From the IMG/VR virus record IMGVR_UViG_3300048574_000462, positions 32,662-96,661 of that record: a stretch of 64,000 nucleotides of DNA. One strand, given 5' to 3'. The notes beneath the pieces were generated by a model that saw nothing but the letters and a program-made list of their open reading frames with translations, searched no databases and had not been told where the DNA came from. Positions 1 through 64,000 of this stretch are shown here, in pieces. The DNA is from a virus. Numbering within the stretch: the stretch's first letter is position 1; every line of letters begins with the position of its first letter. A program made the position numbers and the translations under genes.

Positions 1-2
1 CG

Positions 3-1076
3 CTGGGCGGCAGCACCTATACGACTGCCTCGTTTACCACCAACCTTCTGTCCGTCGCAGGGGACAATACGCTTTCGGTGACGGTGACGGATTCCCGTGG
101 ACGAACAGCCACCACTACCCGGACGATTACGGTGCTGACGTACTCCCCACCGTCGTTGTCGCTGTTCAAGGCTGAGCGCTGCAACACGGCCGGAACAGCG
201 CCACAGACAGACGGCACCAGGGTGCGGATTTCCGCGACCGCCAGCGCATCCTCAGTCAACGCCAAGAACACCATGAGCTGCATTGTGTACTATAAGCTGT
301 CCGCCGCCTCCACATGGGCGCAGGCCACGACGATCACCCCCAGCAATTACGCGATTGCCTCGGTGAACCTGCTCTTATCGCAGACCTTTGACGCCTTGTC
401 CAGCTTCGACCTGATGATCCGCATCACGGATTTCTTCCACGCCGTGGAGCAGGCCGTGAGCATCGGCACCAAGCAGGTCATGATGGATTTCTACCGGAAC
501 GGCACCGGTATTGCTTTCGGCAAGGTAGCCGAGACTGCGGGCGCCGTGGAATTCGGCTGGCCATTGATTCTGGAAGCGCCGCTGGGCGTTCCCCAGGGCG
601 GCACGGGCGCGGCAGGCGGACCGGCAGCGTGCGACAATCTCGGCGCGGTGAAAAAAGCGGGCGACACCATGACGGGCAACCTCTCCATTCAAAGCTCGCT
701 GTACCCGTCCGTCTACCTGCTGCCCACCTACAACGGCACGACCAACCGCACCGTGTTCGAAGGCAGTTATGTTGGCGCAAGCTCATTTGCCGCATGGGAG
801 GACAGCACGGGAAACAATCGGCGGATGCTTGAGGTACGGACGGCCGCCTACGCGCCCAGCATGGACAACGCCGTCCTCCTGCGCACGGCGGTTGGCGGCA
901 CGTTCTATGCTTTTCGTCTGTTCCATGCAGGTATGGCAACGCCCGTCCCGGTGGGAAACGGCGGCACCGGCGCATCCGCCCCGAAGGCGGCGCTCAACAA
1001 CCTGGGCATTTTCTATGCCGCTACGTTGCCGGCGAGCGGCACGGACGGCCAGATATGCCTCGTTCCGGTAGGATAA
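3..1076 (+). CDS. Siphophage minor tail/baseplate protein (DUF859-like), 5' truncated by window edge
   Basis: Frame is open from base 3 (LGGSTYTT...VTVTDSRGRTAT...ERCN...GIAFGKVAE); it resembles 56813..58633 and lies upstream of the lysis genes. Confidence 0.75.
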   Translation: MGGSTYTTASFTTNLLSVAGDNTLSVTVTDSRGRTATTTRTITVLTYSPPSLSLFKAERCNTAGTAPQTDGTRVRISATASASSVNAKNTMSCIVYYKLSAASTWAQATTITPSNYAIASVNLLLSQTFDALSSFDLMIRITDFFHAVEQAVSIGTKQVMMDFYRNGTGIAFGKVAETAGAVEFGWPLILEAPLGVPQGGTGAAGGPAACDNLGAVKKAGDTMTGNLSIQSSLYPSVYLLPTYNGTTNRTVFEGSYVGASSFAAWEDSTGNNRRMLEVRTAAYAPSMDNAVLLRTAVGGTFYAFRLFHAGMATPVPVGNGGTGASAPKAALNNLGIFYAATLPASGTDGQICLVPVG

Positions 1077-1088
1077 GGGGAAGGCTAC

Positions 1089-1748
1089 ATGAGCACTTTT
1101 ACCGCCACCGCCAGCAGTGCCTCTACCATTGGTTACGCGCAGTATGGCAGCACAACCTGGAATACCGGCACCTCAAACGGCGCGAGCCAGGGTGCGTATC
1201 AGGCTACTACATCGTCAGGTTCCCGCGTTGGCGTTATGGTGTTCTCCGGTGCAGGCGCGGCATTGAACGGCAAGATCATCACTCAAATCACTCTCAGAAT
1301 CACATGCTCCGCCGCTGGCTCATCCGCCAGCAATAAGGTGCTGTCCTTCCGTAAGGCCAACTATCAAACCCTGCAAACGGGCATTTCGGGTTCCGCTCAG
1401 GTGGGTACGGTGCTGGGCACGCTGACAGGCACCTTCTACGACAATACCGTCACCCATACGCTGAACGCCACCACCAACGCCGCTCTGTTTGAGGCGATCC
1501 GGGCTTACCTCATCGCCGGCAACAGCGCATTGGTGCTCTACAATGGCGAGACATCCACCGCCTCGGGCTACTCCACCAACTACGCCCGCGTGACCACATG
1601 CATCATCACAGTGACGTATGTGGACGCGACGGTCTGGTACTTTAGCGGTACCGCCTGGACGCAATGCGCCGTGTGGTATTGCCTCAACGGGACATGGGTC
1701 CAATGCGTGCCCTGGTACAACTCAGGGGGCACATGGATTCGCGTCTGA
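1089..1748 (+). CDS. Ser/Thr/Gly-rich phage tail-associated protein
   Basis: Beta-rich composition, three C-terminal 13-aa WY..G.W repeats, upstream RBS. Confidence 0.6.
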   Translation: MSTFTATASSASTIGYAQYGSTTWNTGTSNGASQGAYQATTSSGSRVGVMVFSGAGAALNGKIITQITLRITCSAAGSSASNKVLSFRKANYQTLQTGISGSAQVGTVLGTLTGTFYDNTVTHTLNATTNAALFEAIRAYLIAGNSALVLYNGETSTASGYSTNYARVTTCIITVTYVDATVWYFSGTAWTQCAVWYCLNGTWVQCVPWYNSGGTWIRV

Positions 1749-1760
1749 TGTTCCAATTTC

Positions 1761-1788
1761 AAGCCGTCCGATGCCGGACGGCTTTTCA
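1761..1788 (+). terminator. Hairpin/terminator after tail genes
   Basis: AAGCCGTCC-gatgcc-GGACGGCTT followed by TT. Confidence 0.5.
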
Positions 1789-1819
1789 TATACACAGAAA
1801 TTCATGGGAGGGATTCATC

Positions 1820-2284
1820 ATGAAAGAAACCTTGGGAACCGGCCTGACCGCCATTGGCGCGGGTATCGTGACCACGCTGTTGGGCGGCTGGGACCGGGCG
1901 CTGGAGATTCTGCTGATCGTCATCGTCCTGGACTACTTGACCGGCGTGGCGTCGGCGTTCAAAAGCAAGACAGTCAGCTCCAGCGAGGGTTTTATGGGAC
2001 TGGTCAAGAAGGCGAGCATTTTCCTCATCGTCATTCTGGCAGCGCAGATCGACCGGATCACCGGCAACACAGCGGCTATCTTTCGAACCTGCACGGCCTT
2101 CTTCTTCATCGCCAACGACGCCTTATCCATTCTGGAGAATGTCGGCGAAATGGGCGTGAAGCTGCCCGCGTTCCTCAAGAACGCGCTGATCAAGCTGCGT
2201 GACGAGAACGACTTGCCGCCCGAACTTGGTGGCGGCAGTGATACCGAAAACAAGAACAAGACCGACCAGGGCGACGGCAAGTAA
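1820..2284 (+). CDS. Phage holin (holin family 4)
   Basis: LGGWD..L..L..LDYLTG...NDALSILEN....G..LP motif; ATG 1820 follows a GGAGG RBS. Confidence 0.9.
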   Translation: MKETLGTGLTAIGAGIVTTLLGGWDRALEILLIVIVLDYLTGVASAFKSKTVSSSEGFMGLVKKASIFLIVILAAQIDRITGNTAAIFRTCTAFFFIANDALSILENVGEMGVKLPAFLKNALIKLRDENDLPPELGGGSDTENKNKTDQGDGK

Positions 2285-2315
2285 GCCGCCGCCCATTTTA
2301 TAAGGAGGGAAACCC

Positions 2316-3170
2316 ATGGCTACGGAAACCAATCGCGCCTTGATCCCGCTCACAGGTGAGCACTTCGCCGCATGGTGCCTCAAGATGGTCGGCCAGCCCT
2401 ATTGGTACGGGACCTGCGTGTACAAATGCACGGAGAGCCTCCGTTCCCGCAAGGCCGGGCAATATCCGTCCCACTACGGTTCGTCCCGCACCAGCCGATA
2501 CCGGCAGGACATCGCCGCGAAGAAGGTGTGCGCCGACTGCATCGGCGGAGCAAAAGGGTATGCCTGGACCAATGGTGGTGTGGGCGTGCTGGAGAGCATC
2601 GGCACCGACAAGACGTTTACCAGCAAGACCGGCGCCAACGGCTGTCCGGACCGCAGCGCCAACGGCATGTTCACCTACGCCAAGTCAAAGGGTATGGAGT
2701 GGGGAAAGATCGGGACGCTGCCGGAGATCGTCGGCCTCGCGCTCTGGAAGGATGGGCATGTGGGCTACTACGTCGGCAACGGCTACGCGGTCGAGTGGAA
2801 GGGCTACGCCTACGGCTGCGTCAAGACCAAGGTTGCGGGCCGGGGCTGGCAGAACTGGTACAAGCTCCCCTTCATCAAGTACGGGGAAGTGACGGTGCCA
2901 GAGAAGCCGGAAACGCCGGGCAATGGCGATGCGCCCAAGTACGACTTTGGGACGCGCCTGCTGCGTTACCGCAAGGGCCATACGATGCTCAAGGGCGACG
3001 ATGTGCTGTCGGTCCAGGCGCGTCTGATCGAACTCGGCTTCGACCCCGGCAAGGCGGACGGTGCATATGGCCCGAAATCCACCGCTGCCGTGACCGCGTT
3101 CCAAGCCGCTCGTAAGATTGAGGCGGACGGCATTGTCGGCCCGATCACCCGCGCGGAGCTTGGGAGATAG
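2316..3170 (+). CDS. Endolysin: NlpC/P60-like catalytic domain plus peptidoglycan-binding domain
   Basis: DCIG and GHVG catalytic motifs; C-terminal DG.YGP....AV..FQ.....DGIVGP.T. Confidence 0.85.
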   Translation: MATETNRALIPLTGEHFAAWCLKMVGQPYWYGTCVYKCTESLRSRKAGQYPSHYGSSRTSRYRQDIAAKKVCADCIGGAKGYAWTNGGVGVLESIGTDKTFTSKTGANGCPDRSANGMFTYAKSKGMEWGKIGTLPEIVGLALWKDGHVGYYVGNGYAVEWKGYAYGCVKTKVAGRGWQNWYKLPFIKYGEVTVPEKPETPGNGDAPKYDFGTRLLRYRKGHTMLKGDDVLSVQARLIELGFDPGKADGAYGPKSTAAVTAFQAARKIEADGIVGPITRAELGR

Positions 3171-3185
3171 AACGCACCTTCATGA

Positions 3186-3224
3186 AAAAGCTCGGCGTTT
3201 AAAGTAAAATCGCCGAGCTTTTTC
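3186..3224. terminator. Bidirectional intrinsic terminator
   Basis: AAAAAGCTCGGCG-loop-CGCCGAGCTTTTT. Confidence 0.75.
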
Positions 3225-3320
3225 TGCATCAGACAGAAAGCGAAAAGCCTTGTCTTTTAGGGCGATAAAGCGGAAACTGGCTCTGGATAATGCGAAATTT
3301 CTAAGGGGAGGAACCATTTC

Positions 3321-3746
3321 ATGAAACAGGCTCTTGTTTACGCAAGGTGTGCCGGCCCTTCCGACAATGCAATCCACCTCCAGCAGAGCGCGTGCCAAAC
3401 CTTCGCGGAACAAAACGGATTCTCCGTTTCGGACGTCATCGTCGAAAGCGGCGTGGCAGGCCGCGTCAACGGCCAGCGAGACGGCCTTAATCTGTTGCTC
3501 AGAATGGCAAGCGCGCACCGATTTGATGCTTTGGTCCTGAGTTCCATCAACCGCATTTCTCGCAACCTCCATGAAGCCTTCGCCTTTCTGGATGCGGTCG
3601 CCGAGTGTGGCGTCGAGATATGGAGCGTACAAGAAGGCAATTATACCGAGTGGCGCACCGGCTATGTGGCGCAGATACAGAAAATCTTCGCGGATTTCCT
3701 GCGGGAAGGCGCGGAAGATGCGAAGATGCAAGCGATAGGAGAGTAA
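3321..3746 (+). CDS. Stand-alone resolvase-fold protein, probably catalytically dead
   Basis: YARCA replaces YARVS; SG...R.GL and RISRN motifs are retained; there is no DNA-binding domain. Confidence 0.7.
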   Translation: MKQALVYARCAGPSDNAIHLQQSACQTFAEQNGFSVSDVIVESGVAGRVNGQRDGLNLLLRMASAHRFDALVLSSINRISRNLHEAFAFLDAVAECGVEIWSVQEGNYTEWRTGYVAQIQKIFADFLREGAEDAKMQAIGE

Positions 3747-3915
3747 CTTGCTCAGGGCACGACCACCGGGCACCAATGGCCGCAGGCATTCAATACGCCT
3801 GCGGCGCTTTTTCATAAGCAGCATGATTACACGAATTCATTGAAACAAAACTTCACGAAGTCAATGCGCAAAGCACCAACAACATTCCGGCCTTGTGCCG
3901 TATTTGGAGGCGCGT

Positions 3916-4311
3916 ATGACTTCCCAAGAAAAAGCCCGTCTGTTTGAAATGCGACAGGCGGGTATGAGCTTTGCTCAGATTTCCGCCGACCTCGGCTTAT
4001 CGAAAAATACCCTCAAATCCTTCTTCCGGCGTGCGGACACGACCAAAGAAGCTGCGACCACCGCCTGTGCCCGCTGTGGCGATCCCATAGCGATCAAAGG
4101 AAAGCGGCGGTTTTGCTCAGACGGCTGCCGTTACGCCTGGAGCTATTCCCACCGTATCCTAAGCGTTCACAATGCGGTCGAGAAGAAATGTGCGTGCTGC
4201 GGTGAACGCTTTTTCAGCTACGCGTCCAGCTACCGCAAATACTGCTCCCGGGCCTGCTATCTCGCAGACCGCTATGGCAAGGAGGGTTGTCATGACGGAC
4301 ATGCAGTATAG
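3916..4311 (+). CDS. HTH plus Cys-rich zinc-binding regulator
   Basis: N-terminal HTH (GMSFAQISADLGLSKNTLKSFFRR) and two CxxC...CS..C clusters. Confidence 0.75.
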   Translation: MTSQEKARLFEMRQAGMSFAQISADLGLSKNTLKSFFRRADTTKEAATTACARCGDPIAIKGKRRFCSDGCRYAWSYSHRILSVHNAVEKKCACCGERFFSYASSYRKYCSRACYLADRYGKEGCHDGHAV

Positions 4312-4501
4312 GCAGAATCAGCGATACCTGGCGGCCATCTCCGTGGCCAGCGATATGCTTCGTTGCGGCCTCATTGACGAAGCGGATTTCTCGGCACTTG
4401 AGACAAAGTTCGCCGCGAAATTTCAGCCTCTCTTTCGCTATGAAAAGCCTTGTCTTTCCGCGACCCTTCCTATAAGACAGACAGACGATGGGAGGGGTTG
4501 A
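4292..4501 (+). CDS. SHOCT-like small protein of the recombinase module
   Basis: ML..GLIDE.DF motif, immediately upstream of the serine recombinases. Confidence 0.65.
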   Translation: MTDMQYRQNQRYLAAISVASDMLRCGLIDEADFSALETKFAAKFQPLFRYEKPCLSATLPIRQTDDGRG

Positions 4502-4503
4502 CA

Positions 4504-5802
4504 ATGGCCCGAATCATACGGAAAATGAACCCGGTACTGCCGCTGCCGCCACGGATGCTGAATGTCGCGGCCTATGCGCGGGTATCGCTGGACAAGGATT
4601 CCATGCTGCACTCGCTGTCCGCGCAGGTAAGCTATTACAGCGACCGCATTCAGAAGAACCCCGGCTGGCGGTACGCGGGCGTGTATGCGGACAAAGCGCT
4701 CACCGGTACCAAGGCCGAGCGCCCGGAATTCCAGCGGCTGCTGGCCGACTGCCGGGCCGGGAAGATCGACATGGTGATTACCAAGAGCATCAGCCGGTTT
4801 GCCCGCAATACGGTGACGCTGCTGGAAACGGTTCGTGAATTGAAAGCGCTGGGCGTGGACGTCTACTTTGAAGAACAGAATATCCACTCCATGAGCGGGG
4901 ATGGCGAGCTGATGCTTACCATCCTCGCTTCCTATGCGCAGGAAGAAAGCCGCTCGGTATCTGAAAACTGCACATGGCGCATTCGCAAGAAATTCGAGGC
5001 GGGCATTCCAACGACCGTGCAGATTCTCGGATACAAAGTCCATCGGGGTACTTTCACGATCATCCCGGAGGAAGCGGACATCGTCCGAATGATCTTCGTG
5101 GACTATCTTGGCGGCATGGGACGTAACGCAATTTACCGGAAAATCGTTGCGCTGGACATTCCCACAAAGACCGGGCGGAATTGGTGCGAAGCCACCATTG
5201 ACGAAATCCTCCGAAACGAGAAGTATGTCGGCGACCTGCTGTTGCAGAAATACTTCCGCGAAGATCATCTGGCCAAGAAAGACCGAAGGAATCGTGGCGA
5301 GCTTCCGCAATATTATGTCCGCGATCATCACGAGGCGATCATCGCCCGCGCAGACTTCGCCCGCGTTCAGGAAATGCTCAAGGAGCGCGGCGAGTATTTC
5401 CACCCTTATGAGTATCAGCCCACGGATTACCAGTTCAAGGGGAAGCTCGTCTGCGGGAATTGCGGCAAGGCTTACAACCGCAAAACGACGCTGGGCAGGG
5501 TTTCATGGCAATGCTCCACATTCTTGCGGCTGGGCAAAGCATATTGCCACGCCAAGCAGATTCCCGAGGATACGCTGATGGAGATCACGGCTTCGGTACT
5601 CGGCCTGCGCGTGTTCGACGCGGCTGCATTCAAAAGCCGGATTCGGGAAATCCGCGTTCCGGCGTTCAACCATCTCACCTATGTGTTCGATGACGGCACC
5701 GAAGAAACGCGCGTGTGGCAGGACAAATCCCGGCGTGATAGCTGGGACGATTCTATGCGCCAGCAGGCGGCGGAGCACGCGAGAAGGAGATATGAAAAAT
5801 GA
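4504..5802 (+). CDS. Large serine recombinase
   Basis: AYARVS, TKSISRFARN, AQEES, recombinase domain (NEKYVG) and zinc ribbon CGNC...C...C. Confidence 0.93.
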   Translation: MARIIRKMNPVLPLPPRMLNVAAYARVSLDKDSMLHSLSAQVSYYSDRIQKNPGWRYAGVYADKALTGTKAERPEFQRLLADCRAGKIDMVITKSISRFARNTVTLLETVRELKALGVDVYFEEQNIHSMSGDGELMLTILASYAQEESRSVSENCTWRIRKKFEAGIPTTVQILGYKVHRGTFTIIPEEADIVRMIFVDYLGGMGRNAIYRKIVALDIPTKTGRNWCEATIDEILRNEKYVGDLLLQKYFREDHLAKKDRRNRGELPQYYVRDHHEAIIARADFARVQEMLKERGEYFHPYEYQPTDYQFKGKLVCGNCGKAYNRKTTLGRVSWQCSTFLRLGKAYCHAKQIPEDTLMEITASVLGLRVFDAAAFKSRIREIRVPAFNHLTYVFDDGTEETRVWQDKSRRDSWDDSMRQQAAEHARRRYEK

Positions 5803-6032
5803 GCGAGGCAAGAGCATACGCGCCCAGGGTGACGATGACGCCCGCCACACTGAACCGCTTTACGGCTATGCCGATCAACGGAACGAAGAAGCGCCGCGTG
5901 GCGGCCTATGCCCGTGTATCCACCGACAATGAAGAACAAAAGACCAGCTACGAGGCGCAGGTGGACTACTATACGCAGTACATCCACTCCAAATCCGAGT
6001 GGGAATTCGTCAAGGTTTATACCGACGAATAG
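5799..6032 (+). pseudogene. Large serine recombinase, 5' fragment cut at YTDE
   Basis: AAYARVST..EEQ.TSYEAQ..YY...EW..V.VYTDE followed by TAG where GISGT is expected. Confidence 0.88.
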
Positions 6033-6052
6033 ACGTCTTATCCGGAACAAAT
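6005..6052. other. Putative attL junction of a serine-recombinase-integrated element
   Basis: GACGAA|TAGACGTCTTA TCCGGAACAAAT: SGTN-coding bases reappear displaced by exactly 5 bp, and GC content drops to the right. Confidence 0.6.
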
Positions 6053-6789
6053 TACACAACATTAAATGGCGGCATAGCTTGCACAATTTTACCATCAAGG
6101 AGCTTACCGTTAGCTTTTTTGCTTCGCTTAATCCCATCAGGTCCCCACGTCCCCCATTGTTTAAAAAAGAATGGTATGTTTCTATCATTGGCCTGGGCTT
6201 GTATTGACATAACCCATTCCGGGCTCATAGGACGTGCTTGAACGCCACTTTCACCTCCAACAATGATCCAGTTGATATCCGATAAATCAAGTCTGCCTAA
6301 GTCCTCTAGAAGAGGTTCGCAAGATAAAAAACGAACAGACGATTTTACATTTCTAAGAATGTCAATTCTTGACTTAGCCTCTACATCCTCTACTGTAACG
6401 CCTAACCAGACATTGGATGGCACAGTATTATTTCCAAAATACTCAGCCATTCTTCCGGCGCGTTTTGTAAGTATCTGATAACGATGGTGTGTGGCTTTCT
6501 GAATTGTATCCATTACTCTATCGATAAACGAAAAAGGGACAGATTCATGGAACAAGTCTGCCATTGAACAAACAAAAATCGTATGCGGAGCTTTCCAACT
6601 AATCGGCTCATCAAGAGCATCTTCGTGGACCGTCGGCAAAAAGCCATTTGAATATTTCTCGACCCCCATTGCCTTAAGCCGATTGGCCATTATCTCAGCG
6701 TAACAATGCACGCATCCCGCCGATATCTTTGTGCAACCAGTGACGGGGTTCCATGTTCTTTCTGTCCATTCAATCTTCGTTACGCTCAT
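6052..6789 (-). CDS. DUF5131 / phage Gp37-Gp68 family three-Cys protein
   Basis: TKIEWT..TWNPVTGCTKISAGC.HCYA, LTKR, FLSCEPLL, WIIVGGESG and FFFKQWG motifs. Confidence 0.93.
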   Translation of the reverse strand: MSVTKIEWTERTWNPVTGCTKISAGCVHCYAEIMANRLKAMGVEKYSNGFLPTVHEDALDEPISWKAPHTIFVCSMADLFHESVPFSFIDRVMDTIQKATHHRYQILTKRAGRMAEYFGNNTVPSNVWLGVTVEDVEAKSRIDILRNVKSSVRFLSCEPLLEDLGRLDLSDINWIIVGGESGVQARPMSPEWVMSIQAQANDRNIPFFFKQWGTWGPDGIKRSKKANGKLLDGKIVQAMPPFNVV

Positions 6790-7376
6790 TTTATATCTCC
6801 AAACGTAATTCGCATTTTATCAGAAAAAGTACCTTTCTTCGGCTGCTTATCTGTTGTTGGATCTTTCGCCACAACTTTCCCTTCACCATATAGTTTCATA
6901 AGAACATCCTTATAATTCTTCTTAATGTATGGCCTATCAACACTATGCTCTTCGTACAGGCGCATAAAATCGATCGTTTTACCCGCGTACTCCGATAAAA
7001 GCATGCCGCTCAATTTTTCTAACGGCGTAGATAATAAATCAAATATAGAGCCTTGCCTGAAATGAGCATATCGTGGATTGTATTCAAATGTTGAGACGCA
7101 TTCGTTATTTTCGGAACATTCCTTATGCATAATTCCTTTCATAATATCGTATCCTAGGAAGTTTTTGCTCAAGAATATTAAATGATGACTTGTTCGAGTT
7201 CCACTATCATTACGAAATCTAAACGGCAAAACAAAACGGCTCCCATTCTGACGCAACGAGTCGCATAACGCCTGCACAACAATCATTTCCCGTTCGTCTG
7301 GTGTTTTGCCGAAGCACTCTTGTTGAAGCGTGCCTAGACGCTCTTCACCAAACAAAGAAACCATATGAGTCCTTAT

Positions 7377-8823
7377 GAGCTTGTCCCAAGCGGCGTGGAA
7401 TTTGAGGAAGGAGGAACGAAGAAAAAAGGCGACAACACCGTCAGAATCTGTTATTCTATAGCTGACAACACAAGAAAACAGATAGGGAGGAATTGTCACC
7501 ATGAGTATAGTATACCGCAAGAATTCCGGGAGCGTCAAGGGAGCAATTGGGTTAATTGATTACGAACTGATCGAAGCAAAGGCAAGCGAGGGATTGCTGA
7601 GAGTATCGGTCGAGATAGGACTGGAAGTAGTTCGACAGATGATGGAGACAGACGTAACCGAACTGGTTGGCAGCAAAGGGAAACACAATCCCGGGCGAAC
7701 GGCGTATCGGCACGGCTGGGATGAGAGCAAGGTCGTATTGGGGAGCGAAAAAGTATCTGTAAGACGCCCGCGAGTACGCGGGACGGACGGAACAGAAATG
7801 CCGATCAAGAGTTTGGGACTATTTCAAACAGACGATCCAATGAATGACGCGATACTGTCGAGGTTGCTCAGTGGGGTGAGCACGCGAAAACTGTGCAGAA
7901 CGACGGATGAACTCGTGGATGATCCTGCTTGCGTCAGCAAAAGCGAAGTGAGCCGGCGATTCAGAAGCGGCATGGAAAAGGCAATGGCTGAGTTCTTCGG
8001 GAGGCGGATCGAGGGCAGCATGCCAATCATGATGTTGGACGGTATGGGGCTTGGAGATATGACAATCGTAGCTGCGATGGGGATCGACGAGGAAGGGCAC
8101 AAGCATATGCTGGGCTTGACGGAAGGCGGAACGGAAAACAGCGAGGTGGTGAGTGCGTTGTTGAACGACATGATTTTGCGGGGTTTGGACGCGCAGGAAC
8201 CGCGGCTATATGTTCTTGACGGCGGGAAAGCGCTGAGCAAAGCCGTCAAAGATACGTTTGGGAAAAAGGCCGTGGTACAGCGCTGTCAGGTGCACAAGAA
8301 ACGGAACGTGCTGGCGCATCTACCGAAATCGGAGCAAGAGAACGTAAGCAAGCGACTGACGATGGCATATCGGGAATTTGATTACGAGAAAGCTAATTCG
8401 AGCCTTGAACTTCTGGCGAAAGAGATGGATCTGCGTTATCCAAAGGCATCGGATAGCCTGCGTGAAGGACTGGAGGAAACGCTGACCGTGCATCGGTTGC
8501 GCGTCCCCGGCTTACTGCGAGAGACGTTATCGAGTACAAACGCGATGGAATCGGCGAATTCCGTTTGCGCCGGTGTTCTCCGCCGCGTAACCAATTTCAA
8601 GCATGGCGGGACGACGCTTCGGCATGCCGCAGCCGGGTTCATGGAGGCCGAGCGCAGCTTTCACAGAGTGAGGGGCTATAAGCAGATTCCTTCACTGAAA
8701 ATGAATCTGGCTCGATTGACAGAAACTGGGGATTGGTCTATACTGGGCGTAGCTTGATGGGAGACGGGTTGCTTTGGTGTCGCCATGCCTCTTATCAAAT
8801 TCCACGGAGTCTGGGACAGGCTC
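7377..8823 (+). mobile_element. IS256-family insertion sequence, 1447 bp
   Basis: Imperfect TIRs GAGCTTGTCCCAAGCGGCGTGGAATTTGA / GAGCCTGTCCCAGACTCCGTGGAATTTGA; 9-bp target duplication AGTCCTTAT at 7368-7376 and 8824-8832. Confidence 0.95.
7501..8757 (+). CDS. IS256-family transposase
   Basis: GVSTR, LDG, DGGKAL, QRCQVHK.RN and STN..ES motifs. Confidence 0.95.
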   Translation: MSIVYRKNSGSVKGAIGLIDYELIEAKASEGLLRVSVEIGLEVVRQMMETDVTELVGSKGKHNPGRTAYRHGWDESKVVLGSEKVSVRRPRVRGTDGTEMPIKSLGLFQTDDPMNDAILSRLLSGVSTRKLCRTTDELVDDPACVSKSEVSRRFRSGMEKAMAEFFGRRIEGSMPIMMLDGMGLGDMTIVAAMGIDEEGHKHMLGLTEGGTENSEVVSALLNDMILRGLDAQEPRLYVLDGGKALSKAVKDTFGKKAVVQRCQVHKKRNVLAHLPKSEQENVSKRLTMAYREFDYEKANSSLELLAKEMDLRYPKASDSLREGLEETLTVHRLRVPGLLRETLSSTNAMESANSVCAGVLRRVTNFKHGGTTLRHAAAGFMEAERSFHRVRGYKQIPSLKMNLARLTETGDWSILGVA

Positions 8824-9416
8824 AGTCCTTATAGCATCATTATTGACACCCATGTTCACGCGATTATAGTTAAAGAAAAACACACAATCACATCCCCAAT
8901 CTTTGATAATCGAGGACACTAAGTTGAGCGAAAGCCCTTTATACCCCCACGGATCGACAAAGAAAAATGCTGGGACGAGCTTTATTCGACTAAACATTTC
9001 AGCAATTTCGTCTCCAACCTCTTCATTATAGAACGCTGGAAGGTACTTGAGCCTTTCTATGCCGGGGAGTTGACTTATTGAAGTTTTGAGGCTCTCAATA
9101 TTTGCTAGATCCTTATCATTAAACCACGTAATTATTCTTCCTGAAAGTTCAGGGCTGCTGAGGATGGTTTCTAAAACCAACAAGGGAGTGGATTTGCTCT
9201 GATCATCATATCTGCCTGGCCCTGCAAACAAATCAATATACGCCATTCTTTGGACGTGCTGAGGATACTTCTTCTGTGTGGCAAGTATTACTTTTGCCCA
9301 TGCATCAAAGTACTTCGCAACAATTCTAGCCTTTATCATTGATTGTTCGCGCTGTTCCTGAAAAAAGTTGTTAGCCACACGTGTCACTCCCTTTCAAATT
9401 CCATCGACGTTTCTGG

Positions 9417-9575
9417 TCAGTTCCCCTTGTGCGCATTTTCTTGATACGTCATGTTGAACACCATATCGGACAGCCACTTCTTAAAGGAAGGATTGTCCTG
9501 AAACTGCTTGAACAGCTCCATGTTGTCCGACATAATGGAAAAGATCACCTGTTGCAAGGCGCACTCACTCTCCAT
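9417..9575 (-). pseudogene. hsdR: C-terminal remnant of type I restriction subunit R
   Basis: Unlisted 52-aa frame MESECALQQVIFSIMSDNMELFKQFQDNPSFKKWLSDMVFNMTY..., which I recognise as an HsdR C-terminus. Confidence 0.7.
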
Positions 9576-9594
9576 TTGACATTCCGGTATTCAA

Positions 9595-12399
9595 TCAGAA
9601 AATACCATCTGTTTCTAAAATATGGTCTAGCTCGTCGTTATTCTGCGCTTTCAGCACCTTGTCACGAACAGCCCCATGCGACAGATCAAGACGCTTGAAA
9701 CGCGTTTTTCCTGCGGCATCCTTTCCTGTGCGAATCAACTGCACGCGTCCAATGCAAGGCTCGTTTTCGGCATACTTAGCAAAGCCCTTCGCCTTGCCGA
9801 GATTATCCTTGAATTCCGGGTTGTGTGGTTCGAGGATGTCCACGACGTAGTTCAGTTCTGGATCGCCTCGAATAATCAGGAAATCGGGATATGTGGCCTT
9901 CACTTCGCCGTTGATCTCATACGGAATGCACAGCGACCACGATACGCGAGGCGGATTCCGCAGCCAGCACACGAAGTCAGGCCGCTTTTCCTCTTCGGCG
10001 ATCAGGTCATCTTCCCAACCGTTCAGTTTGATAATGGCAACTCCATTTTCGTCTGCGAACAGATGATTATCGTATTCTTTACCGTCTTTTTCATTCTTCA
10101 CGCTGATTGTCTCCGGCAGGGTGAAGCTATGCTTACTGATCACATCACCGTCCGCGATGATGTCGCTGTACTGCTTCCGGCACTTTTCGGATTTACCAAC
10201 GATATACTTGCGATACTTATCATTGAGACCATGGAATTTCTTCTCCGCGTAGCGGTTCATTGTGGCGATGCAGTCATCGTCTGCAGCGAAAAGGATGCAG
10301 TCGATTTTATAGGCGGAGGGATCGTCCTCGTTGAAATATTGCTGCCCATAGCAATTCGGGAAGCCATAACCGCTCATCCGGGCATCTGCAGCGCGAAGCT
10401 GACGATCCAGATCGCTCTCGGAGGCAGCCAAGAAGCCCTGCGCCATACCGTTGTCCAGAGATTCGCCGAACACGTCAAAAACGCGAACAGATAGCTTGAA
10501 GGACAGCACCTGACTGGCTAATTCTTTATACTTTCCCGTATAACGCAGCTCCTCTGCGTAATGGCGGATCATATCCACAACATCGGCCTTAACCTCATCA
10601 GTCGCAGCCGGGAAGATGGCTTCGCGCGTCAGCAGACTGGCAAGGTTCAGTAGGGACTTCATATAGTTATTGATCTTTACTGAGCGCACCATATATGTCA
10701 GCAGGGATTGATCGTTGATGAACTTCGTAATCGCTTCCCGGTCGATGCCTGCACCCGCCATGCGCGTCTGAACACCGGCAGGAGATGTTTCTGTGCGCGC
10801 GGAGGTGGGCTTGACGGGAACTGTCAGAGTCGGCTCGGTCTGCGGATGCACAGGATTAGGCACATACGGTTCCTCTGTATGGTGAACCGGCGCATCTCCT
10901 GACAGCCTGTTTTGTCCTAGCTGTGTGGCGGGCTGAATAGGCGTCACAGCACAAGTTGTCAAGTTGGAGAAACTAATCTGACCAGGAACCTGTTGCGCTT
11001 CCCTGTGGTGCTGCGTATGCACTGTCCACGACACATACACCTGCTGTTCCAGCGATTCCCCATCGATTACAGTCGGAATATCGCCACCTTCAGTGCTTTG
11101 CAGCTCATCAATGACGGACTTTACCGTATTCTGGTTGAAATACGGTAGGTACAACCGCACATCGTTCAGCGAATCATCAACGAGGATATGGCATTGCAGC
11201 GGAGTGCGCACCATGCGCCCAAGAAGCTGCGCAATATAGGTGGCATCCTCTGCATGACGGAAGGACATCATCGTTTCGGCACGAGGGCAATCCCAGCCCG
11301 TGGAGAGGTTCTCCTTGAACAGCACCACACGGATGCGCTTGTCCTCGGAAATCTCAGAAGGCTCGATGCGCTCCACCTGCAAACCGTTGATGGTCAGCGC
11401 AGGCGTAGAGCCAAAGGTGTGCACCACTTCATGTTCGCGGAAGCGTGTGCCGAGGCGCTCCTCGACCTTTGCAATGACATCATCGAGTTTCGTGTCGGAC
11501 ACAGCTTTGCCGCTGCCTGCAAGCACCTGAATCAGGAAGATAGGGTTCACCTGCGCATAGTGTTGTTCATAGGAATACTGATACCAATGCTCGCACTTCT
11601 TGCGCCATTCGTCCGTGGCCGCCTGCAAGAGCGCCATTTCGTTGTTCCGCTGCGGATCGTCCGGGTAGGTGATGACGATGCGATCCTTCAGCAAGCCGGA
11701 AGTGCGCACATCATTTGCCGAGACGATGCACTTCTGTAGGGTGGAGGTGGTGTCGCCGACCAGCTTGTTGAAGCGCTCCGCCGTAGCACTGATGCCAATA
11801 ACCACGGGCATGGGTGGCAGCTTCACTTCCGGGCTTCCCTTTAGAAAGCGCTGCATGATGGAGGTGGCCTTCCCGGCCTCGCGTCCTTGTGCGCCACGAT
11901 GCGCTTCATCGATGAGGAAATAGAGCCGGTCGCTCTTTTCCCGTACGGTGTTTGCTAGCGTTTCCCAGATAGTGTACTGCCGGGTGTCGGAGTGCTTTCC
12001 CAGATTCCCAGCCTTGCCGAGCTTCTGCGTGTTGAGGAAGTAAATATGCCCGTCATCCAGCATCTCCATGTCGAAGGACTCGTCCTCAATGGTGACACAC
12101 TGCCCAAAGCGAATCTTATCCGCCTTCAGGTCGAATTTCTGCTTTGACTGTGCATTAAGCTCAGGAGAATCTGACAACCAGACGAAAATTGCCTCTGGCT
12201 GCTCGGTAAACTGCTCGGTTCCGAAGTATATGTCCTCTACGAGCGCAGCCATGATAATGGTTTTGCCGGAGCCGGTCGGCGCCTGCAGAGAAACCACCTG
12301 CGGAATGTGAGTGCGATGATAGCTGCCCAGTGCTTCTGCAAGTTTTATGCGCAGGTCGGTAACTGCCTTTTTCTGAAATGGAAATAATTCAACCCTCAT
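9595..12399 (-). CDS. res: Type III restriction endonuclease Res subunit (SF2 helicase plus nuclease)
   Basis: APTGSGKT, DEAH, SAT, GWDCPRA, QLLGRMVR; C-terminal YPDF...LEPH; directly follows the MTase gene. Confidence 0.85.
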   Translation of the reverse strand: MRVELFPFQKKAVTDLRIKLAEALGSYHRTHIPQVVSLQAPTGSGKTIIMAALVEDIYFGTEQFTEQPEAIFVWLSDSPELNAQSKQKFDLKADKIRFGQCVTIEDESFDMEMLDDGHIYFLNTQKLGKAGNLGKHSDTRQYTIWETLANTVREKSDRLYFLIDEAHRGAQGREAGKATSIMQRFLKGSPEVKLPPMPVVIGISATAERFNKLVGDTTSTLQKCIVSANDVRTSGLLKDRIVITYPDDPQRNNEMALLQAATDEWRKKCEHWYQYSYEQHYAQVNPIFLIQVLAGSGKAVSDTKLDDVIAKVEERLGTRFREHEVVHTFGSTPALTINGLQVERIEPSEISEDKRIRVVLFKENLSTGWDCPRAETMMSFRHAEDATYIAQLLGRMVRTPLQCHILVDDSLNDVRLYLPYFNQNTVKSVIDELQSTEGGDIPTVIDGESLEQQVYVSWTVHTQHHREAQQVPGQISFSNLTTCAVTPIQPATQLGQNRLSGDAPVHHTEEPYVPNPVHPQTEPTLTVPVKPTSARTETSPAGVQTRMAGAGIDREAITKFINDQSLLTYMVRSVKINNYMKSLLNLASLLTREAIFPAATDEVKADVVDMIRHYAEELRYTGKYKELASQVLSFKLSVRVFDVFGESLDNGMAQGFLAASESDLDRQLRAADARMSGYGFPNCYGQQYFNEDDPSAYKIDCILFAADDDCIATMNRYAEKKFHGLNDKYRKYIVGKSEKCRKQYSDIIADGDVISKHSFTLPETISVKNEKDGKEYDNHLFADENGVAIIKLNGWEDDLIAEEEKRPDFVCWLRNPPRVSWSLCIPYEINGEVKATYPDFLIIRGDPELNYVVDILEPHNPEFKDNLGKAKGFAKYAENEPCIGRVQLIRTGKDAAGKTRFKRLDLSHGAVRDKVLKAQNNDELDHILETDGIF

Positions 12400-12401
12400 T
12401 G

Positions 12402-14489
12402 TCAGTTCCTCCCTGTATTGATTCTAAAATTATCAAAGTAATCGCGATAAAGCTGGAAGGTGTGCGGCGCATTCAGGTTTTTCGCCATGGCGCAGTATCC
12501 GGCTTCATAATCGGTGACAATGTACACCGTTTGGATTTCGGGGAGAGCATTGACCTGTTCCGCAAAATCGCTGAAGGCGGATTCCACCGTCAGTACGGCA
12601 AAGCGGTTTTCAGGCAACACCAGCATGGTGGGCGTTTCTCTATCTTCCAGCGTGGGGCATGCCCCGTGCGCACCGGCTTTCATCCACAGCGTCGGCAGCA
12701 TCTCCTTGAACTGACGACCCAGTGCAATACTGGTCTTGTTCAAGAAGCTCAGCTTGAAGAAGGCAGCGTTCGCCTTGAAGCCGTCCGCCATGGGAATCTC
12801 GCTGCCGATGTATTCGCCCTTGAGCGGCTGACCGTTCACATCATGGCCTACGATGGAACAGACTGTGCGAGGCCATGTGACGTAACGAGCAATGCCGAGT
12901 CTTTCCCATTCGGGATCGCCGGGGTGATAGCCCTGTGCCGTCAGCGACTTGGCTTCATTGTCGGACACCTCGTTGTTTGTCACCATGATGCATCGACGAT
13001 GCCCGCCGTCCTCGGCATTGAGAAGGTTGACGGCATGAAGGGTTGTGCCAGAACCGGCAAAAAAGTCGATGATTAATGCACACGGTTTTTCTTTTACAAA
13101 AAAACGAATTGCATCTTCCACTGCATACAAAGACTTCGGAAAGGCAAACCGTCTACCCGGTATCAATGAGCCAATTATGTTGGTTCCATATGCGCCAGCT
13201 TCATGAGCCGTCATGTTCCACTGGGTTTTAGGCGCTGTTGTTTTTGAATCGTCTACATAAACAACTTCCAGAGAACCATTGGCATCTCGCCCAATTACTT
13301 TAATAGTTCCGTCTTCAATCTGTTTCAGTTGATTGTTCGTAAGGTAGGATATAGAAGCCCCCTTACCTTTCGTAGGTTTTCCAAATTTAACAGCTCCGAT
13401 TTCATAAAGCTTGCGAAAGGTTGACGGAACCATTCCCCAACTATACTCTTCACCATCTCGTACAGGAGGCCAAATTTCATAAGTGCCTTCTGGAGCAACC
13501 GGAATATTTTCTCCTTCGTAAACCGCATTTCCAACAGAATGAAAAGAGTCATCGCTGCAGTTAAAATAAACAGGATACCATGAACCAGGATTAACTGGCC
13601 GCAACCCTTTTCGCCCCGTTCGAGGAAAGCCACGCCATCTTACATTTGTGTCTTGAGACACATCTTGGGTTAGCATATCACTTCCTGTTCGGGACAAAGT
13701 ATAATTGCCTATCATTACGAAATATATAAACTCGTTTACTCGGCTAAATTCATTAGTCCGAGCTGTTCCCTTTGGGTTAATAATGCTTGATATCATTTGT
13801 ATTTTTGCATCTGGGAATAATTCCTCCAGCAAGCATCCAAGATGCAGATACTCTTTTTCATCAATGGTCACGATCAGCACAGAATCCTTCGGGTTCAGTA
13901 GCTTCTTGGCGATCTTAAGCCGTTTTTGCATCATTGACAGCCATTTGCTGTGGCGATAGGTGTCGTTGCCATCTACATAGTCATTGTTGTACTTCCAGTC
14001 TCTTGCACCGGTATTGTACGGCGGATCGATATAGATGCAGTCCACCTTTCCGGCATAGAGGTATTCTAGGAACTGTAGGGCATGGTAGTTGTCCGCTTCG
14101 ATCAGCACATGCCACAGGTCGCTGTCGGGCGCGTTGCACACGGTGTCGATGGGCTTGAGGTGCGGATAGATCGGCTCACCGAATTCAGCCACGGATACCA
14201 GATCCGCCACAGGAAACGATACAGACTCCCCGCCCGCTTTCGGTAAACAGATCGCCTGACCATCGGCTAGCCTTAGCACAACATAATTGTCGCTCATCTT
14301 GCCGGTTTTAAGCGCAACCAAGCTTCCCTTGTTCACGGGAACATCATACAACGGGGCGCATTCGGGGAGATGCTCTTCAAAAACCAGGCCGAATTTTTTC
14401 TGCTTGTTCATACGGTCTACTTCCCGCTGAATGCGCTCTCGCAGTTCAGGGTTATCAATTTGGTTGATCAGATCATTGATTGCAGCCAT
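12402..14489 (-). CDS. mod: Type III Mod DNA amino-methyltransferase
   Basis: KKFGLVFE, YIDPPYNTG and DFFAGSGTT (beta-class motif order). Confidence 0.9.
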   Translation of the reverse strand: MAAINDLINQIDNPELRERIQREVDRMNKQKKFGLVFEEHLPECAPLYDVPVNKGSLVALKTGKMSDNYVVLRLADGQAICLPKAGGESVSFPVADLVSVAEFGEPIYPHLKPIDTVCNAPDSDLWHVLIEADNYHALQFLEYLYAGKVDCIYIDPPYNTGARDWKYNNDYVDGNDTYRHSKWLSMMQKRLKIAKKLLNPKDSVLIVTIDEKEYLHLGCLLEELFPDAKIQMISSIINPKGTARTNEFSRVNEFIYFVMIGNYTLSRTGSDMLTQDVSQDTNVRWRGFPRTGRKGLRPVNPGSWYPVYFNCSDDSFHSVGNAVYEGENIPVAPEGTYEIWPPVRDGEEYSWGMVPSTFRKLYEIGAVKFGKPTKGKGASISYLTNNQLKQIEDGTIKVIGRDANGSLEVVYVDDSKTTAPKTQWNMTAHEAGAYGTNIIGSLIPGRRFAFPKSLYAVEDAIRFFVKEKPCALIIDFFAGSGTTLHAVNLLNAEDGGHRRCIMVTNNEVSDNEAKSLTAQGYHPGDPEWERLGIARYVTWPRTVCSIVGHDVNGQPLKGEYIGSEIPMADGFKANAAFFKLSFLNKTSIALGRQFKEMLPTLWMKAGAHGACPTLEDRETPTMLVLPENRFAVLTVESAFSDFAEQVNALPEIQTVYIVTDYEAGYCAMAKNLNAPHTFQLYRDYFDNFRINTGRN

Positions 14490-14527
14490 ATGTTGAATCC
14501 TCCGTCATCTGTCGTACTTTACGCAAC

Positions 14528-14740
14528 TTATTCTGTTTTGTCATCAACCAAATCCAGGATATCCCCGATGTTGCATTGCAAGGATTTGCAGATTTTTATC
14601 AGCACATCCATGCTCACCGTTTCGCCCTTTGACATTTTGGTGATAGATGCCCAGCTGACGCCCGATGTCTCTTGCAAGTCCTTCTTTTTCATATCTTTAT
14701 CAATTAAAATCTTCCAAAGCTTTTTGTAGCTTACTCCCAT
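14528..14740 (-). CDS. Small Cro/C1 (XRE) HTH regulator heading the mod-res operon
   Basis: SYKKLWKILID..MKK.DL...IC..L.C.IGDI motif; GGAG RBS. Confidence 0.85.
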   Translation of the reverse strand: MGVSYKKLWKILIDKDMKKKDLQETSGVSWASITKMSKGETVSMDVLIKICKSLQCNIGDILDLVDDKTE

Positions 14741-14960
14741 ATCCACGACACTCCTAACATCACTTATGGCTGTCCTGCGGTTTCGTACTACCACATATTT
14801 TCATTATAGCATTCTGTTCGGCAGAGTTCAAGAGAAAATTGCTGCATATACAAGATTAGTTCGAGTTATTGGTTGAAATCTCTTCAGGCCTATGGTATAC
14901 TGTATGCGCTTTCGTGATGGTATCTGTAACAAGTGGTCTTGCATTTAGGGGGGCAGAAGA

Positions 14961-16871
14961 GTGGGCAAGAGTCGATCATTCAAGGAATACGTCAGTGATC
15001 GCTTCGAGGACGAATTCTCACAAGCGATTATGGATTATATCGAAGACGAAAAAAATGCCAGCACCCTTGATCTACGTCTCCATAAGGTTCGGAACATCGG
15101 AAACATTGAGGTTGTCGATACAACCATCCTGTATACCAACATTAGCGATCTGCCAGACGGCAAGATAGCTTTTGACGTTGCTATCGAAGCCGAGCTATAT
15201 GTGCGTGAAGCCGATTATCACTATGACACAGACGAGAGCTGCATCGAGTGGTTTATGCTTCGATGCTCCGGCGATCTGGATAAGAATCTGAACGACCTTT
15301 ACATAGCCTCTGTAAAGCCGTATAGTGGCAAAAATAGAATGCCAAAGCCGCTGGACGATTCGCTTGTGCCGTTTATCCATTCGGATGATTTGGAGACGGT
15401 TGCGAACGGTTTTTTGGAGCGGCACTACTCGCAGGCGCTAAAGCAGCCGATGCCGGTTGACCCTGCCGAATTAGCAAAAGCTATGGGGCTTACCATCGAT
15501 ATTCGAAGCATCACCGAAGATTTTTCCGTGTTCGGGCAGCTTTGCTTTCGGGATTGTACTACAGAACTATATGATGATAGAGCAGAAAAGATGGAAACAG
15601 TCGATGTACAAGCGAAAACCATCATAGTTGACCCGAAAGCCTACTTTCTTCGAAATCTAGGCCAGGTCAATAATACCATCGTTCATGAATGCGTCCACTG
15701 GGATCAGCATCGAAAAGCATTTGAATTAGAACGGCTGTATAACGAGAGTGCAACACAAATATGCTGTAAAGTTGTGGGCGGTGTTAGTGGTATCAACAAA
15801 AGTTCTATTGATTGGATGGAGTGGCATGCAAATGCGCTTGCGCCTCGCATACAGATGCCGCTTGCGCCTTTCAAGATGAAGGTATACGAACTCTTGCGCG
15901 AATACCGTGCAAAATCTGGCTCTGACGATATTTTGGATTTCATTGAGCCGCTCATCAACGCATTGGCCGTGTTCTATGGCGTTTCCAGAACCGCCGCAAA
16001 GATTCGTATGGTCGACGCTGGGTTTCATGAGGCTGTTGGTGCATTTAACTATATAGATGGACGTTATATCCGGACGCATGCCTTTAAGAAAGACTCCATT
16101 AAGCGTAACCAGACGTTTTCTGTCTCGGCAGAGGATGCGGCTATTCTATACTTCACATGCTCAGATTTCTGCGATACGGTGAAGGATGGAAACTATGTGT
16201 ATGTTGACTCGCATTTTGTTATCAATAGCCCCAAGTATGTCACCATAGACGGCGAGGGCGCTTTGTGCCTTACGAAATACGCCCGTAGGCACATGGAATT
16301 ATGTTGCCTCGTGTTTGACATGGAAGTCAAGTCAGGGCAAAAAGAGCGATATCATACTGAGTGTTTCCTTAATAAAGACAAAGACTCTCCCGTTACATTT
16401 GAAATCAAGTACAGCAATGGGAATCAGTATGTAAGCTCTGAAAAGCAGAAAGAAATTCTTACCACTGCTGTTCATGAAGAAGCAAAAATACTGGAGGAAG
16501 GCTTGCCGGGCAACTGCGCATTAGCCCTACAGAAAATGATGAAATATCGTAACGTAAGCAATGCAGAGCTTGAGAGAAGAATCGGGCTAGACGATCAAAC
16601 AATTAGCCGCATTGTAAACGGAGTACGTGAGCCAACCACAGAGTCACTTGTCATGATATGTCTTGGTCTGCATCTTCCTTTTGGTGTTAGTGAACATATT
16701 ATGAGAAGCTCGCCCTGCCCGCTTGTTTTACAGAAGGATTCCCATATCTGGTATAGATTTGCATTGATGCATAAGTACCCGGAACGTTTTCTGAAAGTCA
16801 ACGACTTTCTGGCGGAGCATGGCGCTTCGCTGATCACCAGCGATGCCCAACGCGCTAAAATAATCGAGTAA
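14961..16871 (+). CDS. ImmA/IrrE-type metallopeptidase fused to a C-terminal XRE HTH
   Basis: HECVH zinc motif, EWHAN.LA..I.MP, and a C-terminal HTH (ELERRIGLDDQTISRIVNG). Confidence 0.85.
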   Translation: MGKSRSFKEYVSDRFEDEFSQAIMDYIEDEKNASTLDLRLHKVRNIGNIEVVDTTILYTNISDLPDGKIAFDVAIEAELYVREADYHYDTDESCIEWFMLRCSGDLDKNLNDLYIASVKPYSGKNRMPKPLDDSLVPFIHSDDLETVANGFLERHYSQALKQPMPVDPAELAKAMGLTIDIRSITEDFSVFGQLCFRDCTTELYDDRAEKMETVDVQAKTIIVDPKAYFLRNLGQVNNTIVHECVHWDQHRKAFELERLYNESATQICCKVVGGVSGINKSSIDWMEWHANALAPRIQMPLAPFKMKVYELLREYRAKSGSDDILDFIEPLINALAVFYGVSRTAAKIRMVDAGFHEAVGAFNYIDGRYIRTHAFKKDSIKRNQTFSVSAEDAAILYFTCSDFCDTVKDGNYVYVDSHFVINSPKYVTIDGEGALCLTKYARRHMELCCLVFDMEVKSGQKERYHTECFLNKDKDSPVTFEIKYSNGNQYVSSEKQKEILTTAVHEEAKILEEGLPGNCALALQKMMKYRNVSNAELERRIGLDDQTISRIVNGVREPTTESLVMICLGLHLPFGVSEHIMRSSPCPLVLQKDSHIWYRFALMHKYPERFLKVNDFLAEHGASLITSDAQRAKIIE

Positions 16872-16881
16872 AATTTTCGAG

Positions 16882-17023
16882 AAGGTGGACGAGGCACGTC
16901 CACCTTTTTTGCCATAAATTCGCATTTCCATTCTGAAAGCCCGGTAGAGACTTCACTCGTGGAGTTTTTACCGGGCTTTTTTGCGTTTTTGGTCTCGTGC
17001 TATGTGGACGAGGCGTGTCCAAC
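16882..17023 (+). promoter_or_regulatory. Two copies of a palindromic operator-like site flanking a terminator
   Basis: GTGGACGAGGCACGTCCAC (16885) and GTGGACGAGGCGTGTCCAA (17004); the hairpin AAAGCCCGGTA...TACCGGGCTTTTTT lies between them. Confidence 0.6.
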
Positions 17024-17060
17024 ACAGCCCTCATATATCAAGATAAACTCTTCGTGGATA

Positions 17061-17340
17061 GCAGAGATGACGCTTTCTACGATATCTCAACGCAGAGATG
17101 ACCATCAGGCGGCGGGATACAAAGAAAGCGGACATTACCACGTACAGCTTGATCCTGCCGGGTCGCTCCCGGTCTGAAGTTCTCGATCAAGCTGGAAGAC
17201 CCGCACCACGCTTGGGAAGGCGCAGGTGCAGCCGATGAGGGATCCTCCTTCATTTTGCGGCTGACCTAGTTTAGGTGCGCTCAAAATGCCTTGGATGGCT
17301 CCCTCAGATGCAGCAAAGCGTTGAGGGAGCTTCATTTTTG
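17061..17340 (+). ncRNA. Structured leader RNA upstream of the sigma-like gene
   Basis: Stems CAGCTTGATC/GATCAAGCTG (17145/17185), CAGCCG/CGGCTG and GCTCCCTCA/TGAGGGAGC plus a T-run. Confidence 0.45.
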
Positions 17341-17392
17341 CCTCCTTCACGCTTTCAGAACAACACGACCTGAAAACGAAAAGGAGCCAAAC

Positions 17393-18085
17393 ATGAGCCA
17401 ATCCAGCAATCCTCGCAAGTCCTATCCCCATGTCCCGAAGCAGTCCTACGACCGTCAGCCGATGCACTACATCTGCATCGGTGCTGATGACATCTACACC
17501 ATGATCACCCGCGCGGAGTTTTTCTCCCTTATGCGCAGCGTGGACGAGCCCATCAAGCAAACCTACATCGACGCCGATGGCGGATGCTCCTTTTTCTTCC
17601 CACTTTCTGCACATATGGCGGAGTTCGCTGTCCGACTCAAACGTGAAAAAGATGCTGAAGATCAGCGCCGCGTTCGCACCCGCCAGTGCATATACAAGAA
17701 CACTGCGAAATGTGATGGCTGGCGCACCCGAGACGAATACGGCTGCCTGGGCTGTGAGACCTGCTCTCGTGATCACATTCATCGCACCGTATCGCTCAAT
17801 CAACCCGTTGGCGAGGATGGCACCGAAATGGGCGATTTGCTTGCCGATGATACGAGCATTGAGCGTGATATGGAAGAAACCGCCACTCGCGACCTCATCG
17901 CCGCTACACTGGCCTCTCTACCTGAGGATGACCGAACCTTTATCCTCCGCCGCTTTCAGGACGGCATGACGCTCCGGAAACTGGCCGACGAGTGTGACAT
18001 CTCCGACTTCAGGTACGCGGGTAAAAAGGCCAATCGCATCATCGAACGCTTGAAAGCTGAAGCCCGACGGCTTGCTCCACAATAA
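17393..18085 (+). CDS. Sigma-70 region 4-like phage transcription factor
   Basis: SLN..VGEDG, L..LPEDDR......F..GMTLR.LA HTH; Cys cluster; AAGGAG RBS. Confidence 0.75.
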   Translation: MSQSSNPRKSYPHVPKQSYDRQPMHYICIGADDIYTMITRAEFFSLMRSVDEPIKQTYIDADGGCSFFFPLSAHMAEFAVRLKREKDAEDQRRVRTRQCIYKNTAKCDGWRTRDEYGCLGCETCSRDHIHRTVSLNQPVGEDGTEMGDLLADDTSIERDMEETATRDLIAATLASLPEDDRTFILRRFQDGMTLRKLADECDISDFRYAGKKANRIIERLKAEARRLAPQ

Positions 18086-18099
18086 TTATTTCCGCCGCC

Positions 18100-18142
18100 T
18101 GTCCACATCTCCCCTCCATCTGTCAGCAAGAAAGTGTGAGGG
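18100..18142 (+). promoter_or_regulatory. Phage promoter motif copy 1: TGTCCACA-N13-TGTCAGCA...GAGGG
   Basis: The same bipartite motif occurs at 22311 and 61055. Confidence 0.7.
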
Positions 18143-18171
18143 CAACAAGCCCTCGGATGGAGGTGAGATGG

Positions 18172-18384
18172 ATGGCGGAATACCGTGAACGCGAAACGGC
18201 CAGTCGCGATGAAGTTGCCGGTCTCCTGATGGCGATCAGCATTGTCGCAAAGAGACTGGCGCTCAAGCTGGCAAATTTGGAACAACGGAACGAAGGAGGA
18301 CATGACAATGAGCAAAATGGCAGAACTGGATGCTGCGGTTGCCGAGCTACACAGGTGTGGCGAAGCCCTTATCGGTGTGTCTGA
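18172..18384 (+). CDS. Small hypothetical phage protein
   Basis: GGAGGTG RBS; L.AISIVAKRLA.KL motif typical of the first gene of this module. Confidence 0.5.
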   Translation: MAEYRERETASRDEVAGLLMAISIVAKRLALKLANLEQRNEGGHDNEQNGRTGCCGCRATQVWRSPYRCV

Positions 18385-18616
18385 GGCGCTGAAGGGGTTG
18401 TTCAACGGAAGCGATGCGTGTCAGGCGGACGCCCAACCGCAGCCAGCTGCCAAGGCGCTTGTCCTCGAAAACGTGCGTTCTGTGCTGGCGCAAAAGTCTG
18501 TGGAAGGCCACACCGCCCAGGTACAGGCTCTGATCCGCAAGTACGGCGCGGATAGGCTGAGTCAGGTCGATCCGGCACGCTATGTCGACCTGCTCCACGA
18601 AGCGGAGGTGCTCTGA
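18308..18616 (+). CDS. Conserved phage protein preceding DUF2800
   Basis: MSKMAEL...LE.VR.VLA.KS..G....V..LI.KYGA..LS.VDP..Y..LL.EAEVL. Confidence 0.75.
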   Translation: MSKMAELDAAVAELHRCGEALIGVSEALKGLFNGSDACQADAQPQPAAKALVLENVRSVLAQKSVEGHTAQVQALIRKYGADRLSQVDPARYVDLLHEAEVL

Positions 18617-19755
18617 TGCCTCCTTCAAAACACGCGATCCTGTCGGCGTCCGCCTCGCACCGCTGGCTGAACTGCAGCCCATCCGCGCGGCTGGAGCAGG
18701 AGTTCACTGATCGGGAAACGGCTGCCGCCGCCGAGGGCACCGCCGCCCACGCGCTGTGTGAGCACAAACTCCGGAAGGCACTTAAGCAGCAGTCCCGAAA
18801 GCCCATCTCCCAGTACGACTGTGATGAGATGGATAATTACACTGACGGGTATGTGCAGTTCGTACTGGAAATCATCGCTGAAGCCCGGCAAGTTTGCGCT
18901 GACCCAATCATCAACATCGAACAGCGGCTGGACTTCTCCTGTTACGTTCCGGATGGTTTCGGAACCGGCGACTGCGTCATCATCTCCGACAAGACGCTGC
19001 ACATCATCGATTTCAAGTACGGGCAGGGCGTGCTGGTCGAAGCGGATCACAATCCTCAGATGATGCTCTACGCGCTGGGTGCTCTCCATGTCTACGACAG
19101 CCTGTACGACATCAATGAAGTGGCCATGACGATCTACCAGCCCCGGCGCGAGAATATCAGCACATGGACGATCCCTGTGGCTGAGCTCAAGGTGTGGGCG
19201 GAGGACGAGCTTAAGCCCAAGGCAGCCTTGGCTTACGAGGGAAAAGGCGACTATCATCCCGGCCCTTGGTGTACCTTCTGCCGGGCGGCAGTCAAGTGCC
19301 GCGCACGAGCCGAGGAAAAGCTGCGGCTGGCGCAGTATGAATTCGCTCTCCCGCCGCTGCTTTTGGATACGGAGATCGAAGAGATTCTGGACAAGCTCTC
19401 CGATCTCACCAGTTGGGCTAATGAGATCATGGAATACGCGCAGGACACCGCCCTCAACCACGGCAAGCAGTGGAAGAATTGGAAAGTGGTCGAAGGTCGC
19501 TCCAACCGCAAATACACCGATGAGCAGGCCGTGATCACCGCGTCCAACGTTGCCGGATACCTCGACATCTTCCGGAAGACGCTGCTCCCGCTGACTGAAA
19601 TGGAAAAGCTCATGGGCAAGCAGAACTTCCAAACCATTCTGGGCGGGCTGGTCCATAAACCCGCAGGCAAACCCACTCTGGTACCCATGTCGGACAAGCG
19701 CCCGCCCATCGCCAGCGCCAACACAGATTTCAACGAAATACAGGAGGATATGTAA
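18616..19755 (+). CDS. DUF2800 PD-(D/E)XK (Cas4-like) nuclease
   Basis: HAILSASASHRWL.C, GTGDC, IDFKYG, NPQM.LYALG and C.FC.....C motifs. Confidence 0.9.
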   Translation: MPPSKHAILSASASHRWLNCSPSARLEQEFTDRETAAAAEGTAAHALCEHKLRKALKQQSRKPISQYDCDEMDNYTDGYVQFVLEIIAEARQVCADPIINIEQRLDFSCYVPDGFGTGDCVIISDKTLHIIDFKYGQGVLVEADHNPQMMLYALGALHVYDSLYDINEVAMTIYQPRRENISTWTIPVAELKVWAEDELKPKAALAYEGKGDYHPGPWCTFCRAAVKCRARAEEKLRLAQYEFALPPLLLDTEIEEILDKLSDLTSWANEIMEYAQDTALNHGKQWKNWKVVEGRSNRKYTDEQAVITASNVAGYLDIFRKTLLPLTEMEKLMGKQNFQTILGGLVHKPAGKPTLVPMSDKRPPIASANTDFNEIQEDM

Positions 19756-19757
19756 TC

Positions 19758-20303
19758 ATGGCTAAGCAGAGCAATACCAAGGTGATCACCGGTCTCGTCC
19801 GTCTTTCTTACGCCAACGTGTGGGAGCCCAAATCCATCAATGGCGGGGACCCCAAGTACAGCTGTTCCATCATCATCCCCAAGACCGACGCGGAAACGGT
19901 CAATGCGATCAACGACGCCATCGACTGCGCCATCAAGGAAGGCGTTGGCAAGTTTGGTGGGAAGATCCCCCCTAAGGGCGCTCTCAAACTGCCGCTTCGC
20001 GATGGCGACACCGAGCGCGATGATGATAGCTACAAAGGGTGTTTCTTCATCAACGCCAACAGCAAGACAGCACCGCAGATCGTGGACAAGCATGTGCGCC
20101 CCATCATCGACCGCAGCGAAGTCTACTCCGGCGTGTACGCTCACGTCTCGCTCAGCTTCTATGCGTTCAATACCAATGGGAATCGCGGCGTTGCCTGCGG
20201 GCTGGGAAATATTCAAAAGGCGCGCGACGGCGAGCCGCTCGGCGGGCGTACCAGCGCTTCTTCCGAGTTTGACACGCTGGACGAAAACGATTTCCTGGCC
20301 TAA
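19758..20303 (+). CDS. DUF2815 single-stranded DNA-binding protein
   Basis: RLSYANVWEPK, PLRDGD.ER, GLGNIQK..DGEPLGG and an acidic tail. Confidence 0.9.
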   Translation: MAKQSNTKVITGLVRLSYANVWEPKSINGGDPKYSCSIIIPKTDAETVNAINDAIDCAIKEGVGKFGGKIPPKGALKLPLRDGDTERDDDSYKGCFFINANSKTAPQIVDKHVRPIIDRSEVYSGVYAHVSLSFYAFNTNGNRGVACGLGNIQKARDGEPLGGRTSASSEFDTLDENDFLA

Positions 20304-20357
20304 ACGACTGACCGGAGCGGGCGGCGGAGCGATCTGCCGCCCTGTTTCCTTTGAGGT

Positions 20358-22304
20358 GTGAATATGAAAGACCTAGTTATGGATCTGGAAACGTTCAGCA
20401 GCGCGGATATTGGTAAGACAGGCGTCTATCGTTATGCCGAAGATCCGTTCTTTGAAGTATTGCTGTTAGGGTATAGCGTTGATGCCGGCCCGGTTCAGGT
20501 GGTTGATCTGGCCAATGGGGAGCAACTGCCGCTCGAGATTCGCAGTGCATTAACCGATCCCTCCGTAACCAAGTGGGCGTTTAATGCCAATTTTGAACGT
20601 GTGTGCCTGTCTCGCTATCTTGGCTTGCCTTCGGGGGAATACCTCAACCCGGAAGAGTGGCGTTGCTCAATGGTGTGGTCAGCTTATCTGGGCTTGCCGC
20701 TTTCACTGGCGGGCGTGGGCGCGGTGCTGAAGCTGGAAAAACAAAAGCTGGAAACGGGTAAAGACCTCATCAAGTATTTTTGCCAGCCCTGCGCGCCGAC
20801 AAAAACGAATGGTGGACGCACGCGCAATCGTGCAGCCGACGCATTGGATAAGTGGGCGCTGTTCAAGTCCTACAACCTCCGCGATGTGGAAACCGAAATG
20901 GCGATCCAGGAGAAGTTGGCCCGTTTCCCCGTACCGGATTTCGTCTGGGACGAATACCATCTGGACCAGGAAATCAACGACCGGGGCATCAGGCTGGACA
21001 TGCAGATGGTCAATAACGCCATTCGTATGGATGAGCTATCCCACGAGGAACTCACCCTAAAAATGCAGGAACTGACGGCGCTGGACAACCCCAATTCCGT
21101 CGCGCAGATGAAGGTCTGGCTGGCAGATAACGGATTGGAAATGGAATCTCTCAGCAAAAAGGAACTGGCGGCAGCGCTCAAGAATGCACCTGATGGTCTT
21201 GTGGATGTGCTGCTCCTACGACAGCAACTGGCGAAGGCGTCCGTGAGAAAATATCAGGCGATGCGCAATAGCGTCTGTGACGATGGCCGGGCGCACGGCA
21301 TGTTCATGTTTTATGGTGCGAATCGAACAGGTCGATTCTCCGGCAGGCTGATCCAATTGCAGAATTTGCCCCAGAATCACATGAGCGATCTGGAGCAGGC
21401 GCGGGCGCTTGTGAGAAGTGGCGATTACGGCTCCCTGCATTTGCTCTTTGATTCCGTTCCGGATGTGCTTTCCGAGCTCATTCGCACGGCGTTCGTGCCC
21501 TATGAAGGTGGTAAGCTTATCGTCTCCGACTTCTCCGCCATCGAAGCCCGCGTCATTGCCTGGCTGGCCGGAGAACAATGGCGGCTGGATGTTTTCAAAA
21601 ATGGCGGCGACATCTATTGCGCCAGCGCATCTCAGATGTTCAGGGTGCCCGTGGAGAAACACGGGCTCAACGGTCATCTCCGTCAAAAGGGGAAGATCGC
21701 GGAACTGGCACTTGGATATTCCGGTTCGGTCGGTGCCCTAAAAGCCATGGGTGCGCTGGACATGGGACTCAAAGAGGAGGAACTCAAGCCGCTTGTCGAC
21801 GCTTGGCGGGCTGCCAATCCTAACATCGTGAAGCTCTGGTGGGACGTTGACGCAGCTGTCAAGGAGACAGTATCCGAAAGAGTCTCCACAGAAACACACG
21901 GTATCCGTTTCGTGTATGAAAGCGGATTCCTGTTCATCTGCCTACCATCGGGCAGACGGCTTGCTTACGTGAAGCCCCGGATCGGCGAGAACAGATTTGG
22001 GGGCGAATCGGTCACGTATGAAGGCATCGGTGGCACGAAAAAGTGGGAAAGGCTTGAGAGCTTCGGCGGAAAGTTTGTCGAGAACATTGTGCAAGGCCTC
22101 AGCCGCGACATCCTATGTTACGCCATGAAGACGCTCCGGTGCTGCAACATTGTGGCTCATGTGCATGACGAAATCATCATCGAAGCCGATCCAAGGATGT
22201 CGCTACAAGCTGTTTGTGAACAGATGGGACGCACGCCTACTTGGGCGAAAGGCTTGATTCTTCGCGCGGACGGATTCGAAACCCTATTTTACAAAAAAGA
22301 CTAG
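20358..22304 (+). CDS. Phage family A DNA polymerase
   Basis: DLETFS exonuclease motif, RTGRFSG..QLQNLP, DFSAIEARV, RQKGK..ELA and HVHDE. Confidence 0.93.
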   Translation: MNMKDLVMDLETFSSADIGKTGVYRYAEDPFFEVLLLGYSVDAGPVQVVDLANGEQLPLEIRSALTDPSVTKWAFNANFERVCLSRYLGLPSGEYLNPEEWRCSMVWSAYLGLPLSLAGVGAVLKLEKQKLETGKDLIKYFCQPCAPTKTNGGRTRNRAADALDKWALFKSYNLRDVETEMAIQEKLARFPVPDFVWDEYHLDQEINDRGIRLDMQMVNNAIRMDELSHEELTLKMQELTALDNPNSVAQMKVWLADNGLEMESLSKKELAAALKNAPDGLVDVLLLRQQLAKASVRKYQAMRNSVCDDGRAHGMFMFYGANRTGRFSGRLIQLQNLPQNHMSDLEQARALVRSGDYGSLHLLFDSVPDVLSELIRTAFVPYEGGKLIVSDFSAIEARVIAWLAGEQWRLDVFKNGGDIYCASASQMFRVPVEKHGLNGHLRQKGKIAELALGYSGSVGALKAMGALDMGLKEEELKPLVDAWRAANPNIVKLWWDVDAAVKETVSERVSTETHGIRFVYESGFLFICLPSGRRLAYVKPRIGENRFGGESVTYEGIGGTKKWERLESFGGKFVENIVQGLSRDILCYAMKTLRCCNIVAHVHDEIIIEADPRMSLQAVCEQMGRTPTWAKGLILRADGFETLFYKKD

Positions 22305-22310
22305 CCCGGC

Positions 22311-22353
22311 TGTCCACAAATCAACGTCTCCTGTCAGCAGGTAGGTAGAGGGC
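22311..22353 (+). promoter_or_regulatory. Phage promoter motif copy 2
   Basis: TGTCCACA-N13-TGTCAGCAGGTAGGTAGAGGG. Confidence 0.7.
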
Positions 22354-22385
22354 GACGCCCTACTAATTGCGGCAGGAGGCTTTTT

Positions 22386-22613
22386 ATGTTTTACGTCAAG
22401 GCACAACTCAGCGAGGAGGCTCAGGTGACAACGGAGATCACAGACGAAAACGTGTTCACCCATTGCCTGGAATGCGGCGTTGAATTGCCGGTCGATCTCG
22501 CGGAACTCGCATCCGATGAACACTTCGATCTGTATAGCACCGGCATTTGCTGTTCGAGATGCAGTTACAAACACTGGAAGGGTGCGACGCGACATGGCAA
22601 TCAGCAAGTATAA
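22386..22613 (+). CDS. Small zinc-finger phage protein
   Basis: ENVFT.C..CG.E..VDL...C..C; GGAGG RBS. Confidence 0.7.
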   Translation: MFYVKAQLSEEAQVTTEITDENVFTHCLECGVELPVDLAELASDEHFDLYSTGICCSRCSYKHWKGATRHGNQQV

Positions 22614-23016
22614 CGCCGAGGGCTACCCCGACCCGACGGTCTTTGCAGCCTTCACCAACATCGAAGCTGAGCTGCGAAAAGCCCGGTTCCGGCCGATCGT
22701 CTATGTGTGCTCCCCCTACTCTGGAGACACCGATGCCAACATCCTGAACGCCCGGCGCTACTGCCGCTTCGCGGTTGACAGCGGCTGCATCCCCATCGCG
22801 CCGCACCTGCTGTTCCCCCAGTTCATGCAAGATGATGACGAGGCCGAGCGCGATCTGGCGCTGTTCATGGACATCGTGCTACTGACCAAATGCGCAGAGC
22901 TCTGGGTGTTCGGCGACGCGATTACGAGGGGCATGGGGATCGAGATCGCGCGCGCTATGCGCAAGGGCCAGCGGATCCGCTACTTTTCCAAAGAATGTGA
23001 GGAGGTCCACCAATGA
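22594..23016 (+). CDS. DUF4406-like (nucleoside deoxyribosyltransferase fold) protein
   Basis: N.EGYPDPT, VYVCSPYSGD, PIAPHL.FPQF and C.ELWVFG...GM..EI motifs. Confidence 0.8.
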   Translation: MAISKYNAEGYPDPTVFAAFTNIEAELRKARFRPIVYVCSPYSGDTDANILNARRYCRFAVDSGCIPIAPHLLFPQFMQDDDEAERDLALFMDIVLLTKCAELWVFGDAITRGMGIEIARAMRKGQRIRYFSKECEEVHQ

Positions 23017-23660
23017 ATGATCTGATCCGGATCAACTATGAAAGCGAAAACCCGACCGTCAGCGGGCGCGAGATGCACACAGCGCTCGAGATCACAACCC
23101 CCTATCACATCTGGTTCCCGCGTATGTGTGAGTACGGTTTTAAGCCGGGAAAGGACTACGGATTGGTCGAACAAATTTGTCCGACCAATAATCCGAAGAA
23201 TCCGACGACGATTCGAGCTGACCACAAGCTCACGATCCCCATGGCCAAGGAGCTCTGCATGCTCCAACGTAGCGAGATGGGCAAAGAGTTCCGGCAGTAC
23301 TTCATCTCCATCGAGGAAGCGTGGAACACCCCGGACAAGATCATGGAGCGCGCGCTCCAGATTGCCCATCGGCGTGCTCTGGAAGCCGAGCGCCAGATTT
23401 TCGCACTGGCCGAGGAGAATGAAACCCTTGAGATCGCGCTAAACACGTCGCTCAAGTTCTTCCCTGTTGCGAAGTACAACCGGACCTTCAAGATGGGTTG
23501 GAACTCTGAGCAGTGCAAGGCCATCGGCAAGCGTCTGACGGCCTTCTGCCGCACCCGCGCGATCGAAGTGCGGTCGTGCGAAACCAACGACGAGCGCTTC
23601 GGCACGGTGAACAGCTACCCGATCACCGCCTGGGAGGCGTTCCTAGAGGAGGCAATGTAG
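23013..23660 (+). CDS. AntA/AntB antirepressor-family protein
   Basis: VSGRE.H..LE....Y..WF.RM.EYGF, MAKELCMLQR...GK..RQYFI..E.AWN.P. Confidence 0.85.
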   Translation: MNDLIRINYESENPTVSGREMHTALEITTPYHIWFPRMCEYGFKPGKDYGLVEQICPTNNPKNPTTIRADHKLTIPMAKELCMLQRSEMGKEFRQYFISIEEAWNTPDKIMERALQIAHRRALEAERQIFALAEENETLEIALNTSLKFFPVAKYNRTFKMGWNSEQCKAIGKRLTAFCRTRAIEVRSCETNDERFGTVNSYPITAWEAFLEEAM

Positions 23661-26015
23661 ATGAGCATCAAAATTGCTGTCTGCAACCGGAAGACCGACC
23701 GCAAGTTCAAGAACCAGGAGCAGACCTGGGATTACCTCGTAAGCCGCAACCGCACGCCCATCCGCACTTCTGAAACGATCCAAGAGTACCCGAAGCTGCC
23801 CAAGGAGCAGCGCGACGATCTGAAGGACGTTGGCGGGTTCGTAGGCGGGTGGTTGAAGGATGGTGTCCGCAAAAACGGCAACGTGATCTGCCGATCGGTC
23901 GGCGCGCTAGACGCGGACAGCATCCAGGGCGATTTCGTTTCCTTGGTACGGCGGGCGCTGGAAGGAATAACGTACTTCATCTATTCCACCCACAGCCATA
24001 CCGAGGAAGCGCCGCGCTGCCGCCTAATCATACTGTTCGCGCGCGAGGTCAGCGAAGACGAGTACCCCGCGCTCACTCGAATGATCGCCAAGCAGATCGG
24101 TATGGAGCACTTCGACGATTCTACCTACCAAGCGAACCGCATGATGTACTGGTCTTCCTGTCCCTCCAACGGCGTGTTCATTTTCGACGAGGGCATCGGC
24201 GCGCCTCTCGATCCCGACAAGTACCTCGCAATGTACCACGACTGGAGGGACGTCACCCAGTGGCCGACGTCCAGCCGCGAGTCAGAGGTGATGCTGCGTA
24301 GTGCCGCCCAGCAAAAGGATCCGCTGGCAAAGGAGGATCTCGTCGGAACGTTCTGCCGAGCGTATGATCCCATCGAGACCGCAATCGATGAGCACCTGGC
24401 GGATGTGTACGCACCGTCGGCTTGTGAAGGACGGTACGACTACACCTCAGCAGAAAGCAGCGCGGGCGTCGTAATCTACGATGAGAAGTTCGCCTACTCC
24501 TTCCACGCTTCCGACCCAGCCTGCGGCAAGCTGCTAAACGCGTTTGATCTAATTCGCGTCCACCGCTTCGGTGATCTGGAAGAGAAGGCCAGCTACAAGG
24601 CGATGTGCGAGTTCGCGCTGACGCTGGACAAGGTGAAGCTCCAGCTTGCAGAGGAGCGCCAGGCGGCGGCGATGGCGGAGTTCGGTGCGAAGGACTGGAA
24701 GACGCTCCTCAAGTATATGCCACGAAGCAGACTGCTGGAAAACAGTGTCTGGAATCTGATGCTGATCCTAAACAATGACCCCGATCTTGCCGGCTTCGGC
24801 TACAACGAGCTCGCCAACCGGGTACAGATCACGGGTACCGTGCCGTGGGACAGGCCCACTGACAACAAGTACTGGCGCGACGCGGACACTGCACAGATGA
24901 AAGCCCTCATTGACGTCCGCTATTTACCCTTCTCCAGCCGGAACCACGACGTGTGCTTCACCAAGGCCGCCGACGACAGGCGCTTTCACCCGATCCGCGA
25001 CTACCTCGACGCCCTACCGCCCTGGGACGGCATAGCGCGCATCGAGACGCTGTTCGTGCGCTGCCTGCAGGCCGATGACACCCCCTACGTCCGCGCCGTC
25101 AGTAGGAAGACGCTCGCCGCGGCGGTCGCCCGCATCTACCGCCCGGGCACCAAGTTCGACAGCGTCCTGGTGTTCGACGGGGCCCAAGGCATCGGTAAGA
25201 GCACTTTGTTCAAAGACCTCGTGGGCGAGGAGTTTTACTCGGAAACGCTGTCCCTCACCGATATGGACGACAAGTCCGGCGCGGAGAAGTTGCAGGGGTT
25301 CTGGGTCGTGGAGATCGGTGAGCTGGCCGGGATGAAGAAAGCTGACATCGAAAAGGTGAAGGCGTTCCTCTCCACATCGGACGACAAGTACCGCCCCAGC
25401 TATGGCAAGGTCGTGGAAAGCCATCCCCGCCAGTGCATCATCATCGCGACGGTGAACGGCGAGCGCGGCTACCTGCGCGACATCACGGGCAACCGCCGGT
25501 TCTGGATCGTGAAGGCGCGTCAGGAGGAGCAGCAGAAGAAATGGCACTTCGCGCCCGGGGAGCGCGATCAGATCTGGGCGGAGGCGAAAGCGCTCTACGA
25601 GAGCGGCGAGAAGCTGTATCTGGAGGGCGATATGATCCCCGCCGCGGAAGAGGCGCAGCGTGAGGCGATGGAGGTCGACGAGCGCCAGGGCATGGTGGAG
25701 GAGTACCTTGAGACCCTGCTGCCGGAGGGCTGGGACGACATGGACGTCTATAGCCGCCGGAACTTCATCACAGAGCGGGACAGCCCGATATCCGCCAAGG
25801 GGACAATCCGCCGCGACGCCGTCAGCAACGCCGAAATCTGGTGCGAGTGCTTTGGACGACAGCTTGCGGAGCTCAAGCCCGCCGACAGCTACGCGATTGC
25901 CGCCCTGATGACGCAAGTCAACGGCTGGGAGCGTTCCAAAGAGCGAAAGCGCTTGCCCTTCTACGGAAAGCAGCGCATCTACAGACGGACTCGTTCCAAC
26001 CAAAAACCCTTGTAA
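23661..26015 (+). CDS. Primase-helicase (VapE family)
   Basis: KDVGGFVGG, YSTHSH, Walker A GAQGIGKST and LRDITGNRRFW motifs. Confidence 0.92.
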   Translation: MSIKIAVCNRKTDRKFKNQEQTWDYLVSRNRTPIRTSETIQEYPKLPKEQRDDLKDVGGFVGGWLKDGVRKNGNVICRSVGALDADSIQGDFVSLVRRALEGITYFIYSTHSHTEEAPRCRLIILFAREVSEDEYPALTRMIAKQIGMEHFDDSTYQANRMMYWSSCPSNGVFIFDEGIGAPLDPDKYLAMYHDWRDVTQWPTSSRESEVMLRSAAQQKDPLAKEDLVGTFCRAYDPIETAIDEHLADVYAPSACEGRYDYTSAESSAGVVIYDEKFAYSFHASDPACGKLLNAFDLIRVHRFGDLEEKASYKAMCEFALTLDKVKLQLAEERQAAAMAEFGAKDWKTLLKYMPRSRLLENSVWNLMLILNNDPDLAGFGYNELANRVQITGTVPWDRPTDNKYWRDADTAQMKALIDVRYLPFSSRNHDVCFTKAADDRRFHPIRDYLDALPPWDGIARIETLFVRCLQADDTPYVRAVSRKTLAAAVARIYRPGTKFDSVLVFDGAQGIGKSTLFKDLVGEEFYSETLSLTDMDDKSGAEKLQGFWVVEIGELAGMKKADIEKVKAFLSTSDDKYRPSYGKVVESHPRQCIIIATVNGERGYLRDITGNRRFWIVKARQEEQQKKWHFAPGERDQIWAEAKALYESGEKLYLEGDMIPAAEEAQREAMEVDERQGMVEEYLETLLPEGWDDMDVYSRRNFITERDSPISAKGTIRRDAVSNAEIWCECFGRQLAELKPADSYAIAALMTQVNGWERSKERKRLPFYGKQRIYRRTRSNQKPL

Positions 26016-26028
26016 CACAAGGAGAGGC

Positions 26029-26151
26029 ACAAGTGGAACAATTCTACTCCTTATATTCAAAATGGTTTAGGGGAAACAAGAAAACACAATTACGAGCACA
26101 AACGCGCGCGTAAGGAATATAAGGGCGGAATTGTTCCACCGTTCCACTTGT
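26029..26151. repeat. Inverted repeats after the primase; candidate replication origin
   Basis: ACAAGTGGAACAATTC...CCTTATATTC versus GAATATAAGG...GAATTGTTCCAC-C-GTTCCACTTGT, around an A-rich spacer. Confidence 0.6.
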
Positions 26152-26171
26152 TCACGAGTCGGGAGGTAAAA

Positions 26172-26687
26172 ATGGAGAGATCAATTTCCGAAGCCTATAT
26201 CAGAAGGTGTCACAAGCGGCTCATTGAGCTAGGCGCGCCTTTAGAGGATTGGTTCTGCGAAAATGTCTATGACGAGGAAGATGCGTCATTCACCTGCGAA
26301 CTGTGCGACTGCGATAAGGTTCGGTATGTGCATGTCATGCGCAATCTTAATTACCTGGGCACCATCTCCGTCGGCTGCATCTGCGCGGGCGTCATGGAAG
26401 GCGACATTCTGGCGGCCCAGGAGCGTGAGCGTGAAGCGCGAAACCGCGCCCAGCGCAGAAAGAACTTTGTCAGCAAGGGCTGGACAGCTTTGGCAAACGG
26501 GGTGCAGGTTCGGTCCTATCACGGGACGGTCTGCAAGATCATGGTGAGCAAATATAACAAGCAGCAGTATGGTGTGCTGTATCAGGGCCGGTGGTGCTGG
26601 AACTATCACCAAAATCCGATAAACAGCTTCGCCCAAGCGGCTACCGCAGCCTTCTACGCTTACGAAAAGGAGCACGCCAATGCGTGA
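26172..26687 (+). CDS. Hypothetical Cys/His-rich protein
   Basis: CELC...RYVH...VGCIC; GGAGG RBS. Confidence 0.65.
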   Translation: MERSISEAYIRRCHKRLIELGAPLEDWFCENVYDEEDASFTCELCDCDKVRYVHVMRNLNYLGTISVGCICAGVMEGDILAAQEREREARNRAQRRKNFVSKGWTALANGVQVRSYHGTVCKIMVSKYNKQQYGVLYQGRWCWNYHQNPINSFAQAATAAFYAYEKEHANA

Positions 26688-26961
26688 GAAACTCATCGAG
26701 CAAAACCTGGTACTGGCCGTCCGCCGGATGGGCGGCATCGCGCCCAAGTTTGTCTCCCCCGGATGGGCAGGCGCGCCCGACCGCCTCGTCCTTCTTCCGG
26801 GTGGACACCTGGCGTTCGTGGAAGTGAAAGCACCTGGGAAGAGCCTTCGCCAGCTGCAGGTAAGGCGGAAAGGCCAGCTGGAGGCGCTAGGGTTTCGGGT
26901 CTACGTGATCGACCGACCGGAGCAGATCGGAGGTGTCCTGGATGAAATTTGTTCCCCATGA
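26680..26961 (+). CDS. VRR-NUC nuclease
   Basis: PDRLVL...FVEVKAPG....LQ motif. Confidence 0.9.
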   Translation: MREKLIEQNLVLAVRRMGGIAPKFVSPGWAGAPDRLVLLPGGHLAFVEVKAPGKSLRQLQVRRKGQLEALGFRVYVIDRPEQIGGVLDEICSP

Positions 26962-28297
26962 GTACCAGGCCTACACGACCGACTTCATCCTGACGCACCC
27001 TATCTCGGCGATCCTCTTGTCCATGGGCCTTGGCAAGAGCGTAATCACGCTGACGGCGATTCATGAACTGTGCCTGAACAGCTTTGAGGTGCGCAAGACG
27101 CTGATCATTGCGCCCCTAAGGGTGGCCACGTCCACCTGGCCCGCTGAGATTCAGAAGTGGGACCACCTGCAGGGACTGACCTTCTCGGTCGCGGTGGGCA
27201 CAGAAGCCGAACGCAAAGCGGCGCTCCGGCAGCGGGCCAGCGTGTACATCATCAACCGGGAGAACGTCCAGTGGCTGATCGAGAGCAGTGGCCTACCGTT
27301 CGACTACGACATGGTCGTGATCGACGAGCTTTCTTCCTTCAAGTCCTATCAAGCCAAGCGATTCCGGAGCCTCATGAAAGCGCGCCCCCATGTCAGGCGG
27401 ATCGTAGGCCTGACGGGCACGCCCTCCAGTAACGGCCTCATGGACCTGTGGGCGGAGTTCCGGCTGCTGGACATGGGCAAACGTCTGGGCCGATTCATCA
27501 CCCACTACCGGGACGAGTTCTTCACCCCCGACAAGCGCAACCAGCAGACGGTGTTCAGCTACAAGCCCAGGCCCGGTGCGGAGGATGAGATCTACCGTCG
27601 GATCGCCGACATCACCATCAGCATGAGAAGCACCGACTACCTGAAGATGCCGGAGTGCGTGATGAACGAGGTGCCGGTGACGCTCTCCGGTCCGGAGCAT
27701 GAGGTATACACGCAGATGAAAAATGACCTCGTGGTTTCGCTGAACGGCGAGGAGATCGACGCCGTGAACGCGGCCGCTCTCTCCGGCAAGCTCTGCCAGA
27801 TGGCGAACGGCGCGGTGTACGGCGACGAAAAACGTGTCGTCCACATCCACGACCGGAAGCTGGACGCGCTGGAGGACCTGATCGAGGGTGCGAACGGCAA
27901 GCCCGTACTGGTGGCCTACTGGTTCAAACACGATCTGGCCCGGATCCAGGAACGGTTCCATGTGCGGGAGATCCGAACGAGCAAGGACATTGCAGACTGG
28001 AATGCCGGCACAATGCCAGTCGGCCTGATACACCCCGCATCTGCCGGACACGGTTTGAATTTGCAGGCGGGCGGCTCCGCGCTGGTGTGGTTCGGGCTGA
28101 CCTGGAGCCTGGAGCTGTACCAGCAGACCAACGCCCGGCTCTGGCGGCAAGGCCAGCAGGCTGAAACCGTGGTCATCCACCACATCATCACGAGGGGCAC
28201 CATCGACGAGCAGATCATGGCTGCCCTGAAACAAAAGGACAAGACCCAGGCCGCGCTGATTGATGCGGTGAAGGTGAATCTGGAGGGGAACGAATGA
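26942..28297 (+). CDS. SNF2-type helicase
   Basis: MGLGKS, DELS, TGTP, GHGLNLQ and Q.NARLWRQGQ motifs. Confidence 0.92.
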   Translation: MKFVPHEYQAYTTDFILTHPISAILLSMGLGKSVITLTAIHELCLNSFEVRKTLIIAPLRVATSTWPAEIQKWDHLQGLTFSVAVGTEAERKAALRQRASVYIINRENVQWLIESSGLPFDYDMVVIDELSSFKSYQAKRFRSLMKARPHVRRIVGLTGTPSSNGLMDLWAEFRLLDMGKRLGRFITHYRDEFFTPDKRNQQTVFSYKPRPGAEDEIYRRIADITISMRSTDYLKMPECVMNEVPVTLSGPEHEVYTQMKNDLVVSLNGEEIDAVNAAALSGKLCQMANGAVYGDEKRVVHIHDRKLDALEDLIEGANGKPVLVAYWFKHDLARIQERFHVREIRTSKDIADWNAGTMPVGLIHPASAGHGLNLQAGGSALVWFGLTWSLELYQQTNARLWRQGQQAETVVIHHIITRGTIDEQIMAALKQKDKTQAALIDAVKVNLEGNE

Positions 28298-28518
28298 GTG
28301 AGGACGGATATCGGAATCTCGCGGATGCGATCATCATACAAGCCGTGCATGACTATCGGCGCTCGATTCAACAGCTCATCCGAAAGCCCTATAGCGCAAA
28401 GGCCCATCAAGACAAACAGGATGTCGAGGCTTTCTTCCTAGGCGACTGGTTTCAGGTGCTGAGTGACATAGACGGACAGGAACTCCTACAAAGATTGGAA
28501 GCGGGTGTAAGGAAATGA
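28294..28518 (+). CDS. Conserved hypothetical phage protein
   Basis: Y.NLA.AII.QAV.DYR...E.FF..DWF..L..IDG. Confidence 0.75.
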   Translation: MSEDGYRNLADAIIIQAVHDYRRSIQQLIRKPYSAKAHQDKQDVEAFFLGDWFQVLSDIDGQELLQRLEAGVRK

Positions 28519-28961
28519 CCACGAAAGAATACTTCAGCCAGACGCTGACGCTGAACAAGCGCATCAACAGCAAGCTAGACCATCTGGCTGTTATTCGGGG
28601 ACTTGTGTCCAAGGCAACTTCTACGATAAGCGATATGCCACCCTGTGAATCCCGGGACGTTCACCAGATGGAAGAGGCCATCTGCAGAATGGTTGATCTG
28701 CAGAAAGAAGTTGACGCCGACATTAACCGGCTTGTCAACCTTAAGCTGGAGCAGATGGGCATCATCAGCGAGATTGAGAAACCACTGCACCAGTTGATTC
28801 TGGAACAGCGCTACCTATGCTGCCACTCCTGGGCCCGCATCAGCGAAGAGCTTGAGTACGACCAGCGATACCTACTCCGCCTGAACAACGAGGCGCTGGC
28901 GGCGGCAGAAGAGCTGATGAAAAAAAGAAATTTCGGAAATGCTCCAAATGGCACTAAATAA
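28515..28961 (+). CDS. Late transcriptional activator (DUF1492/RinA-like)
   Basis: M..KEY.SQ...ILE.RYL...W..I...L.Y HTH, at the end of the replication module. Confidence 0.75.
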   Translation: MTTKEYFSQTLTLNKRINSKLDHLAVIRGLVSKATSTISDMPPCESRDVHQMEEAICRMVDLQKEVDADINRLVNLKLEQMGIISEIEKPLHQLILEQRYLCCHSWARISEELEYDQRYLLRLNNEALAAAEELMKKRNFGNAPNGTK

Positions 28962-29111
28962 CACTTACGCCACCTTGAATCGCGGAGTATATTATACTTG
29001 TCAGAACCATCGGAGCGGGAGAAATCCCGCTCCTTTCGTATCTATGATTTGCTTGACTTCCATCGCTTTTCGAGCGTATATGTCACTACCCAAAGCGAAG
29101 GAGGCATTTTC

Positions 29112-29975
29112 ATGAGAGTTGAAACTGGATTTACCACGCAGCGCAAGCTGCTCGCCCAGGCCATCGGCGAATGGCTGCACTTGGAACCGCACTACGACGG
29201 TGTCCCGCGCTGCACCTACAGCATCGGCCCCGTCAGGGTGGACAAGGACGCGGCAATCGTCACTGAAGATTTGGAAGCCTGGACCACGCTTAAGCCCTTC
29301 TTCCAGAACCACGGCTGGGCGGCGGAGGAACCAGCGCCCGAGCAACCCGCGCCTGATGCCGATTCAGAAGCTGCCGACGAATCCGCCGACATCGACGCCA
29401 TGGAGATCAGCGAACCCGCGCCTGGCCTGACGGTGGGGAGTCTTTTGAACTTGATCCACATGCTGTACAGCAAGCAGTACCTGTTCAACCGCATGACGGA
29501 ATCCGGAAGCCTTTTCATTTCCAAGAACCTGATCGACAGCCTGAAGGAGCACATGCCGGAAGACATGGCCGCCTTTCAACAGCGGCTGGCGGATTTCAAA
29601 GTCCGCGGCGAGCTGGACGGCTTCAGTTATGCAGACGGCAACGTCACGCTGCGCTACCCTTTCCACGCGGAACAGCCGATGCGCTGGACGACCTACGGCC
29701 TACTGACCGATAAGATCATCAAGACCGCGCTGGCGGCAACTCGTATCACCGCACAGGTACAGGAACCTGAGAACGAGAAGTACTTCGCGCGGTCATGGCT
29801 CCTGCGACTGGGCATGGGCGGAGCTGATTTCAAAGAAGAACGCCGCATCCTGCTGGGCGGGTTGAAAGGCCACGCAGCGTTTCCGAACGATGCCGCCGCG
29901 ACGAAGCACAAAGAGAAGTACGCCGTCCTGCGCCGGGAAGCGCATGCGGCTGACGGGAAGGAGGATGTCGAATGA
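29112..29975 (+). CDS. Conserved phage protein of the type often labelled virulence protein
   Basis: RK.L..AI......Y.G.P...Y.IG N-terminus and ENEKY..R.WLLRLG..G..FK..R..LL..L.G..AF C-terminus; own promoter near 29053. Confidence 0.75.
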   Translation: MRVETGFTTQRKLLAQAIGEWLHLEPHYDGVPRCTYSIGPVRVDKDAAIVTEDLEAWTTLKPFFQNHGWAAEEPAPEQPAPDADSEAADESADIDAMEISEPAPGLTVGSLLNLIHMLYSKQYLFNRMTESGSLFISKNLIDSLKEHMPEDMAAFQQRLADFKVRGELDGFSYADGNVTLRYPFHAEQPMRWTTYGLLTDKIIKTALAATRITAQVQEPENEKYFARSWLLRLGMGGADFKEERRILLGGLKGHAAFPNDAAATKHKEKYAVLRREAHAADGKEDVE

Positions 29976-30490
29976 AGGGCCTGAATGAACAGCTGCTCGA
30001 TTTCAAAGCCCGGCAACTAGCCGGGGAGCGCCTGTCCTGTCCCCGCTGCGGAAGCGGCGTGATGAACACCCATGTGACGCGCAATGCGCTCAGCCGCCAC
30101 GCGGACGTCTACGTCTGCGACGATTGCGGCACCGCAGAGGCGATGCTGGATCTGATGCAAAACCCGCTGCCACTACAGCAATGGGCGCTCTTTCATGACG
30201 GACGGCCGGTCTCCAATTTCAAAGCGCTGCCCGGCGCGCTGGTGTGGGAGCGCCTTCAAAAACAGCAGGTTCCCTACCTGATGGATCTGTATGAGCGGTG
30301 GCTCGGGGTACAAGGCAAAGAAGATTTCGAAGCGTATCGCGCCGAGGCGTACCAGCACTGCCCAGGTCTGACGCACCTGTGGCTCCAGCCCTTCCAGGCT
30401 GTCTACCGGGTCTGTGAAGGCCAACTTCTGGTGCGGTTCAGAAAGACGGATGCCGGTGTCGAGACCGCCCGCGACGTGATCCCACTCTGA
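29972..30490 (+). CDS. Hypothetical zinc-ribbon protein
   Basis: CPRCG...NALSR....VCD.CG..EA. Confidence 0.7.
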   Translation: MKGLNEQLLDFKARQLAGERLSCPRCGSGVMNTHVTRNALSRHADVYVCDDCGTAEAMLDLMQNPLPLQQWALFHDGRPVSNFKALPGALVWERLQKQQVPYLMDLYERWLGVQGKEDFEAYRAEAYQHCPGLTHLWLQPFQAVYRVCEGQLLVRFRKTDAGVETARDVIPL

Positions 30491-30616
30491 CGATTCGCAA
30501 CGTGGCCGCACAGGCGCCCTTGACGCGGGTCGGGTGCGCGCAACCGGGTTCGTCCCTCAAGCACCACAATCAGCGCCCACGTGGCGCGACAGGCGCAAGA
30601 TTTCAAAGCCCCATAA

Positions 30617-30651
30617 ACGACAAAACCGCTCTCAAGTGAGCGGTTTTTCGT
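30617..30651. terminator. Bidirectional terminator between convergent operons
   Basis: AAAACCGCTC-tcaagt-GAGCGGTTTTT. Confidence 0.75.
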
Positions 30652-30677
30652 CATGGTCGGAGCCAACGCGGCTGGGT

Positions 30678-31124
30678 TCATCTTGGTGTACGCGCCAGGC
30701 TGCGCAGCAGCGCGGGCTCCAGGACCTTCTCGATTTCGGAGCGGAATCCCAGCGCTTGGTACGCCCGCCGGATGCCCTCGTAGTAATCCCGGGTCGGCGG
30801 CGCGATGCGCTTCTGGTTCATCAGGTAGATCATCCCCTTGATTTCAGAGCCGTCTGTCATGTGCACCGTGCGCTCCGCCTTGATGTAGTAGCTAGGGTAG
30901 CCTTCATAGCGGTCGAGCCGCTGTTCGTCCGCTTCGTTGATCTCCCAGACCGCCACTGGCACACGGGTGGGCGCGGCCTTGATTTGAGAGCGCTCAACCG
31001 TTGCGTGAAGGTAGAACTCCAGCCGCGCGCCGGGCAGGTACCCCATGCCGATAAGCCGGGCGCCCGGGCAGCGGTACGCCATCTGTTCCTGGACCATGTT
31101 GGAGCCGTAAGCGATGTACCTCAT
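30678..31124 (-). CDS. Gamma-glutamylcyclotransferase (AIG2-like)
   Basis: YIAYGSNM...QM..RCP and LDRYEGYP motifs. Confidence 0.9.
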   Translation of the reverse strand: MRYIAYGSNMVQEQMAYRCPGARLIGMGYLPGARLEFYLHATVERSQIKAAPTRVPVAVWEINEADEQRLDRYEGYPSYYIKAERTVHMTDGSEIKGMIYLMNQKRIAPPTRDYYEGIRRAYQALGFRSEIEKVLEPALLRSLARTPR

Positions 31125-31161
31125 TCGTGTTCCTCCTCAACTCGATTTGAAACCGGTATGC

Positions 31162-31386
31162 TCAGCGGCTCCGTACGATGGTCAGCTGGTACTCGCGGCC
31201 GTTCGGCAGGCTGATGACCAGCCCCTTGTCGTTCGTCATCACGCCGCCCTCAGCAAAGGTCTGCACCCGAAGGTTCTCCCAGCACACGTCCTCCGCTGTG
31301 CGGTAGTCGCCGTCCTGGGCGATCATCTCCCGCAGGCCGTCCTGCAACACCTCTTCGAAGTCCTGTTCGTTCTCGAGCTCGTACAT
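31162..31386 (-). CDS. Small acidic phage protein
   Basis: TF.E.GVMT.DKGLVI.L.NG.EYQLTIV; AAAGGAGG RBS. Confidence 0.75.
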   Translation of the reverse strand: MYELENEQDFEEVLQDGLREMIAQDGDYRTAEDVCWENLRVQTFAEGGVMTNDKGLVISLPNGREYQLTIVRSR

Positions 31387-31426
31387 CTGTGTGGTCCTCC
31401 TTTATATTTGGGAGCTCTACCAGCTT

Positions 31427-31484
31427 CCCGCGACCGGCGATGTGCCGGTTTCGGGCCGTAGCCAGCGGCCCATCGTCAGGCGGG
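31427..31484 (-). ncRNA. Type I hammerhead ribozyme (HH-B)
   Basis: CCCGC-CUGACGA-U-GGGCCG(cuggcua)CGGCCC-GAA-ACCGGC(acauc)GCCGGU-C^-GCGGG; predicted cut after 31432. Confidence 0.85.
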
Positions 31485-31490
31485 CTTGAT

Positions 31491-31886
31491 TCAAAAGCTG
31501 GTTGGGGCGAAAAGCGCGATGTAGTCGTGTGCAGCCTTGGATAGGGTTTTCAAGTCCGCGTCGGTCGGTTGGCCGTACCAGTCCGGCTTACCCTGGTACA
31601 CCCAGATGTGCGGGGTCTTCATGTCACCGCCAGGCGTACGAATGGAGGCGAAGTGGTCTTGATTCCGAAGCAGGAGTGTGTCGACCTTGCCCTCGGTGCG
31701 GTTCAGAATGGTGACCTGCAGGGCCTCGTATTTATCCGCTGTGCCGGTGGTGACGAACTCGATGCGCGCCCGGATTTGCTCGTCCAGCGGCAGGAATGCT
31801 GCGCGGCCGACGTAGACGGGGCTGGTTGATTTGAAAGCCGTGGTCCTGCCAGTGAGCGTCCGGAGCTGCTTTTCAAAGAAGTTCAT
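31491..31886 (-). CDS. Hypothetical phage protein (MNFFEKQL...)
   Basis: GAGGAGG RBS before ATG 31886; ILNR.EGKVD and PHIW motifs; the longer ORF-track start overlaps the amidoligase. Confidence 0.75.
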   Translation of the reverse strand: MNFFEKQLRTLTGRTTAFKSTSPVYVGRAAFLPLDEQIRARIEFVTTGTADKYEALQVTILNRTEGKVDTLLLRNQDHFASIRTPGGDMKTPHIWVYQGKPDWYGQPTDADLKTLSKAAHDYIALFAPTSF

Positions 31887-31925
31887 GGTGTTCCTCCTCA
31901 AAATGATTTCATAGCTTGCGGCCTT

Positions 31926-31978
31926 CCCGCGACGCGTTTTGCGTTTCGGCCCGGAGCCGCCGGGCCTCATCAGGCGGG
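31926..31978 (-). ncRNA. Type I hammerhead ribozyme (HH-A)
   Basis: CCCGC-CUGAUGA-GGCCCGG(cggcu)CCGGGCC-GAA-ACGC(aaaac)GCGU-C^-GCGGG; canonical core; predicted cut after 31931. Confidence 0.92.
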
Positions 31979-32002
31979 TGTGCTTGATTTGAAACCGGTG
32001 TG

Positions 32003-32869
32003 TCAGCTCGCCTGTCTCCAGGCAGCGTTGCCGGGCAGGTGCTTGAGCAGGTGTTCGCGGGCGGTCGCGAACTCGTCGCCGATGAACCCCAGCCGGAGCA
32101 GCCAGCACCGGAAGGTGTACTTGGGGTTGTCCGTCTCCGGGCGGCGTGGCGAGGCCGAACTTGATTCCAAAGCCTGGTGGGAAATCGCCAGGCTCAGTTG
32201 GATGAAAGCCTTGATTTCGCCCGCGTGGAGTGTGCTGTTGAAGGCCCGGAACTCGACGGTGCCCTTTTGGAACACCGAGTGGAGGTTCAAAAGGTGGTAC
32301 CGGCTGTGGTCGTAGTGCTCGTGGGCATGGCGCTCCCAGTTCCGATCGTCGTACCACACCCGGGCGATCTCGGGGAGGGTTTTCGGCTTGAGCCGGTTCA
32401 GCCTCGCGAGGAAGCCCGCGTCCACCGGCTGGCACCAGCGTGTGCGGCGTTCCGGCGAGATCTGCAGCGCCTGGGTCAGCAGGTCCTCCTTGGCGTTGAC
32501 GATGTTCACCAGATTTCGGAGCGTTTTCGGGGTGTGGCTTCCCAGCCCGATGTGCACGTGGATCCCGCAGCTCTCGTGTGCCTTGGCGCCGGCCCGGCGG
32601 AGCTTGCGCACCAGTTCCTGGACCGTCTCGATGTCCGCCCACCGGCAGATTGGGCTGACCAGCTCGGTGCGCTCCTCATACGGGCCGGCGATGCTGGCGT
32701 CCGAGACCAGCTTCCAAGGCCGGCCTTCCGGGTCGTACACCGCCCAGGTGTCGTAGCTCCCGCCCACGTGGGTGGGTCGGATGTCAAAGTGTGCGGCGAT
32801 GACCTCCGCGGCCTTCGCCCGGGTGATGCCGTTCATCTCGATTTCGATACCAAAGGTCTGGTCCTTCAT
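32003..32869 (-). CDS. Putative amidoligase (Amidoligase_2 family)
   Basis: FGIEIE, WKLVSDASI, ELVSP, SCGIHVH, RY..LNL and TVEFR.FN motifs. Confidence 0.92.
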   Translation of the reverse strand: MKDQTFGIEIEMNGITRAKAAEVIAAHFDIRPTHVGGSYDTWAVYDPEGRPWKLVSDASIAGPYEERTELVSPICRWADIETVQELVRKLRRAGAKAHESCGIHVHIGLGSHTPKTLRNLVNIVNAKEDLLTQALQISPERRTRWCQPVDAGFLARLNRLKPKTLPEIARVWYDDRNWERHAHEHYDHSRYHLLNLHSVFQKGTVEFRAFNSTLHAGEIKAFIQLSLAISHQALESSSASPRRPETDNPKYTFRCWLLRLGFIGDEFATAREHLLKHLPGNAAWRQAS

Positions 32870-32897
32870 GGCGGTTTCCTCCTGTGTGTGCTCGGGC

Positions 32898-33269
32898 TCA
32901 GCGCGTGACCCGGCGGGCGGCGGCCGCGGCTTTGCGGGCTTTTCCGGCGGCGACGTAGGCCCGGCCGTGTGCCTGCATGGCGGCTTCCAGAAGGTCGGCG
33001 TCCTCGTCGTCCGACCCCAGGTCGGCCGGGATCTCGTCGGCCAGGAGCTCGGCGGTGTCGGCCGCAACCGCGGCGTGGAGCGCAGCCTGCTCGGCGGCGG
33101 CCCGGTACAGCCGGGCGGCGTTGGTGGCGGCGACCAGGGCGGCTTCGGCCTCGGCGGCTTCGCGGGCGGCCCGGTCGGCCCGTTCGGCGGCGGCCTCGGC
33201 CTGGGCGGCGGCCCGGAGCGCGTCCCGGGTGGCGGTGTGGAAGGCGGCCCTTTCAGCGCAGGTGGTCAT
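32898..33269 (-). CDS. Ala-rich coiled-coil hypothetical protein, first gene of the leftward operon
   Basis: AAAGGGG RBS then ATG 33269; about 80% GC; ends just before the amidoligase RBS. Confidence 0.55.
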   Translation of the reverse strand: MTTCAERAAFHTATRDALRAAAQAEAAAERADRAAREAAEAEAALVAATNAARLYRAAAEQAALHAAVAADTAELLADEIPADLGSDDEDADLLEAAMQAHGRAYVAAGKARKAAAAARRVTR

Positions 33270-33500
33270 GGGGTACCCCTTTCGGCCCGGCGGCTTGACC
33301 CGCCCGCGGCGGCGGCCCGGTTTGCGGCCGCGACACATTCATCGCTCGGCCCGGCCGGAAACGCAAGATAACAAACGCCGTCGTTTTTGCGTCGTTTGCG
33401 ATACGTCGCCCGACTCACGCGCTATAGAGGAAGCGCGCGCCACCGCCCGCCCAAACCCCGCCCGGCCGCCCGGAAAAACCCCGCCGGCTTTCGCACGCCG

Positions 33501-33848
33501 CTTCAGAGAAGTCCGACGGGCGCGGTGGACTTTCGGGGTTTGCTTTGGAGAAGTCCCACCGGCGCGGTGGACTTTCGGAGTTTGCTTTGGAGAAGTCCGA
33601 CCAGCCCGGTGGACTTTGGCGCTCCGCTTCGGAGAAGTCCGACGGGCACGGTCGGCTTTCGGACTGTGCTTGGGAGAAGTCCGACCAGCCTGATGGACTT
33701 TCGCGCTCCGCTTCGGAGAAGTCCGACCAGCCTGGTGGACTTTTGCGCTCCGCTTCGGGGAAGTCCCACCCGAACGGTGGACTTTTACGCTCCGCTTCGG
33801 AGAAGTCCGACCAGCTTGATGGACTTTCGCGCTCCGCTTCGGTGAAGT
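33501..33848. repeat. Tandem array of eight 42-bp palindromic units plus a partial ninth
   Basis: Units start at 33501, 33543, 33585, 33627, 33669, 33711, 33753, 33795 and 33837; consensus CTTCGGAG-AAGTCC-N12-GGACTT-N10. Confidence 0.95.
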
Positions 33849-33935
33849 GTCCCGGGGGAGGGGGGATCGGATCTCTACAAACCTCTCGCTGGAGACCGCG
33901 GCCCTCTCTCATGTGAATTTTCGCGAAATTGGAGC
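33849..33935 (+). other. Putative cos/packaging initiation region
   Basis: CCCGGGGGAGGGGGGATC..ATCTCTAC...GAGACCGCGGCCC...TTTTCGCGAAATT resembles the sequence upstream of packaging genes in HNH/P27-TerS Firmicutes phages. Confidence 0.65.
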
Positions 33936-34066
33936 CGATTTTTTTAGGCCGGAGCCGACGTTTTTGCTGCTATTGTTGATGAAAGAACGTTAGCTCAGCG
34001 CGAAAAGCTCCCCAAATCGGCGTTTGAAGTGCTCAAATCGACTACTGACGATACGGAGGAACCAGG

Positions 34067-35386
34067 ATGGCGATAGAAAGAACCGGCAAGCATCCCTCCG
34101 GACTGCGCGTGGATATGAACATCCAGCGCGTCCCGGTAGACAAACTCAAGCCCGCAAAATACAATCCCCGAAAAGATCTCAAGCCCGGCGACCCGGCCTA
34201 TGAGAAGATCCGGCGGTCGCTGCACGATTTCGGCTACGTGGATCCCATCATCTGGAATGAGGTCACGGGGAATATCGTAGGGGGACACCAGCGTCAAAAA
34301 ATCCTTGTAGCGGAAGGTGCCACCGAACTTGACTGCGTGGTGGTCCATATTGAAAACCCCGATGATGAAAAGGCGCTCAATATCGCGCTGAATAAGGCGG
34401 TCGGCGAATGGGAACCGGAAGCACTGGTTGACCTGCTGGAAGAACTGCAGGCGGCAGGATACGACCTTGATGCCACCGGGTTTGACGCGGCCGAGGTAGA
34501 CGACCTGTTCTCCAGCGTTCACGACAAGAACGTAAAAGAGGACGACTTCGACTTGACCGCTGCGCTTGAGCAGGCCGCCTTCGTGGAGAAAGGTGATGTA
34601 TGGCAGCTCGGTAAGCACCGGCTGCTCTGCGGCGACGCCACCAGCGAGGAGGATGCGCTGCGCCTCATGAACGGGGCCAAGGCCAATCTTGTGGCGACCG
34701 ATCCGCCTTATGGGGTCGCGTTTGAGAGTTCAGGTGGCCTGAAAATCATGAACGACGCGTTGGGCGGAGAAGAGTTTTACGCATTCCTGCTATCTGCCTT
34801 CCGGACCATGGTGAAATGCCTGGACAAAAACGGCTCCGCGTATGTGTTCCACGCGGATACCGAAGGCCTGGCTTTCCGAAAGGCGTTCATAGAGGCGGGC
34901 TTTCATTTGAGCGGCGTGTGTATCTGGGCGAAGAACGCGCCGGTGCTGGGGCGCTCCCCGTTCCAATGGAAGCATGAGCCCGTGCTATATGGCTGGCTGA
35001 AGGGTGGGACTCACCGCTGGTACGCGGGGCGCGGCGAATCCACCATCTGGAACTTTGATAAGCCCAGCAGAAACACCGATCACCCCACCTCAAAGCCTGT
35101 TGAGCTGATGGCCTATCCCATCGGAATCTCCTGCCCTGTGAATGGCATCGTGATCGACTTCTTCGGCGGCAGCGGGTCAACGCTCATGGCTTGTCAGGAG
35201 ACGGACCGGATCTGCTATATGATGGAGCTGGACCCCAAGTACGCCAGCGTCATTCTTCGCAGGTACGCCCAGAGCTATGGGGAGGCAGGCATCGTCTGTG
35301 AGAGAAACGGCCGACAGCTTCCCTTCGGCGAACTTGTAAAACAAGTCGAGCGCCCGGAAAAAGGCGGCATGGAGGAAAGCACGTAA
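34067..35386 (+). CDS. ParB/Srx N-terminal domain fused to a DNA amino-methyltransferase
   Basis: YNPRK...VGGHQR; TDPPY; HPT.KPV; DFFGGSGST. Confidence 0.9.
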   Translation: MAIERTGKHPSGLRVDMNIQRVPVDKLKPAKYNPRKDLKPGDPAYEKIRRSLHDFGYVDPIIWNEVTGNIVGGHQRQKILVAEGATELDCVVVHIENPDDEKALNIALNKAVGEWEPEALVDLLEELQAAGYDLDATGFDAAEVDDLFSSVHDKNVKEDDFDLTAALEQAAFVEKGDVWQLGKHRLLCGDATSEEDALRLMNGAKANLVATDPPYGVAFESSGGLKIMNDALGGEEFYAFLLSAFRTMVKCLDKNGSAYVFHADTEGLAFRKAFIEAGFHLSGVCIWAKNAPVLGRSPFQWKHEPVLYGWLKGGTHRWYAGRGESTIWNFDKPSRNTDHPTSKPVELMAYPIGISCPVNGIVIDFFGGSGSTLMACQETDRICYMMELDPKYASVILRRYAQSYGEAGIVCERNGRQLPFGELVKQVERPEKGGMEEST

Positions 35387-35433
35387 TCTTAGCGGGCTGT
35401 CAGCCTCCGCATCGGGACAGGAGGTGAAGACAA

Positions 35434-35988
35434 GTGGCGAAGCGAGGCCGAAAGCCGAAACCTACGGCGCTGAAGAAGCTGGAAGGGAATCCCGGCAAGC
35501 GGCAGCTGAACGATTATGAACCACTGCCGCCCACCTCGATGCTCAGGTGTCCGAACTACCTGCTGCCGGAAGCCAAAAAAGAATGGCGCAGGCTTGCGCC
35601 CGCGCTGATTGATATGGGGGTGCTGACGGTTGCGGACGCCGTGCCATTCGCCGCGTACTGCACCGCCTTCGCCCGGTGGCGAGAAGCCGAAGACTTTATC
35701 ACCAAGCACGGCGCCATCTACAAGGACCCGAAGGGCTTTGCCCGCCCCAACCCGTATGTGGCGATCGCGGCGCATCAGCTGCGGGAGATCAAGTCGTTGG
35801 CGGCCGAGTTCGGGCTGACTCCGGCCAACCGCACGGCGATCATCGCCAACGCACTGAGCATCGCCAGGGGCGTCAAGGACCCAATGGAACAGATCCTGAC
35901 GTCAAGCCTGGATGACACCATTGTGGTAGAAGGCGGCAGCAACTTTCTTGAGGATGATCCCGACGATACAAGAGAAGGAGGCGAGTGA
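35434..35988 (+). CDS. terS: Terminase small subunit, P27 family
   Basis: RGRKPKPTALKKLEGNPGKR, AK.EW.RL, AAYC and EFGLTP..R motifs. Confidence 0.92.
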   Translation: MAKRGRKPKPTALKKLEGNPGKRQLNDYEPLPPTSMLRCPNYLLPEAKKEWRRLAPALIDMGVLTVADAVPFAAYCTAFARWREAEDFITKHGAIYKDPKGFARPNPYVAIAAHQLREIKSLAAEFGLTPANRTAIIANALSIARGVKDPMEQILTSSLDDTIVVEGGSNFLEDDPDDTREGGE

Positions 35989-36470
35989 TGGTGCAAAACG
36001 CACAGAACGGCTGGAGTCCGGCGATTGAAGCCATGCACGCCCAGGGCATAAGAGTATTGCTCGTATTCGGAACAGAAACAGAGGAAAACCGCGCGAAACT
36101 GGCGGACGCATGCAGGAATATCGAGTGCATTGAAAAGATCGAGCTTCGTCTCAAAGAACTGCTCGAGGCTTGCGAACTTGCGGCGTTTACCGGCAAAGCA
36201 TGGCAGGACGCTCAGAAGCAGATGAATTGTCTTTTCAAGCGCACCCGCAAGTTCCAGCGGGATACCTATGAATTTGGTTGGTCTCCGCTTGCCCGGGTAC
36301 TTCTCGTCCAGAAGTATCGCCGCCTGAAGCTCCGGGATCAGAAGGAAGTGTCTGAAAACAACCCGATGGAGCGCTTTCTGCGCGAACACTGTACGCTGGG
36401 CATGGATCCGCAGGACCCGACGGCAGATGCGCAAGATCCGCTGGAGACGCTGCTAAATGACGAGTGGTAA
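35985..36470 (+). CDS. Diverged TerS-like paralogue
   Basis: LADAC~FAAYC, EFGWSPLAR~EFGLTPANR, NPMERFL~DPMEQIL; lies between terS and terL. Confidence 0.55.
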   Translation: MMVQNAQNGWSPAIEAMHAQGIRVLLVFGTETEENRAKLADACRNIECIEKIELRLKELLEACELAAFTGKAWQDAQKQMNCLFKRTRKFQRDTYEFGWSPLARVLLVQKYRRLKLRDQKEVSENNPMERFLREHCTLGMDPQDPTADAQDPLETLLNDEW

Positions 36471-38082
36471 GGCGCGTACGGATGCGCAGGGGAAGAAGCA
36501 AGTGTACGTGCCCACCCGCTTCATGCTGCCCACTTCCAGTTACGACAAGCGCCGCGCGGACCGCGCTGTCGGGTTCATCCAAGGCCTGAAGCACACCAAG
36601 GGCGTCTGGTCGGGTAAGCCGTTCCTTCTCTTTCCATGGCAAGAACAGATCATCCGCGACCTTTACGGCACGGTCAAGGAGAACGGCTACCGGCAGTTCA
36701 ACACGGCATTTGTTGAGATCTGTAAGAAGGCCGGGAAGAGCGAGCTGGCCGCGGCCATTGCGCTGTACATGCTCTGCGCTGACAACGAGGATGGCGCGGA
36801 GATCTACGGCTGCGCCAATGATCGCCAGCAGGCGAGCATCGTATTTGAAGTGGCGAAAGATATGGTGTTGCAGTCTCCGATCCTTCTGGAGCGCATCAAG
36901 ATTGTGGAATCACAAAAGCGCCTGGTATACATGCCGACGCGCAGCATCTACCAGGCGCTTTCGAGTGATGTGGCTTCCAAGTATGGCTACAATGTCCATG
37001 CCTGCATCTTTGATGAATTGCTCGGCCAGCCCAACCGAAAACTGTTTGACGTCATGACCAAGGGCGCGGGTGCCGCGCGCAAGCAGCCGCTGAACTTCGT
37101 CATCACGACAGCCGGTTCCGACCGGACCAGCATCTGCTATGAAGTGCACGCCAAGGCGATGGATCTGTTGGAGGGGCGCAAGAGCGACCCCACCTTCTAC
37201 CCGGTGGTGTACAGCGCTCCGGACACCGCGGACTGGACGGATCCAAAGGTTTGGAGTAAGGCCAATCCCTCGCTCGGGCGCACGGTGGACATGGACTACT
37301 ACATGGCCCGATGCGAGAGCGCCAAGGAGAACCCCGCCGAGGAGATCCAATTTCGACAGTTCCACCTTTGCCAGTGGACGAACACATCCGTCCGATGGAT
37401 GCCCATGGACAAGTGGGATGCGTGCAAAAGCGAGTTCGCGGCATCTCAACTAGAAGGCAGAGTGTGTTATGCCGGGCTCGACCTTGCCAGCACCAGTGAC
37501 TTGACGGCGCTGGTGCTCGTTTTCCCGCCTGAGAATGAGAGCGAACCTTATGTTGTGCTGCCCTTCTTCTGGCTGCCAAAGGAAACCTTGCAGCTTCGTG
37601 TGCGGCGCGATCATGTGATGTACGATGTGTGGGAGAAGCAGGGGTTCATCCAAACCACCGAGGGCAACGTTGTCCATTACGGGTTCATTGAGCAGTTCAT
37701 CATGAAGTTGGGCGAACGGTACAACATCCGAGAGATCGCCTACGACCGGTGGAACGCCAGCATGATGGTGCAGGCGCTGGAAGATGATGGGTTCACCATG
37801 GTCCCCTTCGGCCAGGGCTTTAAGGACATGAGCAGCCCTACGAAAGACCTGATGCGTCTAGTGCTGGAAAAGAGCCTGACCCACGATGGACATCCCTTGC
37901 TTCGCTGGAACATAGATAACATCTTTGTCCGTACCGACCCCGCCGGGAACCTGAAAATCGACAAGGAAAAGTCGACCGAAAAAGTGGACGGCGCGGTCGC
38001 GCTGGTGATGGCGCTGGATCGGGCGATGAAGAACCAGAACGGCGGCTCCGTTTATGATGAACGCGGACTGCTCTTCATCTGA
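36457..38082 (+). CDS. terL: Terminase large subunit
   Basis: KKAGKSELAA, IFDEL, GLDL.ST.DLTA and KVDGAVA motifs. Confidence 0.95.
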   Translation: MTSGKARTDAQGKKQVYVPTRFMLPTSSYDKRRADRAVGFIQGLKHTKGVWSGKPFLLFPWQEQIIRDLYGTVKENGYRQFNTAFVEICKKAGKSELAAAIALYMLCADNEDGAEIYGCANDRQQASIVFEVAKDMVLQSPILLERIKIVESQKRLVYMPTRSIYQALSSDVASKYGYNVHACIFDELLGQPNRKLFDVMTKGAGAARKQPLNFVITTAGSDRTSICYEVHAKAMDLLEGRKSDPTFYPVVYSAPDTADWTDPKVWSKANPSLGRTVDMDYYMARCESAKENPAEEIQFRQFHLCQWTNTSVRWMPMDKWDACKSEFAASQLEGRVCYAGLDLASTSDLTALVLVFPPENESEPYVVLPFFWLPKETLQLRVRRDHVMYDVWEKQGFIQTTEGNVVHYGFIEQFIMKLGERYNIREIAYDRWNASMMVQALEDDGFTMVPFGQGFKDMSSPTKDLMRLVLEKSLTHDGHPLLRWNIDNIFVRTDPAGNLKIDKEKSTEKVDGAVALVMALDRAMKNQNGGSVYDERGLLFI

Positions 38083-38110
38083 TCTCTTCATCTATATAGG
38101 GGGGATTTGC

Positions 38111-38437
38111 ATGCCGAGAAAACCGAAGCGTCCTTGCCGGTATCCCGGCTGCCCCAATCTAGGTGAAGAGCCCTATTGTGAGCAGCATCGTGGATTATAT
38201 GTGCGAGAGAGCGCGGCGGCGCGTGGATACAACAGCAAATGGCAGGCGGCGCGGAAGCGCTATCTGCGTGCGCATCCTCTTTGTGTGAAATGCCAATGTC
38301 AAGGAAAGCTGACCCCAGCCACCGTAATCGACCATATCATCCCGCACCGTGGCGATGATAAATTATTCTGGGATCAAAAAAACTGGCAACCCCTCTGCAA
38401 AGGTTGCCATGACCGGAAGACCGGCGGCGGACTGTAG
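38111..38437 (+). CDS. HNH endonuclease (terminase cofactor type)
   Basis: PLCVKC...DHIIPH.GD..LFWD..NWQPLCK.CH.RKT. Confidence 0.92.
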   Translation: MPRKPKRPCRYPGCPNLGEEPYCEQHRGLYVRESAAARGYNSKWQAARKRYLRAHPLCVKCQCQGKLTPATVIDHIIPHRGDDKLFWDQKNWQPLCKGCHDRKTGGGL

Positions 38438-38627
38438 TGGTCGCTTCTCCATCTGGCAATCCAAGTCTGTGTATTCCCCTGGATTAGCGCTATGACCTCC
38501 TTGCGCAATGATGCACCCTCTTTACTTGTAAAGATAAGTCGGATACAATATGTGCAGTGGAAAACTGGAATTTACATACCTTTAGGTGGCATTGTATCCA
38601 TGGAATTTCATCTAGAGGAGGATGGAA

Positions 38628-39617
38628 ATGAAAATGGAGTATCAGAAGCTTTTTGATCTTAGCGATGTTTGGCTGAAGTATGCAATTTTTCTTCACGTAT
38701 GCCGCAAGCCGAGGGATGAGCTCATTGAAATAAAAAACGAGGCTTTGACTGATGGTCGGATTCAAAACTATCTTGCTGATATTGCGAACTTTCATGGTAA
38801 ACCAGTAACAAATCATAAGAATCCGGATTTGCCGATACATAAGCTACTATTCCTTCTCGACCTCGGATTCGATATAGATGTTCCAGAAATAAAGGCGGCA
38901 ATTGATGAAATTCTTAAGCATCGGGATGACAATGGTGTATATCAATCGCTGACCAATGTTCCGAAACATTTCGGCGGAACAGGCGTGGATATGTTCAGCT
39001 GGTGTCTGTGCGATGCGCCTCTGTTATTGCTTGCGCTTCTAAAAGCGGGAGTGGATTACCCTGGATTTATCAAGCCCGGCGTTGACTATCTGGTGTCGCT
39101 CAGTAGAGATAACGGGTTTCCATGCGCTGTTTCTCAGGAACAGGGTAAGTTCCGAGGCCCTGGGAGGAAAGAGGATTGTTGTCCGTATGCAACGTTGATA
39201 ATGGCCGACTTGTTGTCGTATATACCAGAATATCAGTCTTCTTCTTCAGCGACCACCTCTGTGGAGGCGCTACTAAGCCTGTGGGAAGGCAGCCTTGAAC
39301 AGCATCCATACATGTTTTATATGGGGACGGATTTCCGCAAGTTGAAGGCCCCGTCATGTTGGTATGATATTGTCAGTGTAGCGGGTGTTTTAAGTAAATA
39401 CAGGTTCGTGCATCATGACCCGCGCTTCATAAAAATGATAGACATGATAAAAGACAAGCAGAATGAGGACGGCCTCTATATTCCTGAATCGATATACTTG
39501 AAATTGAAAGCTTGGGATTTCGGCCAGAAGAAGTCTCCATCTCCATATCTGTCCTATTTATGCCTGCAGATTTTTGAAAGATTGGAGCAGGCCGCTGCAT
39601 CACAAGAAGTGTTATAA
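38628..39617 (+). CDS. Moron: alpha/alpha-barrel (prenyltransferase/squalene-cyclase repeat-like) protein
   Basis: AT-rich; own promoter TTTACT-N17-TACAAT (38521-38549); Q..DG-type repeats; hairpin at 39659-39684. Confidence 0.55.
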   Translation: MKMEYQKLFDLSDVWLKYAIFLHVCRKPRDELIEIKNEALTDGRIQNYLADIANFHGKPVTNHKNPDLPIHKLLFLLDLGFDIDVPEIKAAIDEILKHRDDNGVYQSLTNVPKHFGGTGVDMFSWCLCDAPLLLLALLKAGVDYPGFIKPGVDYLVSLSRDNGFPCAVSQEQGKFRGPGRKEDCCPYATLIMADLLSYIPEYQSSSSATTSVEALLSLWEGSLEQHPYMFYMGTDFRKLKAPSCWYDIVSVAGVLSKYRFVHHDPRFIKMIDMIKDKQNEDGLYIPESIYLKLKAWDFGQKKSPSPYLSYLCLQIFERLEQAAASQEVL

Positions 39618-39709
39618 AACGAACGCAAAAATTCGAACCTACACGCAAGGTCCTTCAGCGCCCATCCACGATGGGTGTTTTCTTGTGAACATATTGTCGG
39701 AGGCGTGAT

Positions 39710-40918
39710 ATGAACAATCCACTAGCCCGGATATTCCGCTCGCGGGATAAACCAGAGAATATTGTCAGCGCCGCGCCCACCTTCTACTTTGGTTCCAGCG
39801 GCTCGGGTAAATCTGTCACGGCGCGGTCAGCCATACAGGTTTCCGCGGTGTACGCTTGTGTACGGGTGATCGCCGAAACGGTCGCCAGCCTGCCGCTTCA
39901 TGTCTATGAGAGCAGGGACTCCGGCAGCGTGAAGGCAGTGGGGCATCCGATGTATCGGGTGCTGCATGATGAGCCCAATGCGGAGATGACATCCTTCATC
40001 CTCCGAGAAGTGATGCTCGCGCATCTACTGCTCTGGGGCAACGCCTACTGTCAGATCATCCGTACGGGCCGAAACCAGATCACGCAGTTGTACCCACTGC
40101 TGCCCGATCGCATGGAGGTGGACCGCGACAGCCACGGTTCGCTTGTCTACACCTACACCACGACGGACGGCAAGACCGTGAAGCTGGCGCCAGAAGAAGT
40201 GCTGCATGTACCCGGCCTCGGCTTTGACGGCATCATGGGCTACAGCCCCATCGCGCTGGAGCGGAACGCGATCGGCCTTGGGATTGCCGCGGAGGAATAC
40301 GGCAGCAAGTTCTTTGCCAACGGGGCAACACCCTCCGGCGTGCTGACGCACCCGAACACAGTGAAGAGTCCCAAGGCGCTCCGGGAAAGTTGGAATGCCG
40401 CGCACGGCGGTTCCGTCAACTCTGGCAAAGTCGCCATTTTAGAAGAAGGCATGAAGTTCGAACGGATCTCCATGCCAAACAACGAAGCGCAGTTTCTTGA
40501 AACGCGGAAGTTCCAGGTGTCGGAAATCTGCCGCATCTTCCGGGTACCGCCCCATCTGGTGGGTGATCTGGAGCACGCCACTTTTAGCAACATTGAGAAC
40601 CAGTCAATTTCGTTCGGTGTTCATACCATCCGTCCATGGCTGGTCCGCATTGAGCAATCCATGAACCGAGCGCTCTTTTCCAAGACGGAAAAGGAGCGCT
40701 TTTTTGTACGGTTCAATATGGACGGGTTGCTGCGGGGCGCGTACAAGGAGCGCATGGAGGGCTATGCCATCGCCCGGCAGAACGGCTGGATGAGCGCCAA
40801 CGATATCCGCGAACTCGAGAACCTGAACCCTATTCCTGAGAACGAAGGGGGCTTCGCCTACCTCTGCAACGGCAATATGGTCCCCATCACTGAAGCGAGA
40901 AAGGAGCCCTCTGATTGA
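39710..40918 (+). CDS. HK97-family portal protein
   Basis: AVYACVRVIAE..A.LPL, LLWGNAY and QFLETRKFQ..EICRIF.VPPH motifs. Confidence 0.95.
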   Translation: MNNPLARIFRSRDKPENIVSAAPTFYFGSSGSGKSVTARSAIQVSAVYACVRVIAETVASLPLHVYESRDSGSVKAVGHPMYRVLHDEPNAEMTSFILREVMLAHLLLWGNAYCQIIRTGRNQITQLYPLLPDRMEVDRDSHGSLVYTYTTTDGKTVKLAPEEVLHVPGLGFDGIMGYSPIALERNAIGLGIAAEEYGSKFFANGATPSGVLTHPNTVKSPKALRESWNAAHGGSVNSGKVAILEEGMKFERISMPNNEAQFLETRKFQVSEICRIFRVPPHLVGDLEHATFSNIENQSISFGVHTIRPWLVRIEQSMNRALFSKTEKERFFVRFNMDGLLRGAYKERMEGYAIARQNGWMSANDIRELENLNPIPENEGGFAYLCNGNMVPITEARKEPSD

Positions 40919-41631
40919 AGAAGTTCTGGAATTGGTCGGCACCGGACCGGCAAGCGACGAACGACGTCGGCGAACGAACGCTGTATTTGGACGGCGTCAT
41001 CGCGGAAGAAAGCTGGTTTGACGATGACGTCACGCCCGCCGCCTTCAAGGCAGATCTACAATCCGGCACTGGGCCGATCACTGTTCGAATCAACTCGCCG
41101 GGCGGCGATTGCATCGCGGCATCCCAGATCTACACCATGCTCATGGACTATCCGTCCGACGTCACGGTGAAGATCGACGGCATCGCCGCGTCTGCCGCCT
41201 CCGTCATCGCCATGGCAGGAACCAAGGTCTGCATGTCGCCCACGAGCATCCTGATGATCCACAATCCCCTCACGGTCGCCATGGGCGATAGCGAGGAAAT
41301 GCGAAAAGCCATTCAGCTTCTGGACGAAGTAAAAGAGTCCATCATCAACGCCTACGAGATCAAAACCGGGCTTTCCCGTGTTAGGCTCGGCCATCTCATG
41401 GACGGGGAGACGTGGATGAACCCCAAAATGGCGTTGGAACTCGGGTTCTGTGACGAGATCATGTATCAGCAGGAAAGCGACGCGCCCGAGAAGCTCGAGA
41501 ACAGCTTCACCTACTCCCGCCGGGCGGTTACAAACAGCCTGCTGGACAAGCTGAAAACCCGGATCCCCAAACCCGATAACCGAGTGAAAGCGTCAGACCT
41601 GGAGCACAGGCTGGCGCTTTTGAATCATTGA
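40915..41631 (+). CDS. ClpP-type prohead protease
   Basis: INSPGGD, IDGIAASAASVI, MIHNP and ETWM motifs. Confidence 0.93.
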   Translation: MKKFWNWSAPDRQATNDVGERTLYLDGVIAEESWFDDDVTPAAFKADLQSGTGPITVRINSPGGDCIAASQIYTMLMDYPSDVTVKIDGIAASAASVIAMAGTKVCMSPTSILMIHNPLTVAMGDSEEMRKAIQLLDEVKESIINAYEIKTGLSRVRLGHLMDGETWMNPKMALELGFCDEIMYQQESDAPEKLENSFTYSRRAVTNSLLDKLKTRIPKPDNRVKASDLEHRLALLNH

Positions 41632-41643
41632 GGAGGGAAACCC

Positions 41644-42846
41644 ATGAATCAGATTCTCGCCCTGCGTGAAAAGCGCGCAAAGCTGTGGGACGCCGCAAAG
41701 GCATTTCTGGATACCAAGCGCGGCACCGACGGCATGATCTCGGCCGAAGACAACACCACCTATGAGAAGATGGAAGCTGATGTGGTCAGCCTGGGCCGTG
41801 AGATCGACCGGCTGGAACGTCAGTCCATCATCGACCGCGAACTGAACGCGCCCACTTCGAGGCCACTGACCGGCGCGCCTCTTTCGGATACCGGCACCGT
41901 GAAGTCTGGGAAGGCCACCGACGAGTACCGGGGCGCCTTCTGGCGCGTCATGCGTGACAAGGCCGTGCCCTACGAAATCACGAACGCGCTGAAGATTGGT
42001 CAGGACGACCACGGCGGTTATCTGGCGCCCGACGAGTACGAGCGCACGCTGGTCGAGGCGCTGGAGGAACAGAACATCTTCCGTCAGCTGGCGCATGTGA
42101 TCACCACGTCCTCCGGCGACCGGAAGATCCCCGTTGTCGCATCCAAGGGCAACGCGGCGTGGATTGACGAGGAAGCGCAGTACCCCGAAAGCGACGACAC
42201 TTTCGGTATGATCTCCATCGGCGCGTACAAGTTGGCCACCATGATCAAGGTGTCGGACGAGCTCCTCCACGACAGCGTGTTCAATGTCGCCGGCTACATC
42301 GCCAAAGAGTTCTCCCGTCGTATCGGCGCTGCCGAAGAGGAAGCGTTCTTCATTGGCAACGGGACTGGCAAGCCCACCGGCATTCTGAACACCACGGGCG
42401 GTGCGGAGGTTGGCGTGACCGCGGCCAGCGCGACCTCCATCACCTTCGACGACGTGATGGATCTGTTCTACTCGCTGCGCGCGCCGTATCGCCGGAACTC
42501 CGTGTTCATCATGAATGACGCGACGGTAAAGGCGCTCAGGAAACTGAAGAACGGCTCCGGTGACTACATGTGGCAGCCTTCGGTGACGGCCGGTACGCCG
42601 GACACGATTCTGAATCGCCCGGTGTACACCTCGTCTTTCGTGCCGACGCTCGTGGCCGCGGCGAAGCCGATCCTGTTCGGCGATCTGGGCTACTACTGGG
42701 TAGCGGATCGCGAAGGTCGTACGTTCCAAAGGCTGAACGAGCTGTACGCGCCGACCGGCCAGGTGGGTTTCCTCGCCTCTCAGCGCGTGGACGGCAAGTT
42801 GATTCTGCCGGAAGCGGTCAAGTGCCTGCAGATGAAGTCGGCCTAA
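41644..42846 (+). CDS. HK97-fold major capsid protein
   Basis: GGYLAPDEY, G.GTGKPTGIL and FGD..YY.VADR motifs; follows the protease. Confidence 0.95.
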   Translation: MNQILALREKRAKLWDAAKAFLDTKRGTDGMISAEDNTTYEKMEADVVSLGREIDRLERQSIIDRELNAPTSRPLTGAPLSDTGTVKSGKATDEYRGAFWRVMRDKAVPYEITNALKIGQDDHGGYLAPDEYERTLVEALEEQNIFRQLAHVITTSSGDRKIPVVASKGNAAWIDEEAQYPESDDTFGMISIGAYKLATMIKVSDELLHDSVFNVAGYIAKEFSRRIGAAEEEAFFIGNGTGKPTGILNTTGGAEVGVTAASATSITFDDVMDLFYSLRAPYRRNSVFIMNDATVKALRKLKNGSGDYMWQPSVTAGTPDTILNRPVYTSSFVPTLVAAAKPILFGDLGYYWVADREGRTFQRLNELYAPTGQVGFLASQRVDGKLILPEAVKCLQMKSA

Positions 42847-42852
42847 TTGATT

Positions 42853-42888
42853 GGGGACTGTTCCTTCGTGGGCAGTCCCCGATTTCTT
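42853..42888 (+). terminator. Hairpin after the capsid gene
   Basis: GGGGACTG-loop-CAGTCCCC-GATTTCTT. Confidence 0.6.
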
Positions 42889-42896
42889 GAAGGGGA

Positions 42897-43163
42897 ATGG
42901 AAATGGAAACCAATACGCGTAATTATCATGCGCATGGGGGCAGTGAGTGGGTGGTCGGCGGCAAGCTTACCTTCCTGCCTGGCGCTACGGTGGAGGGCGC
43001 AGAAGGACTGTTCGACGCACCTGTCGGAGCCCCAATACAGATACCCAGTATTCCCGCCAGCACTGCTACCACGGTAGCCTCGCTGCGGGAGGATTTTAAC
43101 CGCCTAATCGAAGCGCTTAAGGCGGCTGGCCTGATGGAACGGGAAACTGCTGACGTGGAGTAG
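42897..43163 (+). CDS. Head fibre/decoration-type small protein
   Basis: NY...GG...VVGGKL...ATTVA.L..DFN.L...LK.AGLM. Confidence 0.75.
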   Translation: MEMETNTRNYHAHGGSEWVVGGKLTFLPGATVEGAEGLFDAPVGAPIQIPSIPASTATTVASLREDFNRLIEALKAAGLMERETADVE

Positions 43164-43174
43164 GTGGTACGCCA

Positions 43175-43459
43175 ATGATTGTGACAATCCCGGAGGTCAA
43201 AGCGCACCTGCGGATCCAGCATGAAGAAGAGGACGCCTACATCGGGAGCCTGATTGAACAGGCGCAGTCGGCAGCGGAGGATTTCTGCCGTGTTTTTTTC
43301 TCGGAGGACCCGCCTCCGGCTGTACGGTTGGCAGTGCTCCTCATGATCGGGCACTACTTCGAGAACCGGGACAACCCCGACAAGCAGGTGTACCTCGCGA
43401 TGCGGATGGCGTTTGAGAATCTACTCTACCCGCACAGGGATGTTACGAAGTTCTTCTGA
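43175..43459 (+). CDS. Head-tail connector (gp6-like)
   Basis: EVKAHLRI...EED..I..LI and AVL....HYFENR motifs. Confidence 0.88.
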   Translation: MIVTIPEVKAHLRIQHEEEDAYIGSLIEQAQSAAEDFCRVFFSEDPPPAVRLAVLLMIGHYFENRDNPDKQVYLAMRMAFENLLYPHRDVTKFF

Positions 43460-43474
43460 TGGAGGTGATACACC

Positions 43475-43831
43475 TTGCGCGGCTACAAGAATTTCGAAAG
43501 TGACCCACACCCGGGGGACCTGAAGCATCTGGTGGAGATCGGGTATACTGAGAACACCATCAACGAAAATGGATATCCGAAGCCCACCGAAGTGGTAGTC
43601 TGCAAGGTGTGGGCGGCGGCCACGGACGCGGGCAACCAGCACTTCCGGGCTGCCGATACCATCAACGCCGAGGCGGTCATCAACTTCACCATCCGGTTCC
43701 GCGAGGACATCCAGCCGGGCATGTGGGTGAAGTTCCGGGGCGCGCGCTGGATCATCTCCACGCTGGGCGAATACGAGTTCAAACGCCGGTACCTGGGCCT
43801 CAAGGCGTCCATTGTCAAGGGGGTCAGTTGA
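43475..43831 (+). CDS. Head closure/head-tail adaptor
   Basis: PGDL.H, VWA and FTIR.R..I..GM motifs; synteny. Confidence 0.8.
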   Translation: MRGYKNFESDPHPGDLKHLVEIGYTENTINENGYPKPTEVVVCKVWAAATDAGNQHFRAADTINAEAVINFTIRFREDIQPGMWVKFRGARWIISTLGEYEFKRRYLGLKASIVKGVS

Positions 43832-44208
43832 TGAAGCAGGTACAGCAGGCCCTCTCCAGCCTGGACATCCCCGTATACGCTGGCATCTGGCGGCCCACCG
43901 CTTCCGGGCAGAACCCGCCCGTGCAATATGCCGTGTACGCCACCACCACCACCGAAGATGTCCATCTGGACGACGCTGTCGTCTCTCTCAAGACCTTCGT
44001 GTACCTGAACCTATGGAGTGACGGGGATCCAACGGAAATGGCCATCCAGATCCGAAGCGCCATGTACAGCGCGGGGTTCATCATGGTCGAAGAGACGGAT
44101 ATGGGGTACAATCAGCCCGCCTATGACAGCGCGACCCGGCAGTACAACCTGCACTGGACCTGGTGTTTGCGGATCGGTGCGAAAGCAGAGGACGGCGATA
44201 ATCCATAA
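43831..44208 (+). CDS. Putative tail terminator/completion protein
   Basis: ATG overlaps the previous stop codon; neck-region synteny. Confidence 0.6.
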   Translation: MKQVQQALSSLDIPVYAGIWRPTASGQNPPVQYAVYATTTTEDVHLDDAVVSLKTFVYLNLWSDGDPTEMAIQIRSAMYSAGFIMVEETDMGYNQPAYDSATRQYNLHWTWCLRIGAKAEDGDNP

Positions 44209-44210
44209 GC

Positions 44211-44320
44211 ATGGAGCTCGAAGGAGCGGATCGGCTGATGAACGATTTCGCTGCCATGGCGGCACGCCTTTTAGAGGATGGTCCACCTGCAATGGCACTC
44301 CTGGAAGCGGCTGCTGCCCC
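44211..44320 (+). pseudogene. Decayed duplicate of the 5' end of the HK97 gp10-like gene
   Basis: MELEGADRLMNDFAAMAARLLEDGP versus MKLDGVDQLINDFAAMAARLDEDGP; shares AACGATTTCGCTGCCATGGC with ~45453. Confidence 0.75.
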
Positions 44321-44323
44321 GCG

Positions 44324-44530
44324 CTATTTCCCCTGGCGCGCCGGCCGCACGTTCGCGTCCGGCTGGATGGACCCGCTGATGGCACCGTGCTTGCACTCAA
44401 ACGCCTGAATGTTCTCTCGTATCAGCACGAGGATATGGCTGTTGACCGACCGCCCCTCGTAATCGGCCACATACCCGATCTTCTCCAACATCTCCTTTTC
44501 AATCCGAATGGATAGGCTCTTAACAGGCAT
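44324..44530 (-). CDS. Arc-family ribbon-helix-helix protein
   Basis: KSLSIRI....L.KI..VA.YEGRSVNS.IL.LIR. Confidence 0.85.
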   Translation of the reverse strand: MPVKSLSIRIEKEMLEKIGYVADYEGRSVNSHILVLIRENIQAFECKHGAISGSIQPDANVRPARQGK

Positions 44531-44754
44531 ACATTCACCTTCCCGTGGACATATTGCATGTTTATCTTATGCCTGTTATGCGTTATAATGGGGGTCGTGA
44601 ACATGCCGTGTATCTAGAGAATCAGAGAGCATGGGCGTACCCTGCCATAATCCGGGGCTGGCCAAGATTTATCAAAAGCGCGTCGGGCAAACTGCTTGCA
44701 ATTCCCTTTGAACTGAGGGATAGATAGACGCACTACGGAAAGGTGGGTGCGGAG

Positions 44755-45030
44755 ATGAACAAGAAGCTGATGCACGCGATTTCTGAATTCGTCACGCGAA
44801 GGCTGAACGATCTGGGCGCGGACGCGCCGGAAGCGGTGACGGAAGCGGTGACGCGGGTGGGGCGGTGCATTGATGTACTGGCGGAGACGCTGACACCGGA
44901 GCAGGCGGCGCACCTGCGAAGGCTAGCAGACGCAATAAGTCTTCAGGCGGGCGAGGAGATTCGGTACTACTACCGGGCGGGATTCTATGACTCGGTGAAG
45001 TTTCTCCTGGAATGGGGCGGTACAGATTGA
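44755..45030 (+). CDS. Small hypothetical moron protein
   Basis: Y..GF.D..K.L C-terminal motif; promoter-like TTGCAA upstream; start codon uncertain. Confidence 0.55.
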   Translation: MNKKLMHAISEFVTRRLNDLGADAPEAVTEAVTRVGRCIDVLAETLTPEQAAHLRRLADAISLQAGEEIRYYYRAGFYDSVKFLLEWGGTD

Positions 45031-45341
45031 CCGGACGCGCCTATTTTGTCAAGTACCCATCGCGAATTGAAGATTTGTTTCGTCTGCACCTGCTGACCGA
45101 CCGAAAGCGCTACGTGGTCGTCAAAATCGTTATGCTTCCCCGCATCGACTATGAGAACTTCGTGACGGACATGACGGTTGAGCGCAGCTTTCTGGCGGAA
45201 AGCGCGCCTTTCTGCCGGGCGTGGTCCGACGGCGCGCGGCCCTGCGTACTGGTCCGACGGCACGGGCGCAAGGGCGGCGTGTTGGTGTCGCCGGATCCAG
45301 TGGGCTTTGTGATCTGGGCCGCATTCCAGGATTCCATTTAA
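45012..45341 (+). CDS. Small hypothetical moron protein
   Basis: IDYENF.TDM...R.FL...CVLV....G.LV.P....V.WAA; followed by a terminator. Confidence 0.6.
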   Translation: MGRYRLTGRAYFVKYPSRIEDLFRLHLLTDRKRYVVVKIVMLPRIDYENFVTDMTVERSFLAESAPFCRAWSDGARPCVLVRRHGRKGGVLVSPDPVGFVIWAAFQDSI

Positions 45342-45370
45342 AAAAGGGCTTCGGAGCGAGGCCCTTTTTT
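45340..45370. terminator. Moron terminator
   Basis: AAAAAAGGGC-TTCG-gag-CGAG-GCCCTTTTTT. Confidence 0.75.
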
Positions 45371-45417
45371 GTGCGCGGGCATCCCGGTGGATATAAAGCA
45401 TCTCAAGAGGTGTCCCA

Positions 45418-45830
45418 TGAGCATGAAACTTGACGGTGTAGACCAGTTGATCAACGATTTCGCTGCCATGGCCGCGCGCCTGGATGAGGATGGCCCCGCC
45501 TGTAACGGCATCTTGGAGGCGGCCGCAGTCCCCATCCACCAGCAGATGAAAGCCAATGCGTCGTCCGACCCCAAGATCATCACTGGGGCGCTGCAACGAT
45601 CGATTAAGGTTGGGCGCGCCAAAAAGCGAAAGACCGGCCGGAGCATCACCATTGGCGTGCATCACTCCGAAGAGGGCGCGTACTACGCAAACGCTGTGGA
45701 GTGGGGGCACGGCGGACCCGCCCCTGCCCCGGCGCATCCCTTCGTCCGGCCCGCCTACGACACCAAGGCTGACGAATCCTACGACATCATCAGAGCCGGA
45801 CTTCGTGATGCCGTCAATCGAAATCCATAA
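45418..45830 (+). CDS. HK97 gp10-like tail component
   Basis: TG.L..SI, YA..VEWG and PAHPFVRPAYD motifs. Confidence 0.88.
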
Positions 45831-45848
45831 TTCAAGGAGGATAAACCC

Positions 45849-46457
45849 ATGCCGAATACCGCTTCCCCCGCCGTGGCCAGCACAGTGGGCCTCAAGAACG
45901 TCGTCATCGCGCCGGTCGTTTCTGATACGGATGCAGGCGTCAGCTACGGCACATTGCAGGACTTCGCGGGCGCCATTGACGCGCAGATCTCGCCGGAAAA
46001 CGCCGACGCAGACGTGCAGTACAGTGACGATACGGAATTTGCTGTCCTGTTCCCGGATCCTGAAATCAAACTCACGATGGAGATGGCGGACATTCCGCTA
46101 CTCATCCAGGAGCTGATCCTGAACAACATCATCGACGACAATGGCGTCCTGATCCGTGCCGCGGGCGACACCCCCGGCTACTTCGCGCTCGGGTTCAAGA
46201 GCGAGAAAGCGGATGGGACCTACCGCTTCGTCTGGCTCTTCAAAGGCCGCGCCGCCCCCATGACTGAGCAGTACCATACGAAGGAAGGCACCACGCTGAC
46301 GCGTCAGACCGGCAAGCTGGAATGGACGTTCATCAAGCGGACCTTCGACAAGCGATATCAGGCGATTGCCGACGAGGGCCAGAACGGCTTCACTCCGGAG
46401 AAAGCTGCCTCTTTCCTGACCAGCGTGTATACGCCGGTGGTCACTTCCAGTACCTAA
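45849..46457 (+). CDS. Major tail protein
   Basis: VGLKN, Y.DD and P.YFALGF.SEKADG.YR.VWL.KG motifs. Confidence 0.9.
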   Translation: MPNTASPAVASTVGLKNVVIAPVVSDTDAGVSYGTLQDFAGAIDAQISPENADADVQYSDDTEFAVLFPDPEIKLTMEMADIPLLIQELILNNIIDDNGVLIRAAGDTPGYFALGFKSEKADGTYRFVWLFKGRAAPMTEQYHTKEGTTLTRQTGKLEWTFIKRTFDKRYQAIADEGQNGFTPEKAASFLTSVYTPVVTSST

Positions 46458-46481
46458 ATTCAATAGAAGGGAGCGCCCATC

Positions 46482-46859
46482 ATGATCACCTGCACCCTGG
46501 GTGAAAAACAGTATTCTGTGGACTTCATCTCCGGTCGCGCGCTTCGGGAGATGGGCCCTGCCTGGGACATGTACGCTAAGCTCTCGGCGGTTGCCGCGGA
46601 TGCCGTGGCGGGAAAGGCCGCCAAGCAAGCGAAAGACGGTGCCGATCAGCCCTCCGTAACAGCGGCGCTGGATGTCCTGGTAAGGTGGTTCTGCTTGGTG
46701 TTCGGAAACCAGTTCAGCCCCGACGATGTGTACGACCACTACCCCGTCGACCGGCTGATGCATGACGTCGTGCTGGCGCTGCTGGCGGTGCAGACCCAGA
46801 CTACCGAAGTTCTCAGCGAATTCCCTACGCCGGCAGCGCAGGGGGAGACGGCCTTCTGA
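46482..46859 (+). CDS. Tail assembly chaperone (G-like)
   Basis: Lies between the major tail and tape measure genes; FGNQFS.DD motif. Confidence 0.75.
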   Translation: MITCTLGEKQYSVDFISGRALREMGPAWDMYAKLSAVAADAVAGKAAKQAKDGADQPSVTAALDVLVRWFCLVFGNQFSPDDVYDHYPVDRLMHDVVLALLAVQTQTTEVLSEFPTPAAQGETAF

Positions 46860-47044
46860 CGCTGCCGGACTACATCTACGCCACTTACAACGAACTGCTG
46901 GGCGCGGGCTGGCGCATGAACGACATTGATGGCATGGATATGCTGGGCTTCTTCCGGGTCCGGGCATGGGATGCAAACCGTGCGAAAGCTGCCCAAGCGC
47001 CCAAACGCAGGTTCATCGACGAAGTGTGGCCGGAAAGCCAATGA
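46856..47044 (+). CDS. Tail assembly chaperone extension (T-like), -1 frame
   Basis: Unlisted frame LTLPDYIYATYNELL..GWRMNDIDGMD...FIDEVWP, in the -1 frame overlapping the G stop. Confidence 0.7.
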   Translation: MTLPDYIYATYNELLGAGWRMNDIDGMDMLGFFRVRAWDANRAKAAQAPKRRFIDEVWPESQ

Positions 47045-47229
47045 GATCTGATGTATGGGTTCTCCCCACAACACAGCCACCGCGCACACTGTGTGCTCTA
47101 CGGTGGCTGTCTCTATGTGAACGGGCGTTGCCGCCCTTGATGCTACGAGTATACCGCATGGTTTTGAACCGCTCATGAACGTGTCGTGAACTTATTTGGA
47201 CAATTCTGGTGGAATTTGAGGTGGAATCC

Positions 47230-50200
47230 ATGAGCGAGACGCTTCGGGATCTGGTTGTTTCGCTGTCCTTGAGCACGGACAACTTCACGCGGAACATCAA
47301 GAGCGTCAATCGGCAGATCGCCGAAGCGGAGAGCAAGTTCAAGCTCGCGTCTGCCGGGGTCGAGGGTTTTGAGAAGTCCGCGAGCGTGCTGGGCTCGCAG
47401 ATCGGCTCACTCCGGCAGAAGCTCGTAAGCCAGCGCCAAGCGGTCGAACAGTACCAGCGCGCGCTGACTGCGGCGGATGTGAAGCTGCAGTCCTCTGTTG
47501 CGAACCACGGCAAGTTCAGCGCGTCACTGGAATCTGCCCGCACGAAGCAGGCCGCGCTGAAGGGTGAAGTGGAGAAGGCCGCCCGGCAGGTGGAGCACTA
47601 CCGCACCACACTCGGCGCGTCCAATTCCGCCACGATCGCCGCGGAATCCAATCTCGAATCGCTCACCGCAGAATATGCAGGGGCATCGGCAGAAGTCACC
47701 AAGCTCGAAGGCCAGGTCGTGGCGACGGGCAAGGCTATGCAGAAGGCCGCGGACGACTACACCCAGGCGCGGACGAACCTGAATAACGCCACAACCGCCG
47801 TTCGGGAAACGAATGCCGAAATGAGCAAGATGTCAAAGCAGCTCGCCGCCGCGAAGTCCACGCTCCGCGCCGCCGGCGACTGCCTGACCGCGTTCGGCAA
47901 GAGTGCAACTGCCGCCGGTAAGGCGCTCACGCCCGTGGGACGAGACCTGACGCGCTACGTGACGACGCCCATCGCCGGGCTCGGCGCATTCGTCATCAAG
48001 TCTGCCATCGACTTCGAGGACGCGTTTGCCGGGGTCCGAAAAACCGTCTCCATGACCAAGGACGAGTATGCTGCGCTGGATGCCTCCATCAAGCGGATGA
48101 CGCTGGTCAAGCCGGCCGATTACGAGGCTATCGCCGCCGTGGCGGAGGCAGCCGGACAGCTGGGCGTCGCCAATCATGCCATTGAAGGGTTTACCTCCGT
48201 CATGACGGACCTGGGCGCGGTGTCCACCGATCTCTCCGCCGAGGATGCTGCCACCAACCTGGCCAAGCTCGCCAATATCATGGGCGTCACCGGGGATAAG
48301 CAAACCAACGAGTACTTCGAACGGATGGGCAGCGCCGTGCTGGAGCTGGGCGTCAACTCCGCAGCCACCGAGGCGGGTATTGTGGAGATGTCCATGCGCC
48401 TCGCCGCTGCGGGCAAGCAGGTGGGGCTCACGGAGCCCCAGATCATCGGGTTCGCGACAGCACTGTCATCGGTAGGCATCGAAGCCCAGATGGGCGGCAC
48501 TGCGTTCTCCAAGGCCCTAATCAAGATGGAGCTGGCCGTGGAAAGCGGCGGGAAGTCGCTAAAGGATTTCGCGAAAGTATCCGGCCTGACCGCGGATGAA
48601 TTCACGCGGCTCTTCAAGTCCGACCCTGCGGCGGCGTTCCAGGCGTTCATTGAAGGCCTCGCTCGGATGGACGATGAGGGCGTCAGTGCCATCTCCACAT
48701 TGCAGGACATCGGGTTCAAGGAAGTTCGGCTCCGGGATACGACCCTGCGCATGGTCAACGCAACCGAACTGCTGAGCTCCACCCAGTCTATTGCCAACAA
48801 AGCCTGGCGGGACAACAGCGCCATCACGACGCGGGTGGCAGACCGTTACAATACTACGGCGAACCGGTTGAAGATGCTGTCGAACCGCGCGCAGCTAACG
48901 GCCGCGACCTTCGGCGAAGTGATGCTCCCCACCATGGAGGACGTGATTGCAGGGGCGGGCGATTTCCTGGACGGCTTTGCCGAAATGGACGAAGGCCAGC
49001 GCAAGGCGCTGATTTCTACTGCCGCCTGGATCGCGGCGATCGGCCCCGCTATCCTACTGGTGGGCAAGCTAAACACCGGCATTGGAACCGTATCAACCGC
49101 GCTCGGAAAGCTGCTGCTCTCCTCCGTCGAAGCGGGCGGGGGCGCCAAGGGCATGCTCTCCGCACTGAAGGGCCTGCTGGGTCCTGCGGGCATCGCGGCG
49201 GTGGCCGCTGTCGCGTTGTATGGCGCGTACAAGTGGTACGACTATGCCTCGGGGGCCGCAGCGGCGCGGGATGCTACCAAGGGTATGATCGACACCGCGA
49301 AAGAGTGGGAACAGACTCAGGCCAAGACGATCTACGATACAGGGAACGACCCATTCACAAGGTTCGGCATTGATGAATCGGCGTTTGCAAGTGGTGCTAA
49401 CGCTGAGAAGGACTGGCTGGCCGTCATCCGCAAAGTCTGGTCCGACGGCACAAAGGACTCGAAAACGGCAGTGAACGAATACATCGACCAGTTCACTGCC
49501 GGGTCGGACGAAGTGCGAGACGCGATCAAAGCGAGGCAGGCCACCCAGGAGAAGTACGGGGTCAAGGGTGACAAAACCGCAGAAGCTGACCTCAAGAAGC
49601 TCAAGGCATATGACAAGGAAGTAGCCGCGCTCCTCAAAAAGCGCCGGAACAAGACGCTGACGGAGGACGACCAACAGCGGCTTGAGCAGATCGTGCAGGA
49701 GCGCGTAGAGATCAAGCTTCGCTACATCACCGGCGAGGGCGGGGGCTATGAAAGCATCACCCAAGCTGTGGAAGCGGAAAAAGCGCGGCTTGCGGCGGAG
49801 GGTCAGTCCCCGGGCTCCGACCTGTACGGCGACGCGCTGTCCGCGGCCGCCACCGGGTACAAGGCCCAGGTCGATTCCATCAACCAATCCTATACTGACC
49901 AGTACGCCGACATCCTGGCAATCACGGATGAAAAGGAACGTCAGGACGCGCTTGACCAGCTGAACCTGGAGCACATCGAGCAATTGAAGGCCGCCCGCGA
50001 AGCGTACAACGCTGTTATGGGCGAGTACGCCATCGAAGCGTTCAAGGCTCCGGAAGTCCAGCAGGCGCAGGCGGACATGGAGAAGCTGCGGCAGCTGATC
50101 GCCACCTTCCAGAGCGACGGTGTGGTGACGGGCGACGAGCTAACCCAGCTGAAAACTTTCACGGACTCCCTGGACGAGGGGAAGCTCGCCAGCTACATCG

Positions 50201-51834
50201 CGCTCCTGAAGCAGATTGACGAAGGTGGGCTGGGCGACCTCAATCTGGGCACCGAAGGAGCGCCCATCAAGGCTAGCGACCTCCTCGGCGGATACGACAC
50301 CGTCGCCGCGTTTCTTCAGGCCAACAGCGGCACGTTCGAAGGTCTGGCCGGCATGTTTGGGGCGGCGGACGCGGAAGCGAACCGTGTACTGCTTGACATC
50401 GGGATCACCCCGGAGGGCCAAGTCGTAAAAGATTGGGTGGACGCCCACGAGACCTTTACTCTTACAGGGACAGCCAGTCTCGACTTCACAGGCCTGGACC
50501 AGGCGACATTGGACGCGTTCTATACCGCCAACCCCGACAAGAAGCCCAGCGTCGTGATGGACGTGGGGCTCAAGACCGGCTGGGCGGAAGCGCTGCAGAC
50601 AGCCTACGCGAATGGAACACTCCAGGTGTTCGGCGCGGACGGCGCAGCAATCAAAGTAACACCCGAAGTGCTGAAGCGGATTGGCCCCACGGACATCTTC
50701 CTCGAGGGGATGACGGACGAGAACGGGAATGCGGTGCTGGGCGTGGTCATCACGCAGAAGCTCGGTTCCAAAGAAGCCGTGGATGCTGCGGACACCCAGC
50801 TCAAGCAAGTACCGGAAAACTTTCTCCCCGATTGGCTGAAGTCCAGCACGAGCGATAAAGTCACTTCCATCACCAGCCTCGTGCAGGGTGTGGAAGATCT
50901 GACCGCTGCCGGCGAGGAACTAACCGCCCAGCAGGGCAAGTCGGTGATCCTGGACCAGCTGACCAGTCTGAATAGCGCGGACATCCAGAAGATCTCCGAT
51001 TCCATCGCGGCAGCCATGGCCGCACTCGCGAGCGGCACACTGGATCCGACCACTGAAGCGCAGGTGCAGGAGCAGCTCAATTCTCTACTCACCGTCGTGC
51101 GGACTGCGGACGAATACTTGGGCGTGGGCAACGATATCTCCGCGGGCATCGCGAGCGGTCTCACCACCTACGGCTGGACAGGAGATGCGGCGACAGTCGC
51201 CACTTCCATTGAAACTGCGCTCCGCACCGCCGCTCAGACACACTCACCCTCTGCCATGACGCGCCCGATCGGCATCGACCTGTCGGCTGGCGTCGCTGCT
51301 GGCATGATGGCCTACGGGTTCGGCTCCGCTGCCGGGGTGGTCGCCGCCAAAGCAAAGTCCGCTCTATCCGCCGAACTCACTACGGATACGATGAAGCCCA
51401 TTGGTAGAAATGCAATGGTCGGCATGGCGGCGGGCATCCTGAGCGGCCAGAACATCGTCGTAAACGCTATGCGGATTGTAGCCGAAGCCGCCGTGCGCGC
51501 CGCGAAAGCGAAGCTCAAGATCCAATCCCCGTCCAGGGTGTTCCGGGATGAGGTCGGAAGGATGATGGTCCGCGGCATCGGCGTTGGTGTGGAACAGGAG
51601 GGCAAAGCCCAGGCCAAGGTGATTCAAAACGCTGCCCGATACCTGACTGGTGCGGCACAGGCGGGCGTTGGCGGCAGCAATTCTTATGACAACCGCCGCA
51701 CCTATCACCAGGATCAGAGCGTGACCGTACAGGTGGACAAGCTCTACGTCCGGGATGAGAAGGACGTGCGCAGTATCGCCATTGAACTGGCGCAGTTCAA
51801 CAAAACCCAGTACGCGGGGATGGGGGTGAAGTGA
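47230..51834 (+). CDS. Tail tape measure protein
   Basis: About 1534 aa, helical and Ala-rich; DFEDAFAGVRKT, GGTAFS and I.SPSRVF motifs. Confidence 0.95.
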   Translation: MSETLRDLVVSLSLSTDNFTRNIKSVNRQIAEAESKFKLASAGVEGFEKSASVLGSQIGSLRQKLVSQRQAVEQYQRALTAADVKLQSSVANHGKFSASLESARTKQAALKGEVEKAARQVEHYRTTLGASNSATIAAESNLESLTAEYAGASAEVTKLEGQVVATGKAMQKAADDYTQARTNLNNATTAVRETNAEMSKMSKQLAAAKSTLRAAGDCLTAFGKSATAAGKALTPVGRDLTRYVTTPIAGLGAFVIKSAIDFEDAFAGVRKTVSMTKDEYAALDASIKRMTLVKPADYEAIAAVAEAAGQLGVANHAIEGFTSVMTDLGAVSTDLSAEDAATNLAKLANIMGVTGDKQTNEYFERMGSAVLELGVNSAATEAGIVEMSMRLAAAGKQVGLTEPQIIGFATALSSVGIEAQMGGTAFSKALIKMELAVESGGKSLKDFAKVSGLTADEFTRLFKSDPAAAFQAFIEGLARMDDEGVSAISTLQDIGFKEVRLRDTTLRMVNATELLSSTQSIANKAWRDNSAITTRVADRYNTTANRLKMLSNRAQLTAATFGEVMLPTMEDVIAGAGDFLDGFAEMDEGQRKALISTAAWIAAIGPAILLVGKLNTGIGTVSTALGKLLLSSVEAGGGAKGMLSALKGLLGPAGIAAVAAVALYGAYKWYDYASGAAAARDATKGMIDTAKEWEQTQAKTIYDTGNDPFTRFGIDESAFASGANAEKDWLAVIRKVWSDGTKDSKTAVNEYIDQFTAGSDEVRDAIKARQATQEKYGVKGDKTAEADLKKLKAYDKEVAALLKKRRNKTLTEDDQQRLEQIVQERVEIKLRYITGEGGGYESITQAVEAEKARLAAEGQSPGSDLYGDALSAAATGYKAQVDSINQSYTDQYADILAITDEKERQDALDQLNLEHIEQLKAAREAYNAVMGEYAIEAFKAPEVQQAQADMEKLRQLIATFQSDGVVTGDELTQLKTFTDSLDEGKLASYIALLKQIDEGGLGDLNLGTEGAPIKASDLLGGYDTVAAFLQANSGTFEGLAGMFGAADAEANRVLLDIGITPEGQVVKDWVDAHETFTLTGTASLDFTGLDQATLDAFYTANPDKKPSVVMDVGLKTGWAEALQTAYANGTLQVFGADGAAIKVTPEVLKRIGPTDIFLEGMTDENGNAVLGVVITQKLGSKEAVDAADTQLKQVPENFLPDWLKSSTSDKVTSITSLVQGVEDLTAAGEELTAQQGKSVILDQLTSLNSADIQKISDSIAAAMAALASGTLDPTTEAQVQEQLNSLLTVVRTADEYLGVGNDISAGIASGLTTYGWTGDAATVATSIETALRTAAQTHSPSAMTRPIGIDLSAGVAAGMMAYGFGSAAGVVAAKAKSALSAELTTDTMKPIGRNAMVGMAAGILSGQNIVVNAMRIVAEAAVRAAKAKLKIQSPSRVFRDEVGRMMVRGIGVGVEQEGKAQAKVIQNAARYLTGAAQAGVGGSNSYDNRRTYHQDQSVTVQVDKLYVRDEKDVRSIAIELAQFNKTQYAGMGVK

Positions 51835-52532
51835 TGGCCGACTGGTTCGCCTGGAACGGCGTGAAATGTACCGACTACGGGATTCATGTGCTGACCCACC
51901 CGGCCATCTCACGCGCCAAGGAACGCGTCACCACGCAGGTGGTGCCGGGACGCAGCGGGGCTCTGACGATTACGGAGGGCGACTGCGTGTATGATGAGTT
52001 CATCGCCAGCTGCGAGTGCATCGCGCCGAACCCGGCGTCGATCCCCGCGTTCTCCGCGTGGCTGCACGGCCCCGGCGTCGTGATGTTCGGCAACCGCCCC
52101 ACCGGGTTCTATTATGCCCGAGTCAACAACCAGATCGACTTCGAGACGTTGGTGCGCGGGCGTCTGCAGCGAAAGTTCACTGTGAACTTTCGCTGCCAAC
52201 CCTTTCTATACCTGCTGGGCGCTGAAATTATTGTGCTGACATCTTTCGGCCAGATCGTGAACCAGGGCACTGTGTTCGCGGAGCCCGTTATCACGGTAGA
52301 GGGCACCGGCGACATCGACCTGACCATCGGCGAGGTGACACTGGGGATCGCGGGTCTCGCCTCCGCCATCACCATCGATGTGCCGCAGCGGCTGGCGTAC
52401 CACGAGGGCATCAACCTCACCGGCTCACTGACCGGGGACGATTGGCCGACGCTGCCGGTGGGGTCGACAGCCATCTCTTGGACAGGAAGTGTGTCCCGTA
52501 TCACGATCAGCCCCAACTGGAGGGCGCTCTGA
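51831..52532 (+). CDS. Distal tail protein (Dit)
   Basis: WF.WNG....YGI, VPGRSG.L, F.CQPF.Y and I.PNWR.L motifs. Confidence 0.85.
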   Translation: MMADWFAWNGVKCTDYGIHVLTHPAISRAKERVTTQVVPGRSGALTITEGDCVYDEFIASCECIAPNPASIPAFSAWLHGPGVVMFGNRPTGFYYARVNNQIDFETLVRGRLQRKFTVNFRCQPFLYLLGAEIIVLTSFGQIVNQGTVFAEPVITVEGTGDIDLTIGEVTLGIAGLASAITIDVPQRLAYHEGINLTGSLTGDDWPTLPVGSTAISWTGSVSRITISPNWRAL

Positions 52533-54409
52533 TGGGCGAAGTGTACATCTACCCTCCGGATGCCGAGGACTTCGACACCATGGGCCTCTGCGGCGCGCTT
52601 TCCGCGACATCCTGCGTGCACACCGAGGCGCGGAACGATCTCTCGGAGATCCGGTTGGAACACCCCATTGATGAGATCGGGCGCTGGATGTTTCTGCAGA
52701 ATGACTACATCCTCAAGTGCGACGTCCCCGTGCGCACCGTGCCGCCCCTCACGCCGGAGGGGATGCTGGTCACCGCTCACGAGGTGTGGACGATCCGCAC
52801 TGCAACTACTAAAACCCAGCGTAATCTCTACTACAAAGCGACTGGCAACAAAGTGCGCAAGAAGAACCTGCCGGTGGGCCTGAGCATCCCCATCATCTTC
52901 AAGGGCGAGAACCGGTACAAGGGGATCTTCACCGGACGAAAGAAGTACCGATACAAGGGGCATTGGCGTTGGAAGACCTACACCTACTACGGCTGGATCG
53001 CGAAGTCGGCCATCCAGTACACGCTGACCGAGGATTGGCCGAACGATCCCGCCGCCATCGAGACCGTCGCACCCGCCTGGATTGTGGCCGATCAGCTCTT
53101 TCGTATTTACAAGGTAGAACTACGTGATGACGGCGTGACGGCCTATGCCCGGCACATCTTCTATGACCTCCTGAACAACCTCACATCGTACCTTGCGGGA
53201 CAGACGGATTGTGTATCAACGGTTGAAGGCATCCTGGGAAACTGCCTCGTACCCACGCTGTTTTCAGGGTTCACTGACATTGGCGGTGAGCGGGTGATCG
53301 ACGGCTGGACGCGGGTCAATCCCGTCAGCGCGCTGCTCGACCCCGAGACTGGCACGGCGGCGCTGTGGGGCGCGGAACTCGTCCGCGACAATTTCGACTT
53401 CTTCCTGCTCCGGGATGCGGGGCTGAACCGCGGCGTTCGCATCGAGTACGCGAAAAACCTGTTGGGCGTCTCCTGCGAAGTGGATGCCTCCGACGTGGTC
53501 ACGAGGATTGTACCCGTGGGTAAGGACAAGAGCGGCAAAGACCTGCTGCTTACGGCAGGCAGCTACAACGTGGACGGCACCGTGTACACGATCGCCATCG
53601 ACCAGACCTGGATTGACAGCCCGCGCGCCTCCCTGTACCCCACACCCCATGTGCAGGCGCTCATCTGCTCCGGGGAGTGCAAGGAGACCAAGACGGTCTC
53701 AAAAACTGCCGTTCGCATCCGCATGATCCGGGAGGCGCTGGCGGCGCTGGCGAACGACGCCGATCTGCCCAAAGTATTGCTGAAAGTGGAGTTCCTTTCC
53801 TTAGGCGATACGGAGGAATATGCCCAGTACCGGAGCCTCGAGGACGTGTTCCTCTACGACCGGGTTCGAGTCAAACATCCCGGCATCCAGCTTGACGTCC
53901 TGACTGAGGTCAACCGCGTCGAGTTCGACTGCCTGGGCGAGAAGTTCCGATCCATTGAGCTGGGCTCCGTCCGTCAGGATATGCGAAAGACCGCTGTCGC
54001 TTCCTGGCAACTGCCCTCCACCATCTCCGGCAGGAGGATCGCCATGGAGAGCATCACCGCCGCGCAGCTGGAGCCCGAGTCGATGGAGGAGATCGACCTG
54101 TCCACCAACGGCAGCGTGATCGGCATTGCAGAACAGACGGTGGGCATTACCCTCGCAATTGTCGCTTCGCGGGGTGGCGTGTTGACCCCGGAGGTGCTCG
54201 AGACGGTGCTAACCGCGAGGGTCCTGAGGGGCGCGACCGACCTTAGCACTCTATATGACGCTTCCCGTTTCTCCTGGACGCGCTCGAGTCCGGATGCATA
54301 TGGCGACACCCTATGGAACGCTTCGCACCGGGGAACCAAGACAATTACTGTCACTGCCGCCGACGTAAAGCGTCAGGCGGTTTTTCATTGCACACTGGAG
54401 GGGGATTGA
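52532..54409 (+). CDS. Tail spike/Tal-like baseplate hub protein
   Basis: L.HP.D..GRW, QLFRIY, ARHIFYDL, IEY.KNL.G and VTRIVP.G motifs. Confidence 0.85.
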   Translation: MGEVYIYPPDAEDFDTMGLCGALSATSCVHTEARNDLSEIRLEHPIDEIGRWMFLQNDYILKCDVPVRTVPPLTPEGMLVTAHEVWTIRTATTKTQRNLYYKATGNKVRKKNLPVGLSIPIIFKGENRYKGIFTGRKKYRYKGHWRWKTYTYYGWIAKSAIQYTLTEDWPNDPAAIETVAPAWIVADQLFRIYKVELRDDGVTAYARHIFYDLLNNLTSYLAGQTDCVSTVEGILGNCLVPTLFSGFTDIGGERVIDGWTRVNPVSALLDPETGTAALWGAELVRDNFDFFLLRDAGLNRGVRIEYAKNLLGVSCEVDASDVVTRIVPVGKDKSGKDLLLTAGSYNVDGTVYTIAIDQTWIDSPRASLYPTPHVQALICSGECKETKTVSKTAVRIRMIREALAALANDADLPKVLLKVEFLSLGDTEEYAQYRSLEDVFLYDRVRVKHPGIQLDVLTEVNRVEFDCLGEKFRSIELGSVRQDMRKTAVASWQLPSTISGRRIAMESITAAQLEPESMEEIDLSTNGSVIGIAEQTVGITLAIVASRGGVLTPEVLETVLTARVLRGATDLSTLYDASRFSWTRSSPDAYGDTLWNASHRGTKTITVTAADVKRQAVFHCTLEGD

Positions 54410-54412
54410 ATC

Positions 54413-56236
54413 ATGGCCGCACTGGCAACCGGACAGATCAGCATCGTGGACCTCGCGGACGGAAAGTCGCTGTCCTGCTACATCAACTCCAATCAGCCGC
54501 GCATTCAGGTACAGGAGGTTAATGCGGGGACCTTTTCGCCCGACTGGTCGATTGCCGCCGGTAACGTCGTACTGACGCCGGTGGTCTACGCCGACCAGGC
54601 GCAGATTCCTCTCACTCAGGCAGGTCTCACAATCGACTGGAAACGCCGGGAGGGCTCGGCTTCTGAAACCGCTCTGACGGCTGGGGAATCGGTCGCCTCC
54701 GGCGTGCTGACCATCTCCCAGAACAAGATGGCGTCGATCTTCGCGGGTACGCTGACCTACATCGTCTATGTCACCTACACCGACCCGGACACCGGAGAGG
54801 CCATCTCTGTGTCCGCCGCCATTGACTTCGCGCTGGTGAAGACCGGCCAGAACGCGAAGAACTGCTGGATCTCCGGTGAGCAGGTGTTCAAGTATGCCTC
54901 CGGGTCCCCGACACCGAACCCCGCGTCCATCACGCTGACCGCGAACATCCAGAATGTCACCTTCTCCAAGTGGCAGTACAAGAATTCCTCCGGCGTCTGG
55001 ACGGACTACCCCACCGGCGATGGCAACACCGTGATCACCACCGCGACGCTGGTGGTCAAACCGGCTCATGCGGTGTGGGTCAACGATGTGGCGACCATCC
55101 GCGCGGTCACGTCGGATGCCGGCATCGGCGACGCCACCAGTGTGTACAAGGTCGCGGACGGCGCGGCCGGCGCAGGCGGATCAAATGGCGTTTCCGCTTC
55201 CGTCGCCATGCTGACCAACGAGAACGTCACCTTCGCCGGAAACGTCTCTGGTCAGGTCTCCGCCACCAGCGTCGTCTGCAATGTGGTGGCCTACACCGGA
55301 ACCACCAAGGTCACGCCCACGGTGGGCACCGTCACCGGCGCGCCCACCGGCATGACGGTCGCCGTGGGAAGTACCGTGAACAGCGAGATCCCGATCACCC
55401 TGACAATCGCCGCTAACGCCACTTTGGGCGGGGCCGGGCAGCAGCAGGGCACGTTGTCCGTTCCTGTCACATCGCCCGTCAGCACCACACTTGCCATCAC
55501 CTGGTCCAAGGTCAACACTGGCGCGACGGGCGCGGCGGGCGCAAACGCGGTGGTTTTTTCCGTGTATGCGCCCAGCGGCGCGGTATTCCAGAACCAGTCG
55601 GGCTCGCTGACCCTGGCGACCGCCGCCTATGATGGCGCCAGTGCCATTTCCTCTGGTGCCACCTACGTCTGGAAGAAGTACACCGCCGGTTCCTGGGCGA
55701 CGATCTCAGGGCAGACGGCGTCCACGCTCAGTGTGAGTGGCTCCGACGTCGTGGGGATTCAGGCCTACCAATGCACCATGACCTACGGCGGCAAGACCTA
55801 TACCGATACCATTACCCTGACAGACAAGACTGATAACTACCAGGCGGCTATTGAAAGTACCGGCGGCAGCGTGTTTAAGAACACCGTCGGCACCTCCTGT
55901 CTGATCTGCCGGATTTGGCAGAACGGGGCGGAGACAGACGCGCTCAAGTCGGTGATTTTCTCCGCCACCGCGCCCTCCTCGCCCGCGACGGGTGATTTCT
56001 ACTATAAGATCACCACGACGACGCCCCAGATGGCGCTGATGCGCTACTCTGGCTCCGCGTGGGTCGATGTGACCGCGGACGCGACCTACAAGCACACCAG
56101 GACCTATACCTGGTACAGGCGTGACAAGGACGGGAACGCACTGGACGGCGGTGCGGCCTTCGCCACTGGCAAAGTGATCTACATCGACGGGGACGACGTG
56201 ACTGTGAAGACCACGTTCACCTGTGAGGCTTCCTAA
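54413..56236 (+). CDS. Ig-like repeat tail protein
   Basis: ATGQI.IVDL.DG start and TFTCE end; Thr/Ser-rich. Confidence 0.7.
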   Translation: MAALATGQISIVDLADGKSLSCYINSNQPRIQVQEVNAGTFSPDWSIAAGNVVLTPVVYADQAQIPLTQAGLTIDWKRREGSASETALTAGESVASGVLTISQNKMASIFAGTLTYIVYVTYTDPDTGEAISVSAAIDFALVKTGQNAKNCWISGEQVFKYASGSPTPNPASITLTANIQNVTFSKWQYKNSSGVWTDYPTGDGNTVITTATLVVKPAHAVWVNDVATIRAVTSDAGIGDATSVYKVADGAAGAGGSNGVSASVAMLTNENVTFAGNVSGQVSATSVVCNVVAYTGTTKVTPTVGTVTGAPTGMTVAVGSTVNSEIPITLTIAANATLGGAGQQQGTLSVPVTSPVSTTLAITWSKVNTGATGAAGANAVVFSVYAPSGAVFQNQSGSLTLATAAYDGASAISSGATYVWKKYTAGSWATISGQTASTLSVSGSDVVGIQAYQCTMTYGGKTYTDTITLTDKTDNYQAAIESTGGSVFKNTVGTSCLICRIWQNGAETDALKSVIFSATAPSSPATGDFYYKITTTTPQMALMRYSGSAWVDVTADATYKHTRTYTWYRRDKDGNALDGGAAFATGKVIYIDGDDVTVKTTFTCEAS

Positions 56237-56805
56237 TGGCACTTGCACGAGCACAGTTTACGATATCGGACCTGACCGACATCATCGCGCAGGCGACCGA
56301 GCCTACAAACCCTGTCGATGGCATGCTCTGGCGAAACACCACCACCAATGCGCTCAAGGTCTACCGCGCTTCCCTGCCGGGCTGGGAGGTCGTGGTGGAC
56401 AATCTGGCGATCCAGGGCTTGATTGATGCGCTGCAGAACGGCACGATCAACAACGATGCCTTCAACGATCTGATGGACGCGGCCAGTACGCTAACCGATT
56501 TTGCATCGCCATCATCACAGGCTACATGGGACAGCATCGCCAGTTCTCTGACGTTCGGGGCTGAGGGCTTGACGATCTCCAACAAAGGCGGCGATCTTTG
56601 GACGCGTCTTGCGCTGGAGCAGCTGGAGTTCTGGAAGGGCAAGGACGCCGCGGCTGTGCTGATGGCCGTCTTTGGCGTGCTGAAGACCATCACGTCGCCG
56701 ACGCTGCAGATCGGGACTTCCGCTCAATCTCCGAAGCTGCTGCTGGGCGCGGGCTTGCTGGAATATCAGGCAGCGACCGGGAACATCACATGTAGGAAGG
56801 CGTGA
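56236..56805 (+). CDS. Minor tail protein
   Basis: ARAQFTI.DL.D and P.NP.DG.LW motifs; synteny. Confidence 0.65.
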   Translation: MALARAQFTISDLTDIIAQATEPTNPVDGMLWRNTTTNALKVYRASLPGWEVVVDNLAIQGLIDALQNGTINNDAFNDLMDAASTLTDFASPSSQATWDSIASSLTFGAEGLTISNKGGDLWTRLALEQLEFWKGKDAAAVLMAVFGVLKTITSPTLQIGTSAQSPKLLLGAGLLEYQAATGNITCRKA

Positions 56806-56812
56806 TCAATCA

Positions 56813-58633
56813 ATGCCCTCGGTAACGATCCCCACCAGCACCGGGCCGCGGTGGGGCGATTCGTCGTTCAACTCGTCCACCGCTTCGCTCAAGGTTGGCA
56901 AGAGCGGAACTTCCACCTATTACGGCTACGTCGGCTTTCCTGCGCTGAACCCAGCATGGACGATCAAGTCCATCACGTTCAGGATGAACCGGACCGACAG
57001 CTATTCGACCAAAACGCTGCAGTTCGGCAGCAGCACGTCGAACGCATGGGGATCGAAGGGGACGCAGGACTGGAAAGCGGACTTCTCTGTCGCATCCGGC
57101 ACTGGTACGAAGTCGTGGAGCCTGACTGCGTACAAGGACATCCTGCAGGGGTACACCGGGACGTGGTACCTGCACGTCCAGCATGGCAGCGGCACGAACT
57201 CTTATTGTGAGTTCAACGGCGGCACAGGCAGCTCTTCGCCGCGTCTGGTCATCGAGTACGAGGATTCGTCGGTTACCGTGCCGGGCGATCAGTTCACCAT
57301 CGGCGTGCAATCGACCCTGACGGTCGGGAACGCGGGCAGCGGACTGACGCACAACCTGTCGTATTCCATTGGGGCGGCGACCAGCGTGCTCGCCACCGGT
57401 GTTGCGGCAGGGGCGACGGTCAACTGGATGCCCGACGCCGCGCTTGCCAGCCAGATCACGACCGATATGGTGGGCGACGTCACACTCACGCTGGAGAATT
57501 TTTCAGGTGGCGTCTTTCAGTCATCGCGCACATTGACGTTTTCGCTGAACGTGCCGGCGTCCTATGTGCCGACGATCTCCTCTGCTCCGTTCACGCTACA
57601 GAACCCCGCGGGCGATACAATTGGCGTATATGTGCAAAACCGCAGCTGGACAAAATGCACGATCACGGCGGCGTCGGTCTATGGCGCGACCATCGTAGAG
57701 TTCCGACTGACCATCGGCGGCGTGACCTATTCGTCCGCGACGAACATCATCACGACAGACGTGCTTGCACAGTACGGCGTGCTGCCGGGGACGGTGACGG
57801 TGGTGGATTCGCGCGGGCAGACGGCGACATACACTAATACCGCAGCCGCGACCGTGTACCAATACTTCGCCCCGGTCATCACATCGTTCACGCTGCTGCG
57901 CTGCGACAGCGGCGGCGTCGCATCGAACGTCGGGACCTACATGAAGTACGTTCTGAGCGTGGTTTTTGCGCCCATCAACAACCTGAACACCAGAGGTGGC
58001 ACGATCAAGTTCAAGGTGGCGGGCGGCACTTACGGCTCCGCGGTGGCGCTGAGCACGATCACGGGGTACAGCACAACCGTATCCGGCGTCATTGGCGCAG
58101 GCGCGATCACATCTGCCGCATACGTCGTGTCTGCGTCGCTGACGGACAAGTACAGCACCACGACCGTCGAGGTGGACCTTGCCTCCTCAAAGATCTGGTT
58201 TGACCTGCATTCCTCAGGCGAGGGTATGGCCATCGGACAGCCGGCGACCGAGGCGAGCCTTTTTGACGTGGGCATTGACTCGAAGTTCCGAGAAGAGGCA
58301 ACGTTTGAAAAGACACCGACGTTTCAGGTGGCGCCGGTATTCGGTGCGCCCACCGCTACGCTCCTGGCGCTGGGGATTCGGTTCGGCGCCTTCTCCCTGT
58401 CTCGATCGACCTGGGCCGCAGACACGAACTACACTTACGCGGTGACCTTCGATACCGCGCTGCCCGCGGCCCCCACGGCTGTGCTGGTGGGATTCCTGCG
58501 AAGCGGTTCGGGCCTGGACGCCTATTCCACCGGTACAACCGGGTATACGACGACCGGCTTCACGTTCAACATCTCCCGGAACGCCGCGCGCTCGGCTTCC
58601 ACGGACTTTACGCTTGTCTACATTGCGATCTGA
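56813..58633 (+). CDS. Minor tail/receptor-binding protein (DUF859-like)
   Basis: TV.DSRG.T and Y..P.I..F...RCD motifs; resembles 3..1076. Confidence 0.7.
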   Translation: MPSVTIPTSTGPRWGDSSFNSSTASLKVGKSGTSTYYGYVGFPALNPAWTIKSITFRMNRTDSYSTKTLQFGSSTSNAWGSKGTQDWKADFSVASGTGTKSWSLTAYKDILQGYTGTWYLHVQHGSGTNSYCEFNGGTGSSSPRLVIEYEDSSVTVPGDQFTIGVQSTLTVGNAGSGLTHNLSYSIGAATSVLATGVAAGATVNWMPDAALASQITTDMVGDVTLTLENFSGGVFQSSRTLTFSLNVPASYVPTISSAPFTLQNPAGDTIGVYVQNRSWTKCTITAASVYGATIVEFRLTIGGVTYSSATNIITTDVLAQYGVLPGTVTVVDSRGQTATYTNTAAATVYQYFAPVITSFTLLRCDSGGVASNVGTYMKYVLSVVFAPINNLNTRGGTIKFKVAGGTYGSAVALSTITGYSTTVSGVIGAGAITSAAYVVSASLTDKYSTTTVEVDLASSKIWFDLHSSGEGMAIGQPATEASLFDVGIDSKFREEATFEKTPTFQVAPVFGAPTATLLALGIRFGAFSLSRSTWAADTNYTYAVTFDTALPAAPTAVLVGFLRSGSGLDAYSTGTTGYTTTGFTFNISRNAARSASTDFTLVYIAI

Positions 58634-58726
58634 TGGATTAACAGCACGAAGCCCTTTAGATACCGCTCTCAAGCGCCGGTGGCGCTCTATTTCTTTCCGC
58701 CCGGCTGGGCAGAAACGGAGGATAAG

Positions 58727-60454
58727 ATGGCGATTTCAGTAATTGGCGGTGCCAGCATTGACGAGCACGGCCGCGCTCATGGGGGAAAGGCCGGGGACCA
58801 GACCGGCCGCGAGGTCGGCAGGAGGTCCTGGTACAAACACCCGAAGAAATGGTTCGTGATCCGGCCGAACGACCCGAAGGACGCCGAGGTTATAGCCGCC
58901 ACCATGGAGGCGATCTGCGACAACGACAATATCGGGTACGACCAGTATCAGCGCAACACCCTGCTGAAGGCTGGCATGGAGGTTAGCTGGGATGTTGAGA
59001 GGATAACCTGGAAGGTGGAGTGCGACTGCTCCAAGGCGGTACAGTTCTGCTGCTTCGCCGCGGGCATTTCAGCCGGCGCCTGGAACGACGGCTTCCGTAC
59101 CGGCAACATGATCAAGACGCTGTTGTCTACCGGGCGGTTCACGAAGCTGGCGGAGGGCAAGTATGTCAACGCCTCCGCCAACCTGAAGCGCGGCGACATC
59201 CTCGTCACGCAGACTGCTGGCCATACGGTGGTGGTGCTGACGGACGGCGTCAACATCGCCCGCAGCCTGGGCGAGCGACCGTTGATGAAGGGCGCGTCGG
59301 GCGCGGATGTGGAGCAGCTGCAGACGGCGCTGAAAGCGCTCGGCTATGGCTGTCTGCTGGGTCGCTGGGGCGAGGACAAGGACGGCGTCGACGGCGACTA
59401 TGGAGATGCCACCGCCAAAGCTGTCAAAGCGTTCGAGCATGACCATGGGCTGTCGGAGGACGGCGTGGCCGATCCAGCCTGCATCAAGGCGATCCTCACG
59501 GCGGTGGCGGCCAAGAGCGAAGGGGCGCCTAGCACCGATGACGAGGACAGCCCGGACGACAGCGCGCCCGACGACACACCGGACGACGCCAACACGAGCA
59601 CGGGCACGAAGGCCATGCCCCCCTACATGTGCCAGTGGGCGATCGCCACAGCCAGTCTGAATGTGCGCACCGGCCCCGGCACCACATTCGCCAGGAAAAT
59701 CGCGCTGTACCCCGGCACCGGCCTCATGTACGATGGGGAGACCCGTGACGGCTGGCATGCAGTCCTTTACCGCGGCAAGCGCCACTGGGTCAGCTCCAAG
59801 TATTCCAGGCTGGAAACACGGGAGAAGTACATTCTGGACCTGTCGGTCTACGACGACGTGGGCGATTGGGCGACTGTCGCTCGATACGTGTCGTTCCTCT
59901 GGCTACGCGTCGCATGCCGCCGTAAGACGGCCTCTGGCGAGGTCTACATCGACGGCAAGTTCAAACAGAACGCCGCGGCTTGCGTGAAGTACGGCATTCC
60001 GTTCGGTGTGTACGTGTACGGCCGTGCGGCGACGGCAGCCGGCGGCGTGGAAGAAGCGCAGAAGGCGGTCGCCTGGGCGGAGCCATATGGCCCCACGGTC
60101 TACACCTACGACATTGAGGCGCCCACGCTGACCCACGCTTCCTGCGCCGCTTTCCTGGCCGAGGCAGCCCGCCTAACCGGTAAACCCGCGGGCATCTATG
60201 TGGGGCGTCACTGGAGTCAGGTCAACGCCGGGCAGCTGCAGCGCGCGTTTACCTGGTGCCCGTACTACCGGGACAACGGCGGCGGGACGCACGGCGACCG
60301 CAACCCCAGCCACGCGCACGATGCGCACCAGTACACCTGCTCGGGCCGTCTCCCCGGCAAGGCTGATGACACGGATGTCAGCCACATTAACACGGACCCG
60401 GCGACCAACGGCACCGGACACGACGCGCTGTGGTTCCGCTCGGGCGGAAAGTAG
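58727..60454 (+). CDS. Multidomain endolysin: Cys/His peptidase-like, PG-binding, SH3b and GH25
   Basis: GDQTG.EV, DCS, GHT; DGDYG..T..AV..F; LNVRTGPG; DLSVY...GIPFGVY.Y...YDIE...HQYT. Confidence 0.85.
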   Translation: MAISVIGGASIDEHGRAHGGKAGDQTGREVGRRSWYKHPKKWFVIRPNDPKDAEVIAATMEAICDNDNIGYDQYQRNTLLKAGMEVSWDVERITWKVECDCSKAVQFCCFAAGISAGAWNDGFRTGNMIKTLLSTGRFTKLAEGKYVNASANLKRGDILVTQTAGHTVVVLTDGVNIARSLGERPLMKGASGADVEQLQTALKALGYGCLLGRWGEDKDGVDGDYGDATAKAVKAFEHDHGLSEDGVADPACIKAILTAVAAKSEGAPSTDDEDSPDDSAPDDTPDDANTSTGTKAMPPYMCQWAIATASLNVRTGPGTTFARKIALYPGTGLMYDGETRDGWHAVLYRGKRHWVSSKYSRLETREKYILDLSVYDDVGDWATVARYVSFLWLRVACRRKTASGEVYIDGKFKQNAAACVKYGIPFGVYVYGRAATAAGGVEEAQKAVAWAEPYGPTVYTYDIEAPTLTHASCAAFLAEAARLTGKPAGIYVGRHWSQVNAGQLQRAFTWCPYYRDNGGGTHGDRNPSHAHDAHQYTCSGRLPGKADDTDVSHINTDPATNGTGHDALWFRSGGK

Positions 60455-60521
60455 GTAAATGGGCAGTGGGCTTTGGCGACGCTGGTTCGAGGTTTAGTAA
60501 AAACACACGGAGGTAATCTGA

Positions 60522-60956
60522 ATGAGAGACATTACGATCGACCTGGTCTGGACCAAGCTCCAGATCTTCGTTACCGCGCTGGGTGGATTTCTGGGCTGGT
60601 ATCTGGGCGGCAATGACGGACTGCTCATTACCCTGGTGGTATTGGCTTGCATCGATTACGTCACCGGCGTTATGTGCGCCATCTCTGACAGGACGCTGTC
60701 CAGTGCGGTCGGCTTCCGCGGCATTTTCCGGAAGATCCTGATTTTCGCGCTCGTCGGTATTGGGCACATCGTGGATGAGCAAGTGATCGGTACCGGCGGC
60801 GCGCTTCGTTCCGCGGTTATCTGCTTCTATCTATCGAATGAAGGCGTTTCGATCCTGGAGAATGCCGCGCATCTTGGACTACCGGTTCCGGACAAGCTCA
60901 AGACCGTTTTGGAACAACTCCATGACCGGGATGGACAGGATGCTGGTAAGGGGTAA
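60522..60956 (+). CDS. Phage holin (holin family 4)
   Basis: DYVTGV.CAI...LSS.VGFRGI.RK and NEGVSILENA..LGLPVP motifs. Confidence 0.92.
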   Translation: MRDITIDLVWTKLQIFVTALGGFLGWYLGGNDGLLITLVVLACIDYVTGVMCAISDRTLSSAVGFRGIFRKILIFALVGIGHIVDEQVIGTGGALRSAVICFYLSNEGVSILENAAHLGLPVPDKLKTVLEQLHDRDGQDAGKG

Positions 60957-61002
60957 GGTGGCTGTCCATTTTCAATGGCGGACATACTCGAGTTTTTCAC
61001 TA

Positions 61003-61045
61003 CCGCGATTCGGCTTTACGCCGGGTCGCGGCTTCTTGTATTTTT
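61003..61045 (+). terminator. Late operon terminator
   Basis: CCGCGATTCGGC-tttac-GCCGGGTCGCGG-CTTCTTGTATTTTT. Confidence 0.7.
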
Positions 61046-61054
61046 GGCAAAGGA

Positions 61055-61096
61055 TGTCCACATATTCGATCTTCCTGTCAGCAGGTAAGCAGAGGG
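61055..61096 (+). promoter_or_regulatory. Phage promoter motif copy 3
   Basis: TGTCCACA-N13-TGTCAGCAGGTAAGCAGAGGG. Confidence 0.7.
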
Positions 61097-61167
61097 AGCG
61101 ATTATCGCCCTCTATACCACACTGTATGAGGAGCATTGGCTGTTCCTCCTCGAACAGGAGAAATGTT

Positions 61168-61341
61168 ATGCGGACAGAAATGCAGATCGGAAAGACGCTC
61201 GTAATCGTCCATTCCGAGTTCAGTTCGGCGGCAACGGAAACGCTGGAAGCAAAGATTGAAGGCCTGTTGCTCCGGCACATAGACGCAGCAAAATCACTTG
61301 CTATTTCTGCGGAACAGAGCCAATATGGTCAGCAACCATAA
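61168..61341 (+). CDS. TnpW-like small protein, candidate recombination directionality factor
   Basis: AGGAG RBS; IGKT...V.S.F....TE.LE.KI..L; directly upstream of the recombinase. Confidence 0.6.
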   Translation: MRTEMQIGKTLVIVHSEFSSAATETLEAKIEGLLLRHIDAAKSLAISAEQSQYGQQP

Positions 61342-61353
61342 GGAGGTGCTTGA

Positions 61354-62976
<1,623 letters not shown>

Positions 62977-63011
62977 CAGCCTGTCCGAGAAAGGGCAGGC
63001 TGCTTCATTTT
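62977..63011 (+). terminator. Terminator after the integrase
   Basis: CAGCCTGTCC-gagaaa-GGGCAGGCTG-CTTCATTTT. Confidence 0.7.
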
Positions 63012-63200
63012 CTGCCCGACTGAAATGGTCAGGATATGTTCATTGTTGGGGACAGTAAAGTTAAGGGTGCCGAAAGTCGATTTCCCTCCTCGTCACCACA
63101 ATATATTGTTAACCGCTTGACAAAACGTGATTTTCGCACTAGAATAATGTGGATTTATAGAAACAAGGACAGTAGAGATTTTGAGGAAGGAGCTTTGAAG

Positions 63201-63505
63201 ATGCAGAAGTGGGAGTATGGGTTTCTTACATTCAAAAACCATATTGAGGAAAATGGACTGGGAGGGCGCAATTCGCAGGTACATTCAGTGGCTTTTTTTA
63301 AAGGGAACTCTATCGCAAGTGGCGATTACCTAATTGATATGCGACAACCTACAAAAGATGATTCATGGTACGAAACTGCATTTAACACTCTGGAAATATG
63401 GGATGGGAGTTGGTAACATTTGAGGTTGCATATTCGTCCGTCTCTCACCTCGATGGTGTGAATCAAAAGTTTCAAAAAATCATCTTCAAGCGTCCTGTTG
63501 AGTGA
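63201..63505 (+). pseudogene. DUF4177-like protein with a 1-base frameshift near 63391
   Basis: MQKWEY...FNTL continues in a shifted frame as GNMGWELV...IIFKRPVE*. Confidence 0.6.
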
Positions 63506-63576
63506 CTCTTCCTTTCCCCAATTGCTTTGATTGACTACAGATCACGTGGTTTGTTGAACCCGCGTCAAGAATAGAG

Positions 63577-64000
63577 GAACCTGTACCAACCGTCGATGAA
63601 CTTGTTGAAGACCGAGAATGTTGAGAGGGCTCTGAAACGCCTGTCTACGAAGTTCCAGTTTAGACCAATCGCCGTGCTCTGAAAATCCTGTTAGAACGGA
63701 TATCAGGATCGAAATGTGGCTGAAGCCTTTGCTCTGACGGAGACTACACTCTGCTTCCAAAATCCTGCTACTTTCCGCGTAATGCATGTGGCGGCAATGG
63801 GGATCGACACGGAGGGTCGGAAGCGGATTCTGGGGATTGTTGAGGGAGGCTCGGAGAACAGCGAAATCGTAAAGGCGCTGCTGGCTTACCTGATCGAGCG
63901 GGGCCTGGACGCCTCCGAACCCCAGCTGTACATCCTGGATGGCGGGAAGGCGCTTCATAAGGCGGTGAAGGAAGTGTTCGGAAAGAAGGCCGTCATCTAG
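63577..64000. mobile_element. Degenerate, internally rearranged IS256 relative
   Basis: Decayed TIR at 63577 (20/28 match to the 7377 TIR); transposase C-terminus on the minus strand (EAECSLRQSKGF...GDWSKL); middle part on the plus strand ending in TAG where Q is expected. Confidence 0.75.

Follow-up and report, generated by a model that had tools for sequence, protein, structure and literature searches.

The Amidoligase_2 family is described in Pfam (PF12224) as having an AIG2/GGCT gene neighbourhood in Firmicutes phages, and the same neighbourhood in Firmicutes phages was reportedly noted by Iyer et al. in 2009. The amidoligase–GGCT pair is on record in prophages of Clostridia (PMC11318856). 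Hammerhead ribozymes that flank prophage genes and process polycistronic RNA were published in 2011 (Perreault et al., PMC3088659; reviewed in PMC6765202). Cluster A mycobacteriophages carry stoperators, which are asymmetric 11–13-mers that occur in dozens of copies, strictly oriented and intergenic (PMC9283540). Here, we analysed a 64-kb stretch of gut-type prophage DNA (the window), in which an accessory operon faces backwards beside the terminase genes. Our main reading, to which we assign a probability of roughly 0.6, is that of a ribozyme-segmented accessory operon with a conserved non-coding block, a tandem array, and a strand-locked 11-mer as factor-binding cis-elements.

The locus would be the place where, in a temperate siphophage probably of the Ca. 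Heliusvirales type with Clostridia (Christensenellales-like) as hosts, the replication/late-regulator arm meets the packaging arm. The same module is present in the GenBank phage PV036419, and 160 related loci were collected using the Amidoligase_2 enzyme as query. The original prediction proposed to look in relatives for co-occurrence of the array, the hammerheads, and an extra small terminase subunit (TerS). In relatives, the tandem repeats are accompanied by the hammerheads, the polar motif, and the conserved block, but not by the extra TerS. The elements co-occur in an all-or-none manner, by clade, and synteny to the ParB-methyltransferase, TerS, and the large terminase subunit (TerL) is kept where the upstream sequence suffices. 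On the plus strand, the left part of the locus carries a putative ArpU-like late regulator (28515–28961; TIGR01637, 1.2e-6, under the curated cut-off) and the syntenically conserved gene p325 (28998–29975, probable start 29112), whose product resembles the tail of the amidoligase in its C-terminal 60 aa (BLASTP, 1e-8). These are followed by p172 (29972–30490), which encodes a zinc-ribbon protein with an invariant CPRCG...CDxCG motif.

The predicted leftward five-gene operon is present on the minus strand. It appears to have a fixed frame, headed by an Amidoligase_2 enzyme of 288 aa (32003–32869; PF12224, 6.2e-67) and ended by an AIG2/GGCT gamma-glutamyl cyclotransferase (30678–31124; Pfam GGACT, 4e-12; phrog_2520, 1.6e-33), with exchangeable small cargo genes between them. 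In the window, these are a 131-aa gene (31491–31886) with a single homologue, in locus L002, and a 74-aa acidic gene (31162–31386) whose cluster spans 17 loci. Family searches gave no match for either protein, and the AlphaFold model of the acidic protein was unusable (pLDDT 60); likewise, none of the cargo proteins searched across operons belonged to a known family. The operon-end gene in relatives is either GGCT or encodes a protein of ~196 aa that has an N-terminal Cys and replaces GGCT at the tail in many of them. The coding status of the remaining member, an Ala-rich ORF (32898–33338, possible start 33272; GC3 0.88), is uncertain, and ORFs of comparable kind occur only in L001, L002, L004, and L030. 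As for the promoter proposed for this operon, the sequence TTGCGT-18-ATGAAT is there, but its hexamers match the consensus at only 4/6 and 3/6 positions and a promoter scan made no call. A terminator-type hairpin (30622–30647), flanked on both sides by A and T runs, lies between the convergent units; the scan placed it on the minus strand, and the A run before the stem would permit action on the plus strand too. Contigs from metatranscriptome libraries span 31405–33497, although such coverage is no proof of transcription, strand, or ends.

Two complete type I hammerheads, as predicted, lie on the minus strand: hammerhead A at 31926–31978 (31917–31978 with its 3' tail) and hammerhead B at 31427–31484 (31418–31484 with its tail). 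A strict descriptor gave exactly two matches in the window, compared with none in 60 random sequences. Over related loci totalling 822 kb it gave ~75 matches, every one of them on the strand of the amidoligase gene. A covariance model built in this analysis for this hammerhead subfamily (R1), which scored A at 64.5 bits and B at 72.5 bits, raised the total over the 160 related loci to 181 hammerheads (105 in related loci, 74 in an independent IMG/VR set, and the two in the window). All 181 have intact cores and lie on the sense (amidoligase) strand. The copies are all intergenic and divide the operon into blocks of one to three genes. Changes on both sides were seen in 10 of 17 pairs, with a covariation score of 0.345 versus 0.112 after shuffling; the alignment was chosen by means of a pairing descriptor, and therefore the high percentage of paired cells arises partly by construction. 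Rfam gave no hammerhead in the window at the gathering score or at E ≤ 10, and its hammerhead models recognise none of the 181 members. The minimum-energy fold of hammerhead A is a three-way junction, with the predicted cut between C31931 and G31930; hammerhead B, which has one extra U after A9, is predicted to be cut between C31432 and G31431. Pairing between loop II and the tail is conserved, with no covariation detected for it.

Placed between genes in this way, the hammerheads would cleave the polycistronic transcript, and in the window C31931 and C31432 would be the last nucleotides before the cuts. Every downstream message would then start with a 5'-OH ~45 nt ahead of the start codon, every upstream message would terminate in ribozyme hairpins, and stability and translation of adjacent cassettes would be uncoupled. 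The near-identical ribozyme copies would double as recombination points, and cassettes are indeed gained and lost at these copies: locus L001, whose amidoligase is 98% identical, has a single hammerhead, a hybrid, and no 131-aa gene, and in run X1 a DNA variant links 31403 to 31923, hence without that gene. High similarity, repetition, and a position at recombination joints are also what one would expect of selfish or relic repeats with no role in expression; this explanation seems highly improbable given the 181 intact cores, the covarying stems, and the sense-strand, strictly intergenic placement.

The motif GATTTSAAAS was confirmed to be strand-polar, with seven matches between 29592 and 31995, all on the plus strand (0.56 expected). 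It was refined to the 11-mer GATTTSRRAGC on the plus strand, that is, GCTYYSAAATC on the operon-sense strand, for which the window has nine exact sites on the plus strand (domain 29268–32522) and none on the minus strand. The field starts at the 3' end of the amidoligase gene and extends across p172 and p325, two genes convergent with the operon. In relatives, densities per kb are 0 upstream (148 kb), 2.98 in the operon, 3.19 in p172, 1.22 in p325, and 0.23 beyond, and the opposite strand is almost devoid of the motif. In p172 homologues, all 54 occurrences of the tetrapeptide D[LF]KA are encoded with GAT and AAA, codons whose share in the remainder of these genes is 43% and 31%, respectively. 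Codon choice preserves the 11-mer within coding sequence, a pattern that shows selection at the nucleotide level.

The prime candidate for a factor that would act on the 11-mer is the p172 protein, which always accompanies the 11-mer domain among relatives. Its AlphaFold model (pLDDT 89) has no assignable fold and matches nothing informative, so the link between p172 and the 11-mer rests on co-occurrence, which lies within one phage lineage and is thus not independent evidence. Because a single DNA polarity spans convergent units, GCUUYSAAAUC would stand just 5' of the Shine–Dalgarno sequence in cargo mRNAs and its exact complement in the p172 and p325 mRNAs; these RNAs are complementary and therefore could pair. 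Hence, the 11-mer might act at the RNA level, setting cassette translation through RNA–RNA pairing or a zinc-ribbon RNA-binding protein. Such a role is compatible with the 100 sites that precede a cargo start codon by ≤45 nt (motif start most commonly 24–31 nt before it), with the motif 7–14 nt past the 3' end of 74 of 95 hammerheads, with the complement embedded in frame in p172 and p325 via codon choice, and with the weak family leads of p172 to zinc-ribbon RNA binders and Mu Com. However, these leads fall below threshold, 164 sites lie within cargo ORFs, away from any start codon, and a DNA-binding-site model accounts for the identical pattern, so we regard an RNA-level role as unlikely.

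Alternatively, the 11-mer could be a polar DNA roadblock or operator, at which a bound phage protein would halt leftward transcription. The many asymmetric sites in a single orientation, intergenic as well as genic, agree with this, and there is a precedent in mycobacteriophage L5 (PMC9283540); like the stoperators of cluster A, the 11-mer provides many oriented, asymmetric, intergenic sites in a temperate phage. In contrast to stoperators, the orientation tracks DNA polarity across convergent genes irrespective of which way each gene is transcribed, the sites are restricted to a single 3–7-kb domain and are not genome-wide, some are embedded in coding sequence through codon choice, and no L5-type repressor was found. 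We therefore hold a roadblock to be doubtful, and consider it equally doubtful that such a system keeps the accessory operon silent and prevents antisense read-through into p172, p325, and ArpU. Chi sites resemble the 11-mer in being short, strand-polar, and over-represented, and its orientation would suit a nuclease that comes in from the right-hand end; the 11-mer is not the host's Chi, because its frequency in host chromosomes outside these prophages is at chance level.

Upstream of the operon, the predicted 42-bp palindromic array (33488–33848; TRF score 400) comprises 8.6 copies with 80% matches and no indels, and every unit holds an AAGTCC-N12-GGACTT palindrome. It adjoins a conserved non-coding block of ~110 nt (33850–33960), to which the "cos-like site" of the original prediction (~33850) corresponds. 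The block consists of a G-run GGGAGGGGGG, followed by GGAGACCGC and a GAATTT-N5-AAATTC palindrome, and is a candidate cos site or divergent control region. Using nhmmer, we found it in 34 related loci, always 0.2–1.3 kb upstream of the amidoligase gene, even where the ParB-methyltransferase gene is 1–2.4 kb away. Block and tandem repeats always lie upstream of the operon; relatives carry related 40–42-bp arrays or GC-rich 18–21-bp repeats in the same place. On our main reading, the block, the helically phased palindrome array, and the 11-mer would most likely be binding sites for phage-encoded factors that control the domain. A rather improbable alternative is that the array is a cosB-like binding region for terminase or an accessory protein; with a period of four helical turns, its sites would all face the same side of the helix, and the DNA would be wrapped for recognition of cos. 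The exact 42-bp phasing with zero indels, the palindrome in each unit, and the position next to a conserved block near packaging genes would fit. Against it, the array is on the far side of the block from terS, with the ParB-methyltransferase gene intervening, and relatives carry unrelated GC-rich repeats of 18–75 bp there, so sequence-specific binding at the array is not conserved.

To the right, the predicted fusion of a ParB N-terminal domain and an N6/N4 DNA methyltransferase is present on the plus strand (34067–35386; Pfam; phrog_498, 1e-162). One of the two TerS-like genes proposed is a P27-family TerS (35434–35988; PF05119, 4e-27; TIGR01558, 2e-20); the other, a 161-aa ORF (35985–36470), is not supported as a TerS: it has no Pfam, PHROG, or NCBIfam family, matches TerS by BLASTP only at E = 11, and is missing at this position in relatives, in which TerS directly adjoins TerL. 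TerL (36457–38082, with TerL_ATPase and TerL_nuclease domains) and an HNH endonuclease (38054–38437; PF01844, 2.6e-8) follow. Phages of the lambda/HK97 type have cos regions with the order cosQ–cosN–cosB, and some cos phages depend on an HNH protein. The set of P27 TerS, HK97-type TerL, and HNH, which makes cos packaging plausible here, is shared with them, as is a conserved non-coding region with repeats upstream of packaging genes. In contrast to those systems, the repeats are on the far side from terS, and we know of no cos that carries a multi-kb field of polar 11-mers.

If the block were cos, array and operon would form the end that is packaged last and ejected first. The operon would then be transcribed inward at once and serve as an early unit for anti-defence or host modification, comparable to the leading region of a plasmid, with the array protecting or organising the genome end. 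Besides the packaging genes and the conserved G-rich block upstream of them, the plus-strand polarity of the 11-mer, as expected for a signal read from the right-hand end, and the small, variable cargo, as is often seen at anti-defence loci, speak for this model. However, no read pile-ups were seen, and IMG/VR contig ends are pipeline cuts at gene starts. When genes are inserted, the block stays with the operon and not with the ParB-methyltransferase and TerS genes, no known anti-defence family was found among the cargo proteins searched, and a reversed operon that has its own terminator is what one typically sees in prophage-expressed morons. T5, T7, and conjugation are known for stepwise expression that follows the order of entry; to our knowledge, lambda-like phages are not. 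We thus think it improbable that this end enters the cell first.

The original prediction regarded the combination of elements as undescribed. This seems to hold for the 42-bp array, the conserved block, and the 11-mer, but not for the prophage hammerheads and the amidoligase–GGCT pair, both of which have been published. As in the known neighbourhood, Amidoligase_2 and GGCT occur here in one Clostridia prophage operon. Relatives from Lachnospiraceae have the two genes side by side, without hammerheads, 11-mer, or p172, whereas here they are separated by 0.3–5 kb of ribozyme-delimited cargo. The ribozyme layout is of a known kind: the prophage hammerheads of Perreault et al. also occur several to an operon, flank single genes or short blocks of varying identity, allow a pseudoknot-type loop-to-tail contact, and have a proposed role in processing polycistronic RNA. 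The subfamily described here differs in that it is type I, that its 5-bp stem I (CCCGC/GCGGG) is invariant, that it usually has one extra base after A9, and that it goes undetected by all Rfam models. Moreover, it is linked to a single syntenic module (amidoligase frame, 11-mer, and array) beside the terminase genes, and here the gain and loss of cassettes at ribozyme copies is seen directly.

The five-gene leftward operon claimed in the original prediction was recovered by GC3 frame analysis and ORF calls, which together define its gene set. All five genes lie on the minus strand: an Ala-rich ORF (32898–33338), an amidoligase (32003–32869; Amidoligase_2, PF12224, 6e-67), a 131-aa ORF (31491–31886), an acidic 74-aa ORF (31162–31386), and an AIG2/GGCT gene (30678–31124; PF06094, 4e-12). 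A hairpin terminator (30622–30647) closes the operon and is shared with the convergent genes p325 (28998–29975, plus strand) and p172 (29972–30490, plus strand). The amidoligase and GGCT families share strand and operon in the window, and the pair is seen again in relatives. The structure model of the acidic 74-aa protein was too poor for a structure search. The C-terminal ~60 residues of p325 (29112–29975) and of the amidoligase (32003–32182) are alike (40% identity, E = 1e-8), and this sequence similarity points to a shared tail for binding a partner or a substrate. In two Lachnospiraceae loci, a yjdF (azaaromatic) riboswitch lies ~4 kb downstream of the amidoligase–GGCT pair (L071:10826–10950 and L077:11255–11379).

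The IMG/VR provirus record is 96.7 kb long, and the window is its final 64 kb. Its replication-side genes encode a PD-(D/E)XK nuclease, an Enc34-type ssDNA-binding protein, a family A DNA polymerase, a VapE-type helicase, and an SNF2 helicase, and an ArpU-like regulator lies near the operon. The packaging and head genes follow in the order ParB-methyltransferase, P27 TerS, TerL, HNH, portal, ClpP protease, and capsid; further phage genes encode a tape measure protein, a holin, and a large serine recombinase. The ParB-methyltransferase and one TerS gene had been correctly placed right of the cos-like site, but the second TerS-like gene did not hold up, the intervening ORF not being TerS-like. 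Between TerS and TerL, a 161-aa ORF (35985–36470) overlaps both, and relatives have no gene at that spot.

The same gene order is found in GenBank PV036419, Christensenellales phage NatCom_6392, which is classified under Ca. Heliusvirales, and the lineage of the phage in the window resembles that order, which has been reported to be widespread in human guts (PMC11283538). The paper describing Ca. Heliusvirales mentions neither the amidoligase module nor ribozymes (PMC11283538). The PV036419 locus (PV036419.1 9651–28154, L163) holds two hammerheads and 12 strand-locked 11-mers, all unannotated in the deposited record, and its “amidoligase” CDS has been called at a length of 518 aa, probably with the upstream Ala-rich region fused in. 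A megablast search of the region against a phage collection gave zero matches. Two further observations concern the rest of the window. The replication module is headed by a protein (17291–18085) that has a sigma-70 region 4. This protein may serve promoters specific to the phage, which would account for the failure to find a sigma-70 consensus promoter for the accessory operon. Outside the prophage core studied, at 7501–8757 and 9595–14489, a Mutator/IS256-type transposase adjoins a restriction-like system, a minus-strand pair of a ResIII/SNF2 helicase-nuclease plus an N6/N4 methyltransferase.

The two hammerheads predicted in the operon were borne out by a strict descriptor and by a covariance model of our own, though not by Rfam. 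Copy A (31917–31978, minus strand) and copy B (31418–31484, minus strand; both with 3' tails) occupy operon gaps that read CUGAUGA or CUGACGA, a closed stem II, GAAA, a closed stem III, GUC, and a 5-bp stem I. Both carry the type I core, CUGANGA plus GAAA plus a triplet ending in H (here GUC), and the descriptor places three helices round it, with loops closing stems II and III and stem I left open. The minimum-energy fold of copy A is a three-way junction; in copy B and most relatives, an additional base sits between A9 and stem II. The descriptor matched twice in the 64-kb window, at these two gaps, and not once in 60 random sequences; in 80 genome loci retrieved using the amidoligase, it found ~75 copies, every one on the amidoligase strand.

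The core columns do not vary across 57 aligned copies. Paired cells make up 99% of this alignment, whose sequences were selected by pairing, and the same choice of seed sequences qualifies the stem covariation. Both sides have changed in 10/17 pairs, the score is 0.345 compared with 0.112 after shuffling and ≤0.084 with partners slid, and the covarying stems are II and III. The covariance model built from the 57 copies scored 72.5 bits on B and 64.5 bits on A, and matched 105 times in the 80 genome loci, 74 times in a separate, independent sample of 80 viral contigs, and twice in PV036419, with no antisense match. The Rfam hammerhead models had no match in the window or 12 related loci (gathering score, and E ≤ 10 in the window), and a search of the window and 43 related loci at both the gathering score and E ≤ 10 found no Rfam ribozyme family. 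In nearly every copy, the GGC of loop II is complementary to the GCC of the tail, with an equal score after shuffling partners; covariation of this loop II–tail pseudoknot was looked for and not found. Based on sequence, cuts are predicted after C31931 and C31432, giving leaders of 44 and 45 nt.

In relatives, hammerheads are intergenic without exception and bound blocks of one to three genes, and the amidoligase is separated from the operon end by 0.3 to 5 kb of small genes. The last position is taken by GGCT in 19 loci and by a ~196-aa N-terminal-Cys protein in 22 loci. This ~196-aa family (L009:3309–3905, L016:8311–8925, and 20 more loci), which often occupies the place of GGCT and has no Pfam match, begins with Met-Cys, has conserved HNG and SDT motifs, and by these features looks like an N-terminal-nucleophile amidohydrolase. 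Searches of the cargo clusters, that is, the small genes inside the operon, against Pfam and PHROG found almost no families.

Two cases capture cassette turnover. One related locus (L001) has an amidoligase 98% identical to that in the window, lacks the 131-aa gene, and carries a single hybrid hammerhead. A natural DNA variant in a metagenome sequencing run (X1) fuses 31403 to 31923, removing the 131-aa cassette and one hammerhead, and its joint falls within the ribozyme copies. Cassettes are therefore gained and lost by recombination at ribozyme copies. Perreault et al. described hammerheads that flank variable prophage genes and proposed RNA processing as their role (PMC3088659); hence, the hammerheads here are a new subfamily, in a new setting, of an already known arrangement. 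What bacterial hammerheads do biologically has yet to be settled (PMC6765202), and with 181 copies in one fixed genetic setting and visible cassette turnover, the question becomes directly testable in this lineage.

The polarised GATTTSAAAS sites of the original prediction were confirmed and could be sharpened to the 11-mer GCTYYSAAATC (operon-sense strand), with nine exact copies in the window and hundreds in relatives. Strand and extent were counted in 24 full-length loci with a 10-mer form lacking the first G. From the amidoligase 3' end to ~6.5 kb downstream, there are ~320 sites on the operon-sense strand and ~4 on the opposite strand; the 6 kb on the terminase side hold ~6. The exact 11-mer is absent from 148 kb of upstream sequence; its density per kb is 0.28 in the amidoligase, rises to 2.98 in the operon and 3.19 in p172, and falls to 1.22 in p325 and 0.23 beyond. 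Sites lie directly 5' of Shine–Dalgarno sites and straight after most hammerheads, and also within ORFs, in all three frames. The 20 to 45 matches per host genome of 2.7 to 3.4 Mb cluster in prophage copies, and the rest are close to the chance count. These genome-wide counts, at about chance level in chromosomes outside these prophages, rule out the host Chi sequence as the identity of the 11-mer.

The convergent genes carry the 11-mer on their own coding strand, where it is read as D-[LF]-[KER]-A. All 54 of the 54 D[LF]KA tetrapeptides in p172 homologues are coded with GAT and AAA, compared with 43% and 31% use of these codons elsewhere in the same genes, which shows selection on the nucleotides. 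Polarity on the DNA is constant across the convergent genes, irrespective of gene direction. The pattern would fit either a DNA-level signal or a site at which the RNAs of the convergent units are complementary. When synonymous codons keep a motif in place within coding sequence, on one DNA strand only and across convergent genes, they leave a strong mark of a cis-acting signal, here an unexplained one, and identifying what reads it would add a new layer of control to those of temperate phages.

A candidate reader of the 11-mer is p172, which is present wherever the 11-mer domain is and has an unvarying CPRCG...CDxCG zinc-ribbon motif. Its structure model is confident and matched no informative fold: a Foldseek search against solved structures returned nothing at E ≤ 0.001, and the best VIA-align Z score, 6.2, was to generic alpha/beta folds. 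A protein atlas search with p172 and p325 gave hypothetical clusters only.

The 42-bp palindromic array (33488–33848) also proved correct. The same position in relatives is taken by related 40- to 42-bp arrays or by unrelated GC-rich repeats of 18 to 75 bp. Folded as RNA, the array gives z = −3.3, a value that its palindromes would predict and that carries no weight either way. Directly right of it lies a conserved non-coding block of ~110 nt (33850–33960), found in 34 loci, which keeps with the operon even when other genes part it from the ParB-methyltransferase; it is a candidate for cos or for a divergent control region. What the original prediction described is thus largely borne out, and array, block, and 11-mer are genuine and conserved, and so far without explanation.

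One reading would join them. The block, the phased array, and the 11-mer field would form a polar DNA signal linked to the genome end and read by a packaging, ejection, or end-processing machine moving relative to cos, with the ribozyme-bounded cassettes delivered first. We consider this improbable as it stands, at roughly 15%, and know of no such system described for any phage. The HK97-like packaging gene set is present (P27 TerS, TerL, and HNH endonuclease) and fits cos packaging. Contig ends were discarded as evidence on termini: MAG contigs near the amidoligase break at tandem repeats or hammerhead copies, and IMG/VR provirus ends begin at ATG codons and are pipeline cuts. No pile-ups of read starts or ends were seen over the region; the raw-read run barely contains the phage. 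Contigs from metatranscriptome libraries span 31405–33497, the array not being covered; this span agrees with a start to the left of the array and with prophage expression, and proves neither. That the operon enters the cell first, like a plasmid leading region, remains a hypothesis; early anti-defence families (ardA, psiB, ssb, and others) were found neither in the operon of the window nor in 10 cargo clusters.

One comparison for the 11-mer is with the stoperators of cluster A mycobacteriophages (PMC9283540), likewise many copies of an asymmetric site. Two defining features differ. Unlike that of stoperators, the orientation of the 11-mer ignores the direction of transcription, keeping the same DNA polarity across convergent genes, and whereas stoperators are spread over the genome, the 11-mer sites are limited to the stretch that runs from the operon to p325.

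Follow-up and report, generated by a model that had tools for sequence, protein, structure and literature searches.

Type I hammerhead motifs around a single gene in a gut-phage operon as candidate sites of transcript cleavage into separate messages

Two type I hammerhead motifs, HH-A and HH-B, bracket a gene for a 131-aa protein on the minus strand of a provirus (Table 1). From the sequences of both elements and of their relatives, the reading that we favor, with reasonable but by no means full confidence, is that they are genuine and probably active pseudoknotted ribozymes, which would cut the operon RNA cotranscriptionally into separate, insulated messages. The elements lie 494 nt apart, on the same strand as the genes, within the window (the whole stretch of 64,000 nt that was analyzed). 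The provirus carries terminase, portal, and capsid genes, and this gene content bears out the phage setting given in a preliminary description of the DNA. The minus-strand accessory operon consists, in order, of an Ala-rich ORF and the genes for an amidoligase, the 131-aa protein, a 74-aa protein, and a γ-glutamyl cyclotransferase (GGCT), and the amidoligase stop codon lies 24 nt ahead of HH-A. No minus-strand promoter for the operon was found in a σ70 consensus scan.

Neither the 131-aa nor the 74-aa protein has a family in Pfam or PHROGs; homologues of the latter were found at L001, L002, L037, L063, and L108. The predicted structure of the 131-aa protein (pLDDT 93.5) consists of a helix, a seven-stranded sheet, and a second helix. 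A Foldseek search of this model against the PDB gave nothing better than E = 0.08, and VIA-align gave no clear fold match, the best Z score (6.9) being within the noise band and the matches being generic helix–sheet–helix proteins of the T3SS-chaperone/YbjN type.

Table 1. Positions of the hammerhead elements and surrounding operon features, in window coordinates
Feature	Position	Strand	Basis or remark
Amidoligase gene (PF12224), upstream cistron	32003..32869	minus	E 6e-67
Leader-type motif GUUUCAAAUCAAG	31983..31995	minus	directly upstream of HH-A
HH-A, type I hammerhead	31926..31978	minus	sequence reading, descriptor scan, family covariance model
HH-A stem I	CCCGC 31978-74 with GCGGG 31930-26	minus	sequence reading
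HH-A core CUGAUGA	31973-67	minus	sequence reading
HH-A stem II, 7 bp GGCCCGG/CCGGGCC	31966-60 with 31954-48	minus	
HH-A loop II CGGCU	31959-55	minus	
HH-A GAA	31947-45	minus	followed by A15.1-U16.1 pair
HH-A stem III ACGC/GCGU	31944-41 with 31935-32	minus	loop AAAAC
HH-A C17	31931	minus	predicted cut 31931/31930
HH-A 3' tail	31914..31925	minus	GGCCG 31923-19 can pair with loop II as pseudoknot
Bracketed gene, 131 aa	31491..31886	minus	conserved family in Clostridia prophages
Leader-motif variant CUUUUGAAUCAAG	31485-31497	minus	directly upstream of HH-B; contains stop codon of 131-aa gene
HH-B, type I hammerhead	31427..31484	minus	sequence reading, descriptor scan, family covariance model
HH-B stem I CCCGC/GCGGG	31484-80 with 31431-27	minus	
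HH-B core CUGACGA	31479-73	minus	one extra U after A9 at 31472
HH-B stem II, 6 bp GGGCCG/CGGCCC	31471-66 with 31458-53	minus	
HH-B loop II CUGGCUA	31465-59	minus	
HH-B GAA	31452-50	minus	
HH-B stem III, 6 bp ACCGGC/GCCGGU	31449-44 with 31438-33	minus	
HH-B C17	31432	minus	predicted cut 31432/31431
HH-B 3' tail	31410..31426	minus	AGCUGG 31425-20 can pair with loop II as pseudoknot
74-aa acidic protein gene	31162..31386	minus	first cistron of predicted third cleavage product
γ-Glutamyl cyclotransferase (AIG2-like) gene	30678..31124	minus	last cistron
Terminator-like hairpin, 10 bp + T-rich run, operon end	30622..30647	minus	consensus scan only

Direct reading of the sequence confirmed the two complete minus-strand type I hammerheads with GUC sites of the preliminary description. 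The core strand C3-U4-G5-A6-N7-G8-A9 is present in both elements, and all core nucleotides, the A15.1–U16.1 pair, and the GUC (an N-U-H triplet) are intact. Both follow the order stem I 5′ strand, core, hairpin II, GAAA, hairpin III, UH, and stem I 3′ strand, with stem I open and stems II and III closed by loops, as in type I. The minimum free-energy structure predicted for each element alone is the three-way-junction hammerhead fold (−26.1 kcal/mol for HH-A and −29.8 kcal/mol for HH-B). Because C17 sits at 31931 in HH-A and at 31432 in HH-B, cleavage is predicted after these positions, the same cuts as originally proposed. They would leave 5′ UTRs of 44 nt (HH-A) and 45 nt (HH-B), close to the expected 45 nt or so, with strong ribosome-binding sites (GAGGAGG and AAGGAGG, respectively), and the message of the 131-aa gene would be freed as a unit of its own, a middle fragment of 499 nt (31930–31432), in line with the original suggestion.

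A descriptor scan of the whole 96,661-nt provirus record returned exactly two sites, HH-A and HH-B, where first-order Markov simulations gave a chance expectation of 0.033 loose matches per record and no strict match in 150 runs. The Rfam search, which had been put forward as a check, did not turn out in favor of the elements: there was no match in the whole window at the gathering threshold and no hammerhead match on 1 kb at E ≤ 10. In an 86-nt search, HH-A scored 18.6 bits against RF00163 (Hammerhead_1), below the cut-off of 34, and HH-B had no Rfam hammerhead match at all. RF00163 shares topology and core with the two elements, and HH-A aligns to it end to end (positions 1–45 of 45), but this 45-position model does not accommodate the greater stem length, the U that follows A9, or the tail of the pseudoknot in the HH-A/HH-B family. 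A covariance model (R1) built from 40 independent phage hammerheads, with the window and its close relatives left out, gave 69.0 bits for HH-B (E = 2e-16) and 52.4 bits for HH-A (E = 7e-12), the next best match in the window having an E-value of 0.27. Because the family model gives such scores, we read the Rfam failure as a probable limit of the RF00163 model and not of the elements.

HH-A and HH-B belong to a large family in phages of gut Clostridia, with more than 180 relatives in gut-phage contigs, in which the changes in the stems are compensatory and loop II pairs with its cognate 3′ tail. In the family alignment (A3), 96.7% of the cells are paired, compared with 76.9% after shuffling and 32 to 44% when the partners are slid, and double changes number 341 versus 95. 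Among 121 matches picked by core and stem I alone, stems II and III are both uninterrupted over at least 4 bp in 75%, versus 1.1% with shuffled interiors. The earlier proposal that these stems are selected for pairing is thus borne out at the level of the family. Stem I, CCCGC/GCGGG, is indeed identical in HH-A and HH-B, as had been noted, but it is a feature of the wider family and not special to the pair. We rejected the notion of a universally conserved stem I as a hallmark of this pair, which the first search pattern had itself imposed; once the pattern no longer fixes it, stem I co-varies (CCCAC/GTGGG, CCTGC/GCAGG, and others), with CCGC/GCGG in 78 of 140 matches and the remainder co-varying.

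The extra U of HH-B had been noted in the preliminary description. The nucleotide is there, but it is no oddity, because 74 of 117 relatives carry it after A9, which makes it the usual state in the family. According to two later papers (PMC3705267, PMC1636495), De la Pena and Flores (2001) described an extra nucleotide between A9 and G10.1 in the CChMVd (+) hammerhead, the same core position as in HH-B, and trans-cleavage became 3- to 4-fold faster when this additional A was replaced by U. As presented there, the viroid ribozyme is of type III with an A, whereas the phage family is of type I with U in the majority. An extra U there is known to be tolerated and can even be beneficial.

In both elements, loop II can pair with the tail 3′ of stem I, CGGCU with GGCCG in HH-A and CUGGCU with AGCUGG in HH-B, the latter with two G–U pairs. 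Since the register of the tail differs between subclasses, this pseudoknot was assessed by comparing cognate with noncognate pairs instead of by column-wise covariation counts. Across the family, the cognate helix between loop II and tail has a mean of 4.12, compared with 3.72 ± 0.07 for noncognate pairs and 3.37 ± 0.07 for shuffled tails, an excess of approximately 6 and 11 SD, respectively. The pseudoknot first suggested for the two elements is thereby made probable, and Perreault et al. (PMC3088659) showed by experiment that the contact is required in such hammerheads. Some orthologues are in decay, with a 4-nt deletion of stem III and a U16.1-to-C change at L001 and a mismatched stem I at L002; U4C cores occur in several relatives. 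Cleavage at a given site would therefore seem dispensable in some lineages.

The tails can also pair with what is left of stem I after cleavage. In HH-A, CCGC (31921–31918) can re-pair with GCGG (31930–31927) in a 5′-terminal hairpin of the 3′ product (−7.3 kcal/mol), a pairing that is mutually exclusive with the pseudoknot. In HH-B, AGCUCCC (31416–31410) can pair with GGGA(A)GCU (31429–31422) in a 5′-proximal hairpin (−10.1 kcal/mol), downstream of which lie an AAAUA leader and the ribosome-binding site. For the initial 32 nt of the 3′ product, the folding energy across 182 hammerheads is −6.39 kcal/mol, compared with −4.24 ± 0.13 kcal/mol when shuffled, and at least three of the first five nucleotides are paired in 85%, compared with 63 ± 3% in shuffled and 39% in upstream control sequences. 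The product helix is specific to the cognate stem I (4.43 versus 3.73 ± 0.09), and compensatory examples are visible among relatives. These statistics are significant but modest in size, and the tests are not fully independent because the sequences are related and GC-rich.

Taken with the pseudoknot, this hairpin suggests how processing might proceed. During transcription, each hammerhead would fold, with stem I closing and loop II pairing with the tail, and would cut after its GUC, so that the polycistronic RNA would become three messages. The upstream pieces would end in a compact ribozyme with a 2′,3′-cyclic phosphate. The downstream pieces would begin with a 5′-OH, and the former stem I strand would re-pair with the nearby downstream copy of the other strand, yielding a 5′-terminal hairpin that is immediately followed by an A/U-rich leader and then a strong ribosome-binding site. 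Through this switch in pairing, the products would come free and the cut could not be reversed; the new 5′ end would be shielded, and each gene would have a defined 5′ UTR of one kind, regardless of the sequence that precedes it in the operon. As an outcome, the enzyme genes and the small cargo gene could be independently stable and translated.

We give roughly even chances to the narrower proposal that the co-varying mimic of stem I is a product trap and 5′-end protector, so that the units would act as natural insulators of the RiboJ type for mobile phage cassettes. RiboJ is a hammerhead followed by a 23-nt hairpin ahead of the ribosome-binding site; it normalizes the 5′ UTR, and mRNA that stays uncleaved turns over more quickly (PMC7536230). 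HH-A and HH-B both have this layout, that is, hammerhead, cut site, a hairpin straight after it at the prospective new 5′ end, and then the ribosome-binding site, and in both systems cleavage would strip off the upstream context and leave a defined 5′ UTR. RiboJ was engineered from a type III satellite-RNA hammerhead with the hairpin as an added part, whereas the hairpin of the phage units reuses the 3′ strand of stem I and co-varies with it; the likeness is a functional analogy only.

The position of the elements is conserved. Among 40 testable related loci selected by protein alone, 32 have a hammerhead starting within 100 nt after the amidoligase gene, and 20 of those 32 have a second one 350 to 900 nt further on. 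The gene in the bracketed slot varies from phage to phage, and phage PV036419.1 in GenBank has a two-hammerhead bracket of the same kind around an unrelated gene. At many related loci the number of hammerheads is not two but one, or three to seven, and arrays of up to six to eight copies occur in cassette regions. Here, as in relatives, phage genes are flanked by clusters of at least two hammerheads in the orientation of the genes. A tie between the bracket and the 131-aa family was considered and rejected: R1 hammerheads were found only at the 8 closest of 63 genome loci, and an Rfam search of 20 of the remaining loci of this family revealed no other ribozyme class.

Such exchange of cargo, together with the arrays, could also mean that the ribozyme of about 55 nt and the leader motif serve mainly as a patch of DNA homology for swapping small genes, with cleavage secondary or the ribozyme a selfish passenger. 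Stem I, core, and tail do provide about 25 near-identical nucleotides common to many phages, and the hammerheads have leader-type motifs on their flanks in the manner of direct repeats. We nevertheless consider this unlikely. Stems II and III vary freely yet remain paired while the catalytic core is almost invariant, which points to selection on the RNA fold and not on DNA identity; moreover, pseudoknot and product hairpin co-vary, all copies are co-oriented with the genes, and the leader by itself, of which there are also copies lacking a hammerhead, could serve recombination equally well.

Slightly less probable, in our judgment, is a coupling to translation, in which folding of the hammerhead would depend on a ribosome that terminates there, or on the tail pairing instead with the end of the upstream gene, so that the cut reports translation of that gene. 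Of 160 family members, 127 have the upstream stop codon between −10 and +9 nt relative to the beginning of stem I, and 59 have it inside the ribozyme (consistent with the UGA of the core itself); the stop codon of the 131-aa gene lies 6 nt ahead of HH-B. Such tight spacing may, however, be mere compaction of phage genomes. At HH-B, CCAGCUU in the last codons (31501–31495) could pair with AAGCUGG of the tail (31426–31420), competing with the pseudoknot. As a general lock, this pairing was rejected, being confined to HH-B and its orthologues: across the family, the tail and the 25 nt upstream of the element show no pairing signal (4.41, versus 4.32 ± 0.07 shuffled and 4.42 noncognate), and HH-A, which is separated from its upstream gene by 24 nt, lacks this pairing. 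The hammerhead fold is, in addition, by far the most stable local structure predicted and should form before the ribosome arrives.

The middle piece would have the 3′ strand of HH-A stem I at its 5′ end and the whole of HH-B at its 3′ end and, because CCCGC/GCGGG is common to both, its ends could rebuild a nicked hybrid hammerhead. The preliminary description had accordingly raised circularization, and sealing of the 499-nt piece by the reverse reaction or by host RtcB would yield a translatable circular mRNA, of a sort that is not known from DNA phages. The pairing of the hybrid ends is predicted to be as stable as the cognate ones (−20.3 versus −20.6 and −19.3 kcal/mol), and the ends, 5′-OH and 2′,3′-cyclic phosphate, are chemically compatible. 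The layout is formally that of type I hammerhead repeats and retrozymes, which give circles (PMC6765202), and in viroids, satellite RNAs, and retrozymes tandem co-oriented hammerheads likewise excise a unit with these termini whose ends can rebuild a nicked ribozyme. We regard this outcome as highly improbable, however. The conserved 5′-terminal hairpin would sequester the strand required for end-joining, and the provirus record (96.6 kb) encodes no RtcB ligase. The shared stem I is the commonest in the family and also occurs in single, unpaired hammerheads; being nearly universal, it would make any two hammerheads of an array mutually compatible, and the loci with one or three to seven copies do not suit a scheme built on pairs. 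Unlike the circular-RNA systems, HH-A and HH-B are not copies of one repeat, since stems II and III differ, the unit is a cistron for a protein within the operon of a DNA phage, and no replicase, reverse transcriptase, or ligase is nearby. Perreault et al. had themselves raised the idea of circular or spliced products for comparable arrays, sought them, and detected none (PMC3088659).

That both elements are inactive chance look-alikes or dead relics is hardly credible: the missing Rfam matches at threshold and the visibly degenerate orthologues would fit, but the low chance expectation, the core nucleotides, A15.1–U16.1 pair, and GUC kept in both copies, the family-model E-values, and the position conserved in 32 of 40 independent loci all speak against it.

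Ribozyme-bracketed prophage genes as such were already described in 2011, and the present locus is a good but ordinary example. The paper by Perreault et al. in PLoS Comput Biol (PMC3088659) describes prophage hammerhead clusters flanking single genes or short blocks, with several co-oriented copies within a few kilobases, flanking genes of varying identity, and an active fold stabilized by a pseudoknot; tandem prophage hammerheads cleaved both in vitro and in Escherichia coli, and the proposed role was likewise to cut long phage transcripts into gene-length mRNAs. The operon here differs from those clusters in its amidoligase and GGCT genes and its host group, gut Clostridia of the Christensenellales type. 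The amidoligase slot and the product hairpin mimicking stem I are added here, the passages searched in the 2011 paper holding no mention of either. A 2019 review considered the role of bacterial and phage hammerheads unproven and called for more work (PMC6765202). The present locus does not settle this role, but it is a compact test case, a defined operon in which two consensus ribozymes enclose a single small gene.

Another self-cleaving element of bacterial mRNA, the glmS ribozyme, offers a comparison by analogy, as it too leaves a downstream product with a 5′-OH, the fate of which sets expression. In work by Collins et al. from 2007, this product was reportedly found to be degraded by RNase J1 in Firmicutes. 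The glmS ribozyme is ligand-dependent and destabilizes its message, whereas the phage units have no evident ligand pocket, and their conserved 5′ hairpin suggests protection and not decay.

For annotation, the results mean that the Rfam hammerhead models miss a large gut-phage subfamily of type I with a U after A9 and a tail pseudoknot, and pipelines therefore under-count such hammerheads. For the phages themselves, the slot after the amidoligase gene appears as a conserved, ribozyme-bounded position with exchangeable cargo, and the co-varying product hairpin would give its ribozymes a concrete mechanism, namely product release, protection of the 5′ end, and a standard 5′ UTR, by analogy with synthetic insulators.

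Read on the minus strand, both intergenic regions around the ORF at 31491–31886 contain one complete hammerhead, referred to as HH-A and HH-B (see table). This reading bears out the preliminary description with respect to the cut sites, the 5′ UTRs of about 45 nt with GAGGAGG and AAGGAGG, the excised unit of 499 nt, and the proposed pairing, in both elements, of loop II with the tail, i.e., the nucleotides directly 3′ of stem I. HH-A and HH-B were the only matches in a descriptor scan of the 96,661-nt record, for which the chance level, derived from sequences simulated with matching dinucleotide composition, is 0.033 loose matches per record; none as good as HH-A or HH-B appeared among 150 such simulation runs. 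When each element was folded alone, the minimum-energy structure was the hammerhead junction. HH-A and HH-B are real hammerheads of type I, are probably active as ribozymes, and occupy a position in the operon that is conserved.

Coordinates of the hammerheads, their variants, and associated motifs. L numbers denote related loci collected for comparison.
Feature	Locus	Coordinates	Strand	Description
HH-A	window	31978-31926	minus	CCCGC, CUGAUGA, 7-bp stem II, loop CGGCU, GAA, stem III ACGC/GCGU, C17 at 31931, GCGGG
HH-B	window	31484-31427	minus	stem I as HH-A, CUGACGA + one U (31472), 6-bp stem II, loop CUGGCUA, GAA, 6-bp stem III, C17 at 31432, GCGGG
Leader-type motif	window	32160-32172, 31983-31995, 31825-31837, 31485-31497, 31141-31153, 30978-30990, 30837-30849	minus	
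Terminator-like hairpin	window	30622-30647		end of minus-strand accessory operon
U4-variant copies	L037	2909-2973		three loci in all
U4-variant copies	L034	860-928, 1784-1852, 2999-3065		
U4-variant copies	L077	2316-2385		
Bulged-A stem II variant	L001	2907-2974		
Bulged-A stem II variant	L063	5967-6036		
Bulged-A stem II variant	L249	3241-3306		
Six-to-eight-copy arrays	L193 (uncultured Lachnospiraceae MAG), L053, L034, L070, L080, L190			

The Rfam check proposed in the preliminary description gave no match at the gathering score. A 1-kb Rfam search had no hammerhead match at E ≤ 10; in an 86-nt search, HH-A reached 18.6 bits against RF00163 (cut-off 34), and HH-B had no Rfam match. Because this check failed, relatives were gathered by direct search with a pattern fixing the core and stem I only, which yielded at least 114 IMG/VR contigs, many of which, among the matches listed, carry 2 to 6 hammerhead copies within a few kb. 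A covariance model (R1) built from 40 of these relatives, leaving out the window and its close relatives, scored 69.0 bits (E = 2e-16) on HH-B and 52.4 bits (E = 7e-12) on HH-A, with nothing below E 0.27 in the rest of the window. The Rfam 15 hammerhead models miss a large gut-phage subfamily (type I, with a U after A9, a tail pseudoknot, and longer stems), which standard annotation will leave unmarked.

Stems II and III, both contiguous and 4 bp or longer, were present in 75% of the 121 unique matches listed, chosen on core and stem I alone, versus 1.1 ± 0.9% with shuffled interiors. In a 145-member model alignment, 96.7% of cells were paired, compared with 76.9% after shuffling and 32–44% with partners slid, and double-sided changes numbered 341 versus 95. 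A MAFFT alignment, unfitted to the model but with members preselected by a pairing descriptor, gave the same picture. Stem I had seemed invariant because the first search pattern fixed it; this idea was rejected, as a pattern without stem I gave CCGC/GCGG in 78 of 140 and compensatory variants in the rest. Pairing of loop II with its own 3′ tail scored 4.12, versus 3.72 ± 0.07 for other tails and 3.37 ± 0.07 for shuffled tails, and clear examples of compensatory loop II/tail changes exist among the relatives. The extra U after A9 was found in 74 of 117 relatives (among the matches listed); in a viroid hammerhead, an extra U at this position made cleavage faster (PMC3705267).

Several otherwise well-formed relatives have U4 of the core replaced by C or, in one case, A (CCGAYGA, CAGACGA); such copies may be inactive or may represent a natural core variant. 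In a recurrent stem II variant, CUGACGA is followed by G, a bulged A, and a helix (G10.1–C11.1 closing pair), replacing the single extra U. Among HH-B orthologues, L001:3403-3468 lacks 4 nt of stem III and has U16.1 changed to C, whereas in L002:1855-1924 stem I contains a C–A mismatch and the 5′ UTR has gained a 15-nt hairpin. Close relatives thus show decay of the downstream ribozyme.

The record is an IMG/VR provirus with genes for DUF2800, family A polymerase, VapE, SNF2, ParB-methylase, large terminase, portal, ClpP protease, and HK97-type capsid. Both hammerheads are part of a short accessory operon on the minus strand, comprising an Ala-rich ORF, an amidoligase (PF12224), HH-A, the 131-aa gene, HH-B, a gene for a 74-aa acidic protein, and gamma-glutamyl cyclotransferase (GGCT). 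Synteny is shared with the nearest GenBank relative, Christensenellales phage NatCom_6392 (PV036419.1, Ca. Heliusvirales), for which GenBank annotates no ribozymes; R1 detected two hammerheads in this phage, bracketing the gene after the amidoligase, and that gene is unrelated to the 131-aa protein. In an unbiased position test using 80 amidoligase loci selected by protein alone, 40 testable loci had 51% identity or more; in 32 of these, a hammerhead started within 100 nt after the amidoligase, and 20 of those 32 had a second one 350–900 nt further on; hammerheads were found in none of 35 loci of the ~40%-identity amidoligase clade. At six loci (L252–L256 and L283), a hammerhead some 80–90 nt upstream of the amidoligase start leaves the amidoligase itself bracketed; the window has none just upstream of this gene. 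The cargo between amidoligase and GGCT varies by locus, and members of the 131-aa family are encoded in 63 Clostridia genomes, with hammerheads only at the 8 closest members; the ribozymes are thus tied to the operon slot rather than to the gene. The 131-aa protein has a confident predicted fold (pLDDT 93.5), for which structure comparisons revealed no convincing relative.

Elsewhere, one hammerhead lies between nearly every small-gene pair, in arrays of six to eight within 3–5 kb. On the plus strand of the window, a 325-aa ORF (28998-29975) has ~60 C-terminal residues resembling the amidoligase C-terminus (~40% identity, tblastn), and the two genes form a convergent pair in most related loci.

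The upstream ORF stop ends −10 to +9 nt from the start of stem I in 127 of 160 family members (182 members, loci L004–L185) and falls inside the ribozyme in 59 members, where its position is the one predicted for use of the core's own UGA (in CUGAnGA) as stop codon. With the stop codon at or inside the ribozyme, terminating ribosomes must sit on it. In the window, the upstream stop codon precedes HH-A by 24 nt and HH-B by 6 nt. Pairing of the upstream gene end with the tail as a general “lock” was rejected, there being no family-level signal; HH-B has a 7-bp pairing option of this kind.

A motif, (G/C)UUUCAAAUC(A/G)AG, forms a cluster that has the orientation of the operon (the window contains 10 matches to this 13-mer versus 2.3 expected), and the motif also occurs in L034 (12 copies in 4.7 kb), L057, and L108. 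In related cassettes, it stands just before the AAGGAGG of many small genes, whether or not a hammerhead is present, and in several loci copies flank the hammerhead like direct repeats; it resembles a translation leader, or a boundary between cassettes, that these genes have in common. The same words recur at window 31825-31837, where GCUUUCAAAUCA encodes TAFKS, a nearly invariant peptide of the 131-aa family. Since a 53%-identical homologue (L080) has exactly the same TAFKS-coding nucleotides, constraint may act on RNA or DNA besides protein.

After the cut, the former 3′ strand of stem I can re-pair with a nearby downstream copy of the 5′ strand, a feature absent from the preliminary description. 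The resulting product hairpins are GCGG-GAAGG-CCGC (−7.3 kcal/mol) for HH-A and GGGA(A)GCU-GGUAG-AGCUCCC (−10.1 kcal/mol) for HH-B. The hairpin recurs family-wide and tracks changes in stem I (GTGGG..CCCAC, ATAGC..GCTAT, CGGGAA..TTCCCG, GGAAAC/GTTTCC), and the product helix shows specificity for the cognate stem I. Across 3′ products of 182 unique hammerheads, folding of the leading 32 nt gave −6.39 kcal/mol versus −4.24 ± 0.13 when shuffled, and three or more of the five leading nt were paired in 85%, versus 63 ± 3% for shuffled and 39% for control sequence. The HH-A hairpin and pseudoknot are mutually exclusive because both use the same nucleotides. We infer that the hairpin is a post-cleavage switch. 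Before the cut, the three-way junction would be favored; afterward, stem I would be no more than an intermolecular helix and the intramolecular hairpin would win, releasing the products and capping the newly made 5′ end immediately before the A/U-rich leader and ribosome-binding site.

The preliminary description had raised circularization of the excised 499-nt piece through RtcB, which now seems very improbable. The ends could pair as well as cognate halves, but the conserved product hairpin occupies the strand required for joining, the provirus record encodes no RtcB, and arrays hold one to eight ribozymes rather than pairs; the stem I common to HH-A and HH-B is simply the commonest in the family.

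Perreault et al. 2011 (PMC3088659) describe hundreds of bacterial hammerheads near prophage genes, the pseudoknot as the tertiary contact, verified by mutation, and cleavage by three prophage arrays in vitro and by one in E. coli; circular or spliced products were proposed and looked for there, and were undetected. A 2019 review still called the role of bacterial and phage hammerheads unproven (PMC6765202), and a full-text literature search for hammerhead plus amidoligase found no paper. This kind of system is already known, and, relative to those prophage arrays as described, the amidoligase slot and the product hairpin are two modest additions. The layout of hammerhead plus hairpin is that of the synthetic insulator RiboJ, which normalizes the 5′ UTR (PMC7536230), and the most likely mechanism is segmentation of the transcript with insulated 5′ ends.
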